Source of the DNA: Actinomycetes bacterium
Lineage (GTDB): Bacteria > Actinomycetota > Acidimicrobiia > Acidimicrobiales > JAJZXF01
Reading direction: 5' to 3'
NCBI GenBank assembly: GCA_021791755.1
Contig: JAJYWA010000002.1
Location: forward strand, 4,007 to 68,006
Length of the DNA: 64,000 nucleotides
Of the stretch, positions 1-64,000 are shown piece by piece. The notes under the pieces are model-generated. The model did not search any database. It saw nothing but the letters and a program-made list of their open reading frames with translations, and was not told the origin of the DNA. The translations under genes were made by a program, and so were the position numbers. Every line of letters starts with the position of its first letter. Positions within the stretch are counted from its first letter, which is position 1.

Positions 1-878
1 TCGATCGCCTCGTTGCGCTCGGCCTTGGCAGTGTGACGGACAGCCTTGGCCAGATCCGCTTCGACAATCTCGACGACTGCGTCGAGCACGTCATCTGCAT
101 GACCCGAGAACAGCTCGTACGCGAGCGGCGCCTTGGCGCCCGCGACATCGACCAGCTTGCGTTGGAGATCGATCGACTCCCTTATCCAAAGCTTCGCTGC
201 TTCGAGCCCCTCCACCACAACCTCCTCTGTGACCTTCGGCGCTCCGGCGGCGTAGTACTCGAACGCGCGCTCTGTGCCGCCGGCCTCGACCATCATGATC
301 GCGACATCTCCGGCGCCGGTCTCGCGGCCCGCGACCACCATCTCGAACGTCGAGGCATCTCCCTCCTGGTAGGTCGGGTGAGGGAGCCAGGTCCCATCAA
401 CCGAGTAGGCGACCCGCACAGCTCCGATCGGGCCCTCGAACGGCATCCCCGAGATCATCAGCGCCGCTGATGCCGCGTTGATCGCGAGCACGTCATGAGG
501 GTTCTCCTGGTCTGCCGCGAGGACGAGGCCTACCACGTGGACCTCGTTTCGAAAGCCCTTGGGGAAGGATGGTCGCAGCGGGCGATCTATCAACCTGCAC
601 GTTAGGATCGCCTGGTCAGTGGCCCGCCCTTCCCGCCTGAAGAACGAGCCAGGGATCTTCCCAGCTGCGTACATCCGCTCCTCCATGTCCACCGTCAGCG
701 GGAAGAAGTCGGCGCCCTCCCTTACCTTCCTCGATGCGGTGGCGGTCACCAGCACGACTGTGTCGCCGAGACGGGCGGAGACCGCTCCATCGGCTTGGCC
801 AGCCAGCTTCCCAGTCTCGAACGAGAGTGTTCGCTCGGTGCCGCTTACCTGGGCCGATACAACTATGGCGTCTGACAT
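1..878 (-). CDS. pnp: Polynucleotide phosphorylase (PNPase), N-terminal part; the 3' end runs off the left edge of the window
   Basis: It is absent from the ORF track because there is no stop inside the window. My reverse-strand translation from the ATG at 878-876 gives MSDAIVVSAQVSGTERTLSFETGKLAGQADGAVSARLGDTVVLVTATASRKVREGADFFPLTVDMEERMYAAGKIPGSFFRREGRATDQAILTCRLIDRPLRPSFPKGFRNEVHVV..., the typical PNPase first RNase-PH domain. It lies immediately downstream of rpsO, the conserved arrangement. Confidence 0.9.
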   Translation of the reverse strand, partial: MSDAIVVSAQVSGTERTLSFETGKLAGQADGAVSARLGDTVVLVTATASRKVREGADFFPLTVDMEERMYAAGKIPGSFFRREGRATDQAILTCRLIDRPLRPSFPKGFRNEVHVVGLVLAADQENPHDVLAINAASAALMISGMPFEGPIGAVRVAYSVDGTWLPHPTYQEGDASTFEMVVAGRETGAGDVAIMMVEAGGTERAFEYYAAGAPKVTEEVVVEGLEAAKLWIRESIDLQRKLVDVAGAKAPLAYELFSGHADDVLDAVVEIVEADLAKAVRHTAKAERNEAI

Positions 879-1168
879 CTACTTCAGATCTCCTTCATCT
901 GTTCATGGACGCCGCCCAGCCAGTTCCCAGTCGTCAGCCACTCGAAGCGCGTACCGAGCCACTTGCATGCCCAGGTGCATCCGAGTGATCGGCGACTGGC
1001 AGCCGACCTTGATAGCGTCTCTATCCCTCTAATGCCTTCTTGTGTGTCCTGCTCGATTACTGTGAGCAATGCCTCGTATCGAACCGAGCGCCGCCTCGCA
1101 CCGCACAGGCGCCCAGCTCGGGCGCCCTGCCCAGCCAATTGGCGGGCTGCGAAGGCGCCCGTCGACAC

Positions 1169-1432
1169 CTACCGGCGTATCCCGAGCCGAGCGATGAGGT
1201 CGCGGTAGCGAGCCACGTCGTTGCTCTTGAGGTAGTCGAGGAGTCGCCGGCGGCGCCCGATGAGCATCATGAGCCCTCGACGCGTGTGGTGGTCTCCCAC
1301 GTGCGTCTTCAAGTGCTCAGTCAGGTGGTTGATCCGCTTGGTGAGCAGTGCCACCTGTACCTCAGGCGAGCCCGTGTCTGTTTCATGTGAGCGATATTCG
1401 GCAATGGTCGTCGCCTTATCGAGCATTTGCAA
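1169..1432 (-). CDS. rpsO: 30S ribosomal protein S15
   Basis: The 87-aa ORF reads ...[71 protein letters not shown], which is the S15 signature. It sits in the rpsO-pnp synteny. Confidence 0.95.
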
Positions 1433-1548
1433 AGCAACCTCGGATGGTAGAGCTGGGGAACGCGATCAACGATGAAGGCTTTCGGAAACCAGCGAAACAA
1501 ACCTGTACGGCCAGCTCGGGCCAGCCGCCTGGAACCTTCGCCGTCATG

Positions 1549-2511
1549 CTAGCAGGCCCACGGCGGCGACGCGTCCACAAGCATGCTTCGGACAGCCGCC
1601 ACATCGGCCTGAATGCGCCTGGAAAGCTCCTCGGGACTCGAGAAGCGCTCCTCGTCTCGGGTTCTCTCGACGAACGCAACCTGTGCCTTCTCTCCATACA
1701 GGTCGCCCTCGAAGTCGATCAAGTGCGCTTCGAGCACAAGCTCTGCAGGACGCGATGTGAAGGTCGGACGTACGCCGAGGGATATTGCGCAGCGGTGCAC
1801 AGAACCGGAGCCCCTCTTGTACCACCCCGCGTAGATGCCATTACCCGGGAGCATGATCCCCGCAGGCGCCGCTACGTTGGCAGTCGGACAGCCGAGCACT
1901 GGTCCTCCGGTTGAATCGCCGTGCTCTACGATGCCCCTGACCTCGTGCGGACGACCAAGCAACCTTGCCGCCTCTGCAACCCTACCCCCGGCGAGAAGGC
2001 GCCTGATCCTAGACGATGACACGATCTCACCATCGTCCGTAGACGTAAGCCCCACTCCGACGACCTCCAACCCCAGTGCTCCGGACATCTTCTGCAGCAG
2101 CTCGACCGAGCCTTCACGATCGCGGCCAAAGTGGAAGTTGGCGCCGACCACCACAAGACGCGTCCTGAGCGCGGATACCAGAAAATCGGTTACAAAGTCC
2201 TCAGCGCGCTCTTCGGCGCGCTGAGCGTCGAACGTCACTAGGACGGCATAGTCGACGCCGGTCTCGCTTAGAAGCTCCATCTTGTGCGCGACATCGGTCA
2301 ACAGCATCGGAGCCGACTCAGGGCGGACGATTGAGGCGGGGTGACGGTCGAATGTCACCACCGCGGTCGGGAGCCCGGAAGAGCGAGCCCGTGCACGCAG
2401 CTCGCTGATGAGACGGCGATGTCCCACGTGGAGGCCGTCGTACGCTCCGATCGTCACCGCGAGTCCTTCGCTGGGTGCGTCGAAGGAGCCGATGTCCCTC
2501 ACTACCTCCAC
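1549..2511 (-). CDS. ribF: Bifunctional riboflavin kinase / FMN adenylyltransferase
   Basis: 320 aa. The N-terminal part carries GAYDGLHVGHRRLI (nucleotidyltransferase HxGH). The C-terminal part carries GFPTAN-like GCPTANV...GIYAGW...EAHLIDFEGDLYG (riboflavin kinase). Confidence 0.9.
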   Translation of the reverse strand: MEVVRDIGSFDAPSEGLAVTIGAYDGLHVGHRRLISELRARARSSGLPTAVVTFDRHPASIVRPESAPMLLTDVAHKMELLSETGVDYAVLVTFDAQRAEERAEDFVTDFLVSALRTRLVVVGANFHFGRDREGSVELLQKMSGALGLEVVGVGLTSTDDGEIVSSSRIRRLLAGGRVAEAARLLGRPHEVRGIVEHGDSTGGPVLGCPTANVAAPAGIMLPGNGIYAGWYKRGSGSVHRCAISLGVRPTFTSRPAELVLEAHLIDFEGDLYGEKAQVAFVERTRDEERFSSPEELSRRIQADVAAVRSMLVDASPPWAC

Positions 2512-2558
2512 AGGGGTATCCCTGCACCGTTCCTAGACACTGAACGATACCTCATCGA

Positions 2559-4007
2559 TCAGCCAAGACCGCCCGTGCCGGGCGCATCTCCAGGCGTGGC
2601 GAGCACCACGATCGGAGCCACCATGTCGGGGCCCCTTTCTCCGTACACCGCAAGCAGATCGCCAAGAGCATCCAGCAACGACCATGGACCATCTCCTGAA
2701 AGTTGTAGGTCCGAGCGATCGAGGAGCCGACCTGAACGTACCTTCGCAGCTTCCTGCGGGCCAACTGTGACACTCGTATAACCGCGCATCGCCGCAGCCG
2801 GGGGCAGCACGTCAGCAATCGAGAGCTCCCCTACGCGACGCGCCTCGTCAAGGGAGAACGCACCGGCAGAGGTCCTGCGAAGACTCCTGACGTGTGCGCA
2901 GCCGCCGAGGAGCGCACCCAGATCCGCTGCCAGCGAGCGCACGTACGTACCCGAGGAGCACGTAACCTTGATCTGGAGGACCTGTGTCCCCTTCGTGGTG
3001 CGACCTTCGGGCGCTAGGTCCACATCGAACCGCGAGACCTCTACCCTGCGTGCCTCGCGCTCCACCTCGATGCCTTCACGGGCGAGCTCATGGAGCCTCC
3101 TCCCGCCTACCTTGAGCGCTGACACCATAGGCGGGACCTGAAGGATGGATCCGGTCAGCGCGGCCGCTGCCGCCCGTACCTCGTCGATCGGCACCTCTGA
3201 CATGTCGATCTCAGCGACCACGTCGCCTGAGGAGTCAAGCGTCGAGGTCCCCACCCCGAGCACCACATCGGCTTCGTAGGTCTTCGGCTGCGATCCTGTG
3301 AAGCGAAGCAGACGAGTGGCACGGCCCAAGCCAACCACGAGCACGCCGGTCGCATCCGGATCGAGGGTGCCGGCATGGCCGACCCGCTTGAGGCCAAAGA
3401 TCTTACGGCAACGCGCGACAACGTCATGCGAAGTCCAGCCTGCTTCCTTGTCGACTACTACCACCCCTGATACCGCTGACCGCTCGCTCCCAAGGCCGCG
3501 CAGAGCCACCTCCCGCGGTTGCGCAGAATCGCGGTCCTGGATGTCGGATGACTCCTGGTGAGAATGCGCGCCCCGCACCCCGGACTCCAGGTCAGGCTGG
3601 TCTGCAGCATGCAGACGCCTGATCGCCGCGTCCACCCGCTCCCCTGCAGCCACACTCGGGTCCGCGGCAAACCCGAGGCGGGGCGTACGTCTGAGGCGAG
3701 CCTGATCAGCAACCGCTCGCTGGAGCCGCCTCCGCTGCGCCTGCAGGCCCTGCAGGGCCTGCGCCGGCGCCGAGCTGAGCAGGACCGTAGCTCGAGAGAG
3801 ATCTTGCTCGCTGAGCACCGCTGTGACCGTCAGCATGCGCAGCCGCTCGTCAACATCAGCAAGGCGCTCTATCTCCTCAGAGACCACCTCGCGCAGCAAC
3901 TCGTTCACACGAGCCGCCCGCGGATAGCTATGAAGATGGTCATCAGCGCCCTCGCCGGCCCTTCTGCTTGAGTATTGAGAATGCCACCTCGGGCTAATGA
4001 TCATCAC
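2559..4007 (-). CDS. truB: Single 482-aa ORF joining an RbfA-like N-terminal part to a complete TruB (tRNA pseudouridine-55 synthase) part
   Basis: The N-terminal part, RAARVNELLREVVSEEIERLADVDERLRMLTVTAVLSEQDLSRATVLL, is RbfA-like. From GVVVVDKEAGWTSHDVVARCRKIFGLKRVGHAGTLDPDATGVLVVGLGRATRLL onward it is the TruB catalytic core. No stop separates the two parts. Candidate internal truB starts are the V codons of VALRG or VSGVVVV. Confidence 0.8.
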   Translation of the reverse strand: MMIISPRWHSQYSSRRAGEGADDHLHSYPRAARVNELLREVVSEEIERLADVDERLRMLTVTAVLSEQDLSRATVLLSSAPAQALQGLQAQRRRLQRAVADQARLRRTPRLGFAADPSVAAGERVDAAIRRLHAADQPDLESGVRGAHSHQESSDIQDRDSAQPREVALRGLGSERSAVSGVVVVDKEAGWTSHDVVARCRKIFGLKRVGHAGTLDPDATGVLVVGLGRATRLLRFTGSQPKTYEADVVLGVGTSTLDSSGDVVAEIDMSEVPIDEVRAAAAALTGSILQVPPMVSALKVGGRRLHELAREGIEVEREARRVEVSRFDVDLAPEGRTTKGTQVLQIKVTCSSGTYVRSLAADLGALLGGCAHVRSLRRTSAGAFSLDEARRVGELSIADVLPPAAAMRGYTSVTVGPQEAAKVRSGRLLDRSDLQLSGDGPWSLLDALGDLLAVYGERGPDMVAPIVVLATPGDAPGTGGLG

Positions 4008-4187
4008 CTCCAGTGAGACAACCGCTCCACGGAGCGGACCACAGTGAACCGTCGCGATCCTTGGCGCTGGCTCGCACTAGGCGAGATGCACGCCAGCCGA
4101 GGCGCACACCGCGGGCTCCCCGACCCCCCCACACATTACCCGCTGGTCCAAGAGGCTGGAGCGCCAAACGGGCGCCGGTATCCCCGC

Positions 4188-7100
4188 TCACGTCGTTGCC
4201 GGCTCGACCTCGCGTTCCTCGTAGGTCTCGATCACATCGCCTTCATGAAGATCCTGGAAGTCAGAGAGACCAATCCCACACTCGAAGCCGGCCGCGACCT
4301 CACGGACATCGTCCTTGTGCCGGCGAAGTGATGAGACCGAGCCATTCCAGATCACCACGCCATCCCGCAGGAACCGCACCTTCGAACCACGCTTGATCAC
4401 CCCGTTTCGAACCATGCACCCAGCTATGGCGCCGATCCGCGGCACACGGAATATCGCCCTGACCTCCGCCTCGCCAGTTACGACCTCCTCGAAGGTTGGC
4501 GCGAGCAATCCCTTCATCGCCGCAGCGAGATCTTCCATCACCTTGTAGATGACCTCGTACGTGCGGATGTCAACCTTGCGCGCCTCGGCCAGCTCTCGTG
4601 CCCTGCGATCCGGCCTTACGTTGAACGCGATGATCGCAGCGTTCGATGCAGCAGCGAGCTGGACGTCGTTCTCGGTTACCCCGCCGACGCCGCGATGGAT
4701 CAGGTCCAACTTCACCTCATCGGTTTCGAGCTTTTGCAAGCTGTCGGTGATCGCCTCGAGGGAACCCTGCACGTCGGCCTTGAGAATGAGGTTGAGCGTA
4801 GAGACCTCTCCACTCTGGATACGGGCAAAGACATCCTCCAGCTTCGTGCCGGGCGCGACGCTCACGGACGCGAGATGCGTCGTGTGCCGAGCGCGCCTGT
4901 CTCTGGCTTCGGCAATCGCCCTTGCCACGCCCTGGTCGCCCACAACACGCAGCTCGTCACCGGCTACGGGGGGCTTCGAGAACCCGAGAAGCCGCACCGG
5001 CATCGCGGGGGGAGCTTCCTTCACGTTCTCGCCGCGATCGCTTACGAGAGCCTTGACCCGTCCCCACGCCGACCCCGCGACAACATAGTCACCAACCCGC
5101 AACGTTCCTGCCTGGACGATCACGGTCGCCACCGGCCCACGCCCAGTGTCGAGGTTTGCCTCCAGGACGATTGCGCGTGCAGCTATCTCCGGGTTCGCCT
5201 TCAGCTCCTCCACCTCGGCCACGACAAGCAGCTGCTCCAGAAGCGCGCTGACGCCAGTGTTCGCGAGCGCTGATACCTCAACCATAATGGTGTCACCGCC
5301 CCAGGACTCCGGGACGAGGCCGTGCTCGCTCAATTGCTGACGCACCCTGTCGGGATCTGCGGACTCGCGATCAATCTTGTTGATCGCGACCACGATCGGC
5401 GTCCCGGCGGCCTTTGCATGATCGATCGCCTCCACTGTCTGAGGCATGACACCATCGTCGGCCGCGACCACAAGAACCACGATGTCAGTTACCTGCGCTC
5501 CCCGTGCCCTCATAGCGGTGAATGCCTCGTGTCCCGGGGTATCGATGAAGGTGACGCCATGGCCGGTCACATCGACCTGGTAAGCGCCGATGTGCTGCGT
5601 AATGCCACCGGCCTCCTGAGCGACGACGTTCGTCTCCCGTACCCGGTCGAGCAGCATTGTCTTGCCGTGGTCCACATGGCCCATCACCGTCACGACCGGC
5701 GGCCTCGGCTTCATCGCCGCGACCTCTTCGGCATCATCCTTGTCAAAGTACTTGGCCTGCAGCGCAGCCTCGTCCTCTTCCCCAGCATCCACAAGTTGCA
5801 CCCTGGCGCCGATCTCGGCCGCGAAGATCTCGATCATCTCGTCGGGAAGGGACTGCGTAGCCGTCACCATCTCACCCTGGAGCAGCAAGTACCGTACAAC
5901 GTCGCCAGCAGAGCGATTCAGCTTAGGCCCAAGGTCCTGAGCAGTGCAGCCACGCTCCACAATCACCTCGTGGTCAGGCACTGGTGCATCCGACGCTGTA
6001 TACGCTGTCAGCTGCGTGGGCTCGAGCTCTTCGAGCTGGCGCTTACGCCTGCGAGGCCTACGCTGCTGCTGACGCCCTCTGAGCAGCCCACCGCCCCTTG
6101 GCCCACCGGTGCCGCCGGGCCGCGCTGGGCCGGCCGGTGCAGCCGTTCCAACCCCAGGTCGCGGGCCCACGAACCGCCCGCCGGAGACCCCGCCCGGGCC
6201 AGGCTGCCTGCCACCCTGCGTCCCTCCGGCGCCGCCGGGCCTTCGCTGCGTTGATGCGCCGTTCGAGTACCCAGGCCTTCGATCTCCAGGCCCCTGCTGT
6301 CCCACACCACGGTACCTGCTGCCGCCCGGACCTCGCTCAGGCGTCGCGCCCGAGAGCGGTCTCCGTACGCCGGGCGGAGGCGGTATCGGCTTGCCGGACA
6401 ACGACCGCGGTGGACCGGCGGGACCCGCAGAAGATTCGCGCGCCGGTGGGGCCTGCGGAGCACCTTCGGAAGGCGAGGCTGCTCTCCGGGTTGACGGCCC
6501 TCCTTGACCAGGCCGTCCAGCGCTAGCTGCAGATGCAGGAGGGGGCCCGCTCGCGTGGTGGACGCCAGCTTCTACTGTCGGTCGTTCTCGCTTGGCTGCC
6601 GGAGCGGGCCGGGCAGAAGGGGCGGGCTCGGGCGCAGCGGCGGGCTCGGTCGCAGCGGCGGGCCGGGCAGAAGTGGGTTGGGTCCGAGCGGCGGGCTCGG
6701 GCGCAGCGGCGGGCTGGGTAGGAGCGGGTTGGGTCCGAGCGGCGGGCTCGGGCGCAGCGGCGGGCTGGGTAGGAGCGGCAGTGGGCGGCGCCGCGGCTGC
6801 AGTTTGCTGCTCGGCATCGCCTACTGCAGGAGGCTTCGCCTTTCTCTGGCGCTTTTCAGACAATCCAGCGGCTGCGTCGTGAGTCGGTTCTGAGAGCGGC
6901 TCGTCCTGCGGGCTCTCGGGCGCCTTTCGACGAAGCCCCTCGCGGTCGGCCTTGCGCCTGGCGCGGTCGGCCTGTGGCTCCTCGATGCTTGAAGAGTGGC
7001 TCTTTGCCGCGATGCCAAGAGACGCGCAAAGGTCCAAGGCCTCCTTGTTGCTGAGGCCAAGCTCTTTTGCAAGCTCGTACACCCGAATCCTATTTACCAA
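4188..7100 (-). CDS. infB: Translation initiation factor IF-2 with a long Pro/Ala-rich repetitive N-terminal region
   Basis: 970 aa. The start is TTG at 7100-7098, preceded by AAGGAG. The protein begins [16 protein letters not shown]. The G-domain reads [16 protein letters not shown]...DTPGHEAF...NKID, and the C-terminal domains are conserved. Confidence 0.95.
6675..6776. repeat. Perfect 51-bp tandem duplication inside the infB N-terminal region (17-aa unit [17 protein letters not shown]-like)
   Basis: The string gggttgggtccgagcggcgggctcgggcgcagcggcgggctgggtaggagc occurs at 6675-6725 and again at 6726-6776. Related degenerate copies flank the pair. Confidence 0.85.
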
Positions 7101-7347
7101 AACTCTCCTTGCCTAGTGCCCGGCACAAGTTATCTCTAATCTCCACTTCCGTCTTCGTCCCCAACTTCCTTGCCTCACCGGCCACGATGGCCTTCATCTG
7201 TGAACCCCGCGTGCACGCGCCACGAGAGAACCTCGCCGCGGGTGCGATCCGCTCCACGCTGCTACAGCAGCCACGCGATGCAGGTACGACGGTCACCAGC
7301 AAGGTGACCGCTGCCAACCATGGTTCCTGGCCCCCACCACACCGCAC
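7090..7347 (-). CDS. Possible short YlxQ/L7Ae-like RNA-binding protein (weak call; start uncertain)
   Basis: It occupies the position that ylxQ holds in nusA-ylxR-ylxQ-infB operons. The tail VEIRDNLCRALGKES resembles the YlxQ ...LG.AIGKE... segment, and KAIVAGEA resembles the KLV.LA.DA segment. It overlaps the infB start by 11 nt. The similarity was judged by eye only. Confidence 0.3.
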   Translation of the reverse strand: MRCGGGQEPWLAAVTLLVTVVPASRGCCSSVERIAPAARFSRGACTRGSQMKAIVAGEARKLGTKTEVEIRDNLCRALGKESFGK

Positions 7348-7446
7348 CCCGTTGGAGCACGTCGAAACTCGTCGCGTGCATGTTCCTGGCGAACGATCCA
7401 GATGACGGCCTAAGCCTCACACAATCTTCCCACACTCCGGCGTTGC

Positions 7447-7743
7447 TCATTCCCGTGCCTCGGCGCCGTCCCAGCCCAGCAGCACACCCAAGCGATCCAC
7501 GGCCGCACTCGACACGGGCGCTCTCAGCGCCCTAGCAAAAGCCCCTTTGCGCTTCCCAACCGCGAGGCAGCGGAGCGAGCCTGCGCACAACCACGCGCCC
7601 CGACCGGGCATGCCAGGTCCCGTTGTCAGCTCGCCGTCGGACAGCCTCACCACCCGAACGAGCTCGCTGGCCGGACGGCATCTCCGGCATCCAATGCACG
7701 TGCGCAACTTTGAACCGCCAATGGCATCAGGTCCCTTGCGCAA
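7447..7743 (-). CDS. ylxR: YlxR family (DUF448) RNA-binding protein
   Basis: 98 aa carrying KLRTCIGCRRCRPASELVRVV...GRGAWLC, the YlxR signature. It lies between nusA and infB. Confidence 0.85.
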   Translation of the reverse strand: MRKGPDAIGGSKLRTCIGCRRCRPASELVRVVRLSDGELTTGPGMPGRGAWLCAGSLRCLAVGKRKGAFARALRAPVSSAAVDRLGVLLGWDGAEARE

Positions 7744-8932
7744 TTTCAGATGATCCGACCTCGTCTGGATCTTGCAAGGGCTCGTCTTCCCCTACTGGCG
7801 CATCCTGCATCGCCGGAAGATCCGCGGCCGCGCTAGAGCGAGACCACTCTTCAACCGAGACAGCGGCGCCGCCTCCGGCAGGCTGCCAGACCATCTCCCC
7901 CGATTCGCTCTCGATCCACTCGCCCTCCGCCCAGTCCGCCTCGACATACCCCGCGTCTTCCTCGGCAACCTGCGTCTCGGAGCGAATGTCGATCCTCCAA
8001 CCCGTAAGTCTCGCAGCAAGGCGCGCGTTCTGGCCTTCCTTCCCTATGGCGAGCGACAGCTGGAAATCATGGACAACCACCACGGCGACGCCCGTCTCCT
8101 CGTCGAGCCTGACCTCCTTGACACGGGCCGGCTGAAGAGCCCGCTTCACCAGCTCGGCTGGGTCGTCCGAGTAAGGAATGACGTCAACCTTCTCCCCACG
8201 CAGCTCATTCGTTACCATTCTGACCCGAGACCCGCGCGAACCGACGCATGCCCCGACCGCATCCACATTTGGGTCGTTCGACCACACCGCCAGCTTTGTG
8301 CGGTGACCTGGTTCGCGAGCAGCTGCCTTGATCTCCACCACACCGCTCGACATTTCGGGAACCTCGAGCTCGAACAGACGCTTGACGAGACCAGGATGGC
8401 TCCGGCTGACCACTATCTGCGGACCCTTCGTTGTCTTGCGAACCTCGACGATATAAGCCTTCAGCCTGGCGCCATGGTCGTAGCGCTCGAACGGCACCTG
8501 CTCCGCCTGGGGAAGAATCGCCTCCACTCGACCGAGATCTAGCAGGGTGTAACGATTGTCCGTCTGCTGGACAATGCCCGTGACGATATCCCCCTCGCGT
8601 CCTGCGTACTCCTCGTACTTGACATCGCGCTCGGCCTCTCGAAAGCGCTGAAAGAGCACCTGCTTGGCGGTCTGGGCCGCGATGCGGCCGAAGTCGTGCG
8701 GGGTATCGTCCCACTCCCGAAGAACATTGCCCTCGTCGTCGAGCTCCTGGCCATAGACCCGTATCTCACCCGACTCTGGATCAATGGTGACAACAGCCTC
8801 TTCGGCAGAGCCCGGACGCCTCTTGTACGCTGCCACCAGAGCATTGGCAAGCGCATCCAGCAGCGTGTCAACGGGGATCCCCTTCTCCTGGCCAATCTGG
8901 CGCAGTGCCTCCAAGAAGTCAGCGTTCGCCAT
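7727..8932 (-). CDS. nusA: Transcription termination/antitermination factor NusA, with an acidic Trp-rich C-terminal tail
   Basis: 401 aa. The N-terminal domain begins MANADFLEALRQIGQEKGI. S1 and KH domains are present (GDIVTGIVQQ..., VDVIPYSDDP..., LAIGKEGQNARLAARLTGWRIDI). Confidence 0.95.
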   Translation of the reverse strand: MANADFLEALRQIGQEKGIPVDTLLDALANALVAAYKRRPGSAEEAVVTIDPESGEIRVYGQELDDEGNVLREWDDTPHDFGRIAAQTAKQVLFQRFREAERDVKYEEYAGREGDIVTGIVQQTDNRYTLLDLGRVEAILPQAEQVPFERYDHGARLKAYIVEVRKTTKGPQIVVSRSHPGLVKRLFELEVPEMSSGVVEIKAAAREPGHRTKLAVWSNDPNVDAVGACVGSRGSRVRMVTNELRGEKVDVIPYSDDPAELVKRALQPARVKEVRLDEETGVAVVVVHDFQLSLAIGKEGQNARLAARLTGWRIDIRSETQVAEEDAGYVEADWAEGEWIESESGEMVWQPAGGGAAVSVEEWSRSSAAADLPAMQDAPVGEDEPLQDPDEVGSSEIAQGT

Positions 8933-8961
8933 GCTCGCGCTCCCCGCGTGCCGCCTGTATC

Positions 8962-8990
8962 GAAATGGAAACCGAAACGGAAACGGAACG
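8962..8990. repeat. Short hexamer tract (GAAACN x4-5 on plus, GTTTCN on minus) in the nusA leader
   Basis: The sequence gaaatg gaaacc gaaacg gaaacg gaacg lies 30-58 nt upstream of the nusA ATG (8932). Confidence 0.6.
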
Positions 8991-9217
8991 CCTACCTACC
9001 TGCGGCCACCCGCCGAACGGCAACGAACAACCACGAGCACCAGGACAACGGAGCGCACGACGCTCCATGCGTGCTGGACGAATAACTTCATCGATAGTCA
9101 TCACATGCATTGCCACCTCCTCACTCCCTTCGTATGCCTGATGCTCCATATAACTCCTGAACGGTCGCGAACTATGCTCGAACGTCACGGTTGACAACAC
9201 CTACGGTCACGCGCGCG

Positions 9218-9249
9218 CAAACCAAAAGCGTGGGCACTCCGCCCACGCT
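9218..9249 (-). terminator. Intrinsic terminator reading on the minus strand
   Basis: A perfect 9-bp stem, agcgtgggc / gcccacgct, with loop actcc spans 9227-9249. On the minus strand it is followed by TTTTGGTTTG (plus-strand 9218-9226). Confidence 0.7.
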
Positions 9250-9780
9250 TCGTCGAGAACTTCCATCGAACGGCAGGGCAAGTATAGCAGCGCCTCCGGC
9301 CCCGAGGTATGATTAGCTCTGCGCAGCTACTTGGTGTCCAGCGCCATTGGTTGCTGCCTCGAAAAGCGGTGCAGGTGAAGGGTGGAGGCTTGACGCTAGG
9401 CCGAAGTTCCCCCCGGTGGAAGGAGAACGAAGCCACTATCACCTCGACTAACTGGACTTTCGCGCTCGGGCGCCGGTTAGGATACCTCTACGAGGCGATG
9501 GACGAGTCCTGCTCAGCAAAGGGGGCGATCGAACCGCAGCATGGTAAGCCCGTGCACTCCTTCACGACGCTTTTCCCCGATCTCGCCACCGTGTGCCTCA
9601 ACACCGTGACGCCGACCGACCCAGTGCTTCGCAGCCTCAGCGACGTGACCACCCCGACTCCCGTCCAGCACCGAGCCTTCGATCTACTGGTGGTTTCCCA
9701 CCAGATCGCTGCCCTGTAGTCAGGATTGGTCTCCGGCATGACCAAACTACCTGTTCACGTGATTTGGATCCATGTTTTTT
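9250..9780 (-). ncRNA. Candidate structured non-coding RNA or leader of unknown identity (boundaries approximate)
   Basis: No convincing ORF is present in any frame. The region ends at the intrinsic terminator above. It contains a hairpin at 9681-9707 that is capped by a GAAA tetraloop on the minus strand. Motif checks for tmRNA, RNase P, SRP RNA and the cobalamin riboswitch all failed. Confidence 0.25.
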
Positions 9781-9879
9781 TGGGGAGGAGGGGGACTTCG
9801 GACTAGCGGAGGGATAGAAGTGCAGGAACCGGGGCACGGTCTAGATCTCCTACCTTTGGCGCTGTAGGGTCACAGGTAC

Positions 9880-9950
9880 GCGGACGTAGCTCAATGGCAG
9901 AGCCCCAGCCTTCCAAGCTGGTTATGCGGGTTCGATCCCCGTCGTCCGCT
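9880..9950 (+). tRNA. tRNA-Gly (anticodon UCC); CCA is not encoded
   Basis: The 71-nt sequence GCGGACGTAGCTCAATGGCAGAGCCCCAGCCTTCCAAGCTGGTTATGCGGGTTCGATCCCCGTCGTCCGCT folds as a cloverleaf. The acceptor stem is GCGGACG/CGTCCGC, the D stem is GCTC/GAGC, and the anticodon stem is CCAGC/GCTGG with loop CTTCCAA. The T loop is TTCGATC. A TAGGGT -10-like hexamer sits at 9865-9870. Confidence 0.9.
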
Positions 9951-9968
9951 CTCGTGAAAACTCCCAAT

Positions 9969-10157
9969 TCACCAGTGGTATCGGTCCAGGATGCCGGTAA
10001 AGTCTGACAGCGAGCGACGCTGAGCTACCGCTACTCGTTGGCGCCGTGGACGTTCTATGACCACTACGGCTTCACGGCCCTCACGATGATGCTGTCGCTC
10101 GATGATGATGCTGTTGCCCGATGGAACGTTAGTTTCCAGCGCTTCTCGATCGGCCAT
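9969..10157 (-). CDS. Small hypothetical protein (62 aa), second gene of a translationally coupled pair
   Basis: The product is MADREALETNVPSGNSIIIERQHHREGREAVVVIERPRRQRVAVAQRRSLSDFTGILDRYHW. Its ATG overlaps the stop of the upstream small ORF in a TGATG junction. I recognised no family, and third-position GC looks lower than in neighbouring genes. Confidence 0.3.
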   Translation of the reverse strand: MADREALETNVPSGNSIIIERQHHREGREAVVVIERPRRQRVAVAQRRSLSDFTGILDRYHW

Positions 10158-10330
10158 CACAACTTGCCGTGATCATCGACAGCGCCAACCAGGTAGATCT
10201 CATGGAAGGAGCGCCGCGACTGCACGGCCGTCGCTCTCACGAGCCCTCCTCCCTCAATCATCTCGCGCATCTCCGCCAGTACGGCATCGAGGACGCTCAC
10301 GTCGATTACCGCCGGCCCGTCCTCGCGCTG
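10157..10330 (-). CDS. Small hypothetical protein (about 57 aa from a TTG start; start uncertain), first gene of the coupled pair
   Basis: My translation is (L)QREDGPAVIDVSVLDAVLAEMREMIEGGGLVRATAVQSRRSFHEIYLVGAVDDHGKL. It falls below the size cut-off of the ORF track. The frame is open from about 10410, and alternative starts exist at 10297 (GTG) and 10267 (ATG). Confidence 0.25.
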   Translation of the reverse strand, partial: QREDGPAVIDVSVLDAVLAEMREMIEGGGLVRATAVQSRRSFHEIYLVGAVDDHGKL

Positions 10331-10471
10331 CAACTCGACGTCACACCAGCCAGTCGTTCCAAGCGGGTTTCGCCGGCTGTGAGCGGGCGCGGCGGCCCAG
10401 GCGAACTCACGAGATCACGACGAGATCATCAAGGTCTCGGCCTACGAGAAAGCGACGAGAGCATACCAACC

Positions 10472-10924
10472 TCACCTGGTCGGCCGTTCGTACAACGGAA
10501 GGCCGACCCCCACGGCCGCGCTTGCTTGGCGAGCATCCCGGGTTAGGAGTGTGACGGCGTCGTCGCTGGCTTCAGCGAGGACTTGAGCCGCAGCCAGGTG
10601 AATTGCGTCAAGCGTGCGAACTTGCTCCTCCAAGACAAGCGACCTTGCCCGAGCAAGAGTGTCGCTTCTGACGGGCGCTACACCAATCGGGCCGTCGTCG
10701 CAGGTGTGATCAGCCCAGGCGTCAAGTCGTTCCGCAACTTCAGCTTCAGTGATCCGGCCGCCGCGCAAAGCACGCGCTAGCAGGCTAGCAAGCTCGACAT
10801 CGGCGAGCTCACAAACCACGACTGGATCGTGCCCGGTAAAAACAACCTCGGCGATCCACGCACCGTCGTCCTCGTCACCCAGGTACATGCTTCCAAGTGC
10901 ACTGGTGTCCAAAAAGACGATCAA
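10472..10924 (-). CDS. vapC: PIN-domain toxin (VapC family)
   Basis: 150 aa. It begins MIVFLDTSAL (first acidic PIN residue) and also carries ...DAIHLAAA... and ...LLTRD.... It overlaps the upstream antitoxin ORF by 4 bp. Confidence 0.8.
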   Translation of the reverse strand: MIVFLDTSALGSMYLGDEDDGAWIAEVVFTGHDPVVVCELADVELASLLARALRGGRITEAEVAERLDAWADHTCDDGPIGVAPVRSDTLARARSLVLEEQVRTLDAIHLAAAQVLAEASDDAVTLLTRDARQASAAVGVGLPLYERPTR

Positions 10925-11238
10925 CGCTCGTCACGATCGGTGCTCACAAGCTCGGCCGAGTACCCAGCTGGCGTCTCAACGGCAGTACTAAGCACGAGAC
11001 CCGGCCGGTGGCGACGTCCGGGCGGCACACCGCGCGTCGCGAGCCGGCCATCCACGATGGCTCCCGCCTTCCACATCTGACGATGCGATCCCGGCGCGGC
11101 GACGGCAACTTGCAGGAGCCGGTTCAGGTACGAGTTGACAGACTCATCCAAGCGTGCAGCCTGACCTTTCAGGGCATCGGCCAGCTCGTCGTCGATCCTC
11201 GCAACTATCTGCTTCACGACCACCATGCTAGCACTCAT
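10921..11238 (-). CDS. vapB: Ribbon-helix-helix (CopG/VapB-like) antitoxin with a C-terminal extension
   Basis: 105 aa. The segment IVARIDDELADALKGQAARLDESVNSYLNRLL is a typical RHH motif. It is translationally coupled to the PIN gene. Confidence 0.7.
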   Translation of the reverse strand: MSASMVVVKQIVARIDDELADALKGQAARLDESVNSYLNRLLQVAVAAPGSHRQMWKAGAIVDGRLATRGVPPGRRHRPGLVLSTAVETPAGYSAELVSTDRDER

Positions 11239-11532
11239 GTGAAGGTGCTAGCACTTCAAGCCGGTCCCCGAGGAACAAGAGCACAGCCGGCGGGAGCGAC
11301 CATGGGAACACGTCCCGGGGGGCCTTCGGGCACCAGAACCAAGACCGCTCCCACTCGGCTGTAACTTGTCAGGATAACGATCCAGCGCGCGTGATCTTTC
11401 GGTCTGCTCGGAACTTTTTTTCTGAGGTCCTCTCGTCCCGGTTCGGGCGCTCGCGAACATTCGGACCTCGAAGTGCTACGATCAGACTTGCAAGCGGTAT
11501 GGAGCCAAGTCGGGGTCGAAAGGGAAGGGGGC

Positions 11533-12702
11533 ATGGGCCTTAGAACTGGGGAGCTGATAAAGGGGCATGGCGAGGTTGATTTGGCGCGCGACCGCGAGCT
11601 TGTCGAGCGGTGCCAAGCTGGCGACTCCTCGGCTTTCGACGACCTCTACCTACGCTATTTCGACCGCCTGTACAGGTTTTGCCTCCGACGCGTGGGCGTG
11701 CCAGCCGAAGCAGAGGATATAGCGCAGGAAGCGTTCACCCGCGCGTGGCGCGCCCTTCCCAAGTTCACCGGTGATCGTCGTTTCTATCCGTGGCTGAGCG
11801 TCATAGCGTCCAATCTGTGCACCGACACCCTGCGGCGCAGATCCCGCAGCACACCGGTCGCAGAGATGGACGAGATGATGCCGGCGAGCGCAAACGCCGA
11901 CGGGTGCGAAGACGAGGTGATGCGGGCGGTCGATGCCGACCTGCTGTCCGAGGCATTCAGCCGGCTTTCCGAGCGGCATCGGCAGGTCCTTCAGATGCGG
12001 GAGGAGTCCGGATGGTCCTACCAGCGTATCGCCGAGCACGAAGGGGTGAGGGTGAGCGCGGTGGAGGCCGTGCTCTGGCGTGCACGACAGGCGCTAAAGC
12101 GGGAGCTCATATCCCTCGCGGGCGCCGAGGGAGGGCTGGTCGCTGTCGTCTTCAGCTGGGCAAGACTGGCACGCTCGCGGCTCTCTAGGCTTGCACGGCT
12201 TGCCCCGCAGTCGGTCAACGCCCTCCGGTTCGCTGGTGGCGGCATGCTGATGTCCAGCGTCGCAGCCCTCGTAGTGATAGCGACCATGTCGGTGAGCCCG
12301 CCTGCCTCTCCTTCCGCCCGGAGCAGCGCCCATCAACCCGTGCAGGTGCAGCGCTCCCCCTCGGCCGCGATACCGCAACAACAACGTCAACTCCTCCAGA
12401 TACCCCGCCGCCACGCGGTCTCGACATCCACAGCCGGCACGAGAGCCGCCCCGGTGGTGACCGCTGCAGCCCCAGCGGTTCGCCCGCTCCGAGCGCCTGC
12501 CGGAGGGGTTGCCTCGGTGGCCAGCACAGTTACCGGGGCGCTACCGGCCGTCACGAACCTTCTCGGTGGAGGGGTTCACAGCGCGGGGAGCACCGCGAAG
12601 AGCGCACTTGCCGGGGCGCTTCCGGCCGTCACGAACCTTCTCGGCGGAGGGGTTCACAGCGCGGAGAGCACCGCGAAGAGCGCACTTGCCGGGGCGCCAT
12701 AA
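11533..12702 (+). CDS. ECF-type sigma-70 factor fused to a transmembrane segment and a Pro/Ala-rich repetitive C-terminal extension
   Basis: Region 2 is DLYLRYFDRLYRFCLRRVGVPAEAEDIAQEAFTRAW. Region 4 is LSERHRQVLQMREESGWSYQRIAEHEGVRVSAVEAVLWRARQAL. A hydrophobic segment MLMSSVAALVVIATMSV follows, and then about 150 aa of low-complexity sequence. The ATG at 11533 follows a GGGAAGGGGG purine tract; the maximal ORF starts at 11473. Confidence 0.8.
   Translation: MGLRTGELIKGHGEVDLARDRELVERCQAGDSSAFDDLYLRYFDRLYRFCLRRVGVPAEAEDIAQEAFTRAWRALPKFTGDRRFYPWLSVIASNLCTDTLRRRSRSTPVAEMDEMMPASANADGCEDEVMRAVDADLLSEAFSRLSERHRQVLQMREESGWSYQRIAEHEGVRVSAVEAVLWRARQALKRELISLAGAEGGLVAVVFSWARLARSRLSRLARLAPQSVNALRFAGGGMLMSSVAALVVIATMSVSPPASPSARSSAHQPVQVQRSPSAAIPQQQRQLLQIPRRHAVSTSTAGTRAAPVVTAAAPAVRPLRAPAGGVASVASTVTGALPAVTNLLGGGVHSAGSTAKSALAGALPAVTNLLGGGVHSAESTAKSALAGAP
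12535..12690. repeat. 78-bp tandem duplication (26-aa unit GALPAVTNLLGGGVHSA.STAKSALA) at the 3' end of the sigma-factor ORF
   Basis: The two units span 12535-12612 and 12613-12690 and differ at only a few positions. Confidence 0.85.
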
Positions 12703-12825
12703 GCGCCGCTCACGGTCTGAGCTTTGCTCGTGCGGTCGGCGCTTCAGGGATGCGATCGTCACACAGCGCCCGCACCATGACCGTAGCGCGCGCAAGCTTT
12801 CTTGCGTCGGGCGGTTATTCCATAG

Positions 12826-13728
12826 GTGACCTTGATAAGCAAAACAGCTGGGCCTGCCGAGGCAGCGACCAATGGAGACAGCAGCGAAGCAATCATCTCG
12901 CTGCGCGGCGTGACAAAGTCCTTCGGCGCCCATACGGTGCTGTCAGACGTGACCTTCGATGTGCCCAAGGGTCGCATCACAGCCATCCTCGGTCCGTCCG
13001 GTACGGGTAAGTCCGTCCTTCTCAAGACGATCCTCGGCCTCCTCGAGCCAGAGGAGGGCGAGATCTGGGTCGACGGGGAGCAGATCGTCGGAATGAGGGA
13101 ACGGGACCTCTATAGAGTGCGGAGCAAGTTCGGAGTCTTGTTCCAGGATGGAGCCCTCTTTGGATCCATGAGCCTCTACGACAACATAGCCTTCCCGTTG
13201 CGAGAGCACACTCGGAAGCCCGAGCGCGAGATCCGCCAACGGGTCTTGATGAACGCGGAGCTGGTCGGGCTGCTTGACCACTTGAGCAAGCTCCCTGGTG
13301 AGGTCTCGGGTGGGATGAAGAAGCGCGCGGGCCTCGCCAGGGCAATGGTCATGGAGCCCGAGATCGTTCTCTTCGACGAGCCGGACTCCGGCTTGGACCC
13401 GGTCCGGGTCGCCTACCTCGACGACCTTGTCCTGACCGCCCAACGTGAGACGGGGGCGACGTTCTTCATCATCACCCACAACATCACGTCCACGATGCGT
13501 ACGGCCGACTATCTCGGCCTTCTATTTCGATCCCATCTGGTCATGTTCGCCCCAAAGGACGAGATGCGCCGTTGCGACGACCAGATCGTGAGGCAGTTCC
13601 TCGAAGGCCGATCCGAGGGGCCGATAGCAATGGACGAGATGGCAGATGCCGACCCGAGCATCATCGACTACGGCGAGGCGCCATCGATCGGCGAGGGCAA
13701 GGGCGAGCCGCACGGCGGGGACGGGTGA
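12826..13728 (+). CDS. ABC transporter ATP-binding protein, MlaF/Mkl (Mce-associated) type; no permease is adjacent
   Basis: Walker A is GPSGTGKS. The ABC signature is VSGGMKKRAGLARA. Walker B is IVLFDEPDSGLD. The C-terminal part reads IVRQFLEGRSEGPI. Confidence 0.85.
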   Translation: MTLISKTAGPAEAATNGDSSEAIISLRGVTKSFGAHTVLSDVTFDVPKGRITAILGPSGTGKSVLLKTILGLLEPEEGEIWVDGEQIVGMRERDLYRVRSKFGVLFQDGALFGSMSLYDNIAFPLREHTRKPEREIRQRVLMNAELVGLLDHLSKLPGEVSGGMKKRAGLARAMVMEPEIVLFDEPDSGLDPVRVAYLDDLVLTAQRETGATFFIITHNITSTMRTADYLGLLFRSHLVMFAPKDEMRRCDDQIVRQFLEGRSEGPIAMDEMADADPSIIDYGEAPSIGEGKGEPHGGDG

Positions 13729-14087
13729 GGGCGAGGGCGGGGCGCATGGCGGGGATGAGTGAGGACGAGGGCGCCATCTCTCTCATGTTTCATGAAGCTC
13801 CATATCCCCAGACAGATGCGCACGAGATAGGTAATTGGCCAGGAAGATGGCACACGACCAGCTAGGTTTTCAGCAAACCAGAAACCTCATGATCCCAGCA
13901 TCTCCACAAGGCAGTTCGGCTTTCCCCAGTACACGATGCCTGGTCAGGCGAAGCTTGACCAGGCGACGGATGCGAGGGTTGCCGGGGCAGTGCGAGAACG
14001 TGCCAGTTGACATCGGTACATCCGGCACGGAAAGCACGGAACTCAACAGAGCACCGTTGGTGCGATAACAGGGAAGGACATGAGGTC

Positions 14088-14570
14088 ATGAGCAACGCTG
14101 TAGCACTTGCAGGAAACGTGACGCGCGATCCGGAGATCCGGTACACACGTGAAGGCCAAGCGGCCGTAACCCTAGGCCTTGCAGTGAACCGTCGCTGGCG
14201 CGGCCACGAGAGCCAGGAGTGGGAAGAGTCGACATCGTTCTTCGACATCGTCTGCTGGCGCGACATGGCCGAGAACGCAATGTCGAGCCTCGCTCGCGGA
14301 AGCCGCATCATCGTGATCGGCCGACTTGAACAGAGATCCTGGGAGACAGAGGAGGGTGAGCGGCGCGTCAAGATCGAGGTCGTGGCGGAAGAGATAGGAC
14401 CAAGCCTCCGGTGGGCAACCGCCGACATCGTCAAGGCCCGAGCAAACGAGAGCCGCTCCCCGGGCGGCCTCGGCGCCCAAGACGTTCAGGGCGGCGGCGC
14501 CTTCGGAGACGACAATGTCGACCTCGACGGGACCACATCCGAGGCCGACAGCACGGAGCTGGTCGGATGA
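14088..14570 (+). CDS. ssb: Single-stranded DNA-binding protein paralogue lacking the canonical acidic C-terminal tip
   Basis: The OB fold reads ALAGNVTRDPEIRYTREGQAAVTLGLAVNRRW...TSFFDIVCWRDMAENA...GSRIIVIGRLEQRSWETEEGERRVKIEVVAEEIGPSLRWA. The protein ends ...SEADSTELVG rather than D-D-(D/E)-(I/P)-P-F. It is not in an rpsF-ssb-rpsR context. Confidence 0.85.
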   Translation: MSNAVALAGNVTRDPEIRYTREGQAAVTLGLAVNRRWRGHESQEWEESTSFFDIVCWRDMAENAMSSLARGSRIIVIGRLEQRSWETEEGERRVKIEVVAEEIGPSLRWATADIVKARANESRSPGGLGAQDVQGGGAFGDDNVDLDGTTSEADSTELVG

Positions 14571-14854
14571 ACCCTCAGGTCCGCGAAGAGATGCCGGTGG
14601 CTCCCCACGCCGAAGATGGACGTTCGACGGCTCCGCAAGCACTGAAGAACATTGGCCGGAGAATTGGGGGTCGCTTTCCTGCCAGCATCCAGTTGACGAA
14701 GCACGAAGCCTTTGCGGTGTGCCAAGCGATCGCCGATGCGGGCTGCTGGCTGAACCAGGTTGACATGGCTCGCGAAGCATCTCGCCTGGGCGGCGTCATC
14801 GACCTCATAGAGAGCCGGCTAGCAGGCGGGAGCAGGCCCTTCGAGGAGAACTAG
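14567..14854 (+). CDS. Hypothetical 95-aa protein translationally coupled to ssb
   Basis: Its start overlaps the ssb stop in an ATGA junction at 14567-14570. The product is MNPQVREEMPVAPHAEDGRSTAPQALKNIGRRIGGRFPASIQLTKHEAFAVCQAIADAGCWLNQVDMAREASRLGGVIDLIESRLAGGSRPFEEN. I recognised no family. Confidence 0.45.
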   Translation: MNPQVREEMPVAPHAEDGRSTAPQALKNIGRRIGGRFPASIQLTKHEAFAVCQAIADAGCWLNQVDMAREASRLGGVIDLIESRLAGGSRPFEEN

Positions 14855-15190
14855 AACCAGCACTCAGTGGCGCGTGCTGCCACCCAGCTCACAGGACACA
14901 CTGGGAGGCACTGCGCGCCGACGAAGCCCTCGGGGCCTCGTGTGCAGTTGGCTACCGACGCCGATCGACCTCATGGTCAACGGTCAATGCTCAGTGGTCA
15001 ACGGCCAAGGTTCCCTCGACCGATCCAGCCATCGAGCTCGCCTCGGGTCAACACCATCCCCGGCATTCAGCCCCTTGGAGACAGGTCGCGTCTTGTAAGA
15101 TCGGCTACTGCCACGACAACCGGTTGGAGCTGGCCTGCGGCGAAGCACCCTGAATCAACATTCTCGGCAATCTGTGGTGAGCTATGTGTC

Positions 15191-16240
15191 ATGAAACACA
15201 ACGCTTCTACGACCGCGTCACGCCCGCGTTCGGCGAAGGCAGGAAAAGGCAACCGGAGCACCCAACGCTTGTCATTCGCCCGTTGGGGCGGATCAGCGAT
15301 GTTGTTCATCATCGGCGCAGTTCACCTCAACCTCTACGCACGGGAACAGTACTCCGCGATACCAACGATCGGTGCATTGTTCATTGTTGATGTAGCGCTC
15401 GCGTGGTCCCTAGCGCTCGCCTTGGTGGTCTGGCCTGCGCGACCCGTGACGCTGCTGGGGTCCCTGTTCTCCATCGGAACGCTCTCAGCGTACATAGTGA
15501 GCCTTTACATGCCCTTGTTCGGTTTCGAAGAGCCAGGTATCTCGTACTCGGGGGGTGTCGCGATCGCCGCGGAGGTACTCGCGGCCATGGCCCTCGGCAC
15601 ACTGACATGGCAACACAGACGACTACCGCGATCTCACGACCGCGTTGGCGTTGCGCCCACACGAGGGCCGAACGCAGAGGAGATCGGCAACGAACGTAAG
15701 ACCGACATGACGCACACCTTCGCGATCACACGGTGGGCCGGGCGCAGCAAGGCAGCACGGCGCATCGCACGGTCGCTCCTGCGAGTGGACCGAGTCGCGA
15801 CTGCACTTGCGGTCTCCACGGGCTTGCTCCTAGCTGCCTGCTCGACCACGTCCTCTCCGACTCACGGTAGCGTTACGGTCATCCGGTCATCCAATACCAG
15901 CATCGGCACGGTCCTGAGCACGGGCACCGGCTACACCCTCTACGCGTTTACCCTCGACACACCCACCAAGAGCAACTGCCCGTCGGGAGCCTGCACAGCA
16001 ATCTGGCCGCCCCTGATCACCACAGGCCATCCAGATCTCGGTCCAGGCATACAGTCACGGCTCATGACAACGATCAGACGGGCCAATGGTACGCTGCAGC
16101 TTTCCTACGCTGGACATCCTCTTTACACCTTCACGGCAGACACTCACCCTGGCCAAGTGACGGGCGAGAACCTTCTACAGTTTGGCGGGCGATGGTACGC
16201 GGTAGCACCATCCGGCGCCCTAGTCACGAGCCACCGGTAA
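15191..16240 (+). CDS. Four-TM membrane segment continuous in frame with a lipoprotein-type domain (Yx(F/Y)xxD / Lipoprotein_15-like repeats); it may be two genes
   Basis: TM helices run from MLFIIGAVHLNLY... to ...AAEVLAAMALGTLTW. An internal ATG at 15707 opens MTHTFAITRWAGRSKAARRIARSLLRVDRVATALAVSTGLLLAAC, which is a signal peptide plus lipobox. After it come GYTLYAFTLDTPTKSNCPSGACTAIWPP and GHPLYTFTADTHPGQVTGE. No stop lies between the two parts. Confidence 0.6.
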   Translation: MKHNASTTASRPRSAKAGKGNRSTQRLSFARWGGSAMLFIIGAVHLNLYAREQYSAIPTIGALFIVDVALAWSLALALVVWPARPVTLLGSLFSIGTLSAYIVSLYMPLFGFEEPGISYSGGVAIAAEVLAAMALGTLTWQHRRLPRSHDRVGVAPTRGPNAEEIGNERKTDMTHTFAITRWAGRSKAARRIARSLLRVDRVATALAVSTGLLLAACSTTSSPTHGSVTVIRSSNTSIGTVLSTGTGYTLYAFTLDTPTKSNCPSGACTAIWPPLITTGHPDLGPGIQSRLMTTIRRANGTLQLSYAGHPLYTFTADTHPGQVTGENLLQFGGRWYAVAPSGALVTSHR

Positions 16241-16269
16241 GAACCCGAGCGCCTCGTCCCCCTGCCCCC

Positions 16270-19200
16270 CTACGGCGCAAGCGATCTTCTTCCGACACGA
16301 CAGGGGGCAAAGGCAACGTCGGGCAGCAAGCGTGGCAAGTGAGCAAACGCGTCTGGGGGGCAATGGCCTTTGAAGCTGCTGGGGGCTCTCCGGTAGAGGC
16401 CGCATCGCGGCGGGATTCGAGGCCTCGTGCGCAGGTGGGACATGAGACACGTGCTCGGAGCCATTTGTCCGTATGGACCGATCGATCCGCTGGGCCATTG
16501 GCTTTGGAGCACAGGAGACATACCTGTCGTAGCAGCGTTCGGGTATGCGCCCGGGCGCTCGGCGACGGTGCTTGCGATGCCAACCACTGGAGCATTGAGG
16601 CGCCTTCCACCAAGAGAGCCGTAGAACCTCGCATCCCCGAAGCTGAAGATGCCCCCGTCAGATGCTACGAGCCAGTAGCCCTTCCCATCTCTGGTCGGAG
16701 CGATTCCGACTATTGGAGCGTTCAGCCGCTTTGCGCCAAGAGAGCCGTAGAACTTCGCATCCCCGAAGCTGAAGATGCCCCCGTCAGATGCTACGAGCCA
16801 GTAGCCATTGCCCGACAAGGTGGGCTCTATGCCAACTATTGGAGCAGCGAGGTGCTTATGAACCGTTCCGTAGTACCCCGCAGAGCCGTAGAACTGAGCG
16901 TCACCGAAGCCGAAGATGCCGCCGTCTCTAGCTACGAGCCAGTAGCCCTTTCCATCAGGCGTGGATGCTATCCCTACTATTGGAGCTCTCAGTGCAACTC
17001 GAGCCGCAGAGCCGTAGAACCGAGCGTCGCCGAAGCTGAATACTCCCCCATCTGATGCTACGAGCCAGTAGCCCTTTCCATCAGGGGTGGATGCGATTCC
17101 CACTATCGGAGCATCGAGGTGCACTGCGCCAAGAGAGCCGTAGAACCTCGCGTCTCCGAAAGAGAAGACTCCACCATTTGAGGACGCGAGCCAGTAGCCC
17201 TTTGCATCTTCGGTCACAGCCATTCCTACTACCGGGGCCGTCAGGCGCACTGCGCCAAGCGAGCCGTGGAACTGAGCGCCGCCGAAGCTGAAGACTCCCC
17301 CGCCTGAGGAGACGAGCCAGTAGCCAGGAGCAGGAGCAGGAGCCATGTACGATAGAACGAGGTCCGACTGGCCCGCGCCGGTGTTGGCAGCGCCAGCCAA
17401 GGCGCAGAAGCCCGTAGAGACACAGGAGATGCCATTGAAGCGGTAGACGGAGCCTGGCACACGCGGCGTGAGTGAAGGTGAGTTGTCAACTGACCAGCTC
17501 GTCCCGTTCCATGTGACGACGAAACCCTCCTTCGCACCGCCGAGCACGTACTTGATGTCACCGGGCGCGTCTATATAGTTGCCGGCTGCGACGCAGAGGT
17601 TCTCTGACGCACACGAGATGTTGTAAAGCTGGTCCGAGGAGCCGGCAGAGACAGAAAGTGACGCGGAGCTGTTCAGGGACCATGTCGAGCCGTTGTAGAC
17701 GAGAGCGAGGTTTTGATCATACCCCGCGGGGTTCATGTAGTAGCCGACTGCTGCACAGAAGCTCGGGCTCGTGCACGAGACACCGTCGAGCTGGTTGTTC
17801 TGCGTCGCGGAGGTGGAAAGCGACGCTGAGCTGTTCTGAGACCACTCAGAGCCGTTGTAGGTGAGAACGAGGTTCTGGGTGTACCCCGCAGAGCTCGTAT
17901 AGTCGGTGACAGCTACGCAAAAGCTCGTGCTCGCGCACGAGACGCTCATTGGGTGGAAGTGGTGGTTCTCTTGGCCACCACCTATGCCCATGTAGCTCCA
18001 GTGCACACCGTTCCACGTCGCTACGAAGTCCTGAGACGCGTTCGGGTTGGACGGGTCGGGGTAGTACAGGCCGGCTCCGGCGCAAAAGCGCGGGCTCGTA
18101 CACGAGAGATCCGCGAACTCAGGCGCAAACTCCGGGTACCCGGGGTAAGGGGGGTTGTAGCCGGGAGTGCCCATCGGCTTCTGGCTCCAGGAGACGCCGT
18201 TCCAGGTGAGCAAGTAGTTGTAGCTGGATGATGATTGGGGGGTGCCGTTGAAACTATTGAAGAAGGTGCCAATCGCCACGCAGGAGGTCATGCTGGTACA
18301 TGACACGGCGTCGAGGTAGTTGGTGACACTAGATGACGACGATGGCGGCTCTGAGCCAGCCATCGACCAGGAAGAGCCGTTCCAGGTGAGAACGAGGTAC
18401 TCTAAGCCCAAGGATTCGTTTCGATACTCGCCGACTGCGACACAGAAGCTAGCCGACACGCACGAGATGCTCGAGATCGTGTCGATCAGCACCGTCTGCT
18501 GCGGGATCAGCACGAGATGCGCCTTCCAGGACGAGCCGTTCCAGGTGACCATGAGGACGTCACCCCCCAACCAGGCGCCAGACCAGCCGACTGCGACGCA
18601 GAAGCTCGCGCTTGAGCACCCTATGCCTTCGAGCCCACTTGACTGCCACCCAGACCCAGAGAACGACGGCGGGTAGTAGAGCTTCCACGTGCTCCCGTTC
18701 CAGGTGAGGATGAAGTTCACTTTGAGGTTCTGCGTCGAGCTGAAGAAGGTGCCGTAGCCATCCGCTACGCAGAAGCTCGCGCTTGCACACGAGATGCCTT
18801 CGTAGGAGACGCCAAGGTTGATAAGCGGCTGTTGGGGGGTGAGCGACGGGGACTTGTCGACAGTCCAGCTCGTGCCGTTCCAGGTGAAGCCCATGTTCAC
18901 AACATTTCCCTGGGAGTCCCGAATAGAGTTAACTCCGGCGCAGAAGCTCGGCGAGACACAAGAGATGGAGTCGGGAAACAACATGGAGTCCGAGCTCTCC
19001 CGCATTGTCCATCTCGTGCCGTTCCAGATCAGGACCGAGCCATAGGAATTGCCCGCTGAGTCGACAAACCCGCCATTTACCATGCAGAAGCTCGGGCTGG
19101 CGCACGAGACGCTGTAGACAGAGCTTTTCTGCCATCCAGGCTCATAGAACGGCGCGGAGTCATCGAGGGTCCAGCTGGCGCCGTTCCAGGTAATGATGTA

Positions 19201-19767
19201 GCCATTAAGGTCGACCGCTACGCAGAAGCTCGGGCTGGCGCACGAGACGCCCATGAGCGTGTCGTTGGACGACCCTGGCGGATGCGGATCTGCTGTCCAG
19301 CTCGTGCCGTTCCAAGTGAGGATCCCATTGCCAGCGTAGCCAGCGCCGACGGCTACGCAGAAGCTCGTGCTGGCGCACGAGACGCCATAGAGGAAGAAGC
19401 TCGCCAACACAGCAGGGCTAGAGGTGTCTACGATCCAGGACCTGCCGTTCCAGGTGGAGATGAGACCCGTCTCGAAACTGTCAAGAGAGTCGCCTACCGC
19501 TACGCAGAAGGTCGCAGAGACGCACGAGACGCTGTCGAGGGCACCATAGTTGTTCTCATTATACGGCTGTGGGAAGGAGTAGCTCGGAGGGTTCATGTTC
19601 GACCAGGACAAGCCTGCGCTCGTCGACCTCGGCTGATTGGGATGGCTCGCCGGTGCACCCCCATGAGCCAGCGCGGCCGCAGGGCTCTGTGAGAGCGCCA
19701 CGATCCCGAGAGCTGTGATCACAGCACGAAGCAGTGATCGGTGGTGTCGCAGGTGCACGGCTCTCAC
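16270..19767 (-). CDS. Giant secreted repeat protein 1 (1165 aa): signal peptide, about 15 Cys-pair blades (SCxSxxFCxAVG...TWNGxxW), then six ~42-aa GYWLVASDGG repeats
   Basis: The N-terminus MRAVHLRHHRSLLRAVITALGIVALSQSPAAALA is signal-like. The repeat architecture was read directly from the translation. The start overlaps the stop of the upstream giant gene by 4 bp (19764-19767). Confidence 0.8.
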   Translation of the reverse strand: MRAVHLRHHRSLLRAVITALGIVALSQSPAAALAHGGAPASHPNQPRSTSAGLSWSNMNPPSYSFPQPYNENNYGALDSVSCVSATFCVAVGDSLDSFETGLISTWNGRSWIVDTSSPAVLASFFLYGVSCASTSFCVAVGAGYAGNGILTWNGTSWTADPHPPGSSNDTLMGVSCASPSFCVAVDLNGYIITWNGASWTLDDSAPFYEPGWQKSSVYSVSCASPSFCMVNGGFVDSAGNSYGSVLIWNGTRWTMRESSDSMLFPDSISCVSPSFCAGVNSIRDSQGNVVNMGFTWNGTSWTVDKSPSLTPQQPLINLGVSYEGISCASASFCVADGYGTFFSSTQNLKVNFILTWNGSTWKLYYPPSFSGSGWQSSGLEGIGCSSASFCVAVGWSGAWLGGDVLMVTWNGSSWKAHLVLIPQQTVLIDTISSISCVSASFCVAVGEYRNESLGLEYLVLTWNGSSWSMAGSEPPSSSSSVTNYLDAVSCTSMTSCVAIGTFFNSFNGTPQSSSSYNYLLTWNGVSWSQKPMGTPGYNPPYPGYPEFAPEFADLSCTSPRFCAGAGLYYPDPSNPNASQDFVATWNGVHWSYMGIGGGQENHHFHPMSVSCASTSFCVAVTDYTSSAGYTQNLVLTYNGSEWSQNSSASLSTSATQNNQLDGVSCTSPSFCAAVGYYMNPAGYDQNLALVYNGSTWSLNSSASLSVSAGSSDQLYNISCASENLCVAAGNYIDAPGDIKYVLGGAKEGFVVTWNGTSWSVDNSPSLTPRVPGSVYRFNGISCVSTGFCALAGAANTGAGQSDLVLSYMAPAPAPGYWLVSSGGGVFSFGGAQFHGSLGAVRLTAPVVGMAVTEDAKGYWLASSNGGVFSFGDARFYGSLGAVHLDAPIVGIASTPDGKGYWLVASDGGVFSFGDARFYGSAARVALRAPIVGIASTPDGKGYWLVARDGGIFGFGDAQFYGSAGYYGTVHKHLAAPIVGIEPTLSGNGYWLVASDGGIFSFGDAKFYGSLGAKRLNAPIVGIAPTRDGKGYWLVASDGGIFSFGDARFYGSLGGRRLNAPVVGIASTVAERPGAYPNAATTGMSPVLQSQWPSGSIGPYGQMAPSTCLMSHLRTRPRIPPRCGLYRRAPSSFKGHCPPDAFAHLPRLLPDVAFAPCRVGRRSLAP
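16575..17330. repeat. Six tandem ~126-bp units encoding the GYWLVASDGGIFSFGDAxFYGS...LNAPIVGIA repeat (C-terminus of giant protein 1); boundaries approximate
   Basis: As an example, caagagagccgtagaac.tcgcatccccgaagctgaagatgcccccgtcagatgctacgagccagtagcc recurs at 16611 and 16737, a period of 126 bp. Confidence 0.8.
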
Positions 19768-22700
19768 CCTGTACCGTTCACTGCTGCAGCGCCTATGACC
19801 GGGGCGTTGAGAGACTGTCCTGCCATCGAGCCGTAGAACTTCGCATCACCGAAGTAGAATATGCCGCCGTCGGAGGCTATGAGCCAGTAGCCGCCACCAT
19901 CCACGGTGGGAGCCATGCTGACTATCGGGGCGTTCAAGTGCTTTCCCCCCATAGATCCGTAGAAGCGCGAGCCAGCGGTCCCGAAGCCGAAGATGCCCCC
20001 GTCAGAGCCTACGAGCCAGTAGCCGTGCCCGCCAGGGGTCCCAGCCATGCCGACTATCGGGGCGTTGAGAGACCTGCCACCCATGGAGCCGTAGAAGGTA
20101 GCGGTCCCGAAGCTGAAGATGCCCCCATCTGAGGCGACCAGCCAGTAGCCGTGCCCGCCAGGGGTCACAGCCATGCCGACTATCGGGGCGTTGAGAGACC
20201 TGCCACCCATGGAGCCGTAGAAGGTAGCGGTCCCGAAGCTGAAGATGCCCCCATCTGAGGCCACGAGCCAGTAGCCATGCCCGCCAGGGGTCCCAGCCAT
20301 GCCGACTACTGGGGCGCTGAGCGTGATGCTGTTCGTTCCCCCGGGAGGCTTCTGTGGGTTGATCTGGCCAGTAGAGCCGTAGAAGGACGCGCCACCGAAG
20401 CTGAGCACAGCGCCATTGGAGGCGACCTCCCAGTAGCCTTTCGAGCTCGCCCCCGAGGTTGACGTCGGTGGAGCAAGAGCCATGCCGACTACTGGGGCGC
20501 TGAGCGTGATGCTGTTCGTTCCTCCGGGAGGCTTCTGTGGGTTGATCTGGCCAGTAGAGCCCAAGAAAGGTGCGTCACCGTAGTTGAAGAGACCGCCATC
20601 AGATCCGACCTCGTAGTAGCCCTGGCCTGGCGTACAAGACGACGAGTAGATCGCACACGACATCGGCACGGTCGCAAAGCGTACGTGCCCGAAGCCCAAG
20701 GGATGACCACGCTGTAGGTAGCTGATAACTAGCTGGCTGCCTGATGGGTCGAGCTCTGGGTGCATGAGATAGTCATAACAGCTCCCCTCGGCGAGGAACG
20801 CAGGAGAGCACCCGGGAATGAGCGCTGCACCGGCCTTCGTGAACGGGCCCCAGGGTTTGGATGAGTACCGGAACTGCACCTCGCCTGAGTACGGTCCGCC
20901 AACCGGCTGGTACATCATGACGTAGACCGGCGAGCATGTCCAGCAGGTCGCGACCCTCGAGACAGAGAAGGTACCTCCCCCGACACCGGCCGAGATCGGC
21001 AAGCTGCTGGTATTGACAGGACCCAGCGAGGAAGGTGGGCCGCTCGAAACAGGTGGGCTGCTACCGCCAGCTATCTGCTCCCGTATGCCCTCTGTAGCAT
21101 AGGTGGCCGTGGAACCGGTTCCGTAGCCAAGCACCGTCTGTGGGATTGCAGCGCTGCTCGGGCCCCACGTCGTGCCGCCATCGAAGTACTGATAGTTCGC
21201 CTGACATGCCCACACGGGTCCAGAGGCACAACCAGAGGTATTCGAAAGCGCTATACGCGCGACGTAGACGAACTTCGACAGGGCGCCGACCGGTGAGTAC
21301 AGGTAGAGGTGTCCTCCATGCGGGCCGACAACGGCTCCTGACACAAAGCCGACCTGGGGTCCCGACCGGGATGCGCAAACAGCCGTGGTCGGGCTCGCAC
21401 ACGGCAGGCACTGGGCCTGGCCCGGAGACCACGGGACCGGCGTAGAGCATGGCTCGTTGGCGTTGTGCGCGTAGTAGTTGTTGAAGTTGAACAGGTTGTC
21501 ACTTAGCGAAGGGGCCGAGAGCGCCGGCGCGCTGGTCACGTTCACCGATGCGACGCCAACCGACGGGCTCGCACTCTCTAGGAGACCCCATGGGATGGCG
21601 ATCGTAGACAGGTGAGAGGCCGACCTCACGAGCAGGTCGATCCCCGAGTGGTACGGGTCCCCCGGAGGCATGATCAAAGGGGAGCACCACTGCTGGTAGT
21701 AGTCGAGAGCAGTGTTCGACAACGGCGAGGAGGTCTTCGTAGTGACACCGAAGTCTCCGTTCGGCACAGTCGTGAGCCCGGCGGACCAGCGGGGGCAGTA
21801 GTAGTGGCGGGTGGTCGCCGGAGTCGGCAGCGTATTTCTCGTAGACGAGGCACTGCTCGTAGACGAGGCGCCGGTCTCGTACACAGTGGGATAGATGGCA
21901 CCTCCGTTAGTCGGGTTCGTCCCTATCGGAAAGCTCTGCAGCGCCCCGCAGGACGGTACGGGCGCGAGGGGCTGACCTGTAGGATGCTTTGCATTCACCC
22001 TGTAGTACCCGACGTCATAGGCCGACGCGAGGCAGAAGTCCGTGGTGATAGCGGGGTAGGAACTTGGCAACATCTTGTCGTCGATGAAGTTCGCTATGTG
22101 GATCCTCGTATGATTCGTCGACGAGGTGTAGTCGAAGGAAGAAGGAGGCGAGGCGGTGCCTTCGGTACTGGTCAGCTTGCCGCCGAAGCCTGGAGCGAGC
22201 ATGCCCTCTGAAGGAAGGAACGGGCACGGCTGGCTCGCCGCTATCGGGTTCTTATTGAACCCGAACGTGTACGGACATGTCCAGGTCGGGGATTGCGCTG
22301 TGCAGGAGCCGGAGGTGAGACCACTGCTCACACCGTTGATGTTGTCGGTGAGGCACGGAGTAGGAGACGAGGCGCCAATCGTAGCGAGCGGCCACTGAAC
22401 AGCGGCGGTGCCGCTCGGTGTGAAGTGGCTCGCAGAGGAGCTGGACGACACAGCATCCGCGATAGCGGTGTCACAGAAGACCCACAGGTCCGCGTTGATG
22501 AAGTTGGACGAGGAGGAGCCAGACGAGGAGGCAGGCGCCGAGACCTGCGTGCTCATGCCGCAGTCGCGCGACACGGAGCGGTAGCAGTCGCCTACGGTTG
22601 GCTTGAATATGTTCGGTGAGCTGTAGCTGTAGCTGTACTTGAGCGTCGGGCCACCGTCGCACGCATCAGCGCTGTTGCGGTACCGATTCGTCGGATGCCT

Positions 22701-24803
22701 GATCAAGGTGGCCTCGACCGGGAGGGGTCCCGTGCCGTAGGCAGCAGCCTCAACTGCAACAGGCGTCACGGTGTACGGGCTTGATCCAGCAGGCGAGTAG
22801 CCATTCGCGTTCAAGGCGACGACGCTCACATCGTAGGTGACCGCGCTCTCGAGGTTGCTGATCACGTACTGAACGCCTGGCGGGTCCACTCCTGGAGAGC
22901 TCGCACACGAAGCCGTGGACAGCTCACACGTCGGAGAGCCGACTATCGCCGCATTGACGCCAGATGAAGACGCCATGATGCCCCCGGCCTCACACGTAGC
23001 AGTCGAGGCCGCACACCCTACGCTCGTGAGCTCGAGCACCGACGAGGCCTGCTCGCTCACCGGCTCGTTGCCCCAGAGCGCACCCGAGTCCGCGGTGCCT
23101 ATGAGCACCGGGGCTATCGCCTTCGCGCCGAGAACCGAGAAGCCGGCCGCGTAGCAGACTTGAGCGCTCGGACACGATATGCCATATAACAGCACGTGCG
23201 ATCCGGAAGGCCCTGTGGGAAGCGGCCCATCCTCGGACCAGGTTCCACCAGATGACATGCTCCAGGCTACAGAGCTGAGACCACCGAGGTAGTTGGCGCC
23301 TACCGCTGCGCACGCAGTCGTCGAGGCGCACGACACCCCTGTCGGCAACGCCAAGGATGCGGGGTTCAAGACGTAAGGCCCCATTGGAGCAGAGTGAAAG
23401 CTTCCACCTCCGTCTTCGGTGCTGACAGCGACCGGCGCAAGCCCTGTTGCGCCAAGAGACAGCTCTGCTTTCACCCCTACGAATGTGCAAGCCGCTTGTG
23501 AGACACACGAGATCGCATCTCCGGAGAGAACAGGCATGTAGGCGCTCATGACGCCGAAGGCCGGCTGGGCGACGGTCTGTTGCCAGGTGGCTCCCGAGTT
23601 GGACGAGGTTATGACCTCTGATTGGCCAAGAGAGCGCATGCCTACCGCAAAGCAGGTGGTCGTCGCGTACACGCACGAGATGCCGCCCAAGTCCTCGAAT
23701 CCTTGCGGCAGCGCTGAAGAAGACCAGGTTGCGCCGGAGTCGGTCGTGTAGAAGAGCGCCGGCGCGCTAGCCAAGCTGAGAACGCCGGGAATGCCTCCAA
23801 CGACACAGGTGGAAGCTGCGACACACGAGACGCTCGTCAAGATGACCCCTGGCGCACGAGGCATGCTGAGCGTCGTCCAGGTCTCGCCTGCGTTATCAGT
23901 CAAGACCGCGTACGGCTCGAAGCTGATGCCAGAGCTCGAAGAGATCGATGCCGTGGCTCCGACGGCTATGCACGAGGTCGCGGTGGGACATGACACGTGG
24001 AGGATGAAGCTGTCTTGTGCTCCGGTGAGCGATAGTCCCCATGCGCCGGTGACAGCGGGGCTCGTGGACGCAGACATCGGGTACACCAGGCAGTGCCCGA
24101 GCCAGGAGATGAGACATCCGATGCTCGCAGAGGCGCCCTGTGCGCCGCTCGTGGTAGTCACCGGGGTAGCTACGGCCTCATAGCCGGTGATAGACGATCC
24201 TCCATCGTTTGCGGGGGGATCGAATCTCACCGCTATATCAGGGCCATCGGTGGACGCTCTCACGTTCCGTGGAGCGCTCGGAGCGCCTTGAGCAGAGGAG
24301 ACATAGGCCTGAGAGGAGGGAGACGACCATGGGCCTGCTCCTGAAGCGCTCAGCGCCTGCACCTCGAAGGTGTAGGCGACAGAGTTGCTCAAGCCCTGGA
24401 CGACAGTCGTCGTAGGAGGAGGAGAACCGGTGACCAAGAGCCCGGTGCACGAGGAGGAACATGCAGGAGTCGGCTCGATCCTGTAGCCAGTGACCGGAGA
24501 GGAGCCGGCAGAAGCCTGCGCCCAGGTAATGGTCGCAGAGCCGAAAGAGCCGGTGGCCTGGACGTCGAGCGGGGCCCCTGGCGGCTCGGTGGTCGTAGAG
24601 TGAGAGAGAACCCTGGTGCGCCTCTTGGAAGAAAGAGCCTGCGTCGTGTGCTGGGCTGCTCCAGCGAGAGCGGGCATGAGCACTAGAACAGAGACTAACG
24701 AGACCCCTAGGGCTCTAAGGAGCCAGGCGCATCGAAGCCACGAGCCACGACGCCTTGATCTCTCTCTCTCTCTCTCGGCTAGCCATGCTGCGAACGGTAG
24801 CAC
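19764..24803 (-). CDS. Giant secreted repeat protein 2 (about 1680 aa from GTG 24803): signal peptide, two FN3-like domains, a seven-blade BNR/Asp-box propeller with Cys pairs, an unassigned Cys-rich ~650-aa central region, and six C-terminal GYWLVASDGG repeats
   Basis: FN3-like segments are PGAPLDVQATGSFGSATITW...YTFEVQALSASGAGPWS and PSAPRNVRAS...GGSSITGYEAV. Asp-box motifs are TDNAGETW, TDSGATW, SNSGATW, SSGGTW and TADSGALW, each paired with (S/G)CxxxxxC. The maximal ORF extends to 25187 but would overlap the divergent methyltransferase. GTG at 24803 gives (M)LPFAAWLAERERERSRRRGSWLRCAWLLRALGVSLVSVLVLMPALAGA, which is signal-like. The start is uncertain. Confidence 0.75.
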   Translation of the reverse strand: MLPFAAWLAERERERSRRRGSWLRCAWLLRALGVSLVSVLVLMPALAGAAQHTTQALSSKRRTRVLSHSTTTEPPGAPLDVQATGSFGSATITWAQASAGSSPVTGYRIEPTPACSSSCTGLLVTGSPPPTTTVVQGLSNSVAYTFEVQALSASGAGPWSSPSSQAYVSSAQGAPSAPRNVRASTDGPDIAVRFDPPANDGGSSITGYEAVATPVTTTSGAQGASASIGCLISWLGHCLVYPMSASTSPAVTGAWGLSLTGAQDSFILHVSCPTATSCIAVGATASISSSSGISFEPYAVLTDNAGETWTTLSMPRAPGVILTSVSCVAASTCVVGGIPGVLSLASAPALFYTTDSGATWSSSALPQGFEDLGGISCVYATTTCFAVGMRSLGQSEVITSSNSGATWQQTVAQPAFGVMSAYMPVLSGDAISCVSQAACTFVGVKAELSLGATGLAPVAVSTEDGGGSFHSAPMGPYVLNPASLALPTGVSCASTTACAAVGANYLGGLSSVAWSMSSGGTWSEDGPLPTGPSGSHVLLYGISCPSAQVCYAAGFSVLGAKAIAPVLIGTADSGALWGNEPVSEQASSVLELTSVGCAASTATCEAGGIMASSSGVNAAIVGSPTCELSTASCASSPGVDPPGVQYVISNLESAVTYDVSVVALNANGYSPAGSSPYTVTPVAVEAAAYGTGPLPVEATLIRHPTNRYRNSADACDGGPTLKYSYSYSSPNIFKPTVGDCYRSVSRDCGMSTQVSAPASSSGSSSSNFINADLWVFCDTAIADAVSSSSSASHFTPSGTAAVQWPLATIGASSPTPCLTDNINGVSSGLTSGSCTAQSPTWTCPYTFGFNKNPIAASQPCPFLPSEGMLAPGFGGKLTSTEGTASPPSSFDYTSSTNHTRIHIANFIDDKMLPSSYPAITTDFCLASAYDVGYYRVNAKHPTGQPLAPVPSCGALQSFPIGTNPTNGGAIYPTVYETGASSTSSASSTRNTLPTPATTRHYYCPRWSAGLTTVPNGDFGVTTKTSSPLSNTALDYYQQWCSPLIMPPGDPYHSGIDLLVRSASHLSTIAIPWGLLESASPSVGVASVNVTSAPALSAPSLSDNLFNFNNYYAHNANEPCSTPVPWSPGQAQCLPCASPTTAVCASRSGPQVGFVSGAVVGPHGGHLYLYSPVGALSKFVYVARIALSNTSGCASGPVWACQANYQYFDGGTTWGPSSAAIPQTVLGYGTGSTATYATEGIREQIAGGSSPPVSSGPPSSLGPVNTSSLPISAGVGGGTFSVSRVATCWTCSPVYVMMYQPVGGPYSGEVQFRYSSKPWGPFTKAGAALIPGCSPAFLAEGSCYDYLMHPELDPSGSQLVISYLQRGHPLGFGHVRFATVPMSCAIYSSSCTPGQGYYEVGSDGGLFNYGDAPFLGSTGQINPQKPPGGTNSITLSAPVVGMALAPPTSTSGASSKGYWEVASNGAVLSFGGASFYGSTGQINPQKPPGGTNSITLSAPVVGMAGTPGGHGYWLVASDGGIFSFGTATFYGSMGGRSLNAPIVGMAVTPGGHGYWLVASDGGIFSFGTATFYGSMGGRSLNAPIVGMAGTPGGHGYWLVGSDGGIFGFGTAGSRFYGSMGGKHLNAPIVSMAPTVDGGGYWLIASDGGIFYFGDAKFYGSMAGQSLNAPVIGAAAVNGTG
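19767..20630. repeat. Six tandem units (126-190 bp) encoding the C-terminal GYW(L/E)VASDGG repeats of giant protein 2; these include near-identical copies
   Basis: A 93-nt identical stretch, agccatgccgactatcggggcgttgagagacctgccacccatggagccgtagaaggtagcggtcccgaagctgaagatgcccccatctgaggc, occurs at 20043-20135 and 20169-20261. A second near-identical pair lies at about 20296-20380 and 20482-20565. Confidence 0.85.
24759..24776. repeat. (TC)9 dinucleotide microsatellite, (GA)9 on the coding strand
   Basis: The tract tctctctctctctctctc at 24759-24776 encodes ERERER in the presumed signal-peptide n-region of giant protein 2. Confidence 0.9.
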
Positions 24804-24908
24804 GCCGATCAGGCATTGCGCGGCGCGGGTGCGCGGGCCTTGCGCGGCGCGGGCGGGCCTTGCGCGGCACTGGGCGCGGGCAACGCTGCCGGGCGTATTG
24901 TCTTGGCA

Positions 24909-25547
24909 ATGATCGCAGATCCACAAGTCGAGCAGTACGCGCACGAGCACACGACCGCAGAGCCGGCGCACCTGGGTGCTGTAGCCGCGGAGACCATCTC
25001 GACGCTTGACAACCCTGGGATGATGGTCGGTCTGCTGGAGGGCAGGCTCCTCGAGATGCTCGCCTTCGCTACCCAGGCGCGTCGCATCCTCGAGATCGGC
25101 GCCTTCAGCGGCTACTCCGCTCTCGCGATGGCCGCCGGCATGCCATCGGGGGGGACGATCACGACCTGCGAGATCGACCCGCGCCACGCTGACGCAACCC
25201 GGCGCAACATCGCCGCGAGCCCTTACGCCGGCTGCATCGAGGTACGGCTCGGAGATGCGCTCGAGACCCTTGATGGCCTCGAAGGACCTTTCGACCTCGT
25301 CTTCATCGACGCGGACAAGCGCAACTATCTCTCCTACTACGAGGCCGCTCTCAGGCTAGTCGCCGCTACCGGGCTCATCGTCGTGGACAACACCCTCTGG
25401 AGCGGCCGGGTTCTCGACGAGAACAGCGCTGACGTCGACACGGCGGCATTACGCGCCTTCAACGATCACGTGAGGGCTGATCCACGGGTCATCTGCGTCC
25501 AGCTCACCGTGCGCGACGGAGTGACGATCATCCGACGGGCAGGTTGA
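24909..25547 (+). CDS. Class I SAM-dependent O-methyltransferase (caffeoyl-CoA OMT-like family)
   Basis: The product reads MIADPQVEQYAHEHT...ILEIGAFSGYSALAMA...FDLVFIDADKRNYLSYYE...GLIVVDNTLWSGRV. The maximal ORF starts at 24816, but the ATG at 24909 fits the family N-terminus. Confidence 0.85.
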   Translation: MIADPQVEQYAHEHTTAEPAHLGAVAAETISTLDNPGMMVGLLEGRLLEMLAFATQARRILEIGAFSGYSALAMAAGMPSGGTITTCEIDPRHADATRRNIAASPYAGCIEVRLGDALETLDGLEGPFDLVFIDADKRNYLSYYEAALRLVAATGLIVVDNTLWSGRVLDENSADVDTAALRAFNDHVRADPRVICVQLTVRDGVTIIRRAG

Positions 25548-25554
25548 GCGTCCC

Positions 25555-28068
25555 GTGCTCGACTACCACCTGCACCTGTGGCCCCACGGTTCGCGGGCCA
25601 CTACCATCACCGATGACGACCTGACGGCGTGGTGCGAGGCAGCCGCATCCAGAGGAGTTACAGAGATCGCCATCACCGAGCACCTGTTTCGCTTCGTCCA
25701 AGCAAGGCAGCTGTTGGACGGCTTCTGGAACGATGAAGATTCTCCGGAGCTTCGAGCCAACATGGCCGCTTACTTCGCCGAGCACGCCACTGCAGACCTC
25801 GACACCTACGTGACGACGCTGCAGCGGGCCAGGGATGCAGGGCTCCCGATACGGGTGGGCCTAGAGGTGGACTACTACCGCGGCCGGATGAACGAGGTCG
25901 CCCACCTCTTGGAAGGCTACCCGTTCGACGTCATTCTGGGCTCGATCCACTGGCTGGGGGCGTGGCGCTTCGACGACGTAGATGACCCGGCTTCGATCGC
26001 GGAGTGGAGCGAGCGAGACGTAGACCGCGTCTGGGCCGAGTACGCGTCAGCGGTCGTCGAGCTCGCGGAGTCACGAACCTGTGACGTCCTGGCCCACCCC
26101 GACTTGGTCAAGGTGATCAACAGGATCGCAACGTCTCCCGAGGAGCTGTGGGGACGTACCGCTTCTGCGCTCGCATCGGCGCAAATGGCAGCCGAGGTCT
26201 CCTCCGCGGGCTGGAGAAAACCCGTGGGCGAACAGTACGCGGCGCGCGGGTTCATTGACCTGCTCTATGGCCACGGCGTCCCGGTTACCATGGCGTCTGA
26301 TGCCCATCGTCTCGAAGACGTTGCCTACAGGTTCGATGATCTCGCACTCATCCTCGAGGACGTCGGCTACGACGCGACATGTGGGTTCGAGGCGAGGTCG
26401 CGACGGTCCGAGCCGTTGCGCGCCGCCACGGGAAGCAGGCGGGTCGAGGACGCCACGGCGACGGCGATGAGGGGACTGCCAGGTCACTCCAGGTCGGCAG
26501 GGAGAGGCGACCGGCTCCCTGGCGCTCCTTCGTTCTTCGATACGGACCAGGTCGCTCAGGTAACGACCGACGATGCCGACACCCACATCCAACGACTGAC
26601 GGCGTCCTGGGCCGTGCTGGCCGACCTGTCCTTCGCTGACCTGGTCCTTCTCATCCCGCTGGTCGGCGTGGACGATCTACGCTCGTTCACGGTCGCCGCG
26701 CAGATACGTCCGAACACCAGCCAGACGCTTTTCCAAGAGGATCTCGTCGGCAGCGTGCTGGAAGGAAAGAGCGCATCGCTTCCCGCCGCCGCCTGGCGCG
26801 ACGCCCACATAACTCGGGGCGAGGTCAGTCTGGAGGGACTCGACGAGCCAGTCAGGATGAGCTGCGTACCCGTCCGCAGCGGGAACCAGGTACTTGCCGT
26901 TCTGGGCAAGCTGACACCCCTTCATACGGCGCGCAGGCGATCGGGTGAACTGGAGCGCGTCTACGTGCAGGTGGCGGACAGGCTCTCCAACATGATCGCC
27001 GAAGGCGTCTTTCCGTACCCGGGAGAAGAGATAGGCCTCGGAGCCGAGGCGCCGCGAGTAGGAGACGGGCTCGTCCTCCTCAACCCGGCCGGCGAGGTGG
27101 AGAACGTGTCTCCCAACGTCATCAACGCGCTCCACAGAATGGGCATCTCGACCAACGCCGTCGGCAAGCGGCTCTCTGACATAGGGATGAAGGAGACCGC
27201 CGTCGAGCGGGCCCTCAGCCTACGATTCCCGGTCGTCGAGGAGGTCGAGTGCCGGCCTGACGTCACCGTCTTGATCCAGTGCACGCCGCTCCTCGCGAGT
27301 GGCGAGCTAACCGGAGGCATCGTGCTGATGCGCGACGTGACCGACCTCCGCCGCCTCGGCCGGCTCCTGCTGTCGAAGGACGCCGCGATCCGCGAGGTGC
27401 ACCACCGCGTGAAGAACAACCTCCAGACGATATCCGCCCTGCTTCGCCTGCAGGCCAGGCGGCTCGCAGGCAGGGAAGGCCGGCTGGCCTTGGAGGAGGC
27501 CGAGCGCCGGATACGATCGATCGCGATCGTCCACGAGGTTCTGTCTCGAGACCCCGGTGACCAGGTCGCATTCGACCAGATCGTGCGTTACCTCGTCCGA
27601 ATGGCAGAGGACTCCGTTATCAGCTCCGGCGGCGTCGAGGTCCTCGTCTCGGGAGATGCGGGCGAGGTTGCCGGAGACATCGCCACGCCGCTCGCGCTTG
27701 CATTGGCCGAGTTGCTGCAGAACGCGGTCGAGCATGCGTTCGAACACCCTTCGGGAACGAATGAACGCCCTTCTGGAACGAACATCTCGCGCCGCGGCGC
27801 TGCGGGCCACATCTGGGTGACATTGGCCAACGACGGGCGCACCATCAAGATCGAGATACGCGACGACGGCTGCGGCATCCCGGACGACCTTGACATCGCC
27901 ACGACTTCAAGCCTTGGCCTGTCCATCGTCCGCGACCTCATCACCAGTCAACTCAACGGCGCCATTGCGATGTACCCCGTCGTGGACCACCACGGTACGG
28001 TGATTCGAGTCGAGGTGCCGACAGGTTCGCCCCGGACAGACCTGCTCGGTTTCAGCGACTTCGCCTGA
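25555..28068 (+). CDS. pdtaS: Single 837-aa ORF: a PHP-family (HisJ-like) phosphoesterase domain followed by a complete PdtaS-type sensor histidine kinase
   Basis: The N-terminal ~280 aa carry DYHLHLWPHG...ITEH...GLEVDYY...GSIHW...AHPDL...SDAH, the PHP metal ligands. The remainder aligns by eye along its length to Mycobacterium tuberculosis PdtaS. Matching segments are WAVLADLSFADLVLL, RRRSGELERVY, PRVGDG, ISKDAAIREVHHRVKNNLQTISALLRLQARR, LLQNAVEHAF and SLGLSIVR. The start is GTG at 25555. An in-frame internal M (MRGLPGH) lies at the junction. Confidence 0.8.
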   Translation: MLDYHLHLWPHGSRATTITDDDLTAWCEAAASRGVTEIAITEHLFRFVQARQLLDGFWNDEDSPELRANMAAYFAEHATADLDTYVTTLQRARDAGLPIRVGLEVDYYRGRMNEVAHLLEGYPFDVILGSIHWLGAWRFDDVDDPASIAEWSERDVDRVWAEYASAVVELAESRTCDVLAHPDLVKVINRIATSPEELWGRTASALASAQMAAEVSSAGWRKPVGEQYAARGFIDLLYGHGVPVTMASDAHRLEDVAYRFDDLALILEDVGYDATCGFEARSRRSEPLRAATGSRRVEDATATAMRGLPGHSRSAGRGDRLPGAPSFFDTDQVAQVTTDDADTHIQRLTASWAVLADLSFADLVLLIPLVGVDDLRSFTVAAQIRPNTSQTLFQEDLVGSVLEGKSASLPAAAWRDAHITRGEVSLEGLDEPVRMSCVPVRSGNQVLAVLGKLTPLHTARRRSGELERVYVQVADRLSNMIAEGVFPYPGEEIGLGAEAPRVGDGLVLLNPAGEVENVSPNVINALHRMGISTNAVGKRLSDIGMKETAVERALSLRFPVVEEVECRPDVTVLIQCTPLLASGELTGGIVLMRDVTDLRRLGRLLLSKDAAIREVHHRVKNNLQTISALLRLQARRLAGREGRLALEEAERRIRSIAIVHEVLSRDPGDQVAFDQIVRYLVRMAEDSVISSGGVEVLVSGDAGEVAGDIATPLALALAELLQNAVEHAFEHPSGTNERPSGTNISRRGAAGHIWVTLANDGRTIKIEIRDDGCGIPDDLDIATTSSLGLSIVRDLITSQLNGAIAMYPVVDHHGTVIRVEVPTGSPRTDLLGFSDFA

Positions 28069-28096
28069 AGGTCACCCGGGCTGCTGGTCCCTGGCC

Positions 28097-28119
28097 GCCC
28101 CGGCTTCGGGGCCATTTTC
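28097..28119 (+). terminator. Probable intrinsic terminator after the kinase ORF
   Basis: The stem gccccg / cggggc has loop gctt and is followed by cattttcg. It lies between the convergent kinase and whiB genes. Confidence 0.45.
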
Positions 28120-28124
28120 GTCGG

Positions 28125-28421
28125 TCAGGACGCGCGCCGCTGCCGCTGCTCGGCAAGCCAATCCTTGCGGAGCTTGCGACGTTCCTCCTCCGAGGTCGCT
28201 CCCCAGATGCCAGACTCCTGGTTCGTCTCGAGGGCGAACTCCAAACATTGCTCCTGTGCAGCGCATGCGCTGCACACTGCTTTGGCAGCTTCGATCTGCT
28301 CGAGGGCGGGACCTGTGCTCCCTATCGGGAAGAACAAGTCTGGCTCGGTGTCGCGGCATGCCGCATCACCTCGCCAATCATCAATATCCCACTCAATCGA
28401 GCGGCTCCACGTAAGTGCCAC
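28125..28421 (-). CDS. whiB: WhiB-family Fe-S transcription factor (WhiB1-like)
   Basis: 98 aa. The four Cys lie in AACRDTEPDLFFP...AKAVCSACAAQEQCLEFAL, followed by GIWGATSEEERRKL. Adjacency to pdtaS mirrors the M. tuberculosis whiB1-pdtaS neighbourhood. Confidence 0.9.
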   Translation of the reverse strand: MALTWSRSIEWDIDDWRGDAACRDTEPDLFFPIGSTGPALEQIEAAKAVCSACAAQEQCLEFALETNQESGIWGATSEEERRKLRKDWLAEQRQRRAS

Positions 28422-28670
28422 CTCGCCTCCTTGGGCGCCTTGGCGCGTCGATTAGAACTCCATGACATGTGGCGTCGCCGACGGTGCGCGCCGGTCAGAC
28501 TCGGTTTTACTAGAGTATACGCAAATGCTCATTCCTGCAAGCGCGGCTACTCAAAGTTTCGCCCCCTCCCCCAACAAGGCGACACCTATGTTCTTAGCAC
28601 GCTCCTCTAGTGGTCTGCAGCCACCGATGGCCGCACAGTCATCGCGACTAGGGCTGCACGCGCAACTGGG

Positions 28671-29459
28671 ATGAGGGTCTTAGCGCACAGGGGCTTCTGG
28701 CGGAACCGCCCTGGCAACCCTGGCAACCCTTGCAGCCCTGGCCCACGGGGAGATACCCAGGATGGCATGCGGGACCGCCCGGGCGGCGATGGCATGCGGG
28801 AGAACACGCTGGAAGCGTACCTGGCAGCCAGAATGGCGGGCGCCGACGGTGTGGAGCTGGACGTGCGCCGGACCTATGACGGTGCGCTGGCTGTGTTTCA
28901 CGATGCCGTACTAGCCGGAGTTGGGCCTGTCTGCGATCTTTGCGTCTCAGACCTGCCACGCTGGATGCCGTTGCTGGACGATGCGCTGAGCGCATGCTCT
29001 GGCGTCATGGTGAACATAGAGATCAAGGTTCCTCGTTACTCGCAACGCCAGGCTTCGGGCGAGATGGCATGGACCCAGGGGCCGGCTGTGGCTTCCGAGG
29101 TGGTGGCTGCTGTCGGGGCACACGCGGGATCGCAGCTCGTTCTCGTCTCGTCCTTCGATCTCGAGACGATCGACGCGGTCAAGTCGTTGGCGCCGGAGAT
29201 CACTACCGGCTACCTCGTCAGCAGGCCAACGCAAGCGCGGGCCGGGCTCGGGCTCGCAGTGGAGCATGGTCACGACGCCTTCCACCCCAGACAAAGTCTG
29301 GTGACGCGCGACCTTGTCGAACAGGCTCACAGCCTAGGGCTGGACGTCGTGACATGGACTGTGAACAGCAGGCGAAGGCTGGAACGCATACGCGACATGG
29401 ACGTTGACTGCGTCATCACCGACGTTCCCGACGTAGCGGTCGAGGTCGCGAAAGGCTAG
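28671..29459 (+). CDS. Glycerophosphodiester phosphodiesterase (GDPD) with a ~30-aa low-complexity insertion after the AHRG motif
   Basis: The family motifs are VLAHRG ... ENTLEAYLAARMAGADGVELDVRRTYDGALAVFHD ... VNIEIK. The insertion FWRNRPGNPGNPCSPGPRGDTQDGMRDRPGGDGMR is encoded by short direct repeats (cctggcaac x2 and gatggcatgcggga x2). Confidence 0.8.
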   Translation: MRVLAHRGFWRNRPGNPGNPCSPGPRGDTQDGMRDRPGGDGMRENTLEAYLAARMAGADGVELDVRRTYDGALAVFHDAVLAGVGPVCDLCVSDLPRWMPLLDDALSACSGVMVNIEIKVPRYSQRQASGEMAWTQGPAVASEVVAAVGAHAGSQLVLVSSFDLETIDAVKSLAPEITTGYLVSRPTQARAGLGLAVEHGHDAFHPRQSLVTRDLVEQAHSLGLDVVTWTVNSRRRLERIRDMDVDCVITDVPDVAVEVAKG

Positions 29460-29659
29460 GACCGGCTTCCACGCTGAGGTCGCAAGCGGAGATCAAGGGG
29501 AACAGGGATCGAATGCCGAGCGCTCCCAGTCTTCGGGTCTTCCAAGAGCGTAGGGCGACCGGCCCCGGTCGTCATCGCCAAGCTCGCAAACATGGCGCGA
29601 AGCTCCTCAGCTCGCATGCCATCTGGCGGGCTAACCCAGCTCAAGGTGAACAGCGACAT
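29456..29659 (-). CDS. Hypothetical 67-aa protein, downstream member of a coupled pair
   Basis: The product is MSLFTLSWVSPPDGMRAEELRAMFASLAMTTGAGRPTLLEDPKTGSARHSIPVPLDLRLRPQRGSRS. Its ATG overlaps the stop of the upstream ORF in a TGATG junction at 29657-29661. I recognised no family. Confidence 0.35.
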   Translation of the reverse strand: MSLFTLSWVSPPDGMRAEELRAMFASLAMTTGAGRPTLLEDPKTGSARHSIPVPLDLRLRPQRGSRS

Positions 29660-30048
29660 CAAAGCCACGTGAGCAGCTCCGCTTCGCGGGCAGTTGGCGG
29701 GTAGCCCTGGTATTCGCCTAGCTCTGAGTTGCTCAACCGTGCCTCGTGCACGACGGACTCGCAACGACACCAAACGTGCTCCGGAAACGCGCCGGTCCGA
29801 GGGCCACCGACTGCTCCGTCTAATATCGCCGTCTGCAGCCACTCGGTGATCTCATCGAAGTCACCGTGGCGTCTCGGATCACACAGTGTCGCGTCGAGCC
29901 GGGCAGCGGGCCTGCCTGCCGACGACGGGTACCGCTTGCGCTCTGGGCTCCCCGTGTACCGAACACGCGGTGCAAGCAACTTCAGGTCGTCGGCATTCCA
30001 GTCGACCCGTTCTCTCCTAAGGGGACGCCGACGTTTGACTGCACGCAT
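29659..30048 (-). CDS. Hypothetical 129-aa basic protein, upstream member of the coupled pair
   Basis: The product is MRAVKRRRPLRRERVDWNADDLKLLAPRVRYTGSPERKRYPSSAGRPAARLDATLCDPRRHGDFDEITEWLQTAILDGAVGGPRTGAFPEHVWCRCESVVHEARLSNSELGEYQGYPPTAREAELLTWL. I chose the ATG at 30048 because the maximal ORF (to 30264) would overlap the neighbouring gene. I could not name a family. Confidence 0.4.
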   Translation of the reverse strand: MRAVKRRRPLRRERVDWNADDLKLLAPRVRYTGSPERKRYPSSAGRPAARLDATLCDPRRHGDFDEITEWLQTAILDGAVGGPRTGAFPEHVWCRCESVVHEARLSNSELGEYQGYPPTAREAELLTWL

Positions 30049-30100
30049 GCACTTCACCAAAGTCGCTGCTTGCAAGCTTTTCGTGAGACGCTGGGAGGGA

Positions 30101-30901
30101 TCAGCCGCTTGAGGTCTGTGCGGCGAAAAAGCCTCCCCACTCACCAAGCACATCCGCGTACGGTACACCGGGCAGCACCACAAAGCACGACTCACGGAGT
30201 CCCTGCTGTGTGATCCAGCTATAGCTGCCCGGCGGGATTTGCGGGGCGAACATCGACCGATCACTTGGCTGGGTCACTGTGGCGCCAGGCGAGACGGCAC
30301 TGATCTTCGCAGACCACCGGACGGTCGAGCACTGTATTGCAGAGCCCATGCTGCCAGCGAAGCCGTAGCTGCCATCTGTTGCGGCGCCCGAGGTGTACTG
30401 GATGGTCTGCACATCACCATAATCTCGCAGCGCGCTGTTGAACTGCGCATTTCCCGTGCCATGCGTCGCTAGGTAGCCGCCGGTGTGAAATGGTGTGGAC
30501 GCCGGCGGGCCTCCCGTCTCGATCCAGGACTGCCAGTATGCCGCCATGTCAGCCGGGAGCTGCTGCGGGCTCGCCACGAACCCAGTCTCCGGCTCTCGCG
30601 TGGAGAAGCTTGCTGATGTCGTCGGCGGGAGGATCGGCGACCCGTTCCATGAGTACTGCGTGGAGAAAACAATCATCCACGGCGCCGACGCGCTGGTTCG
30701 CTGGAAAACCAGATCCACTAGCGCCACTAGGATCACGACCACCCTGCTCTTCGGAGGTTGCGGCCCCCCGGGCCCGACCGGTCGTCCACCACCGGGCGGC
30801 CCGTACCCCCACGTCGGAGACGGCGATCCCCAGCCGGCCTGGCCACCAGGTAGCCCCTGCCACGGCTCGCGCGGCATGTTGGGGCCACTGCCGACGCTCA
30901 A
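30101..30901 (-). CDS. Hypothetical protein with a Pro/Gly-rich N-terminus and one weak hydrophobic segment
   Basis: 266 aa. It reads MSVGSGPNMPREPWQGLPGGQAGWGSPSPTWGYGPPGGGRPVGPGGPQPPKSRVVVILVALVDLVF..., followed by a Ser/Thr/Gly-rich globular part. I recognised no family. Confidence 0.5.
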   Translation of the reverse strand: MSVGSGPNMPREPWQGLPGGQAGWGSPSPTWGYGPPGGGRPVGPGGPQPPKSRVVVILVALVDLVFQRTSASAPWMIVFSTQYSWNGSPILPPTTSASFSTREPETGFVASPQQLPADMAAYWQSWIETGGPPASTPFHTGGYLATHGTGNAQFNSALRDYGDVQTIQYTSGAATDGSYGFAGSMGSAIQCSTVRWSAKISAVSPGATVTQPSDRSMFAPQIPPGSYSWITQQGLRESCFVVLPGVPYADVLGEWGGFFAAQTSSG

Positions 30902-31024
30902 CGGATCGCTCCGCCCGCTAAGGTCTCACCGTTCACCGCTACCTCCTCCACACCCTCCACACCCTTCGCGCCGTTCCCTTCCAAAGACCGTGGCCGCCAT
31001 ATGACCCAGAGCCTTAGTGGCAAC

Positions 31025-31058
31025 GCCATGCCGCAGTGGCCGCCATGCCGCAGTGGCC
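31025..31058. repeat. Perfect 17-bp tandem duplication (gccatgccgcagtggcc x2)
   Basis: The units span 31025-31041 and 31042-31058, in the intergenic region upstream of the 30901 gene. Confidence 0.9.
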
Positions 31059-31090
31059 ACTACTTCAGCCCAGCCTACGAGCGTACCACT

Positions 31091-31200
31091 TTCACGCTGC
31101 TTCACGCTGCTTCACGCTGCTCCATGCTGCTCCACGCTGCTTCACGCTGCTTCACGCTGCTCCATGCTGCTCCACGCTGCTCCACGCTGTGCTCCGACGA
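31091..31200. repeat. Eleven tandem copies of a 10-bp unit (ttcacgctgc / tccacgctgc / tccatgctgc)
   Basis: I read the units in register from 31091 to 31200. The array lies 27 nt downstream of the ackA stop and about 190 nt upstream of the 30901 start. Confidence 0.9.
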
Positions 31201-31226
31201 GATGGCCTCGCTACGCTTCGGGCCCG

Positions 31227-32372
31227 CTATGCTTCGGGCCTATCCGTCCGACCTCGGCCTGCGCAGAGCGCGGAGGCGACCTCGGAAGCGATCTGCAGAT
31301 CTTCACGGGCCCGGACGACGAACGTCCGCACCGTCGCCGCTCTCGAGCTGATCTCTCCGTCGGGCGCCACACGAGCGTTCCGGTCGTCGTCCAGGCCGAC
31401 GCCGAGGAAGGAAAGACCGGCCGCCGTTCTCTGGCGGATCGAGCTTGACCCCTCGCCCACTCCCCCGGTGAACACGAGCACGTCGATGCCGTTGAGCGCC
31501 GCAGTCATGGCGGCGATCTGACCGCGTAGCCTGTGCAGGTAGACCCCTACCGCCAGCGCCGCAGCCTCGTCGCCGTGTATCTCGGCGTCGAGGACCGCAC
31601 GCATGTCGGCGCTCCCCGCCAGCCCCATCAGCCCGGACCTACGCTCCAGGGCCTGAGCAAGCTCGCCTGCCAACATACCAGCGTGCTCCTCGAGCCAGAG
31701 CACGAGCCCCGGGTCCACACTGCCCGAGCGCGTCGCCATCACCAGCCCGTCAAGGGGCGTGAAGCCCATCGTGGTGTCGACCGACACCCCGCGGTCCACC
31801 GCGGCGAGCGAGGCCCCTGCTCCCAAATGGCATGTGACTACCCGGAGCACGTCGGGCGGGCTACCGGCGAGCTCGCAGGCTCTTTTCGTTGCCCACGCAT
31901 GGGAGAGGCCGTGAAACCCGAAACGACGCAAGGGCCAGCGTGCACGCCACTCGGCAGGCAGGGCATAGGTTGCCGCATGCGCAGGGAGCCTCGAGTGAAA
32001 CGCAGTGTCGAAGCAGGCGACCGCAGGAACACCGGGGAGCAGGCGGCGCGCGGAATCGACGGCGGAAAGCGCCGGCGGCAGGTGGACCGGGGCGAGATCA
32101 ACGAGAGCTCCGAGGCTCTCGCGCACCTGGTCGTCCAGCACCACCGGCTCGCGGAACGCGGGGCCGCCATGGACGATCCGATGGCCGCAAGCATCGACCG
32201 GTCCAGCACGCTCGACGAGCCTCTCGATCGCCTTCCCACACGCCTCCAGGCTCAGCGCCCGACCTGACGCCCGCAGCTCCTCGGCGTCTACGACAGCGCC
32301 GCCATCTACAGACTGCTCGACGACGGATAGCTTGAGGCTAGAGGAGCCTACATTGACCGTGAGAACCCGCAT
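31227..32372 (-). CDS. ackA: Acetate kinase
   Basis: 381 aa. Motifs seen are MRVLTVNVGSSSLKLSVV, GHRIVHGG, FDTAFH, RRFGFHGLSH and VVTCHLGAGAS. Confidence 0.9.
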   Translation of the reverse strand: MRVLTVNVGSSSLKLSVVEQSVDGGAVVDAEELRASGRALSLEACGKAIERLVERAGPVDACGHRIVHGGPAFREPVVLDDQVRESLGALVDLAPVHLPPALSAVDSARRLLPGVPAVACFDTAFHSRLPAHAATYALPAEWRARWPLRRFGFHGLSHAWATKRACELAGSPPDVLRVVTCHLGAGASLAAVDRGVSVDTTMGFTPLDGLVMATRSGSVDPGLVLWLEEHAGMLAGELAQALERRSGLMGLAGSADMRAVLDAEIHGDEAAALAVGVYLHRLRGQIAAMTAALNGIDVLVFTGGVGEGSSSIRQRTAAGLSFLGVGLDDDRNARVAPDGEISSRAATVRTFVVRAREDLQIASEVASALCAGRGRTDRPEA

Positions 32373-32376
32373 CTGG

Positions 32377-34828
32377 CTATTTGCGCCAGCTCCAGGTCCA
32401 GTCTCTGATCGCCGGAGGATCCTCCCCTTCGGCTCGGGTGTAGGCCCGAATTCTCAGCCGCTCGTCGAACATGCGCTGGCGCAGCTCGGCCGCTCTCGAG
32501 CCGAGCCCCGGCGCCCGGTCGATGACGTCCATCACGAGGTGAAAGCGGTCGAGGTCGTTCAGCATCACCATGTCGAACGGCGTCGTGGTGGTGCCTTCCT
32601 CCTTGTACCCACGCACGTGCAGGTTCGCGTGGCAGTTGCGCCGGTACATGAGGCGGTGGACGAGCCACGGATACCCGTGGAACGCAAAGATGATCGGCCT
32701 GTCAACGGTGAAGATCGCGTCCAGCTCCGCGTCCGACAGCCCATGCGGGTGCTCGTCGCTCGGCTCCAGCCGCATCAGGTCGATCACGTTGACGAAGCGA
32801 ACCTTCACATCTGGCAGCTCGCGGCGCATGATGTCAGCCGCCGCGAGGGCCTCCAGAGTGGGAACGTCGCCGCAGCATGCGAGCACGACGTCGGGATCCC
32901 CTCCATCGTTGGATGCCCACTCCCATATCCCGAGGCCCCGGGTGCAGTGCAGGATCGCATCGTCGATCGCGAGGTAGTTTAGGGCCGGCTGCTTGCCTGC
33001 CACCACCACGTTCACGTAGTTCCGGCTGCGCAAGCAGTGGTCCATCACCGACAGCAGGCAGTTGGCATCCGGCGGCAGGTACACTCGAACCACCTGCGCC
33101 TTCTTGTTGACCACATGGTCAATAAACCCCGGATCCTGGTGCGAGAAGCCGTTGTGGTCCTGGCGCCACACGTGGGAGGTCAGCAGGTAGTTGAGCGACG
33201 CGATCGGCTGGCGCCACGAGACATCGCTGCCTGTCGTCTTCAGCCACTTCGCATGCTGATTGAACATGGAGTCGACCAGGTGAACGAAGGCTTCGTAGCA
33301 GTTGAACAGACCGTGGCGACCAGTCAGCAGGTAGCCTTCCAGCCATCCCTCGCACTGGTGCTCGGAGAGCATCTCGATCACCCGACCCGCCGGTGCGAGG
33401 TGCTCATCGGTCTCGATGCGACTTGCGTCCCACTGCCGGTCGGTGACATCGAAGACCGCCTGCAGGCGATTGGAGACCGTCTCGTCCGGGCCGAACAGTC
33501 GAAAGTTGCGCGGGTTGTTGCTGATCACGTCACGCAGGTAGGCTCCAAGGACCTTGGTGGCCTCGGAGAAGGAGCTCGCCGGGTCGCTCACCTCCACTGC
33601 ATGCTCACGAAAGTCCGGAAGCGCGAGCGGCTCCAGCAGCAGCCCGCCGTTCGCGTGGCTATTTGCGCTCATACGCCGCTCGCCCTTAGGCGCCAGCTGC
33701 GCCAGCTCGGCCCTCAGGGCGCCTCTTGCGTCGAAGAGCTCTTCAGGTCGGTAGCTGCGCAGCCAGGACTCCAACGCCGCCAGATGCTCTGGGTTGGAGC
33801 GCACCTCGGCAAGCGGGACCTGATGAGAGCGCCACGTCCCCTCGGCCGCCAAGCCGTCGACGCTCTTAGGGCCGGTCCAGCCCTTCGGGCTTCGGAGCAC
33901 GATCATCGGCCATGCAGGCCTCGTTGGCGTACCTTGCCCGGCGCTTCGGGCGTGCCTCTGGATGGATGCTATCTCCACGAGCGCCTTTTCTAGGACGGTG
34001 GACATTTGCTGGTGCATAGCGATGGGATCGTCGCCCGACACCCAGTAAACCTTATGACCATAGCCTTCTAGAAGCTTCGTGAGCTCGGCATCGCCGATAC
34101 GAGCGAGCACGGCCGGGTTCGCGATCTTGTACCCGTTCAAGTGCAGGATCGGCAGCACGGCTCCATCGGTCACCGGGTTGACGAACTTGTTCGAGTGCCA
34201 GCTCGTCGCCAGCGGACCGGTCTCGGCCTCCCCGTCGCCGACGACGCAGCACACCAGTAGCTCGGGGTTGTCGAGAGCAGCGCCGTACGCGTGCGACAGA
34301 GCGTACCCAAGCTCGCCGCCTTCATGTATCGAGCCGGGCGTCTCCGGCGCAACATGAGTAAGGTATGCCCCCTGGAAACGAGAACTGGCGGAACAGCCGC
34401 CGGAGACCGTCCAAATCGGCGGATATGTGGGGATAGACCTCACTATAGGTTCCTTCGAGGTACGCGTTAGCCACCGCCGCAGGCCCACCATGCCCAGGGC
34501 CGAACACGTAGATCGCGTCCTTCTCCCAGATGCCTTCACACAGCGCTCGGTTCATATGCGCGTAGATGAAGTTCAGCCCGGGCGTCGTGCCCCAGTGGCC
34601 AAGCAGGCGAGGCTTGACATGCTCGGGCCTCAGCGGCTCTCGGAGGAGCGGGTTGTCGAGCAGGTAGATCTGACCAACTGACAGGTAGTTGGCAGCCCTC
34701 CAATACGCGTCCAACAGCCCCAGATCCTCGTCGGAGAGCTGGCCGGGGTTCGCCTCGGATGCCAGGTCGGGATGTTCCGCCCTCTGGCTCTCGCTCACCC
34801 TCTGGCTCTCGCTCACCGCCGTGATCAT
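32377..34828 (-). pseudogene. xfp: Phosphoketolase (Xfp) interrupted by a single +1 frameshift near 34360
   Basis: The N-terminal frame (34828 to 34322) ends ...[23 protein letters not shown]. The second frame (34539 to 32377) carries ...[51 protein letters not shown]... through to the C-terminus. Deleting one T from the coding-strand ccTTact (plus-strand aa at 34360-34361) restores [14 protein letters not shown]. There are no other disruptions across about 815 codons. Confidence 0.8.
34782..34817. repeat. Perfect 18-bp tandem duplication (ctctggctctcgctcacc x2) at the 5' end of xfp, encoding SESQR(V/A) twice
   Basis: The units span 34782-34799 and 34800-34817. Confidence 0.9.
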
Positions 34829-34967
34829 AGCGAGCGCCGCCAGCTATTGCGTAGCGCTGCGACGCGACGGCGTCGCTGTCGCGGCCACGGTCTGGCGCGC
34901 TCGATGAGCCCATCGGCGCCACGGCCCGCAGGTCTCTCGTCCGTGAGAACGCGCCGAAGGTCGAGGC

Positions 34968-36308
34968 TCAACCCGAGGCCTCGAAGGCAACCGGCAGGGA
35001 GCTCGGCGAACGAAACACCATACCCTTGATGTGAGGATCCATCGTCCCGCTATTCCCTTCGCGGGGGTCGAGCCGCAGTCCTTTCAGCCTGTCTAGCAGC
35101 ACTGTCGCCGCTACGCGCATCTCCATTCTCGCCAGGTGCAGCCCCAGGCACATGTGAGCACCCGTGGCAAAGGCCAGATGTGGCTTGGCGGGTCGTTGGA
35201 TGTCGAAGTCATCCGGATCGAACCAACGTGACTCGTCATGGTTTGCCGAGCCCAGGCAGATCTCAACGGATGCGCCCTCCGGTATGCGAACGCCGGCGAC
35301 CTCGACCTCCCTGGTCGTCATGCGGGTGATGAACAGCAGCGGAGGCTCCACCCGAAGCGCCTCCTCGACCGCCGAGGCAAGCAGCCCCCTCTTGGCTTCG
35401 ACGCGCGCCAGTTGCTTCGGAGTCGATAGCAAGAGATAGAGAAGGTTGCCGGTCGAGCGATATGTGGTCTCGACACCTGCGGGAAGGAGAAGACGCAGGA
35501 ACGAGTAGATCACCTCGTCCGCCAACGTCTCACCGTCGACACCTCCTTTCACGAGATCGCTGATCACGTCTTTGCCGAGGTGTCGGCGCTTGAGCGCCAC
35601 GACCTCCGCGAAGTAGTCCCTAAGGCCCGCTGACGCCGCCATCCCACGCTCTTCGTCTGCGCCAGCGCCAATCAGCTCGACGGACCATCTTTGGAGCTCC
35701 GTCACGTCGTCATCGGGCAGTCCCAGCAGTCTCGCTATCACTCTTGTCGGGAGCTCGGAGGTGTACTGACGGACCAGCTCTGCCACACCCGCCGCCGCAA
35801 ACTGATCGACCAATGAGTTGCATACGGGCGCCACGAGCGACGGGTTCCACCGTTCGAGAGCGCTTTGGCGAAAAGCATAGGCGACCAGGTTACGATGCTT
35901 GCGATGCTCCGGATCGTCCATCCCAAGGATCGTGCGTCCCATGACCGCCCCGATAGTGCCGTCATAGATACGCGAGCTAAACGTACCTGCGTCGCGTAGC
36001 GCTGCGCTGCAGTCCTCGAACCGCAGCAATGTAAAGGTCTCATCGGGACCGAAGCCCGGCGCCGGTACTCCCATGAGGCCCCCGTGCATGACCGGTGAGG
36101 ACTTACGATGCCTGGCGAGCTCCGGGTACGGGTTCCGAACGTCTCCACCCACGTAGTCGTCAAACGCCTCGAACGGATCAGGGCCGCCGGGAACTGCAGC
36201 GGCCCGATGACCTCCTCGTGCGCCACGTGCTGCGCTCTGAGCACTCCGGTCATCGGCAATGCTCTGACCTGGCCTCAGCTCTCGGGCTCGAAGGCTCTCA
36301 TCGCTCAT
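34968..36308 (-). CDS. Cytochrome P450
   Basis: 446 aa. The heme-binding loop is FATGAHMCLGLHLA (FxxGxHxCxG). An ExxR (EEALR) and an I-helix-like LLLPAGVETT are present. Confidence 0.9.
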   Translation of the reverse strand: MSDESLRARELRPGQSIADDRSAQSAARGARGGHRAAAVPGGPDPFEAFDDYVGGDVRNPYPELARHRKSSPVMHGGLMGVPAPGFGPDETFTLLRFEDCSAALRDAGTFSSRIYDGTIGAVMGRTILGMDDPEHRKHRNLVAYAFRQSALERWNPSLVAPVCNSLVDQFAAAGVAELVRQYTSELPTRVIARLLGLPDDDVTELQRWSVELIGAGADEERGMAASAGLRDYFAEVVALKRRHLGKDVISDLVKGGVDGETLADEVIYSFLRLLLPAGVETTYRSTGNLLYLLLSTPKQLARVEAKRGLLASAVEEALRVEPPLLFITRMTTREVEVAGVRIPEGASVEICLGSANHDESRWFDPDDFDIQRPAKPHLAFATGAHMCLGLHLARMEMRVAATVLLDRLKGLRLDPREGNSGTMDPHIKGMVFRSPSSLPVAFEASG

Positions 36309-36335
36309 CGGGCGCTCCTCTGCTGCCGGGGGCGT

Positions 36336-37022
36336 TCAGCGTCCCTGAACGCCGCTGATCAGCAGCAGGTCGAGAAGCCCGCGCAAGGCCCTACCCCGGT
36401 GAGAAATAGCGTGCTTCGCCTCGGGCTCCAGCTCGGCAAAGGTAAGCCCGTGTCCACCGTCAGGGATGAACACCGGGTCGTACCCAAAACCGCCACCGCC
36501 GCGTGCGCTCGTAGCGATCACACCCTCAACCACGCCCTCGGCTGCCAACTCCCTGCCGTCGGGGAACGCTGCGAGCGCAACCGTCCTAAAACGCGCCCGG
36601 CGATCGCCGGCTCCCCTCAGCTCGGAGAGCAGCTTCGCCACGTTCTCCGCGTAGGTGGCACGTGGGCCCGCGTACCGGGACGAGAAGACGCCTGGCGCCC
36701 CACCAAGCGCAACGACCTCGAGGCCGGTGTCGTCAGCGACCGCGGCGACCAAGCCCGAGCGGTCTTCGTCCACGGAGCGGCCTGCGTCCTTGGAGCGGAG
36801 CTCGCCGAACGCATCGAGGACAGCCAGCGCCTTGATCCTCGCGTTCTCCTCGAGGGTGTCACCGGTCTCAGCCACCTCAGTGAGCGAGATCGGTCGGGCT
36901 TCGAGGTCGATCGGAGATCCTGCGAGGATAGCTGCAATCTCTGCGGCCTTATCAGGATTGGCGGTTGCGAGCACTAGGCGCAGGCGCTGCGAGCCAGAGC
37001 GTACGAGGTCCGCTACCATCAT
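36336..37022 (-). CDS. rdgB: Non-canonical purine NTP pyrophosphatase (RdgB/HAM1)
   Basis: The motifs are LVLATANPDKAAEI ... DDTGLEV.ALGGAPGVFSSRYAG ... GGFGYDPVF.P ... TFAEL...K..ISHRGRAL. It follows rph, as in the mycobacterial arrangement. Confidence 0.9.
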   Translation of the reverse strand: MMVADLVRSGSQRLRLVLATANPDKAAEIAAILAGSPIDLEARPISLTEVAETGDTLEENARIKALAVLDAFGELRSKDAGRSVDEDRSGLVAAVADDTGLEVVALGGAPGVFSSRYAGPRATYAENVAKLLSELRGAGDRRARFRTVALAAFPDGRELAAEGVVEGVIATSARGGGGFGYDPVFIPDGGHGLTFAELEPEAKHAISHRGRALRGLLDLLLISGVQGR

Positions 37023-37027
37023 CCGAG

Positions 37028-37855
37028 CTACCTCGACCGCGGCTGCGGCGGCTCTGCAAGGAGATCTCCCTGCGCCATGGAGATCTCTCCGATGCCCATC
37101 TCTGCAAGCCTTACCAGCTCATCCAGCTCCGTGCGGGAAAAAGGGGCGCCTTCTGCCGTTCCCTGCACCTCGACGAAGCGTCCCGACGACGTCATCACGA
37201 CGTTCATGTCGACCTCGGCACGCGCATCCTCGGAATAATCAAGGTCAAGCATGCACACGGCATCTACGATGCCAACCGACACGGCGGCGCATCTGTCGGA
37301 GAGCGGGCTCCGGTTCAGCCTCGCCTCCGCGATGAGCCTCGTGAAGGCATCGTGGAGTGCGAGGTAGCCGCCCGAGATGGAAGCCGTCCGCGTCCCCCCA
37401 TCGGCTTCGAGCACGTCACAGTCCACCACCACCTGCAGCTCGCCGAGCGCACTGAGATCGCAAACAGACCTGAGCGACCTCCCGATCAACCGCTGGATCT
37501 CCTGGGTCCTGCCCGACTGTCGACCCCGAACAGCCTCCCTTCCCACCCGCTCAGAAGACGACCCGGGGAGCAGGGAGTACTCAGCGGTCACCCAGCCATT
37601 ACCCGTGCCTCTTAGCCACGGAGGGACGCGATCCTCGACGGACGCCGTGCAGAGAACCTTCGTCCGTCCCATTGTCACGAGGACCGAGCCATCCGCGGAC
37701 TCGGTGAAGTCGCGGGCGAAAGAAAGGTGACGTAGCTCGTCTACGGCTCTCCCGTCCCGGCGCTCGGTCCCTCCTTTCACACCTCGGGCGTCTCGAGTCG
37801 ACCCTGCTTCCCCGCGTGCCGCGCTGACCGCCATGTCACTCACTGGTCCTTCCAC
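37028..37855 (-). CDS. rph: Ribonuclease PH
   Basis: The motifs are [15 protein letters not shown]...[21 protein letters not shown]...[17 protein letters not shown]...G...[15 protein letters not shown]. The start may be the internal MAVSA. Confidence 0.9.
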
Positions 37856-38027
37856 TGCTGCTGCCTGCTCCAGCGTCTTTCATCAGGTGCATCATCTCCC
37901 TCGACTCGCTTCACTCGATCAATACGTTCACACGACATTCCTGGGTCGTGACCATTATGGTCCACCACACCTGCCGCCTGTCCTGGCCTGCCTAGCGCCT
38001 CTGGCGGCCCGGTCCTGCAAGGCGCTG

Positions 38028-38774
38028 TCACACCTCGAAGGTCAGCCCGACAGCCGCCGCGACCACATCTCCTTCGAATGCCTCGCCAGCCTCGGCTGTG
38101 ACGGCTGCTTGTGAGATCGTAGGCCAGCGGTGTGACACCACCAATCTCCGCGCTCGGGCGTCACGGGCAGATCTGCCTGCCTGGCGTCCACTGAGGTGGC
38201 GTGCCGAGCCCTCGTGCTCCGCCGTGAACGTAGCCTCGCACAGAGCAAGGTGCGCTCCCTCGCCGAGCTCTGCAAGCTCCCAAGATGGACCCGTGTCCGC
38301 CGAGTAGACAAGTGAACGGCCCATCGCCTCAGCTTTGACGGCGAGGGTCTCGGGACCATGGTCGGTACGGGCAAAGCGCAGCTCGAACGGGCCAACACGC
38401 TCCTCGGAGCAGTCCGTCACGATATCCCACGCGAATGCATCTCCCCGGCAATGGTAGGTGATCTCACGCAGGCCTCTTGGAGCAAGAACACGTGCCCTTC
38501 CTCCTGTAGGCGATGTCATGCCCAGTCCGTACTGCCGAGCTACCGCAATCCCTTCCAGGTCGCTCCAGTGGTCGGGATGCTCGTGGCTCAGCACGACCGC
38601 GTCCAGCTCGTCGATTCCCACGTACCGCTGGAGGTTGGCCAGCGTCCCCGGACCCGAGTCCAGCAGAATGCATGTTCCCGCAGCCCTCAACAGGTACCCG
38701 CTGCATGCGCCGCCCGGCGCCTGATAACCGCCATCGCAGCCGAGCACCGCGACCGTGAACGCCGTCTTGCTCAC
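38028..38774 (-). CDS. MBL-fold metallo-hydrolase (equivalent position to mycobacterial Rv1339)
   Basis: The HxHxDH motif is SHEHPDHWSDL. The GTG start at 38774 forms a GTGA overlap with the murI stop. The longer ORF (to 39023) lies inside murI. Confidence 0.8.
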   Translation of the reverse strand: MSKTAFTVAVLGCDGGYQAPGGACSGYLLRAAGTCILLDSGPGTLANLQRYVGIDELDAVVLSHEHPDHWSDLEGIAVARQYGLGMTSPTGGRARVLAPRGLREITYHCRGDAFAWDIVTDCSEERVGPFELRFARTDHGPETLAVKAEAMGRSLVYSADTGPSWELAELGEGAHLALCEATFTAEHEGSARHLSGRQAGRSARDARARRLVVSHRWPTISQAAVTAEAGEAFEGDVVAAAVGLTFEV

Positions 38775-39631
38775 TCCCAGACCACCTGCACAACATTGTC
38801 CAGGTCTTGGCCGAACAGCCGGCGACCCGTCGAGCGAAACCACTCCACATCGCCTGAAGAGTAATAGACCTGCGCGCCAACGCCTGACGCGGGGGCAGAC
38901 GCACCCGAGCTCTCGAGGATCCGCTTCACCTCGAACGCGGTCTCGTCCGCCGAAGACACCAACAGCACGCTCCTGCCCATAACGTCGCCGATCGTCCTTG
39001 CGAGAAAAGGATAGTGCGTGCAAGCAAGCAGCAGGCTGTCGATCCCTTTGCCGCGCAACGGCGACAGCAGGCGCTCTGCAAGCACGTGCACTTGGTCGCT
39101 GTCGGTCTCACCGCGCTCCACGAACTCCACGAACCCAGGACACGCGGCACAGAAGAGCTTCGTCTGAGGAGACACAGTGGCACTGGCGCGCTGGTAGGCG
39201 CCAGAGCTGATCGTACCCGTCGTGCCGATCACGCCGACGCGCCCCTTGCTGGTTGCGGCGGCGACTGCCCTGACGCCAGGTTCGATGACTCCTATGACGG
39301 GCACCGGCGCCTCGGCAACGAGCTCGTCGAGCGCGGCGGCGGACGCCGTGTTGCATGCCACCACGACCATCTTTACGCCCACCTCGTCCACCAAGAACCG
39401 CGTGATCTGATGAGCGAAACCAGCCACCTCCTCGAGCGGCCGGGGGCCGTAGGGGTACCGCCCCGTGTCGCCGACATAGGCAAAGCTCTCATGGGGCAGT
39501 AGGTCGACAAGGGCCCGCAGGACGCTCAGGCCGCCGAAGCCGCTGTCGAAGACACCGATGGGTTTCGAGGCTTGATCGCTCTGTACGCCAGCTCCTATTC
39601 GCTCACCATTAGCCCCACGACCTCTAGTCAC
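38771..39631 (-). CDS. murI: Glutamate racemase
   Basis: The motifs are IGVFDSGFGGLSVLRAL...YVGDTGRYPYGPR...VVACNTASA...LACTHYPFL. I chose the GTG at 39631 because the maximal ORF (to 39724) overlaps the upstream membrane-protein gene by about 100 bp. The start is uncertain. Confidence 0.85.
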   Translation of the reverse strand: MTRGRGANGERIGAGVQSDQASKPIGVFDSGFGGLSVLRALVDLLPHESFAYVGDTGRYPYGPRPLEEVAGFAHQITRFLVDEVGVKMVVVACNTASAAALDELVAEAPVPVIGVIEPGVRAVAAATSKGRVGVIGTTGTISSGAYQRASATVSPQTKLFCAACPGFVEFVERGETDSDQVHVLAERLLSPLRGKGIDSLLLACTHYPFLARTIGDVMGRSVLLVSSADETAFEVKRILESSGASAPASGVGAQVYYSSGDVEWFRSTGRRLFGQDLDNVVQVVWE

Positions 39632-40889
39632 GAGTCGCCGCCACAGTCGAGAGACACGCGGGTGGGCGCCGTGGGCCACCTTCGCCCGCCGGCCCCGGCT
39701 CCTGCCGGACTGCGTGGAGCCCACCCCTCGTGCCGATCCGCGCTGCAGCTACGCAGACGATCAGCGCGACATAACGAACGCGCGTGCCCCACGGGAAGAC
39801 CTCACTGGCGTACCAGTGGAGGGCCTTTCTTTGAATGCGAGCAAGCGACAGGTGCAAGAACATAAATGAGTTGTAGTAATCTACGATCCCAGCTCCTGCA
39901 AGGAGCCAACAGGTCCACGCCGGCCACTCGGCCAGAAGGCCGAACACGGGGACCCACAACGTGTACTGAGGCGAGTACACCTTGCTCACCAACAAGAACG
40001 CGGCGAAGACGTACGCCGACGCCTTCATCGGGCTCTCGCCTCGCCACACACGAGCGCACAGCCAGGCTGCGACCCCACCCACCACAAGCAGGCCCATAGC
40101 ATCCGAGACCGCCACCGGAAGCGAGCTGAACCCGACAAGGGTGAGCACTGCCGCGCTGCCCTTGCGAGTCGCGTTGTAAGTGAAGAAGATCAGCCAGTTG
40201 TGCGTGCCGGCGATGGCGAAGGGCGCGTTGATAACGACACTTGTCGTGATCAATGCGACCAGAAGCGCTCGCAGCCCGCGCCAGTCCCGATCCCTCGCCA
40301 ACTCTACGACGAGGAATGGGACCGCTATGAACGGAAATAGCTTCGCGAACCCGCCAAGCGCGATCGCTACGCCGGCGAGGGCCCACCGCTTCTCGCGAAC
40401 GAACCACCACCCGATGACCATGAAGAAGATCCCCAACAGGTCCCAGTTGAGCAACACGTAAAAAAGCCAGAGCGGCGACAACGACAGCACATGGTAAGTG
40501 CGCGGGCAAAGCCCCTTCATGACCCGGAGCATGATGATCCCGATGACGAGAAAGCTGACTGCGGTCGCCAGGAAGTAGCCACCCACCCCTGGGAACAGCG
40601 AAGCCATCCACATGAACACGCCCGTCACGACGGGGTACTCGATCGGCGCGTGCACGTACGGGAGCGGATGCCCGTAGAGATGGTGCTCACGGTAGAGCGC
40701 CAGCACGTCCGAGTAGGCGAGATGATAGTAGGCCCAGGCGTGATAGCCGGCCACGAGCCTCCCCGACGCGCTGACCACTCCCGACGGCCACAGGCGCAGG
40801 AACGCGACGATCGTCCAAAAGCTGAAGACCAGCGCCGAGATGTAGAAGTGGTCGGCTACCCACGCGTTCAGTTGACGTGCCCGTGACAT
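39624..40889 (-). CDS. Polytopic membrane protein, probable GT-C fold glycosyltransferase (DUF2029/GT87-like)
   Basis: 421 aa with at least 10 hydrophobic helices. The first loop, YSDVLALYREHHLYGHPLPYVHAPIEYPVVTG, resembles the D/E-containing loop of GT87/DUF2029 mannosyltransferases. This was judged by eye only. Confidence 0.55.
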   Translation of the reverse strand: MSRARQLNAWVADHFYISALVFSFWTIVAFLRLWPSGVVSASGRLVAGYHAWAYYHLAYSDVLALYREHHLYGHPLPYVHAPIEYPVVTGVFMWMASLFPGVGGYFLATAVSFLVIGIIMLRVMKGLCPRTYHVLSLSPLWLFYVLLNWDLLGIFFMVIGWWFVREKRWALAGVAIALGGFAKLFPFIAVPFLVVELARDRDWRGLRALLVALITTSVVINAPFAIAGTHNWLIFFTYNATRKGSAAVLTLVGFSSLPVAVSDAMGLLVVGGVAAWLCARVWRGESPMKASAYVFAAFLLVSKVYSPQYTLWVPVFGLLAEWPAWTCWLLAGAGIVDYYNSFMFLHLSLARIQRKALHWYASEVFPWGTRVRYVALIVCVAAARIGTRGGLHAVRQEPGPAGEGGPRRPPACLSTVAATRD

Positions 40890-41036
40890 CTAAGCTCCTC
40901 GTCGCGTCCGGGCGATCAGGCCCACCCGGCCATCACGCGCGGCGCTGGCCGGCTTCGCCGCTGACATCTGCACTGAAGCGTATTGGCACAGGCGTCTCCA
41001 GCTCCATTCGAGCACGCGCCACGCCTATCCCCTCGC

Positions 41037-42440
41037 TCACGACGCTCCGCCAGCGAGCAACTGCGGCCATAGCCAGGCGCCTATCCACTCGCCGAACTGA
41101 GCTGCCTGCGCCGCGGTGTCGGGGTCGGCCAGCGTGGGTTGGTAAAGGTTGTAGAATGGAAAGTGCTCGCCATCGGGCGCGCGCACCGTCATGCCACCGA
41201 TCGATGCCGCGAAATTACCTCCCGGATCAACCTTTGCGTTGAGGTTGACAACGGACACCTCGCTGCCGAGATCCGAGGGCATCTGATCGACGATCGCGTT
41301 CCAGGCATCAACCCGTGAGCTCGAGGACTCTGGCGCCGGAACGAGGGGGCCAGGATCTGGCTGATCGAAGTACGGGCACGTGAGCAGCACCACGTGTGCG
41401 CCCTTCGAGTGCAGGATCCCTACCGCAGTCAGGAGCTGGTGTCGCAGGTACGAAGCAAAGCCAGGCTGCGTTATGTTCGCCCAGCTGCCATTGCGCCAAC
41501 GGTCCGCTATCTCCCAGTAGCCGACGAGAAGGACGGCTACCTGGGGCGCATACGCATCAACCTCAGCAGCCCAGAGCTGCTCCCACTGGGTCGCCGAAGT
41601 CCCGTTGCAGTAAGGCGAGATCTGTGCGATCTCGTACCCGTTTGCGATCACCGGCTCACCCTGGGCAATCCCACAGCCGAGAATGCCTTTGTCGAAGTAG
41701 CTCACGCCATGGGGCACGCCGGCTGTCGCGAGGTCTATCCCGAGTGTCGACGAGATCGAGTCGCCAACCTGGAGCACCGACGGGCTCGCAGAGCCGTAGT
41801 AGGAGGCCGCACCGAACTCGAGCACCTGGCCAAGAGAGTCCGCCATCCAGTAGCCGCCGCCCGCCGGAACCGGGTTGATCCCGATCATCCGGCCCGTGAG
41901 ATGCAGCCCGGATGCAGAGCCATAGAACTGCGCTGCGCCGAAGCTGAAGATGCCGCCGTCCGAGGCAACGAGCCAGTAGCCGTTGCCTCCGGCAGATGCC
42001 GCCATGCCTACGATCGGGGCGTCAAGAGGCCTCCCGCCCATCGAGCCGTAGAACTGCGCTGCGCCGAAGCTGAAGATGCCGCCGTCCGAGGCAACGAGCC
42101 AGTAGCCGTTGCCTCCGGCAGATGCCGCCATGCCTACTGCAGGAGCAGCCAGCACGAGAGCCCTGGCCGATGGTTGCAGCAGCGCTGGGCGACCTCGGTA
42201 CGGCTCCTGCGCCGTCGCTCGAGCAGCGCTGCCACCCGGCAACGGAGAACCTACGCCGGGCGACCAGCCACCCGCGTTGCTCGAAGGAGGAGCCGCTGCG
42301 GTCGCGATCGGCGCCTCGAGGGCGACCACACCGGCCGCTAGGAGAAGCACCGGGACAACGAGCGCCACCCGTGCGAAAGCAGGTGATCGGCTGCGCAATG
42401 CTCGTCTCGGGCGAATAGGGCCCGCGAGAGTTGCATCCAT
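41037..42440 (-). CDS. Secreted protein: signal/anchor, three GYWLVASDGG-type repeats, then an SGNH/GDSL hydrolase-like domain
   Basis: The ATG at 42440 gives MDATLAGPIRPRRALRSRSPAFARVALVVPVLLLAAGVVALEA.... The repeats read GNGYWLVASDGGIFSFGAAQFYGSMGGRPLDAPIVGMAASAG (twice) and GGGYWMADSLGQVLEFGAASYYGS. Block I is VLQVGDSISSTLG, and later LLVGYWE and PDGEHF follow. The maximal ORF (to 42599) overlaps miaA. Confidence 0.7.
   Translation of the reverse strand: MDATLAGPIRPRRALRSRSPAFARVALVVPVLLLAAGVVALEAPIATAAAPPSSNAGGWSPGVGSPLPGGSAARATAQEPYRGRPALLQPSARALVLAAPAVGMAASAGGNGYWLVASDGGIFSFGAAQFYGSMGGRPLDAPIVGMAASAGGNGYWLVASDGGIFSFGAAQFYGSASGLHLTGRMIGINPVPAGGGYWMADSLGQVLEFGAASYYGSASPSVLQVGDSISSTLGIDLATAGVPHGVSYFDKGILGCGIAQGEPVIANGYEIAQISPYCNGTSATQWEQLWAAEVDAYAPQVAVLLVGYWEIADRWRNGSWANITQPGFASYLRHQLLTAVGILHSKGAHVVLLTCPYFDQPDPGPLVPAPESSSSRVDAWNAIVDQMPSDLGSEVSVVNLNAKVDPGGNFAASIGGMTVRAPDGEHFPFYNLYQPTLADPDTAAQAAQFGEWIGAWLWPQLLAGGAS
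41923..42137. repeat. 126-bp tandem repeat with an 89-nt identical core, inside the SGNH-repeat gene
   Basis: The string tagaactgcgctgcgccgaagctgaagatgccgccgtccgaggcaacgagccagtagccgttgcctccggcagatgccgccatgcctac occurs at 41923-42011 and 42049-42137. Confidence 0.9.
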
Positions 42441-42537
42441 GCCAATCACGGCTCCAAGCGTATTGCGTGACGACACCGTCCGTCGTTCACGCCCCGCTCC
42501 CTGGTCGTGTGCGCCGGCAGCCGCTTCCAAGCGAGGC

Positions 42538-43491
42538 CTAGAGACTGCGCACTGCCGTGATCTCGTCCACGACCCTTGCAGCCTCATACAGCGGGTCATC
42601 GCGTGGATCGAGCCAGCGAACCCGGGGATCGCGACGGAACCACCGCCACTGGCGCCGCGAAAGCTCCCTCATTCCGCTCAAGGCCATGCGAGTTGCATCT
42701 TCGAGATCACACGACCCCGAAAGGCACGCGATCAGCTCCTTGTAGCCCAAGGCCTGTCGAGCTGTGCGCGACAGGCCTTGGGGGCGTGCAAGGAGGCGCC
42801 TGACCTCGTCAAGAAAACCCTCTTTCATCTGCATCGCGAGGCGCCGCTCGATGGCAGCTTCCTGCTCGCCGGGAGGATAACGGAGGCCAAGTATCCTGTA
42901 GCGACAGCGAGGGTAGCGCGCGAGACCCGGGCCGTAGGACGAGAACGGTTTGCCCGAGCCGATCGTGACCTCGAGCGCACGAACCAGCCTTCGCCTGTTC
43001 CCAGGATGGATCCTTCGCGCTGCTAGCGGATCTACGTTGACGAGGCGCTCGTACAGCTGTGCGATCCCGCCGCGCTCCAAGGATTCCCGTTCAAGCGACT
43101 CAGATATCTCCGGCCAGCGTCCCGGGATCCTGAGATCCTCCATAACGGCGCGCAGGTACAAGCCAGCCCCACCCACGAGCAACGGCACGTGGCCCTTGCG
43201 CTCTATGGCATCGAGAACCGCCTTCGCCGATCTCTGGAACGCGCTCACAGAGAGCTCCTCGGACGGGTCGAGAACGTCGACCATGTGCCAGGCGACAACC
43301 GAGCGCTCTTCGTGGGTTGGCTTCGCCGTGCCTATGTCCATCTCCCGGTAGGCGGCCATCGAGTCGATCGAGACGGCTTCGACCACCGGCCTGAGGTCCG
43401 CAAGCCGGCTTGCGAGAGCAGTCTTGCCTGATGCTGTCGGTCCAACCAACGCTATGCGCGCCGGGGGAACGGCTCCCGCTTCCGAGGTCAT
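42538..43491 (-). CDS. miaA: tRNA dimethylallyltransferase
   Basis: The motifs are IALVGPTASGKTALA...MDIGTAKP...HHM.D-like WHMVDV and LLVGGAGLYLRA. Confidence 0.9.
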   Translation of the reverse strand: MTSEAGAVPPARIALVGPTASGKTALASRLADLRPVVEAVSIDSMAAYREMDIGTAKPTHEERSVVAWHMVDVLDPSEELSVSAFQRSAKAVLDAIERKGHVPLLVGGAGLYLRAVMEDLRIPGRWPEISESLERESLERGGIAQLYERLVNVDPLAARRIHPGNRRRLVRALEVTIGSGKPFSSYGPGLARYPRCRYRILGLRYPPGEQEAAIERRLAMQMKEGFLDEVRRLLARPQGLSRTARQALGYKELIACLSGSCDLEDATRMALSGMRELSRRQWRWFRRDPRVRWLDPRDDPLYEAARVVDEITAVRSL

Positions 43492-44957
43492 CCGCCGCGG
43501 ACGGGGATGCGTCTCAGGTAGCGCGGCGCTTCGAGCACCTCCACGAACCTACCCATGAGGTGATGCGGGCTCGCGGATGTGATCACGACGCTGACGCGCG
43601 CCCCTGGCCTGACGGCTGCCCCGCTCTGCGTTCCGTTCTGTGCCCCAGGGCCCTCGACAACGCCCAATGCCGTGGCAGGGCCAGGACCCGCGACCTGGAA
43701 GTGGACCAGCTTGTTCTGGCGAGTTCTCCCGGTCCATGTGGACGGGTCCTTCTTGCTGCGAGCCTCCACAATGATCTCTTCGCGTGCATGCAAGCGAGCC
43801 TCGTGCTTGCGCAGCGACCAGCGCTCCACGAGGCTCACCAGCGCATCAAACCTCTCCCGCACTACGTCGTGGGGTACGAACCGCTCCGTCATCGACGTCG
43901 CCCTCGTGCCTGGGCGCGGGGAGAAGATGAACGTGTAGGCGCTGTCATAGCCGGCATCTGCCACAACCTCCAGCGTGCGATCAAAGTCTTTATCGGTCTC
44001 TCCGGGAAAGCCGACAATCAGGTCGGTCGTCACGGCTAGGTCGGCAATAGCGCCGCGTGCAGCTGCAAGACGCGCCATGTACCTCTCGACGTTGTACCCG
44101 CGCCTCATCGCGACGAGAACCGCATCGCTGCCCGACTGCAGCGGAAGGTGCAGGTGCTCGCAGACGCTTGGTGTCTCAGCCATTGCCGCTATCGTCTCCG
44201 GCCGTAGGTCCTTTGGATGCGGGCTCGTGAACCTCACGCGCTGGATCCCATCAACCGCGCCCACCGCCCGAAGCAGATCCGCGAAGAGGGGCCGCCTTCG
44301 AGTTATGTCCCGTCCATAGGAGTTGACGTTCTGGCCGAGCAGGGTAACCTCTGTGACCCCCCGGTCAGAGAGAGCTCTAACCTCCCGCACGACCTCATCG
44401 AAGGGCCGGCTCACCTCTGCTCCCCTGACCGACGGCACGATGCAGAAGCTGCACGAGTTGTTGCAGCCGCTCTGGATCGCGACCCACGCCGCGTGAGGCA
44501 GATCCTGGCGAACCGCCAGTCCTAGCGGAGCTACTGCCCCGTCCCACTCTTGCGCCTCGTCGTGCTCTACGATCTCGACCAGGGGACCTTCCACCGCAGC
44601 ACGGCGTAACAACGCCGGTGCTTGGCTGAGATTGTGAGTGCCGAAGACGACGTCCACGTGATCGGCCCGTGCGAGCACGAGCTCGCGGTCCTGCTGGGAG
44701 AGACAACCCCCGACAGCGATCTGGACCTCGGGCCGCTCTCGCTTGAGCTGCCTCAGCTGCCCGAGCCTGCCGTAGAGCCTCGTCACTGCCTTTTCACGCA
44801 CGCAGCATGTGTTCAATACCACGACATCAGCCTCTTCGAGCACCGCAGCCTGATCTAGGCCGTCTGCCCGGAACAGCCCGGCCAAGCGCTCGGAGTCGTG
44901 CTCGTTCATCTGGCATCCAAAGGTCTGGACGAAGAACTTGCCTCGGGCCTTGCTCAC
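43488..44957 (-). CDS. miaB: tRNA-i6A37 methylthiotransferase (radical SAM)
   Basis: The motifs are FFVQTFGCQMNEHDSE (UPF0004 domain), radical SAM GCNNSCSFCIVP, and a C-terminal TRAM region. It overlaps miaA by 4 bp. Confidence 0.9.
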   Translation of the reverse strand: MSKARGKFFVQTFGCQMNEHDSERLAGLFRADGLDQAAVLEEADVVVLNTCCVREKAVTRLYGRLGQLRQLKRERPEVQIAVGGCLSQQDRELVLARADHVDVVFGTHNLSQAPALLRRAAVEGPLVEIVEHDEAQEWDGAVAPLGLAVRQDLPHAAWVAIQSGCNNSCSFCIVPSVRGAEVSRPFDEVVREVRALSDRGVTEVTLLGQNVNSYGRDITRRRPLFADLLRAVGAVDGIQRVRFTSPHPKDLRPETIAAMAETPSVCEHLHLPLQSGSDAVLVAMRRGYNVERYMARLAAARGAIADLAVTTDLIVGFPGETDKDFDRTLEVVADAGYDSAYTFIFSPRPGTRATSMTERFVPHDVVRERFDALVSLVERWSLRKHEARLHAREEIIVEARSKKDPSTWTGRTRQNKLVHFQVAGPGPATALGVVEGPGAQNGTQSGAAVRPGARVSVVITSASPHHLMGRFVEVLEAPRYLRRIPVRGG

Positions 44958-46702
44958 ATGAACAGCTCGTCGACGATGATGCCGCGGCCTGCGCAGCTCG
45001 GACAGATCTGTGACAACGACTCTACAAGACCTTCCGAGACGCGCTTGCGAGTCATCTCCACCAGGCCGAGGGGGCTCACATCGAATACCTGCGTCCTAGT
45101 CTTGTCCCTTCCCAGCGCGGCCTTCAATTGCTTGACGACGTTGGCGCGGTTCTCCTTCTTCTCCATGTCAATGAAGTCGATGACTATTATTCCGCCGATG
45201 TCCCGAAGCCTCAGCTGGCGCGCCACCTCCTCCGCTGCTTCCAGGTTGTTCTTGTAAACAGTCTCTTCGAGGTTCGACTTGCCCACGTTGCGCCCCGTGT
45301 TCACGTCGATAACGGTCAGTGCCTCTGTTCGCTCGATGATGAGCGAGCCTCCTGATGGAAGCCAGACCTTTCGGTCCAGAGCCTTTTGAAGCTGCTGGTG
45401 CACATGGTAGCGCTCGAAGAGGCTCAAGCTCTCCACCGCAGTGTCGTAGAGCTCCACCCGATCGACGAGATCGGGGTTGGTACGGCCCAGATAGCTGCGC
45501 ACCTGCTCGAAGGTACGACGGTCGTCTACCACCACCGCGCGGTAGTCCCGGTTCAGCTCTTCCCTCACGACCCGGAGCGCAAGCCCAGGCTCTGAGTACA
45601 GGATCGCCGGCGATCGCTGACGATCTTTCTCTGCAACGATCGCGTTCCAGCGCTCGCTCAGCTCGTCCAGATCTCTCTGGAGCTCTTCACGTGACGCTCC
45701 TGCGGCCGCAGTCCTTACGATAACGCCCATACCGTCAGGCTTGATCGTCTCGATCAGTCGCCTGAGCCGCTTGCGCTCCTTGTCCTCGAGACGCCTCGAA
45801 ATCCCGAACGCCTTCGACGTTCCCGGTATAGCTACGAGGAAGCGCCCTGGTAAGGACACCTCTTGAGTAAGGCGAGCTCCCTTCGCTCCGATTGGGTTCT
45901 TTATCACCTGACAAACAATCGTCTGGCCTGCTCTGAGAACCTGCTCGATCCGCGCAGAAGGCGCGCCAGCCCCGTCAAGCAGGTCGGCGGGGTCATAGCG
46001 TATGTCGCCCCAATAGAGCACGGCGCTCTTCGGCGTGCCTATATCGACGAAGGCAGCCTCCATGCCCGGAAGCACGGTCTCGACACGTCCCAGGTAGATA
46101 TTGCCGTCTATCTCTGAGGACGATCCCTGAGCACGCGAGACAAGATGCTCGACCAGCGACCGTCCCTCGAGGACTGCGATGTGCGACACATCTCCTTCGA
46201 CGTGCACGCACATGAGGTAGCGGCCGAGCCGCCGACGTCCTCGTCCCGCACCAACCGTCTCTTCGTCGGCCCCTGTTCTCTGCGCTGCCGCTGGCTCCTC
46301 GACAGCGCCACGGCCCTTGGCCTCCGTTGAGCCCGGCCGCTCGCTGGCGCCAGCAGCGCCCGATCTCCGCCGGCGGCGGCGCCTGGGCGACCGCGCCCCT
46401 TCGGAGCTTGCATCTGTCCTCGCAGCTGGACCCACAGCTGCACCACGGGCGGCTCGCGAACGAGCATGCGCCGGACCCTGGTCGGGGGCCCCGCCCGACC
46501 CCGGCTGAGGCAACTGGTCGCCTGGGCCATCGACCTCTCGGTTCACAGGTGCGGGCCGGGTATCACCAATCCTCGGCTTGCGGACCACGTCACCATCGTC
46601 AGGCTTGTACGTCCCTGGCGTCCCGGCTACCGAAGCGCCGGCATCCGGCGCCTCCGTATCGTCTGAGCCTCGCTGCACGCGGCCCGCGGTCGACTCTGGC
46701 AT
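44954..46702 (-). CDS. rne: Ribonuclease E/G family endoribonuclease with an Arg/Pro-rich N-terminal extension
   Basis: The S1 domain reads GNIYLGRVETVLPGMEAAFVDIG. The catalytic region reads GGSLIIERTEALTVIDVNTG...NLEAAEEVARQLRLRDIGGIIVIDFIDM. The Zn-link is CPSCAGRG. Confidence 0.85.
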   Translation of the reverse strand: MPESTAGRVQRGSDDTEAPDAGASVAGTPGTYKPDDGDVVRKPRIGDTRPAPVNREVDGPGDQLPQPGSGGAPDQGPAHARSRAARGAAVGPAARTDASSEGARSPRRRRRRRSGAAGASERPGSTEAKGRGAVEEPAAAQRTGADEETVGAGRGRRRLGRYLMCVHVEGDVSHIAVLEGRSLVEHLVSRAQGSSSEIDGNIYLGRVETVLPGMEAAFVDIGTPKSAVLYWGDIRYDPADLLDGAGAPSARIEQVLRAGQTIVCQVIKNPIGAKGARLTQEVSLPGRFLVAIPGTSKAFGISRRLEDKERKRLRRLIETIKPDGMGVIVRTAAAGASREELQRDLDELSERWNAIVAEKDRQRSPAILYSEPGLALRVVREELNRDYRAVVVDDRRTFEQVRSYLGRTNPDLVDRVELYDTAVESLSLFERYHVHQQLQKALDRKVWLPSGGSLIIERTEALTVIDVNTGRNVGKSNLEETVYKNNLEAAEEVARQLRLRDIGGIIVIDFIDMEKKENRANVVKQLKAALGRDKTRTQVFDVSPLGLVEMTRKRVSEGLVESLSQICPSCAGRGIIVDELFM

Positions 46703-47168
46703 TGTATTGAACTGTCCCTTCTCATGCGCGCATACCTGCGCGACGAACCTAGCCCTCCGGGCTGAGTGAGCCCACCCACCACAACTGCCGCGAGCGGCAG
46801 CCGGCAGAGCATGTGCAACATCCCGGAGGCGCGGGCGGCCGACGGAGAAAGCAACCTCTTGACGCGTCGGTTCCCGACTCTTAGAGCACTCGGCGAACGA
46901 CCATGCAAAAGTGGCGCGGGATGGATGAAGCCAGCCGGCTCGCGAGCTTCATCGCACTCGTTCACGGTGCCCGTCCCGTCGGCATGCACCACGGCAGATC
47001 GCATCTTGGCGCCAATCATACTTCGTCGACGCTGCGACCGCCTTGCTCTCAGCCCGATTGCGACGGTACCGTCCGAGAGCCACGCGCTTCGTCCACTCTT
47101 CCAGTCGCCCCTCCGGCGATCCTGCCGCTTCCAAGAGCACCACGGTCTGGGGCGCTCGCCCAGCCTGG

Positions 47169-49307
47169 TCATCTAGAGCCGACCATACGGGAGCGGGGAC
47201 GCGATCGTGGTCGATCGATCGCCAGCCGCTGCGTTGACAAGCCAAGGCCGCCGGACGGCCGCCGGGGCGAAATGCGTGCTGCAGCAAGAGAACCATGCGA
47301 CCCCTGTGAGCCCTGCGACAACGACACGAGGGCTGCGCCCGTAGGCAGCGTCGGTGGTCGCGGCGGATGACCGATGAGGTACTGGAATATCGATCTCGCT
47401 ATGGGACCTGCCCCGGTGGCGCCGTAGCCGCCCTCCTTCACCACCACGCAGACCACATAACGCGGCGTCGACGTAGCCGGGGCGAACCCCACGTAGAGAG
47501 CGTTTGGCTGCACGCCATGGGCCACGCTCGCCGTGCCCGTCTTGCCCGCTATCGGCAGCTGGGAGTACGGGTACCCGAGGAAAGTCCCATACCCAGTCCC
47601 ATATGGCTTCGTGACCTCGTGCTCGAACCCCGTGAGAATCGTGGAGTGCACCCCGGGGGCGTAGGTGACATGTCCCGTCACCACCGGCGGAAAGGTCTTC
47701 ACGACGTGCCCGGACGCGTTGACCGCAGCCTCGGCGACTCTTGGCTGATAGCGGGTGCCGCCGTTGGCGAAGGTGGCGAACGCGTCTGCGAGCTCGATCG
47801 GCGTGATAAGGGTCTCGCCCTGGCCGAACGCCATCTCGAGGTTGTCGCCCACGTACCAGCCGGAGTAGGGAAATGCCGTTGGATCCTGCGCATGCTGGCG
47901 CGTGCGAAGGGCCGGGCTGTCTATCTGGCCCTTCACCTCACCTGGAAGCGGGATGCCGGTGATCCGGCCTAGCCCGTACAGGTGCGCCATGTTCTGGATG
48001 GGCATCGGACCGTAAGTGCTCCTGTTAACCCAGAAACGGTATCCGAGCGTGTAGAAGAAGACGTCATCGGATGCAGCTATAGCCTTCGTTATCTGGATGG
48101 GACCAAGGGACTCACCACCCGCATTGTGGAAGCTGCACTTGCCGGAGCATGCACCAGGTATCTGGAAGTACCCCGGGTCGTTGATGTAAGTGTAGGGAGT
48201 TATCAGTCCGGAGTCGAGCGCCGCGGTCGCGGTGGCGAGCTTGAAGGTGGAGCCTGGCGTGTAAAGGCCCGCTATCGCCCTGTTGAACAGCGGATCGTTA
48301 TTTGCCGGGTTGGTCAACGCGGAGTAGTTCGCCTGTGATATCCCCCCAACCCACTCGCTCGGGGAGTAGGTGGGGTACGACGCCATCGCCAGCACCGATC
48401 CGTCCTGAGGGTTCATCACCACCGCGGCCCCCGAGGGAGCTGGCAGGCCCTGGGAGTGGAGGTGCGCGATGCCTTGAGCCAGGGCGGCGTCCACATACTG
48501 CTGCAAGTGCAGGTCAACAGTGAGGACAATGCTGTCGCCAGGCGTGCTCGGAGTCGTCTTCAGGGTGCCGACGACGTTGCCGAGCGCGTCCACCTCAAGC
48601 TGGGTCTTGCCGGGAGATCCCCTGAGCCAGCGCTCGTAGCTTGCTTCCACCCCAGCTTGGCCGATCAAATCGCCCTGCTGGTAGCCGTACTTCTTGTACG
48701 TCGCCAGCTCGGTAGGCGTTATCTGCCCGACGTAACCGAGCAGATGGGCTGCAGCCGTGCCATAGGGGTACTCCCGCTGAGTGGACAAGGTCACAGAGAC
48801 GCCTGGGAAGAGGCTCTGGTTCTCCTTGAGGTAGAGAACCTCGTTGAGCGGCACATCCGTCGCGACGGGCACCGGCTGGTAGGCGCTGTACTGCGAGTCG
48901 CTGAGCGCCGCGTCGATCTGCGCCTGGGTCATTCCGAGAAGCGCAGCCAACCTGCCCACGACCTGCGGGTACTGCTGTGCCTCCAGGCGGCTCACGGAGA
49001 TCGAGTCGGTGACCGCATTGCCCACCATGACCTGGCCGTTGCGCGAAAGCACCAACCCTCTCGTAGGAGGCACCGGCACCACCCGCACGTGGTTCGCGAC
49101 AACTACTTGCTGGTAGCTGGGACCGCTCAAGACCTGCAAGTACCACAGCCGCGTAGCGACAGCGGCAAAGCACAGGACCACCACCACGCCGGTCACTCTG
49201 AGGCGCAGGCTCGCGTTCGGACCACGACGCCTCCGAGATCCTGCGCGGCCGCCGGCGACCGCGGCACGGGTACGCCTGGAAATCCGAGCCTTTCGCGGGC
49301 TTCTCAT
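47169..49307 (-). CDS. mrdA: Penicillin-binding protein 2 (elongasome transpeptidase)
   Basis: 712 aa with an N-terminal TM helix. The motifs are SxxK STFK, SxN-like and KTG(T) GKTGTA. It lies directly downstream of mreBCD. Confidence 0.85.
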   Translation of the reverse strand: MRSPRKARISRRTRAAVAGGRAGSRRRRGPNASLRLRVTGVVVVLCFAAVATRLWYLQVLSGPSYQQVVVANHVRVVPVPPTRGLVLSRNGQVMVGNAVTDSISVSRLEAQQYPQVVGRLAALLGMTQAQIDAALSDSQYSAYQPVPVATDVPLNEVLYLKENQSLFPGVSVTLSTQREYPYGTAAAHLLGYVGQITPTELATYKKYGYQQGDLIGQAGVEASYERWLRGSPGKTQLEVDALGNVVGTLKTTPSTPGDSIVLTVDLHLQQYVDAALAQGIAHLHSQGLPAPSGAAVVMNPQDGSVLAMASYPTYSPSEWVGGISQANYSALTNPANNDPLFNRAIAGLYTPGSTFKLATATAALDSGLITPYTYINDPGYFQIPGACSGKCSFHNAGGESLGPIQITKAIAASDDVFFYTLGYRFWVNRSTYGPMPIQNMAHLYGLGRITGIPLPGEVKGQIDSPALRTRQHAQDPTAFPYSGWYVGDNLEMAFGQGETLITPIELADAFATFANGGTRYQPRVAEAAVNASGHVVKTFPPVVTGHVTYAPGVHSTILTGFEHEVTKPYGTGYGTFLGYPYSQLPIAGKTGTASVAHGVQPNALYVGFAPATSTPRYVVCVVVKEGGYGATGAGPIARSIFQYLIGHPPRPPTLPTGAALVSLSQGSQGSHGSLAAARISPRRPSGGLGLSTQRLAIDRPRSRPRSRMVGSR

Positions 49308-49484
49308 CTACCTCGGCCACCCAACTGGGCCGACCAACTCGGCCGACCAATCAGGTACAGGCTCGCTCCGAGCACGCGACATGGGCTCCTGGTCTTCACG
49401 ATCTTCGAGGCGGCTTTCATCGATCATCATCTGCGTTCATCTCCGAGTGGTCAAGGAGCGAGGACGGCGGTCACCTGCGAGCAA

Positions 49485-50075
49485 TCAAGCACTTCTCCAC
49501 CTGCTCTCTGGGACCACCACGTTACGCGCTGTGCGAGCAGAACCGGGAGCGCCTCGACGCGCCGCCGGCCGCCTCCGGTGCGAGGCGTCACCGACAGCCC
49601 ATGAGACTGCCTTCAACACAGGCAATGCCAGGACGCCATTGGCAATCGCCACGACCGCCACTATAGCGACAGTGCCATTCGTGAGCATCGCGGGCTGACC
49701 GAGTATTCGGCCCAACACCGCGAAGAACGCCACCTGAACCGCGCTGGCGCCAGCGACTACAAGCGGAACCGGCCACTTCACCTGCGACTGCTGCCCGTTC
49801 GGCTTGAGCGCCCCGACATAGTACGCAACCACGGTGAGAGTCAGTGCGGTAAGGCCGAACGGCGTCGGCAGGAAGACATCCGTGAGCAGTCCTATCACAA
49901 AGCCCGCCACCGCGCCCTTCTCGGGTCCCTCGAGGTAGGCGATCAGGAGCGGGACCAGCAGCATTGCATCAGGATGAGCATGATCTATCACGACGCCATC
50001 GAGGATGGTCCTTTGGATCGTCAGCACGAGCAGGACAAGCAGCGCCAAACGGAACCTACTCAGCATGCTCATCAA
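49485..50075 (-). CDS. mreD: Rod shape-determining protein MreD
   Basis: 196 aa and polytopic. It holds the third position of the mreBCD cluster. The assignment rests on position and hydrophobicity, since MreD sequences are poorly conserved. Confidence 0.65.
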   Translation of the reverse strand: MMSMLSRFRLALLVLLVLTIQRTILDGVVIDHAHPDAMLLVPLLIAYLEGPEKGAVAGFVIGLLTDVFLPTPFGLTALTLTVVAYYVGALKPNGQQSQVKWPVPLVVAGASAVQVAFFAVLGRILGQPAMLTNGTVAIVAVVAIANGVLALPVLKAVSWAVGDASHRRRPAARRGAPGSARTARNVVVPESRWRSA

Positions 50076-50145
50076 GCGCCCTCATCCAAGTCGCCTGCTG
50101 GCGCGACCGTTGCTGGCACCACTATTGCGACCGTTGACCGCAAGA

Positions 50146-50982
50146 TCATGGCGGCGGCTGCCATTCAAGCACGTCCACGTACTGGAGGTGGCTCAGGTCC
50201 GCCAACGGCTTAAGCTCTATACGTTCCTGCACGGCTCCCGACGATGAACTGAACGACGACACCCGACCCACCGGCACTCCGGGCGGGAACAGGGCGTTCT
50301 GCAGCCCGCTCGTGAACATCACCTCGCCCTTCTTCAGCGCCGTCCCCGGCGGCACGTAGCCGACCGTGAGCGGGTGGCCTGCACCGGCGCCGCTCGCAAC
50401 CCCGAGGACTCCGCTGGGGCCGAACCGAACCCCGACGCTCGAACGCGGATCCGTTACAAGCAGCACCGTCGCGCTCGACGACGACGCCTCGATCACCCGC
50501 CCAATCAACCCGGCGCCTGACACTACCGACATGCCCACGTTCACTCCCTGGGACCTGCCCTTGTCAATGACCACGGTTAGCTCGAAGTTGGATGTCGCTC
50601 CCCCGACCACCTCGGCCATAACGCTCGGCAGGTTGCCTGCCCACGCGAGATGCTCCTCGGAAAGGAGCGCCTTCAGCTTCCTGCGCACATCCACGGACTC
50701 GATATAGCGCCGCTCCAGGCTGCCGTTCTCGGCGCGAAGCCGCGCGACTGACGACTCCAACGATCTGTAGTGCGCCGCGCCGTCGAAAAAGCTCCCCACC
50801 GGCCTCAGCAGTGACTCCATCCCCGACTGCAACGGTGCGAATGCATCTCTCGCTCCCGACTTCAAGCTCTCCACCACATGGCGAGTACTACCACGGTAAT
50901 AGAGCGTGACTATCGTCACTGCGGCGAGCAGCAGGAGCAGGAGGGTATGCCGCGGCCGCCTCGGTCTACTAAGGATTGCCAC
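50146..50982 (-). CDS. mreC: Rod shape-determining protein MreC
   Basis: 278 aa. It has an N-terminal TM helix, a coiled-coil (LESSVARLRAENGSLERR), and a beta-rich C-terminal domain (GMSVVSGAGLIGRV..., FTSGLQNALFPPGVPVGRV). Confidence 0.8.
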   Translation of the reverse strand: MAILSRPRRPRHTLLLLLLAAVTIVTLYYRGSTRHVVESLKSGARDAFAPLQSGMESLLRPVGSFFDGAAHYRSLESSVARLRAENGSLERRYIESVDVRRKLKALLSEEHLAWAGNLPSVMAEVVGGATSNFELTVVIDKGRSQGVNVGMSVVSGAGLIGRVIEASSSSATVLLVTDPRSSVGVRFGPSGVLGVASGAGAGHPLTVGYVPPGTALKKGEVMFTSGLQNALFPPGVPVGRVSSFSSSSGAVQERIELKPLADLSHLQYVDVLEWQPPP

Positions 50983-51101
50983 CTTGAATCCTCTGGGACC
51001 TCAGCTACCGCGAGGACGCCGACGACGCCACCGGCAGGCAACGTCTTGATGGCGGCGTCTCGCGACGCAAACGACGTTCCCAGGCAAGGCCCGGGAGATC
51101 A

Positions 51102-52142
51102 TCACCGGGTACCGGAGGAGTACAGCAGGCCCTCGAGCGCGTCGAACTCCTCCAGGCACTGCCCGCTGCCGACTGCGACCGAGTTCAGCGGGTCGCGAGC
51201 GACCACGATCGGCATGCCTGTCTCCTCATGGATGCGCATGTCAAGGCCGTGCAGCAACGCTCCACCCCCGGTGAGAACGATCCCCTGCTCCATGATGTCA
51301 GCCGCGAGCTCAGGCGGCGTCTTGTCCAGGGTCACCTTCACAGCATCGACGATCGCGTTCACCGGCTCCTCAATCGCGCGCCTGATCTCCTGCGTCGTGA
51401 TGACGATCGTCTTCGGAAGCCCGGTTATGAGATCCCGCCCTCGAATCTCAGCATGCAGCTCTTCATCCCGCGCGAAGGCCGAGCCAAGGGCCATCTTGAT
51501 CTCCTCTGCGGTCCTCTCGCCGAGCGCAAGGCTGTACTCCTTCTTCATGAACGCGATGATCGCCTCGTCCAGCTCGTCGCCACCGATGCGCACGGACTGG
51601 CTCGTCACAATACCGCCGAGAGAGATGACGGCCACCTCCGTCGTCCCGCCGCCGATGTCGACCACCATGTTGCCGGTCGGCTCGTAAACTGGAAGACCTG
51701 CCCCGATCGCGGCAGCCATAGGCTCCTCGATGATGTAGGCCTTGCGCGCCCCCGCGTACTGCGCGGCCTCGAGAACAGCGCGCTGCTCGACCCCAGTGAT
51801 GCCAGACGGCACGCAGATCACCATCCTCGGCTTCGCGAAGCGGCGCTGATGCACCCGCCGGATGAAGTACCGGAGCATCTTCTCGCAGATCTCGAAGTCT
51901 GCGATGACACCGTCCTTCAGCGGGCGGATCGCTTGGATGTGGCTCGGCGTACGCCCGATCATGCGCTTGGCCTCGAGCCCAACAGCAAGAGGCTTGCCGT
52001 CTTTGATGTCTATCGCGACGACAGACGGCTCGTTCAGCACAATCCCTCGTCCATGAACGTAAACGATCGTGTTCGCCGTCCCAAGGTCGACGGCCATATC
52101 TCTTCCCATCAAGGAAAAAGCATTCTCACCCATGGGAGTCAT
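51102..52142 (-). CDS. mreB: Actin-like rod shape-determining protein MreB
   Basis: The motifs are [15 protein letters not shown]...[44 protein letters not shown] and [19 protein letters not shown] precedes the ATG. Confidence 0.95.
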
Positions 52143-52179
52143 CTCCCCTCTCGTCTCGTCTAGTCACCACTTCAACCAC

Positions 52180-52213
52180 TTATTAGCCTCTACGATTTAT
52201 TAGCCTCTACGAT
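52180..52213. repeat. Perfect 17-bp tandem duplication (ttattagcctctacgat x2), AT-rich, 38 nt upstream of the mreB ATG
   Basis: The units span 52180-52196 and 52197-52213. On the mreB strand each unit reads ATCGTAGAGGCTAATAA. Confidence 0.9.
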
Positions 52214-52487
52214 CCACACCTTCATCGGGCATCGGGACCTTCCTCGGCGGTAGGTAAGCCTGCGAGACCCTGGAGCGCTTACAACGAGAGGCATCCCTCT
52301 GTTGACACTGACACCGGCAACTGCCGGATCAGCCTGCTGACGAGCCTAGCGGACTACGCCAAACGCCAAGGTTACGGCAGAAACCAGCCCATGACAAGGC
52401 GGCTCGAGGCCGCCCTCTGCTGCGACGAAGCAATAGAGCCCCCCAGCTGGACAACTAGCGATATTCCCAGTGACCACGCCGCTGCAG

Positions 52488-52916
52488 TCAGGCACGCTGC
52501 TCCTCTGCCGGAAGGCCAGGAAAGAACAGCGCTATCTCCCTGCCGGCAGAGCCTTCCGAGTCCGAGCCATGGACCAGGTTCTCTGTGAGCGAGATCGCGA
52601 GATCACCGCGAATAGTGCCAGGTCTCGCCTCGGCGGGGTTGGTCTCTCCCATCAGCGTGCGAAGCACCTGCCAAGCGCCAGGGGGCCCTTCCAGCACAGC
52701 CACGACGGCCGGCGATCTCGTGATGAACCGCACCAGCTCCTCATAGAACGGCTTGCCTTCATGCTCTCCATAGTGCCGTCGAGCGACGCCTTCGTCGATA
52801 ACACGGAGGTCGGCGGCGACGAGGCGCAGCCCCTTGCGCTCGACGCGCTCCAAGATCTCCCCCACTAGTCCCCTTTCAACGGCATCGGGCTTTAGTATCA
52901 GCAGCGTACGGCTCAC
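52488..52916 (-). CDS. ndk: Nucleoside diphosphate kinase
   Basis: From the GTG at 52916 the protein reads (M)SRTLLILKPDAVERGLVGEILERVERKGL...YGEHEGKPFY...TNP....PGTIRGD......N.VHGSDS. The maximal ORF has a 30-codon non-homologous extension. Confidence 0.9.
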   Translation of the reverse strand: MSRTLLILKPDAVERGLVGEILERVERKGLRLVAADLRVIDEGVARRHYGEHEGKPFYEELVRFITRSPAVVAVLEGPPGAWQVLRTLMGETNPAEARPGTIRGDLAISLTENLVHGSDSEGSAGREIALFFPGLPAEEQRA

Positions 52917-53242
52917 AGAGCGGAGACGATAGCGTACCGGCCACGGCTGCGCACAACGACCGGGTGGAGACGTCGCGAGCGGGACCTCGCGAGCGGGACC
53001 TGGCAAGCGGGACCTGGCAACCGGGCCCCGAGCCGCTGGCGACCCACAGACGCCGCCGTCTCGGATCCAGGATCTTGCGCCAGGCGCTGGAAACGCCTAT
53101 CATGACCATATTGGGTGTGGTGGCGCGAGCACCATGCCTATGGCACGGAAGCGACCTGCCGAAACGGGCATCCGGCCATGAACCCTACAACGGGCACCCT
53201 ACGACGGCAAGAACAAGAAATGGCTGAGGAAGTGAGGAGCTG

Positions 53243-54010
53243 ATGATGGCCAGCGAAGGCGCGAAGGCTACCAGACGTCGTAGCGTCACGCGGCGGGCAA
53301 CGACGAGCTTGGCCCGCTCGGGGATGACGGGGCTCGTCGCAGCCGCTCTCATCATGGTCGGCGGTGGCTTGGGCGCGGTCGCGGCCCTTGCGGCCTCGCC
53401 AGCGGGAGCGAGCACTGCCCACTCGTCGCTTCCCCCGGTGAACGTCTCAGTCTCGAACACCCCCACCGTGAACATCGGCAACCAGCCCACGGTCAACGTA
53501 GGCAACCTGCCGATTAGCTCGAACGGGCGCTTGAAGGTCGAGAGCGGCGGTTACACGTCCAGACACGACCAGCAGGGCCCCTGGTACCAGATCTGGTCCA
53601 ACGGCGGTCCCCAGTGGATCACCATCACGAACGTCGGCGGCTCCGGCGTCTTCAAGGGCTTCACCTATAACGTGGGAGACAACTGCAACTGCAACTGGCT
53701 CGACGGCTACATCCAGGTCATCACCGATGGCAACCAGGCATTCGGCGCACCCCTGAGCTGGATTAGCTGGCCACAGGGATCCAACGGCTACGGTGGGAAC
53801 GCTGGGCTCAACGGCGCGTCATGGTACAACGCCCCGGGCGTGCTCGGCGGCAGCCTGTTCCCGTGCTGTCAGTACATCCAGGGCTACTTCTTCCCCCCCG
53901 GCGGGCTTCCCTTCACCAACTCGTTGCAGGTGCTGATCTCTCCGTACTGGTGGGGGCCACAGCACCTGTACAACATCTGGTGCTCGACCTACTACACGCT
54001 CAAGAACTGA
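53243..54010 (+). CDS. Hypothetical secreted or membrane-anchored protein rich in Trp, Asn, Gly and Tyr
   Basis: 255 aa. The basic N-terminus plus TM helix reads RRRSVTRRATTSLARSGMTGLVAAALIMVGGGLGAVAALAA. Short PTVN(I/V)GN repeats follow, and then a Cys-containing W-rich domain (NCNCNW, PCCQYIQGYFFPPGG). I recognised no family. It overlaps the folC 3' end by 11 nt in convergent orientation. Confidence 0.55.
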   Translation: MMASEGAKATRRRSVTRRATTSLARSGMTGLVAAALIMVGGGLGAVAALAASPAGASTAHSSLPPVNVSVSNTPTVNIGNQPTVNVGNLPISSNGRLKVESGGYTSRHDQQGPWYQIWSNGGPQWITITNVGGSGVFKGFTYNVGDNCNCNWLDGYIQVITDGNQAFGAPLSWISWPQGSNGYGGNAGLNGASWYNAPGVLGGSLFPCCQYIQGYFFPPGGLPFTNSLQVLISPYWWGPQHLYNIWCSTYYTLKN

Positions 54011-55421
54011 GCGCTCCGCGAGCCTCCGCGACGACGTAGAGCGAGCCGGTCACGACCACTGCGCCGCCTCGCGGCGCCTCAGAGATCGCGGTCTCGACCG
54101 CATCTCTCACCGACGTCGCAACCTCACAAGCCACACCTAGCGATCGTGCCGCCTCGGCTACATCCCTCGCAGGCATCGCGCGGGGAGATGATGGCATGCA
54201 CGCCACCACCCCCAGCAGTCGATCCACCCCGACCGCCTCGATCATCTCCACCGGGTTCCTACCCTCGAGGATGCCCATGACCATGACGACGCCCGCTCCG
54301 GATGCCGCTGCGAAGTCCTCGTCGAGAGCGGCCGCGAGCGCACGGGCCCCGTCGACGTTGTGCGCGCCGTCGAGGATGCACAGCGGATCGCGTGCCACGA
54401 CCTCCATCCGGCCAGGCACGTGCACTACAGCGAAGGCCTCCCGCACAACATCGTCTGCGATCGAAGCGTCGAAGAACGCCTCTACCGCAGCGAGCGCGAC
54501 CGCAGCGTTGTCTCCCTGGTGGCTGCCGTGCAGCGGGAGGAAGAGATCCTCGTAGACGCCGTATGGCGTGCGAATGTCCAGCAGGCGGCCCCCGAACGCG
54601 AGCCTGTTGGCCTCGCAACCGAAATCCTCGTCACGCGCGATCACCCGGGCCGCTCCCGCGCTCCTGAAGATCGCAGCGAGATCGGGTGCCGTCTCGCCGA
54701 GCACCAGCGTGCTCTGAGGCTTCACGATCCCAGCCTTCTCCCGAGCGATGTCGCTCAGCTCGGGGCCGAGGACGTCCACATGGTCATAGCCCACGTTCGT
54801 CACGCACGCCACGGCCGCGTTCACGACGTTTGTCGCGTCCCAGAGCCCCCCGATGCCAACCTCGATCACCGCGACGTCCACGGCTATGTCAGCGAACCAT
54901 CTGAGCGCAGCCGCCGTAAGGAGCTCGAAGCGCGTCGGCCGAGAGGCTGAAGCCCGCTCCAACACCTCGAGAGAGCCGAGTAGATCCGCGAGATCCTCGT
55001 CCGATATCGGCTCAACGCCGCGGACGAGCCGCTCGTTGACCCGCGCCAGGTTGGGACTCGTGTACGTGCCGACGTTGAGCCCCATAGAGACGAGCAGGGA
55101 GGTGATCATACGCGCGGTCGAGCCCTTGCCGTTCGTGCCCGTCAGATGGATTACCTGGTATGCCTCCTGCGGATCGCCCATCAAGCGAACCAGGTCGCGC
55201 ATGCGCTCCAAGGTCGGAGCGTCGCCACGGGTCATTGACAGCGACTCCCAGCTCACATGGCTGTCCAGCCAGGCAATCGACTTATCCACCTGCTCCTCCC
55301 CGTCGCCGGAGGAACGGGGCGAAAAGGAACCTCGGCTACTCGTGTGAAGGACGTTCCCGGGGAGCAGCGAGTCGTTCCCCCCGAGCAGCGATCGGCTGGC
55401 TGGCGGCGGCGAGTCGCTCAC
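54000..55421 (-). CDS. folC: Folylpolyglutamate synthase / dihydrofolate synthase
   Basis: The motifs are HLTGTNGKGSTARMITSLL and DVAVIEVGIGGLWDATNV, with a Mur-ligase C-terminal domain. The N-terminal ~60 aa are low-complexity, so the start is uncertain. Confidence 0.85.
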   Translation of the reverse strand: MSDSPPPASRSLLGGNDSLLPGNVLHTSSRGSFSPRSSGDGEEQVDKSIAWLDSHVSWESLSMTRGDAPTLERMRDLVRLMGDPQEAYQVIHLTGTNGKGSTARMITSLLVSMGLNVGTYTSPNLARVNERLVRGVEPISDEDLADLLGSLEVLERASASRPTRFELLTAAALRWFADIAVDVAVIEVGIGGLWDATNVVNAAVACVTNVGYDHVDVLGPELSDIAREKAGIVKPQSTLVLGETAPDLAAIFRSAGAARVIARDEDFGCEANRLAFGGRLLDIRTPYGVYEDLFLPLHGSHQGDNAAVALAAVEAFFDASIADDVVREAFAVVHVPGRMEVVARDPLCILDGAHNVDGARALAAALDEDFAAASGAGVVMVMGILEGRNPVEMIEAVGVDRLLGVVACMPSSPRAMPARDVAEAARSLGVACEVATSVRDAVETAISEAPRGGAVVVTGSLYVVAEARGALSS

Positions 55422-55430
55422 CTCATGCAG

Positions 55431-56708
55431 TCAGGACGCGGCACGCCGGGTCCGCTCTGCCTTGGACTTCTCGACGGCTGGCACCAGAGTGGGGTTAACA
55501 CGGTCGAGGACCACCGACCGGTCCACCACGCACTTGTCCACGCCTGACCAGCTAGGAAGGTCGTACATGACGTCCAGGAGGACCTCTTCGAGGATCGCAC
55601 GAAGGCCGCGGGCGCCGGTAGCTCTCAGCAACGCCTGATCCGCCACCGCCTCCAAGCCGTCGTCGGTGATCTCGAGCTCCACGCCGTCGAGCTCGAAAAC
55701 TCGCCGGTACTGCTTCACGAGCGAGTTCTTCGGCTCGACCAGGATGCGCAGCAACGCGTCACGATCAAGGATCGACACCGCGCCGAGGACAGGGAGGCGT
55801 CCGATGAACTCCGGAATGAGGCCGAACTTGAGCAGATCCTCTGGCAGAACACGGTCCAGGAGATCGTCCTGGGGCACCGTGGAGCGCCGGCCGATGTCCG
55901 CCCTGAAACCGATCCCCTTCCTGCCGATCCGCCCCTCGATGATCTTGTCCAAGCCAGCAAATGCGCCTCCACAGATGAAGAGCACGTTTGTGGTGTCGAT
56001 CTGGATGAACTCCTGATGAGGATGCTTGCGACCACCCTGCGGCGGCACCGAGGCCGTCGTGCCCTCCAGGATCTTCAACAACGCCTGCTGGACCCCCTCA
56101 CCCGAGACGTCCCGGGTGATCGACGGGTTCTCGCTCTTGCGGGCGATCTTATCGATCTCGTCGATGTAGATGATCCCCGTCTCGGCGCGCTTCACGTCGT
56201 AGTCCGCCGCCTGGATGAGCTTGAGCAGTATGTTCTCTACGTCCTCCCCCACATAGCCTGCCTCCGTGAGAGCGGTCGCATCCGCTATCGCGAACGGAAC
56301 GTTCAACATCCTCGCAAGGGTCTGGGCAAGCAGCGTCTTGCCACAGCCGGTCGGACCGAGCAGGAGGATGTTCGCCTTGGCGAGCTCGACATCGCCCTCG
56401 TGCGGAGGACCAGCCTGCACTCTCTTGTAGTGGTTGTACACCGCCACCGAGAGGATCTTCTTCGCGTGCTCCTGGCCGATCACATAGTCGTTCAGGAACT
56501 CGAAGATCTCCCGCGGCTTCGGCAGCTCCTCGAGGTGGAGCTCCGTCGGCTCCGCGAGCTCTTCCTCCATGATGTCGTTGCACAGATCGATGCACTCGTC
56601 ACAGATGTAGACGCCGGGGCCGGCAATCAGCTTCTTCACCTGCTTCTGCGACTTTCCGCAGAAACTGCACTTCACCAGCTCGCCGCCGTCACCGAATTTC
56701 GCCACCAC
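55431..56708 (-). CDS. clpX: ATP-dependent Clp protease ATP-binding subunit ClpX
   Basis: The zinc finger reads [27 protein letters not shown]. Walker A is [11 protein letters not shown], followed by [10 protein letters not shown] and GARGLR. Confidence 0.95.
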
Positions 56709-56728
56709 TCCTCCTTGGCCATGAAGGC

Positions 56729-57385
56729 CTATGCAGCACCAGCCTCCGCCATCCCCAAGGCGTCGGCGATATCCCGTGTCTTGATCACCTCATCCACAAG
56801 CCCGTACTCCATGGCATCGTCCGCGCTCATGACGAAGTCCCTGTCTGTGTCCTTCTTTATCTTCTCCACCGGCTGGCCGGTGTCTTCAGCAAGCATCTCA
56901 TTGACGAGATCCCGCATGCGGAGGATCTCCTTGGCCTGCAGCTCGATGTCGCTCGCCTGCCCCGCGGCGCCCCCCCATGGCTGGTGGAGAAGTATGCGCA
57001 CGTGCGGTAGAGCAAATCGCTTCGACTTGGTGCCCGCAGCGAGAAGCACCGCAGCCGCCGATGCCGCCTGGCCGAAGCAGAACGTGGACTTGTCCGGCTT
57101 CACGAACTTCATCGTGTCGTAGATAGCGAACAGAGCCGTGATGTCTCCGCCAGGCGAATTGATGTAGATGTGGATGTCTTTGTCGGCATCCTCGTGCTCC
57201 AAGAACAGCAACTGCGCGCTGACAAGATTGGCTACGGTGTCATCGATCGGTGTGCCGAGAAAGATTATCCGCTCCTTGAGCAGGTAGGAGTACAGGTCGG
57301 AGACACGGTCCCCCCTGTTGCTCGACTCGACAACTGTCGGTATGACAAGGCCGAGCGCCCTCATGTCGCGAGAGAGCCTATTCAT
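56729..57385 (-). CDS. clpP: ATP-dependent Clp protease proteolytic subunit (single copy in this cluster)
   Basis: The sequence reads [26 protein letters not shown]...[10 protein letters not shown]...[17 protein letters not shown]...ILLHQP, which contains the Ser-His catalytic context. Confidence 0.95.
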
Positions 57386-58931
57386 TCACCACTGTCCCTT
57401 CGTCCGTCCAACCACTCTCACCTCGTCCTTCGGGTCCTCCGTCATCGGTGGCTTCATCAACATCCGCTCGCCTGTCCCCGACGTCGCCGGGGTCCTCGTC
57501 GCCATCAGCGTCCTCAGGTGCACCCGATGCGGTTGGCTCAGCCTCGCCATCGAGATCGCGGTAGCTGATCACGTGTCCTTCCTCGTCGACTACCTCCACA
57601 TGGCCGTACAGCCAGCGAGCCGCCAGGGTCTTGCGCAACTCCAAGCGTAGTGCATCCAGGCGGTCCTCGCGTTCGAGGATCGACCGGAGATCGTCCTCTG
57701 TGACGCGCATCTGACGCGCCACCCTGCCAATCTCCTCGTCAACGCCCGCGTCGTCAGCCTCGATGTCCTCAGCCTCTGCGAGCGCCCTCAGTGCGAGATC
57801 CGCCTTTACCCTGAACACCGCAGGCTCACGCAGCTCCGACAAGATCCCCTCGCGGGTCTCGCCGCTCATCTGCAGGTACTGAGAAAAGCTCGTACCCCCA
57901 GGGTGGAAACCGTCTTCGATCTCGGCCATTCGCCGGTCGATCTCGGCCCTTACCAGTGGCTCCGGCGCATCCTCTGGAACGAGCTCTACAAGCGCTTCAA
58001 TCGCTTTGTCCCGCACTACGTCGCGAGCAGCGATGCGTTTCGCCAGAGCCACGCGGGACCTGATGTCCTCGCGAAGCTCGGCCACGGTCTCGAGCTCTGA
58101 TGCCTCGCGCGCCCACTCGTCCGTTGCCTCCGGGAGGATCTGCTCCTGGACCTGCTTGACGACCACCTCGAAGTGAACGGGGACACTGGCGATCTCGGCG
58201 TCCATCTCAAGGGCGTCACCCACCGCCGCGCCGCGGACAAGATCGTCCATTCCGTCTACGATCCGCGAGGTCCCCATCTCGTAAAGGTAGTCATCGAGAA
58301 CGAGATCATGGGCCTCCCCGCCTTGCTCCTCGCCAGCCTGCTTGTGACCGTGCCCGCTCCTTCTGGCCTCGCCGGCCTGCCGCTGCCCGCCTGGTCCAGC
58401 ATCCGTCGATCCCTTACGCCCGACGAGGTCGATCGTCACGAAGTCCCCGTCACGCACCGGGCGCTCCACAACTGAGAGCCGCCCGCTCTGGCGCCTCAGA
58501 TGGTCAAGCTGGTCATCCACCTCCCTGTCTGTCACCTCGAGAGACGGAACCGTGACCCGCAGTCCCTTGTAGCCGGGAATCGCCACGTGTGGGCGAACCT
58601 CGACGACCGCCTCGAAGCTGAGTGGGCCGCCATCGTTGCCTGCGGTCACGTCGATCTCCGGCGCTGCGATCGGATCGAGCGCGGCGTCGTGAACTGCCTG
58701 CTCATAGTAGCCCGGGAGCAGATCGCGAATAGCCTCCTCCCTCAGCTTTCCCGGCCCCATCCTCGCCTCGAGCACCCGGCGCGGAACCTTCCCGGGCCTG
58801 AACCCCGGTACTCGCACCTCGCGCACCAGCTTACGAAAGGTATCATCAACGGCTCGGTCGATATCAGCCTCGTCGACCGACACCAACAACTTCATGCGAT
58901 TGCCCTCGAGGGGCTCGGTGGTTGCTTCCAT
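57378..58931 (-). CDS. tig: Trigger factor, with an internal Gly/Gln/Glu-rich insertion and an acidic C-terminal tail
   Basis: From the ATG at 58931 it reads [55 protein letters not shown], the ribosome-binding GFRxGKxP motif. The maximal ORF adds 8 codons. Confidence 0.9.
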
Positions 58932-59060
58932 ACAAGTAGGGCAGTCTACCGGCAACAGGCGGTGCAGATGCGCATCGCGGCCGTCTCATCTCGGTTCACT
59001 GCTCGAAAGCCACCGCCCCGCCGTGATCTCGCGTGCTGCGACCCGGCCTGCTCAGCCTGC

Positions 59061-60869
59061 TCAGCATGCGTGGATGCGCATGGCCGTCACCACATGAGCA
59101 TCCGTGAAGAACCCGTTTGCAGCGCTGAAGCCCACCAGGACCGCGGGCGGGAGGAAAGACTGTGCTCGCAGGACCAGCCTGCCGTCGATGCTCACCTGGA
59201 TGACACCACCGCCCACGACCACGTTCACAGCGACAGGAGCGCCACGCAGGTCTGGGGCAGCACTGGTTGCAGCCACCTCGTGAAGCGTGGACCACTGTGC
59301 TCCCTGGCGGTCTACGACGCCGACCTCGTTCACCTTCCGGTTCGTGTAAGTCGTGAGCGCCACCGCCTCGCCCGGCAGTCCGGCAAACCCCTCACCCCCG
59401 CCGTTCTCTCCCAATGCATGCGAGCCCGCACTGGGATCGAGGAACATGAGCGTCAAGCCATTGCCGCCGGTGCCGCCGCCAAGGCTGGCGGTGAAGGACA
59501 CCGAAAGCCTCGATGCGCTGACCGGCGTAGACCAAACTGCCGACCCGCGTCTTGCCTGCTGCACCGGCGTCAGAACAAGCCAGCCCTCGGATACCCTCGC
59601 CGACCCGTTGAGCCGCCATCCACTCGCCGGCGCCGGCGGGACGGGTCCACACTGACCTTGCGAGCCTCGCGCCACGGGGTAGGCGGAAGCGGGGCCAGAC
59701 GAGGCCGGGAGGGCGGAGCTGGACGAGGGCGAGGTGGACATTGGCTGGCTGGTCGAGAAACTGACCGATGTCCCCTGGGAAGCGGCCGGCGTTGCAAAAT
59801 CCTCTTGCAGGGTCGAGCCAGCGTTTGGGTACGCTCCCCCTGTGATCGCGCTAGATCCGTAGTTCCAGAAGACGGCGTTCACGACATCATGCGATGCGAT
59901 GAAGCTTGCCATGCCGGATATGAACACAGGATCATCGCCGCCGCCGTGGCCCTGCGAACCCGTCCTCACCAGGCCCCACTCGGGGAACGCGATCGGCTTC
60001 GCGTGCAGCGCCGCAAAGCTCGCAAGCCAGTTGAGACCGTATGGCTCGGTGAGAAAGTAGTTCCAGCGCTGCTCAGCGTTCGGCATTGCCGGCCATTGCA
60101 CATCGTAGACGTCCATCCCCACGATGTTCACGTAAGCCGAGCCAGGCCATGCAAGCGGCGGTGCGAGCGACATCGCCCCTCGCGTCGGGTTCCACTCGAA
60201 GCTGAACGAAGCGCCCGGCACTGCACGCATCGTGGTCACTATCTGGCGCCAGTACTCGATGAACGCCTGAGGATCCGAGCTGGCGGACCAGGGGAACCAC
60301 GATCCATTGAACTCCCAGCCCAAGCGGAGGATCGATGAGCCCTGCCCATGCGCTACGAGAAACGTCGCGAGCTCACTGAAGTACTGATCGTACGCTCCGG
60401 TAGCCCCCTCTGCGAGGCTCGCACCGCTGTTGGGAAGCATCGGCACCCCCCATATCATGCGGTATGAGGTGCCCGCCCACCTATCGACGATCCAGCTGGG
60501 CTTGCTGATCGTGTTCCAGCTCGAACCGTCGAAGAAATCCATTGCGTAGGTAACTGGATGGCCTAGCCACGTCCCGAACGACTCGGCGGCCTTGGGGTCT
60601 CCGGCTCCGGCGTAAACTCCGAGAACCGACGCTGGAACAGCCCCGGAAGCAGATGAACCGGTTCCAACGGTGGTGGTGCGCACCGGCGTTCCCGCATCTT
60701 CGCCCTTCGTGGCAGTGAGCACCTTCCCAGGAGAAGTCGAGGACACACCCGGCGCCATAATGCCTTGGGACTTCGCTGAGAATACTCCCGGAGCGGCAAC
60801 TGCAATCAGAGCAAAGACTCCAACTATCCAGTGGAATGAAAGCCTGCCAAGTCCGCGCTGTGTCACCAC
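59061..60869 (-). CDS. Secreted glycoside hydrolase (GH26-like catalytic domain) with a C-terminal legume-lectin/LamG-like domain
   Basis: The signal peptide is MVTQRGLGRLSFHWIVGVFALIAVAAPGVFSA. The catalytic-domain motif is ILRLGWEFNGSWFPW. The C-terminal part reads WRLNGSARVSEGWLVLTPVQQARRGSAVW...GNGLTLMFLD...VGFSAANG, which is lectin-like. Family assignment is by eye. Confidence 0.65.
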   Translation of the reverse strand: MVTQRGLGRLSFHWIVGVFALIAVAAPGVFSAKSQGIMAPGVSSTSPGKVLTATKGEDAGTPVRTTTVGTGSSASGAVPASVLGVYAGAGDPKAAESFGTWLGHPVTYAMDFFDGSSWNTISKPSWIVDRWAGTSYRMIWGVPMLPNSGASLAEGATGAYDQYFSELATFLVAHGQGSSILRLGWEFNGSWFPWSASSDPQAFIEYWRQIVTTMRAVPGASFSFEWNPTRGAMSLAPPLAWPGSAYVNIVGMDVYDVQWPAMPNAEQRWNYFLTEPYGLNWLASFAALHAKPIAFPEWGLVRTGSQGHGGGDDPVFISGMASFIASHDVVNAVFWNYGSSAITGGAYPNAGSTLQEDFATPAASQGTSVSFSTSQPMSTSPSSSSALPASSGPASAYPVARGSQGQCGPVPPAPASGWRLNGSARVSEGWLVLTPVQQARRGSAVWSTPVSASRLSVSFTASLGGGTGGNGLTLMFLDPSAGSHALGENGGGEGFAGLPGEAVALTTYTNRKVNEVGVVDRQGAQWSTLHEVAATSAAPDLRGAPVAVNVVVGGGVIQVSIDGRLVLRAQSFLPPAVLVGFSAANGFFTDAHVVTAMRIHAC

Positions 60870-61706
60870 TCATTGTGGTCGACTGACTACGCAGCGTGGT
60901 TTAGCAATTACTAATATTCGCAGCTACCGATGCTGCCGGCCCCCGCGGCCGCGAACATAATTGCTGCTACAAAAGTACTTTTATCTCAAGTTCGGTCCTC
61001 TGGCAGCCGATAAGCGCCGATCGGCTGCACAGACATTGTCCGCGCAATAAAGGGTCGTCAACACAGCGGTCGTCAACACTCGAAAATAGCTAAAGTTCTC
61101 TCCTACGTTCCGCAGGTCGAGCGAGGCCTTCAGGTCGAATTACCTGCCCGTGACGCGACCGAGCCGTAGGGTTAAGGCCCAATGCCGAGCAGGGTTGCGA
61201 ACTGCTTCTGGAGGGAGCTCAGGGTTGGAGCTTCCACGGTGGTCGGAACGACCACCGTGGAAGTCGTGCTTCTCCATGCCTGCTGGATCCGGCTGGTCAT
61301 CGCTGATCTTGATAACCTTGTAGAGGATGATGGCCTGAGCTTGGCTTCGGCGCTTTGAACCTCTACTTGATCGGACCGGACGGAGCTCCGTCGACGGAGT
61401 GGGCCTCAGTCGCGGCCGGCATGCCGGGCAGCTGGAGCGTCGCACCGTAACTCAGGCACCGCTGCGACCAGGATCCTCCGTCGGCTACCAGGTCAACCAG
61501 CTCGCCCGGCTCTTCGAGGTCGCTCTGCGATCACTGATCGCCCCATATAGAGTGCCGAGCTGTCGGCTGCGGGACATGCGGTCATCGCCCAGGCTACCCG
61601 CGGGATCCCCGCCGCACGGCTCCTCGCCGTCTTCGATCAGGCGCTCGCCGGCGTGGCAACTAACCTCAATATTTGGTACGGAAGTTCACCTGACGTTCAG
61701 CGGAGC

Positions 61707-61744
61707 GGGGCGGGGCGGAGCGGGGAACGGGGAACGGAACGGGG
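61707..61744 (+). other. G-quadruplex-forming motif (five GGGG tracts within 38 nt)
   Basis: The sequence ggggcggggcggagcggggaacggggaacggaacgggg carries G4 tracts at 61707, 61712, 61722, 61729 and 61741. Confidence 0.6.
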
Positions 61745-61968
61745 AAGTCTTCCCCTCACACGAGGGCGCGGTAACGTCCAGCTCTGGGTAAGCCGGGGTT
61801 CAGGACCAATGTGCGACCTTCGGGTCCTGGACTCGACGAAAGCGCCGGTCACGGCGGCCTGTCTATGCACTGCATACGCAGCTGCCCTACTCAGCCGCGC
61901 CGTCATTCGTGGTCACGCCCCGAGAAACGCGATCCGTCCGAGTCGCGTCCGACCGCTTCGTCGTCCCA

Positions 61969-62256
61969 CTACCGCGCTTCGGTGACCTCGTCCCGGCTGA
62001 AGCGCTGACGAGCCGCTTGGCGGGAAACCCCGAGAGCGACGGCGATGTGGTTCCACGACCTCCCGTGCGCCCGCGCCGCCTCGACGGCCTCCCGCAAACG
62101 GGCATCGTCTTGGCGAGTTGCCTCGGCCGCCGTCGCCACCGCCCGGAGGTCGCTCAAGTCGTCCGCTTGGGTAACCTCGGGGTCCAGATTCTCGGTTAGC
62201 AGGCGATACCGCTCAGCAGCTCGTTCGATCTGTTCGTCGGTGTGCTTCATGTCCAT
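61969..62256 (-). CDS. Small helix-turn-helix protein, probable antitoxin-like partner of the upstream BrnT-like ORF
   Basis: 95 aa. The C-terminal segment GRSWNHIAVALGVSRQAARQRF is a classic HTH. It starts 11 nt after the stop of the upstream small ORF. Confidence 0.55.
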   Translation of the reverse strand: MDMKHTDEQIERAAERYRLLTENLDPEVTQADDLSDLRAVATAAEATRQDDARLREAVEAARAHGRSWNHIAVALGVSRQAARQRFSRDEVTEAR

Positions 62257-62266
62257 CGCCTCGTCA

Positions 62267-62494
62267 TCACAGAAATCGGTAGAGCCTGCGGCTCAGCTCC
62301 ATGGCATGGATGACGACCGGATCCTCGCCCTCGAGATCCAAGACGCCGATCTATAGGAGCCTTCCATCAGCCCCCGGCCCGATCAGCATTGTGAGGTCTT
62401 CATCGAGGTCAATCCGCCGCACGGCGTTGCGGACAGGGTGTTGGATGTCTGCCTCGCTGATGCCGTGTCTCCAGGCCGGCTGGCCGATCCGCAT
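62267..62494 (-). pseudogene. BrnT-like small toxin ORF interrupted by an in-frame TAG
   Basis: My translation is MRIGQPAWRHGISEADIQHPVRNAVRRIDLDEDLTMLIGPGADGRLL*IGVLDLEGEDPVVIHAMELSRRLYRFL. The TAG lies at 62353-62351, where relatives of this layout would have a sense codon (a single change gives GAG). Resemblance to BrnT (HG(V/I)S.E.., GR.L.V.., (I/V)I.A(R/M)) is at motif level only. Confidence 0.45.
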
Positions 62495-62561
62495 TTAGAC
62501 AACATACCGTATCTATGTTACGCGCCGGCAGCCGTAAGGTCCGAGAGCTCGTCTCGGCCGA

Positions 62562-63275
62562 TCATGCTGCCTGATACTCGTTGATGAGCCCGCCCACGAC
62601 CTCCTGGCGTCGGATGCCAGAGATCGATGCCGACCCCGATGGTGTCGACGATATCTGTCGCTGCGGTGAGTGCAACTCAAGGCCGCGATACGGACCGTGC
62701 TCGTTGTGATGGCGGCGACCGTGGGGCGGCCAGCTCGTGTGAGAGGAATATCGCCAGTCGTAGTCCGGCAGTCCACGGCAACAGGAATGGAGGATCGATA
62801 ACCCTGTGGGCGAATTCGATGACGCCCGCTTCGATCTCCACATCCTCGCCGACGCTTCGGGCCAGGTCCCAGGCATGGACGAACAGGTCCAGGGCGGGGA
62901 AGGACAGCCCTTCGCCAACCGGGCGGCGCCGCACCGACGAGTCGAGCACCGTGGCGAGGCCCACGCCCGCCACCGCTCGCCGTGCGGGCTCGACTCGGGC
63001 GTCCCACCCGCGACAGGCTCACCGTCGACGCCAGAAGCGGGACGATCCTACGGCGACCAGGTGGGCCGGCGGTCCATCAGCGGTGTCGTGCCGAGCTCCA
63101 CGGCCGCTCCGACGTGGCCCAAGACGTCGAGGGCGCGACACCCCGCGCACCGCAAGGGTCGCTCCCAGTCGGAGACGTCCAGCTGGCCGACTGCGCCGGT
63201 GAAGAAGGCCAAGCCTTCGATGAGGACGGAGTCAGGCCGTGATCTCGCCAGTCCGAGCGTATCGTGTCCTGATCA
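62562..63275 (-). pseudogene. Frameshifted remnant of a DinB/mycothiol-dependent maleylpyruvate-isomerase-N (TIGR03083-like) gene; boundaries approximate
   Basis: One frame gives DSVLIEGLAFFTGAVGQLDVSDWERPLRCAGCRALDVLGHVGAAVELG... and stops at 63050. A different frame (62973-62677) gives ...LDLFVHAWDLARSVGEDVEIEAGVIEF.... There is no intact start, and at least two frame changes are present. Confidence 0.45.
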
Positions 63276-63473
63276 GAGTCGTGTGCACCGCCGACGTGGA
63301 ACCCGTGGCGAGCCCCTGCGGCGAGCCCTTGCGGCATCGGTCACGACCTGGCACTGCGGCGACTAAGGTCAAGGGATAAACGCCTGCAAGACTCAAGGAT
63401 GCCCGGACGTCGACGCCGGCAACGCCTACATTGGCATATCGAAGACCACGACCGGATCATAAGGAGATCTCGA

Positions 63474-63899
63474 ATGACCATGAAAACGCTGTCCAGACTG
63501 CTACAAGGCCTCGATTCGTTCGCCACGCCTCGTACTGCCCACGCTCACTGCGATCTCCCCTGCGGGGTGTACGACCCCGCACAGGCGCGCATCGAGGCCG
63601 AGTCCGTCAAGGCATGCATGGAAAAACACAACGCGTCAACAGACGACGTCTTCCGAGCCCGGGCCGTCACAATCAAGGAGCAGCGTGCCGAGCTGGTCAA
63701 GCACCATCTCTGGGTCCTTTGGACTGACTACTTCAAACCCGCTCACGCGGACAGCCATCCCGGTCTGCACGAGCTTTTCTGGAAGGCCACGAAGGCCGCC
63801 GGCCAGGCCAAGCAGACAAACGACGTGGCAGTTGCCGACGATCTTCTCAACCAGATCGGCGAGATCGATCGCATCTTCTGGGAGACCAAGAAGAGCTGA
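63474..63899 (+). CDS. sodN: Nickel-containing superoxide dismutase precursor
   Basis: AAGGAG at 63461 precedes the ATG at 63474. After the leader MTMKTLSRLLQGLDSFATPRTAHA comes HCDLPCGVYDPAQARIEAESVKA...KEQRAELVKHHLWVLWTDYFKP...IDRIFWETKK, which is the Ni-hook and the NiSOD fold. Confidence 0.95.
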   Translation: MTMKTLSRLLQGLDSFATPRTAHAHCDLPCGVYDPAQARIEAESVKACMEKHNASTDDVFRARAVTIKEQRAELVKHHLWVLWTDYFKPAHADSHPGLHELFWKATKAAGQAKQTNDVAVADDLLNQIGEIDRIFWETKKS

Positions 63900-64000
63900 C
63901 GGCGACCAGCCTGGGTGCTGCCCGCGTAGTGCCATAAACCAGCAATTCGTTGCTATCAGGCGAACCGCGTGCAACAACCAGGCATGGCCCGGCTATCACA

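Follow-up and report, generated by a model that had tools for sequence, protein, structure and literature searches.

A two-gene actinobacterial locus for putative secreted multi-propeller proteins, with a DUF4185/GH183-like domain and a candidate (GA)n switch

Gene layout and protein architecture

The window (the whole 64,000-nucleotide stretch of DNA that was analyzed) contains two long minus-strand genes, P2 and P1, that probably form a two-gene operon of an Acidimicrobiales-like uncultivated actinobacterium, with products that are secreted and associated with the cell surface; all features of the two genes given below lie on the same strand. P2 (19764..24803) encodes 1679 amino acids (aa) from a GTG at 24803, the stop codon lying inside these coordinates. 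Before a start is chosen, its open frame extends from 19764 to 25187, and no other in-frame start than this GTG precedes the signal-peptide core. P1 (16270..19767) encodes 1165 aa from a GTG at 19767. The list of open reading frames (ORFs) and the sequence bear out an earlier, model-made reading of the same DNA (the sequence-only reading) in which the two ORFs overlap by 4 bp: the P2 stop and the P1 start share GTGA at 19764-19767. The public gene call starts P1 at a GTG at 19758, 5 nt past the P2 stop; the genes are tightly coupled under either start, and P1 may be translated by termination-reinitiation at the GTGA junction.

Upstream of P2, three imperfect direct repeats of about 20 bp (CCGCGCAAGGCCCGC...; 24812..24881, no strand assigned; TRF period 20, 3.1 copies) lie in the divergent intergenic region. 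Neither a promoter nor a Shine-Dalgarno sequence was evident on scanning and inspection of the sequence; promoter and terminator scans stayed at chance level, and an Rfam scan returned tRNA only.

Three further assemblies from the same population contain both genes as well. The number of C-terminal repeats varies in steps of 42 aa between assemblies (1595 versus 1637 aa here; 524, 566, and 608 aa in a relative): P2 differs by one 126-bp repeat unit, and two neighboring copies are 97% identical in DNA, features that would fit giant ORFs produced as assembly chimeras from collapsed or mis-joined repeats. DNA identity among the remaining blade and repeat copies is no higher than 60-87%, which makes a wholesale collapse unlikely. 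Both ORFs agree at 99.6-99.9% identity in all four assemblies, which derive from different samples; orthologous pairs occur in two further lineages, and AlphaFold gives regular propellers for P1. A chimeric origin, raised as a concern in the sequence-only reading, is on this evidence highly improbable.

P2-like proteins were found in three lineages only, with a coupled propeller gene always next downstream; the two genes overlap by 4 bp in L005/L006 and in L007. The co-occurrence that the sequence-only reading had proposed to survey was found for a P2-like gene with a propeller gene, but not for the 14-blade WNG protein, since the partner in the other two lineages is a 660-aa protein of the Asp-box type. 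Loss of the partner gene from L004 was considered and ruled out; the DNA is collinear with that of L005, and the gene is merely uncalled.

P1 consists of a signal peptide, 14 WNG/Cys-pair blades, six 42-aa repeats, and a 99-aa tail. The signal peptide (…RHHRSLLRAVITALGIVALSQSPAAALA/HG; 19666..19767) was recognized by inspection of the translation, and AlphaFold places a helix at 13-25 with low pLDDT. A motif listing of the blade region (17254..19554) gave 14 blades with a C-x5-C pair (SC-x5-C-xAVG) and 13 (W/Y)NGxxW motifs; the WNG/Cys-pair blades proposed earlier were thus recovered, at a count of 14 and not about 15. The AlphaFold model of P1 is all-beta (mean pLDDT 78), with four strands per blade at a pLDDT of mostly 80-95. 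Foldseek searches with this model retrieved multi-propeller structures (E down to 1e-16), including the double seven-bladed Aip1 (1nr0) and GH74, and most homologues have seven blades; the 14 blades of P1 probably form two seven-bladed propellers. A search of PDB sequences with P1 gave no match. The six repeats that follow (16570..17253) are modeled as a propeller with four strands per repeat (pLDDT 90-98) and are of the same kind as those at the end of P2, as had been noted. The C-terminal extension (16273..16569; pLDDT 25-34) does not show the GC3 signature of coding sequence (GC by codon position 0.61/0.66/0.66 versus 0.51/0.55/0.74 in the P1 body) and is absent from the homologues inspected; it is probably a read-through of non-coding DNA.

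P2 has a different order: signal peptide, two fibronectin type III (FN3) domains, seven Cys-pair blades, an FN3-like module, a 710-aa centre, and six C-terminal repeats. Inspection of the translations indicated Sec-type signal peptides in both proteins, that of P2 (24654..24803) having been noticed before; it has an n-region ending ...RSRRRGSWLR, an h-region CAWLLRALGVSLVSVLVLMPALA, and a predicted cleavage site near ALAGA/AQ. The two FN3 domains (24159..24587), also proposed earlier, match Pfam fn3 (PF00041) in two stretches (E 1.8e-17; 63.8 bits, cut-off 25), and FN3 was the only part of P2 matched in a PDB sequence search, by FN3 pairs of titin and receptor-type tyrosine-protein phosphatase (RPTP) delta. 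In the seven-blade Asp-box propeller (22884..24056), each blade was said to combine an Asp-box with a Cys pair; the motif listing confirmed the pair (C-x5/6-C) in all seven, but the Asp-box in six, being good in five, degenerate (TEDGGGSF) in one, and absent from the last. The FN3-like spacer (22758..22883) rests on a sub-threshold match to Pfam FN3_DSCAM-DSCAML_C (E 0.0021). The C-terminal propeller (19767..20627) has the six repeats previously described, of 42-60 aa each by translation (TRF period 126), and its P1 counterpart is modeled as four-stranded blades. Every mature segment of P1 and P2 has an even number of Cys residues. The constituent modules of both proteins are unannotated variants of known folds.

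Cys-pair blades and the C-terminal six-repeat module

The interpretation of the WNG blade as an Asp-box variant is upheld: comparison of blade profiles finds the WNG blades of P1 homologous to the Asp-box/Cys blades (hhalign probability 96%, E 2.7e-9), with (W/Y)NGxxW aligned at the Asp-box position, the Asp-box S-x-D-x-G-x-T-W having become x-T-W-N-G-x-S-W. In each blade of the P2 Asp-box propeller, the Cys-x5/6-Cys pair sits at the hairpin joining the first two strands and is probably a disulfide staple; across 87 homologues the Cys pairs form the invariant columns. The blade family is not rare: it has more than 3100 P1-like homologues, mostly hypothetical proteins of Acidimicrobiales metagenome-assembled genomes. 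Their commonest layout is a signal peptide, seven blades, and six repeats.

Neither Pfam nor NCBIfam has a model that exceeds its threshold for the blades, the P2 centre, or the C-terminal repeats, in agreement with the earlier statement that the blades fit no named family. P1 gave no BNR-type match in Pfam; P2 scored 13.1 bits against BNR_2 (cut-off 31.4), and P2 and its relatives together gave sub-threshold matches to Pfam BNR_2, Sortilin-Vps10, PSII_BNR, and BNR. The profile searches advised in the sequence-only reading thus placed FN3 and, remotely, DUF4185, but left BNR below cut-off.

In most homologues checked, the C-terminal domain measures about 6 × 42, or some 251 aa. Elsewhere among the homologues, TIG, FN3, He_PIG, and Big_3_5 domains precede it, and within the window it recurs in an SGNH/DUF459-like protein adjoining a GT87 glycosyltransferase. 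SGNH/esterase content was also considered for P1 and P2 themselves; none is there, and it was found in a third gene of the window. The nearest match of the repeat profile among PDB sequences is a YVTN propeller (1L0Q; E 0.0028, 20 bits, sub-threshold), to whose repeats those described here bear a weak resemblance. A full-text literature search for the repeat motifs found nothing. The co-occurrence of domains suggests that this propeller may dock the proteins to the envelope.

The P2 centre and the (GA)n tract

The centre of P2 (20628..22757) is rich in Cys, Ser, and Pro; its Cys-rich character (24 Cys) was recognized earlier, but its length is 710 aa, not about 650. An exhaustive HMMER search of 1.84 billion representatives found only four relatives. 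A DUF4185 search, proposed in the sequence-only reading, revealed remote homology by two routes: phmmer linked the centre to one of the four relatives, protein P0125 (E 2.7e-4 in the 1.84-billion-protein library), which itself matches Pfam DUF4185 (PF13810; 50.4 bits, cut-off 39.5), and hhalign aligned centre residues 477-684 with a DUF4185-like alignment (probability 96.8%, E 2.3e-10). That reference alignment in turn matches 4HBS (E 1.8e-25) and the GH183 endo-arabinanase 8HHV (E 6.4e-16) in the PDB. Profile comparison thus identifies the C-terminal third of the centre as a remote relative of the DUF4185/GH183 glycosidases, a family common in Actinomycetota and often found within multidomain proteins (PMC10115798).

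The LWVFCDT of the centre aligns with LW[IV]FSDT of the DUF4185-like references, in which the motif Asp lies 17-18 residues past an earlier conserved Asp; the catalytic pairs published for EndoMA1 (Asp33/Asp51; PMC10509167) and Rv3707c (D39/D56; PMC10115798) are spaced in the same way. The FCDT Asp, aligned with the FSDT Asp, is kept in three orthologues. A candidate nucleophile, the RDCG Asp, lies 23-31 residues from the FCDT Asp and was left unaligned by hhalign. By alignment, then, the centre retains the acid/base-type Asp motif (FxDT), and its nucleophile Asp is not securely placed.

The N-terminal half of the centre aligns weakly with the DUF4185-like set (probability 3-43%), and the AlphaFold model, built from a five-sequence alignment, has a mean pLDDT of 32.7, too low to give a fold. 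A word-indexed homologue search with the centre and its alignment gave no match at E ≤ 1e-3 and was probably swamped by low-complexity words; searching the PDB with the centre profile yielded no more than a weak GH117/GH32-type blade match (3R4Y, E 0.016). A tblastn search of phages with a DUF4185 relative gave no match, and a JGI metagenome scan found no P2-like centres.

P1 and P2 could instead be purely structural or adhesive (S-layer-like or adhesin-like), with the centre a degenerate, non-catalytic scaffold or binding domain. No Pfam family, PF13810 included, matches the centre at E ≤ 10, because the centre is so divergent; long Ser/Thr/Pro/Cys-rich insertions break it up, and the insecure nucleophile alignment fits loss of catalysis. 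In P1 relatives the blades are combined with adhesin-type domains (TIG, FN3, and Ig-like), and the protein nearest to the C-terminal repeats in the PDB belongs to an archaeal surface layer. Against this stand FxDT and HPELDP...SY, strictly conserved across P2 orthologues and common to bona fide DUF4185-type proteins, and the RDCG Asp, kept in all three orthologues. We consider a structural role unlikely and favor a glycosidase-like centre, predicted to be a divergent, insertion-rich form of the DUF4185/GH183 five-bladed fold, whose substrate is probably other than D-arabinan.

In the 5' coding end of P2, a (GA)9 microsatellite (24759..24776), a candidate frameshift switch, separates the start codons from the hydrophobic core of the signal peptide. 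It is the sole simple sequence repeat in the 64 kb, none being expected from shuffled sequences. The sequence and frame arithmetic indicate an alternative ATG (24784..24786), out of frame at n = 9 and in frame at n = 10. Tract length, read from consensus short-read assemblies of different samples and not from reads of one clone, is n = 9 (in frame) in the window and L003, and n = 11 (out of frame) in L002 and L012; the loci that differ in it are otherwise 99.6-99.9% identical overall. In the window lineage at n = 11, a stop codon lies directly upstream of the tract in the signal-peptide frame. No upstream start is then in frame, so that the first in-frame start falls past the hydrophobic core. 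Orthologues carry a tract at the same site, (AG)7 and (GA)9, at central-domain protein identities of about 45% and 37%, and it is present in all three P2-like lineages. The tract was not picked up in the sequence-only reading.

These length differences suggest phase variation of P2. They may also be assembly or sequencing noise or neutral polymorphism, with P2 translated independently of the tract, for example from a leaderless or non-canonical start. Only two lengths are represented among four consensus assemblies; the tract encodes an innocuous ERER stretch of the n-region; and the two L004-L007 lineages have a GTG where the hydrophobic core begins, a possible repeat-independent start. We nevertheless think this explanation rather unlikely: a perfect dinucleotide tract of 7-11 units keeps its position across three lineages despite the divergence of the central domain, two samples independently yielded the n = 11 allele on assembly, and the window lineage at that length has, beyond its upstream stop, no internal start that retains the hydrophobic core. 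A JGI metagenome scan for the (GA)n locus gave no result, and no description of such a switch in Acidimicrobiia-like actinobacteria was found in the literature.

Proposed working and comparison with known systems

Taken together, the data favor, with a probability of roughly 0.55, a secreted multi-propeller operon with a DUF4185/GH183-like centre, a shared C-terminal docking module, and (GA)n-gated expression. The shared propeller would dock the proteins to a cell-envelope glycan, or bind a repeated glycan, variable loops of the Cys-stapled propellers would bind substrate, and the centre would cleave or bind a glycan. The tract, placed between two alternative starts in different frames (GTG and ATG) and the signal-peptide core, would gate P2 by slipped-strand phase switching of the kind seen in opa and lic1: n = 9 would put the GTG in frame, n = 10 the ATG, and n = 11 neither. 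The "dedicated extracellular binding or enzymatic machine" of the sequence-only reading is a plausible interpretation. We propose only tentatively the full combination, namely a dinucleotide contingency switch with two starts in different frames gating secretion of a giant glycosidase-like P2 and its coupled partner in three free-living lineages, a WNG/Cys blade that is an undescribed family, and a 6 × 42-aa propeller that is an undescribed envelope-docking or lectin family.

Thousands of Acidimicrobiales hypothetical proteins carry Cys-stapled blades together with a C-terminal propeller of 42-aa repeats and are covered by no curated model. Once both modules were defined, much of the secretome predicted for an environmental class that is abundant and mostly uncultivated could be annotated. 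With the P2 centre, the DUF4185/GH183 superfamily appears to gain a strongly divergent form rich in insertions, probably with a different substrate. The (GA)n switch, if true, would take contingency-locus phase variation of surface proteins beyond host-adapted pathogens.

The blades resemble the BNR/Asp-box propellers (sialidase, GH74, Sortilin-Vps10, and Ycf48/PSII_BNR) in their four strands and length of about 50 aa, in their occurrence as seven repeats, in having S-x-D-x-G-x-T-W after the third strand and before the fourth (in P2 and the partner proteins of relatives), and in the Foldseek matches of the P1 model to GH74. They differ in the invariant SC-x5-C-xAVG pair of every blade, in the replacement of the Asp (T-W-N-G-x-S-W) in P1 and the majority of its relatives (more than 3100 in all), and in falling below the threshold of all curated models. 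The C-terminal repeats share with the YVTN repeats of the Methanosarcina mazei surface layer protein (1L0Q) a length of about 40-42 aa, the pattern P-x-G-[IV]-A-x-[ST]-P-D-G-K...Y, and an extracellular surface-protein setting; in contrast, there are six blades here and not seven, the conserved core is GYWLVASDGGIFSFGDAxFYGS in place of the YVTN motif, the copies in any one protein are near-identical, and the repeats have no Pfam or NCBIfam match.

With the GH183/DUF4185 enzymes (EndoMA1 8HHV, Rv3707c, and DgGH4185; related BACOVA_04882 4HBS), the P2 centre shares profile homology over its C-terminal ~200 aa and the motifs LWxFxDT and HPE(L/V)D...SY. Unlike them, it has about 710 aa versus about 330, with long Cys/Ser/Pro-rich insertions, is undetected by Pfam, lacks a secure alignment of the nucleophile, and occurs in this version in three lineages only.

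Translational phase variation is a property of the Neisseria opa genes, which have CTCTT repeats in the signal-peptide region, and Haemophilus influenzae lic1 has CAAT repeats with alternative ATGs. The P2 tract differs from these in its dinucleotide unit and in its setting, a free-living uncultivated high-GC actinobacterium versus a host-adapted pathogen. As in opa and lic1, the tract separates the start codon(s) of a putative surface protein from its signal peptide or body, alternative starts in different frames would allow more than two states, and tract length is polymorphic within the population.

The gene pair and its setting

The two overlapping minus-strand ORFs recognised in the sequence-only reading, of 1165 and about 1680 aa, are borne out. 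The downstream gene (P1; 16270-19767) encodes 1165 aa, and the upstream gene (P2) occupies an open frame at 19764-25187, in which GTG 24803, the sole in-frame start near the signal peptide, gives a protein of 1679 aa. P2 ends in GGG TGA, with the GTG of P1 overlapping the stop by 4 bp (GTGA); the public gene call starts P1 at the next GTG (19758), 5 nt past the P2 stop, and the genes are tightly coupled under either choice. Repeat copies are 60-87% identical to one another in DNA, and three further assemblies from this population carry both genes at 99.6-99.9% identity; chimeric assembly of collapsed repeats, raised earlier as an objection, is therefore very unlikely. Only one element is unstable: the window has a 126-bp C-terminal repeat unit that another assembly of the population (L002) lacks, at a site where two repeat copies are 97% identical in DNA. 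Repeat number (19800-20321 in the window) varies between assemblies in 42-aa steps in the clusters of both P0121 (window population; 1595 vs 1637 aa) and P0123 (L007 lineage; 524, 566, and 608 aa), which may be genuine variation in copy number or an effect of short-read collapse.

The neighbourhood contains no glycan-utilisation locus. It comprises a divergent O-methyltransferase ORF (24816-25547; Pfam match), a histidine kinase (25555-28068, plus strand; N-terminal PHP [phosphoesterase], PdtaS-type GAF, HisKA_2, and HATPase) transcribed away from the P2 operon on the far side of the methyltransferase gene, a convergent Lipoprotein_15 gene, an ECF sigma factor, and an ABC ATPase. The ~110 bp that separate P2 from the divergent O-methyltransferase gene hold some three imperfect direct repeats of 20 bp (CCGCGCAAGGCCCGC...; 24812-24881), possibly part of an operator or promoter. 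Ordinary housekeeping context is represented by a pair of genes for phosphoketolase (XFP) and acetate kinase (31227-34539, minus strand) and by a single tRNA (9880-9950, plus strand).

P2-like proteins were found in three lineages only: that of the window, that of P0122 (loci L004-L006), and L007, an 'Actinomycetes bacterium' MAG (37% identity); a scan of JGI metagenomes found no P2-like protein. A survey of co-occurrence, proposed earlier for the two genes, gave a split result: in all three lineages a propeller gene follows the P2-like gene with a 4-bp overlap, and in the other two this partner is a 660-aa protein of Asp-box/Cys blades, not the 14-blade WNG type. P1-like genes outside these lineages have different neighbours. 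In locus L001 (148-1128), the gene upstream of P0002, a close homologue of P1, overlaps it by 4 bp and codes for an unrelated 326-aa protein lacking a signal peptide; pairing with a P2-type gene is thus not a general property of P1-type genes.

Blades and C-terminal repeats

The predicted FN3 modules of P2 are recovered as two Pfam FN3 domains (1.8e-17). They accompany an FN3-like spacer, a propeller, a Cys/Ser/Pro-rich centre of 710 aa (first put at ~650), and six C-terminal repeats. All seven P2 blades have the Cys pair, with six Asp-box-like motifs rather than one in each; P1 has 14 SC-x5-C-x-A/V-G units followed by (W/Y)NGxxW in 13 copies, slightly fewer than the ~15 blades first counted. 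Six repeats of 42 aa (type GYWLVASDGGIFSFGDAxFYGS..LNAPIVG) also close P1, as had been described for both proteins, and the cysteine count is even in each mature segment of P1 and P2.

The blades, as suspected, matched no curated family at threshold: FN3 was the only Pfam or NCBIfam model over threshold in P1 and P2, and PDB sequence searches with both returned FN3 matches only. Among relatives, BNR, BNR_2, Sortilin-Vps10, and PSII_BNR match below threshold. Blade-level profile comparison shows homology of the WNG blades to the Asp-box/Cys type (probability 96%, E 2.7e-9), with W-N-G-x-x-W falling on D-x-G-x-T-W, in agreement with the proposal that WNG is a variant of the BNR/Asp-box motif.

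A homologue search with P1 gave >3100 matches, the few names among them pointing to Acidimicrobiales MAGs; the usual form, of ~650-700 aa, joins a signal peptide to 7 blades and then 6 repeats, and the invariant blade columns are both cysteines and the glycine after them. An AlphaFold2 model of P1 built from 87 sequences (mean pLDDT 78; C-terminal domain 90-98) has four strands in every blade and every 42-aa repeat, and places the two blade cysteines either side of the turn joining the first two strands. Foldseek matched this model to generic multi-propeller proteins at ~10% identity, among them Aip1 and GH74, both double seven-bladed. N-x-S/T sequons occur in 8 of the 13 WNG motifs (residues 106-758; window ~17490-19450), and their usual form, W-N-G-[ST]-x-W, is probably structural in role. 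The Pro/Arg/Ala-rich tail of 99 codons beyond the last P1 repeat (16273-16569, minus strand) shows no coding GC3 signature and comes out disordered in the model (pLDDT near 30); the homologues inspected end directly after the sixth repeat, and the tail is probably read-through or a lost stop codon.

The sole match of the C-terminal repeat profile is a weak one, to the YVTN propeller of a Methanosarcina surface-layer protein (1L0Q, E 0.0028). In other homologues the module follows TIG, FN3, and Ig-like domains, and in the window three GYWLVASDGGIFSFG repeats lie between the membrane anchor and a weak SGNH/DUF459-like domain of a third protein, whose gene adjoins that of a GT87 glycosyltransferase (the two at 41037-42599 and 39624-40889, minus strand). 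These partners and this setting tentatively suggest a role for the module in binding cell-envelope glycan. Three blades are too few to close a six-bladed propeller, a hint that the SGNH/DUF459-like protein dimerises. The six repeats of one protein are often nearly identical (P0001, P0005-P0007), which suggests either that they evolve in concert (gene conversion) or that they provide six equivalent sites for binding.

The P2 centre and the overall reading

A word-indexed search with the P2 centre found no relatives; exhaustive HMMER against 1.84 billion representatives recovered the protein itself and four relatives. Two of these (P0122 and P0123) come from P2-like proteins, and another (P0125, 316 aa) passes the Pfam DUF4185 cut-off. 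A reference set of P0125 and three related proteins from plasmid records (one over the DUF4185 cut-off, one sub-threshold, and one without a Pfam match) matches 4HBS (1.8e-25) and the GH183 endo-arabinanase 8HHV (6.4e-16). With P0125 left out, hhalign aligned the P2-centre group to this set over centre residues 477-684 (probability 96.8%, E 2.3e-10), a remote match on the DUF4185 check suggested earlier. Through this match and the transitive HMMER/Pfam link, we place the centre as a putative, very divergent and insertion-rich member of the DUF4185/GH183 superfold. The N-terminal LWVFCDT of the centre is co-linear with LW[IV]FSDT in a weak alignment. In the reference sequences the Asp of this motif sits 17-18 residues past an earlier conserved Asp, the spacing of the catalytic pairs published for EndoMA1 (Asp33/Asp51; PMC10509167) and Rv3707c (D39/D56; PMC10115798). 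The conserved RDCG Asp of the centre is a nucleophile candidate, insecurely aligned; AlphaFold confidence for the centre (pLDDT 33) is too low for a fold.

The paired giant, blade-built ORFs stand as described, on ORF, motif, and assembly comparison. Their interpretation is supported in part: the unannotated blade variants and the WNG/Asp-box kinship hold, and the blade family proves abundant; it is the P2 architecture that is rare. By homology each module would be an unannotated variant of a fold already known (Asp-box propeller, DUF4185/GH183-like, and YVTN-like), and we infer extracellular glycan binding or cleavage, with envelope docking, as the function.

A polymorphic (GA)n tract in P2

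The most interesting element is a conserved, polymorphic (GA)n tract (24759-24776), located after the start codons and before the signal-peptide core of P2, where assemblies differ by 4 nt. It is the sole microsatellite in 64 kb, with none expected in shuffles. At n=9 (window and L003) GTG 24803 is in frame; at n=10, not observed, ATG 24786 would be; at n=11 (L002 and L012, two independent samples) the signal-peptide frame has a stop directly upstream, and its first in-frame start lies past the hydrophobic core. At the corresponding site, orthologues have (AG)7 and (GA)9 tracts, each with an upstream ATG whose frame is off by one repeat unit, and their loci contain no, or almost no, other SSR. 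A perfect dinucleotide tract is thus kept across proteins ~37-45% identical over the central domain. This conservation, the frame-changing length polymorphism, and the signal-peptide location together indicate a candidate slipped-strand phase switch of P2, directly testable on existing reads, in an arrangement that we take to resemble those of Neisseria opa and Haemophilus lic1.
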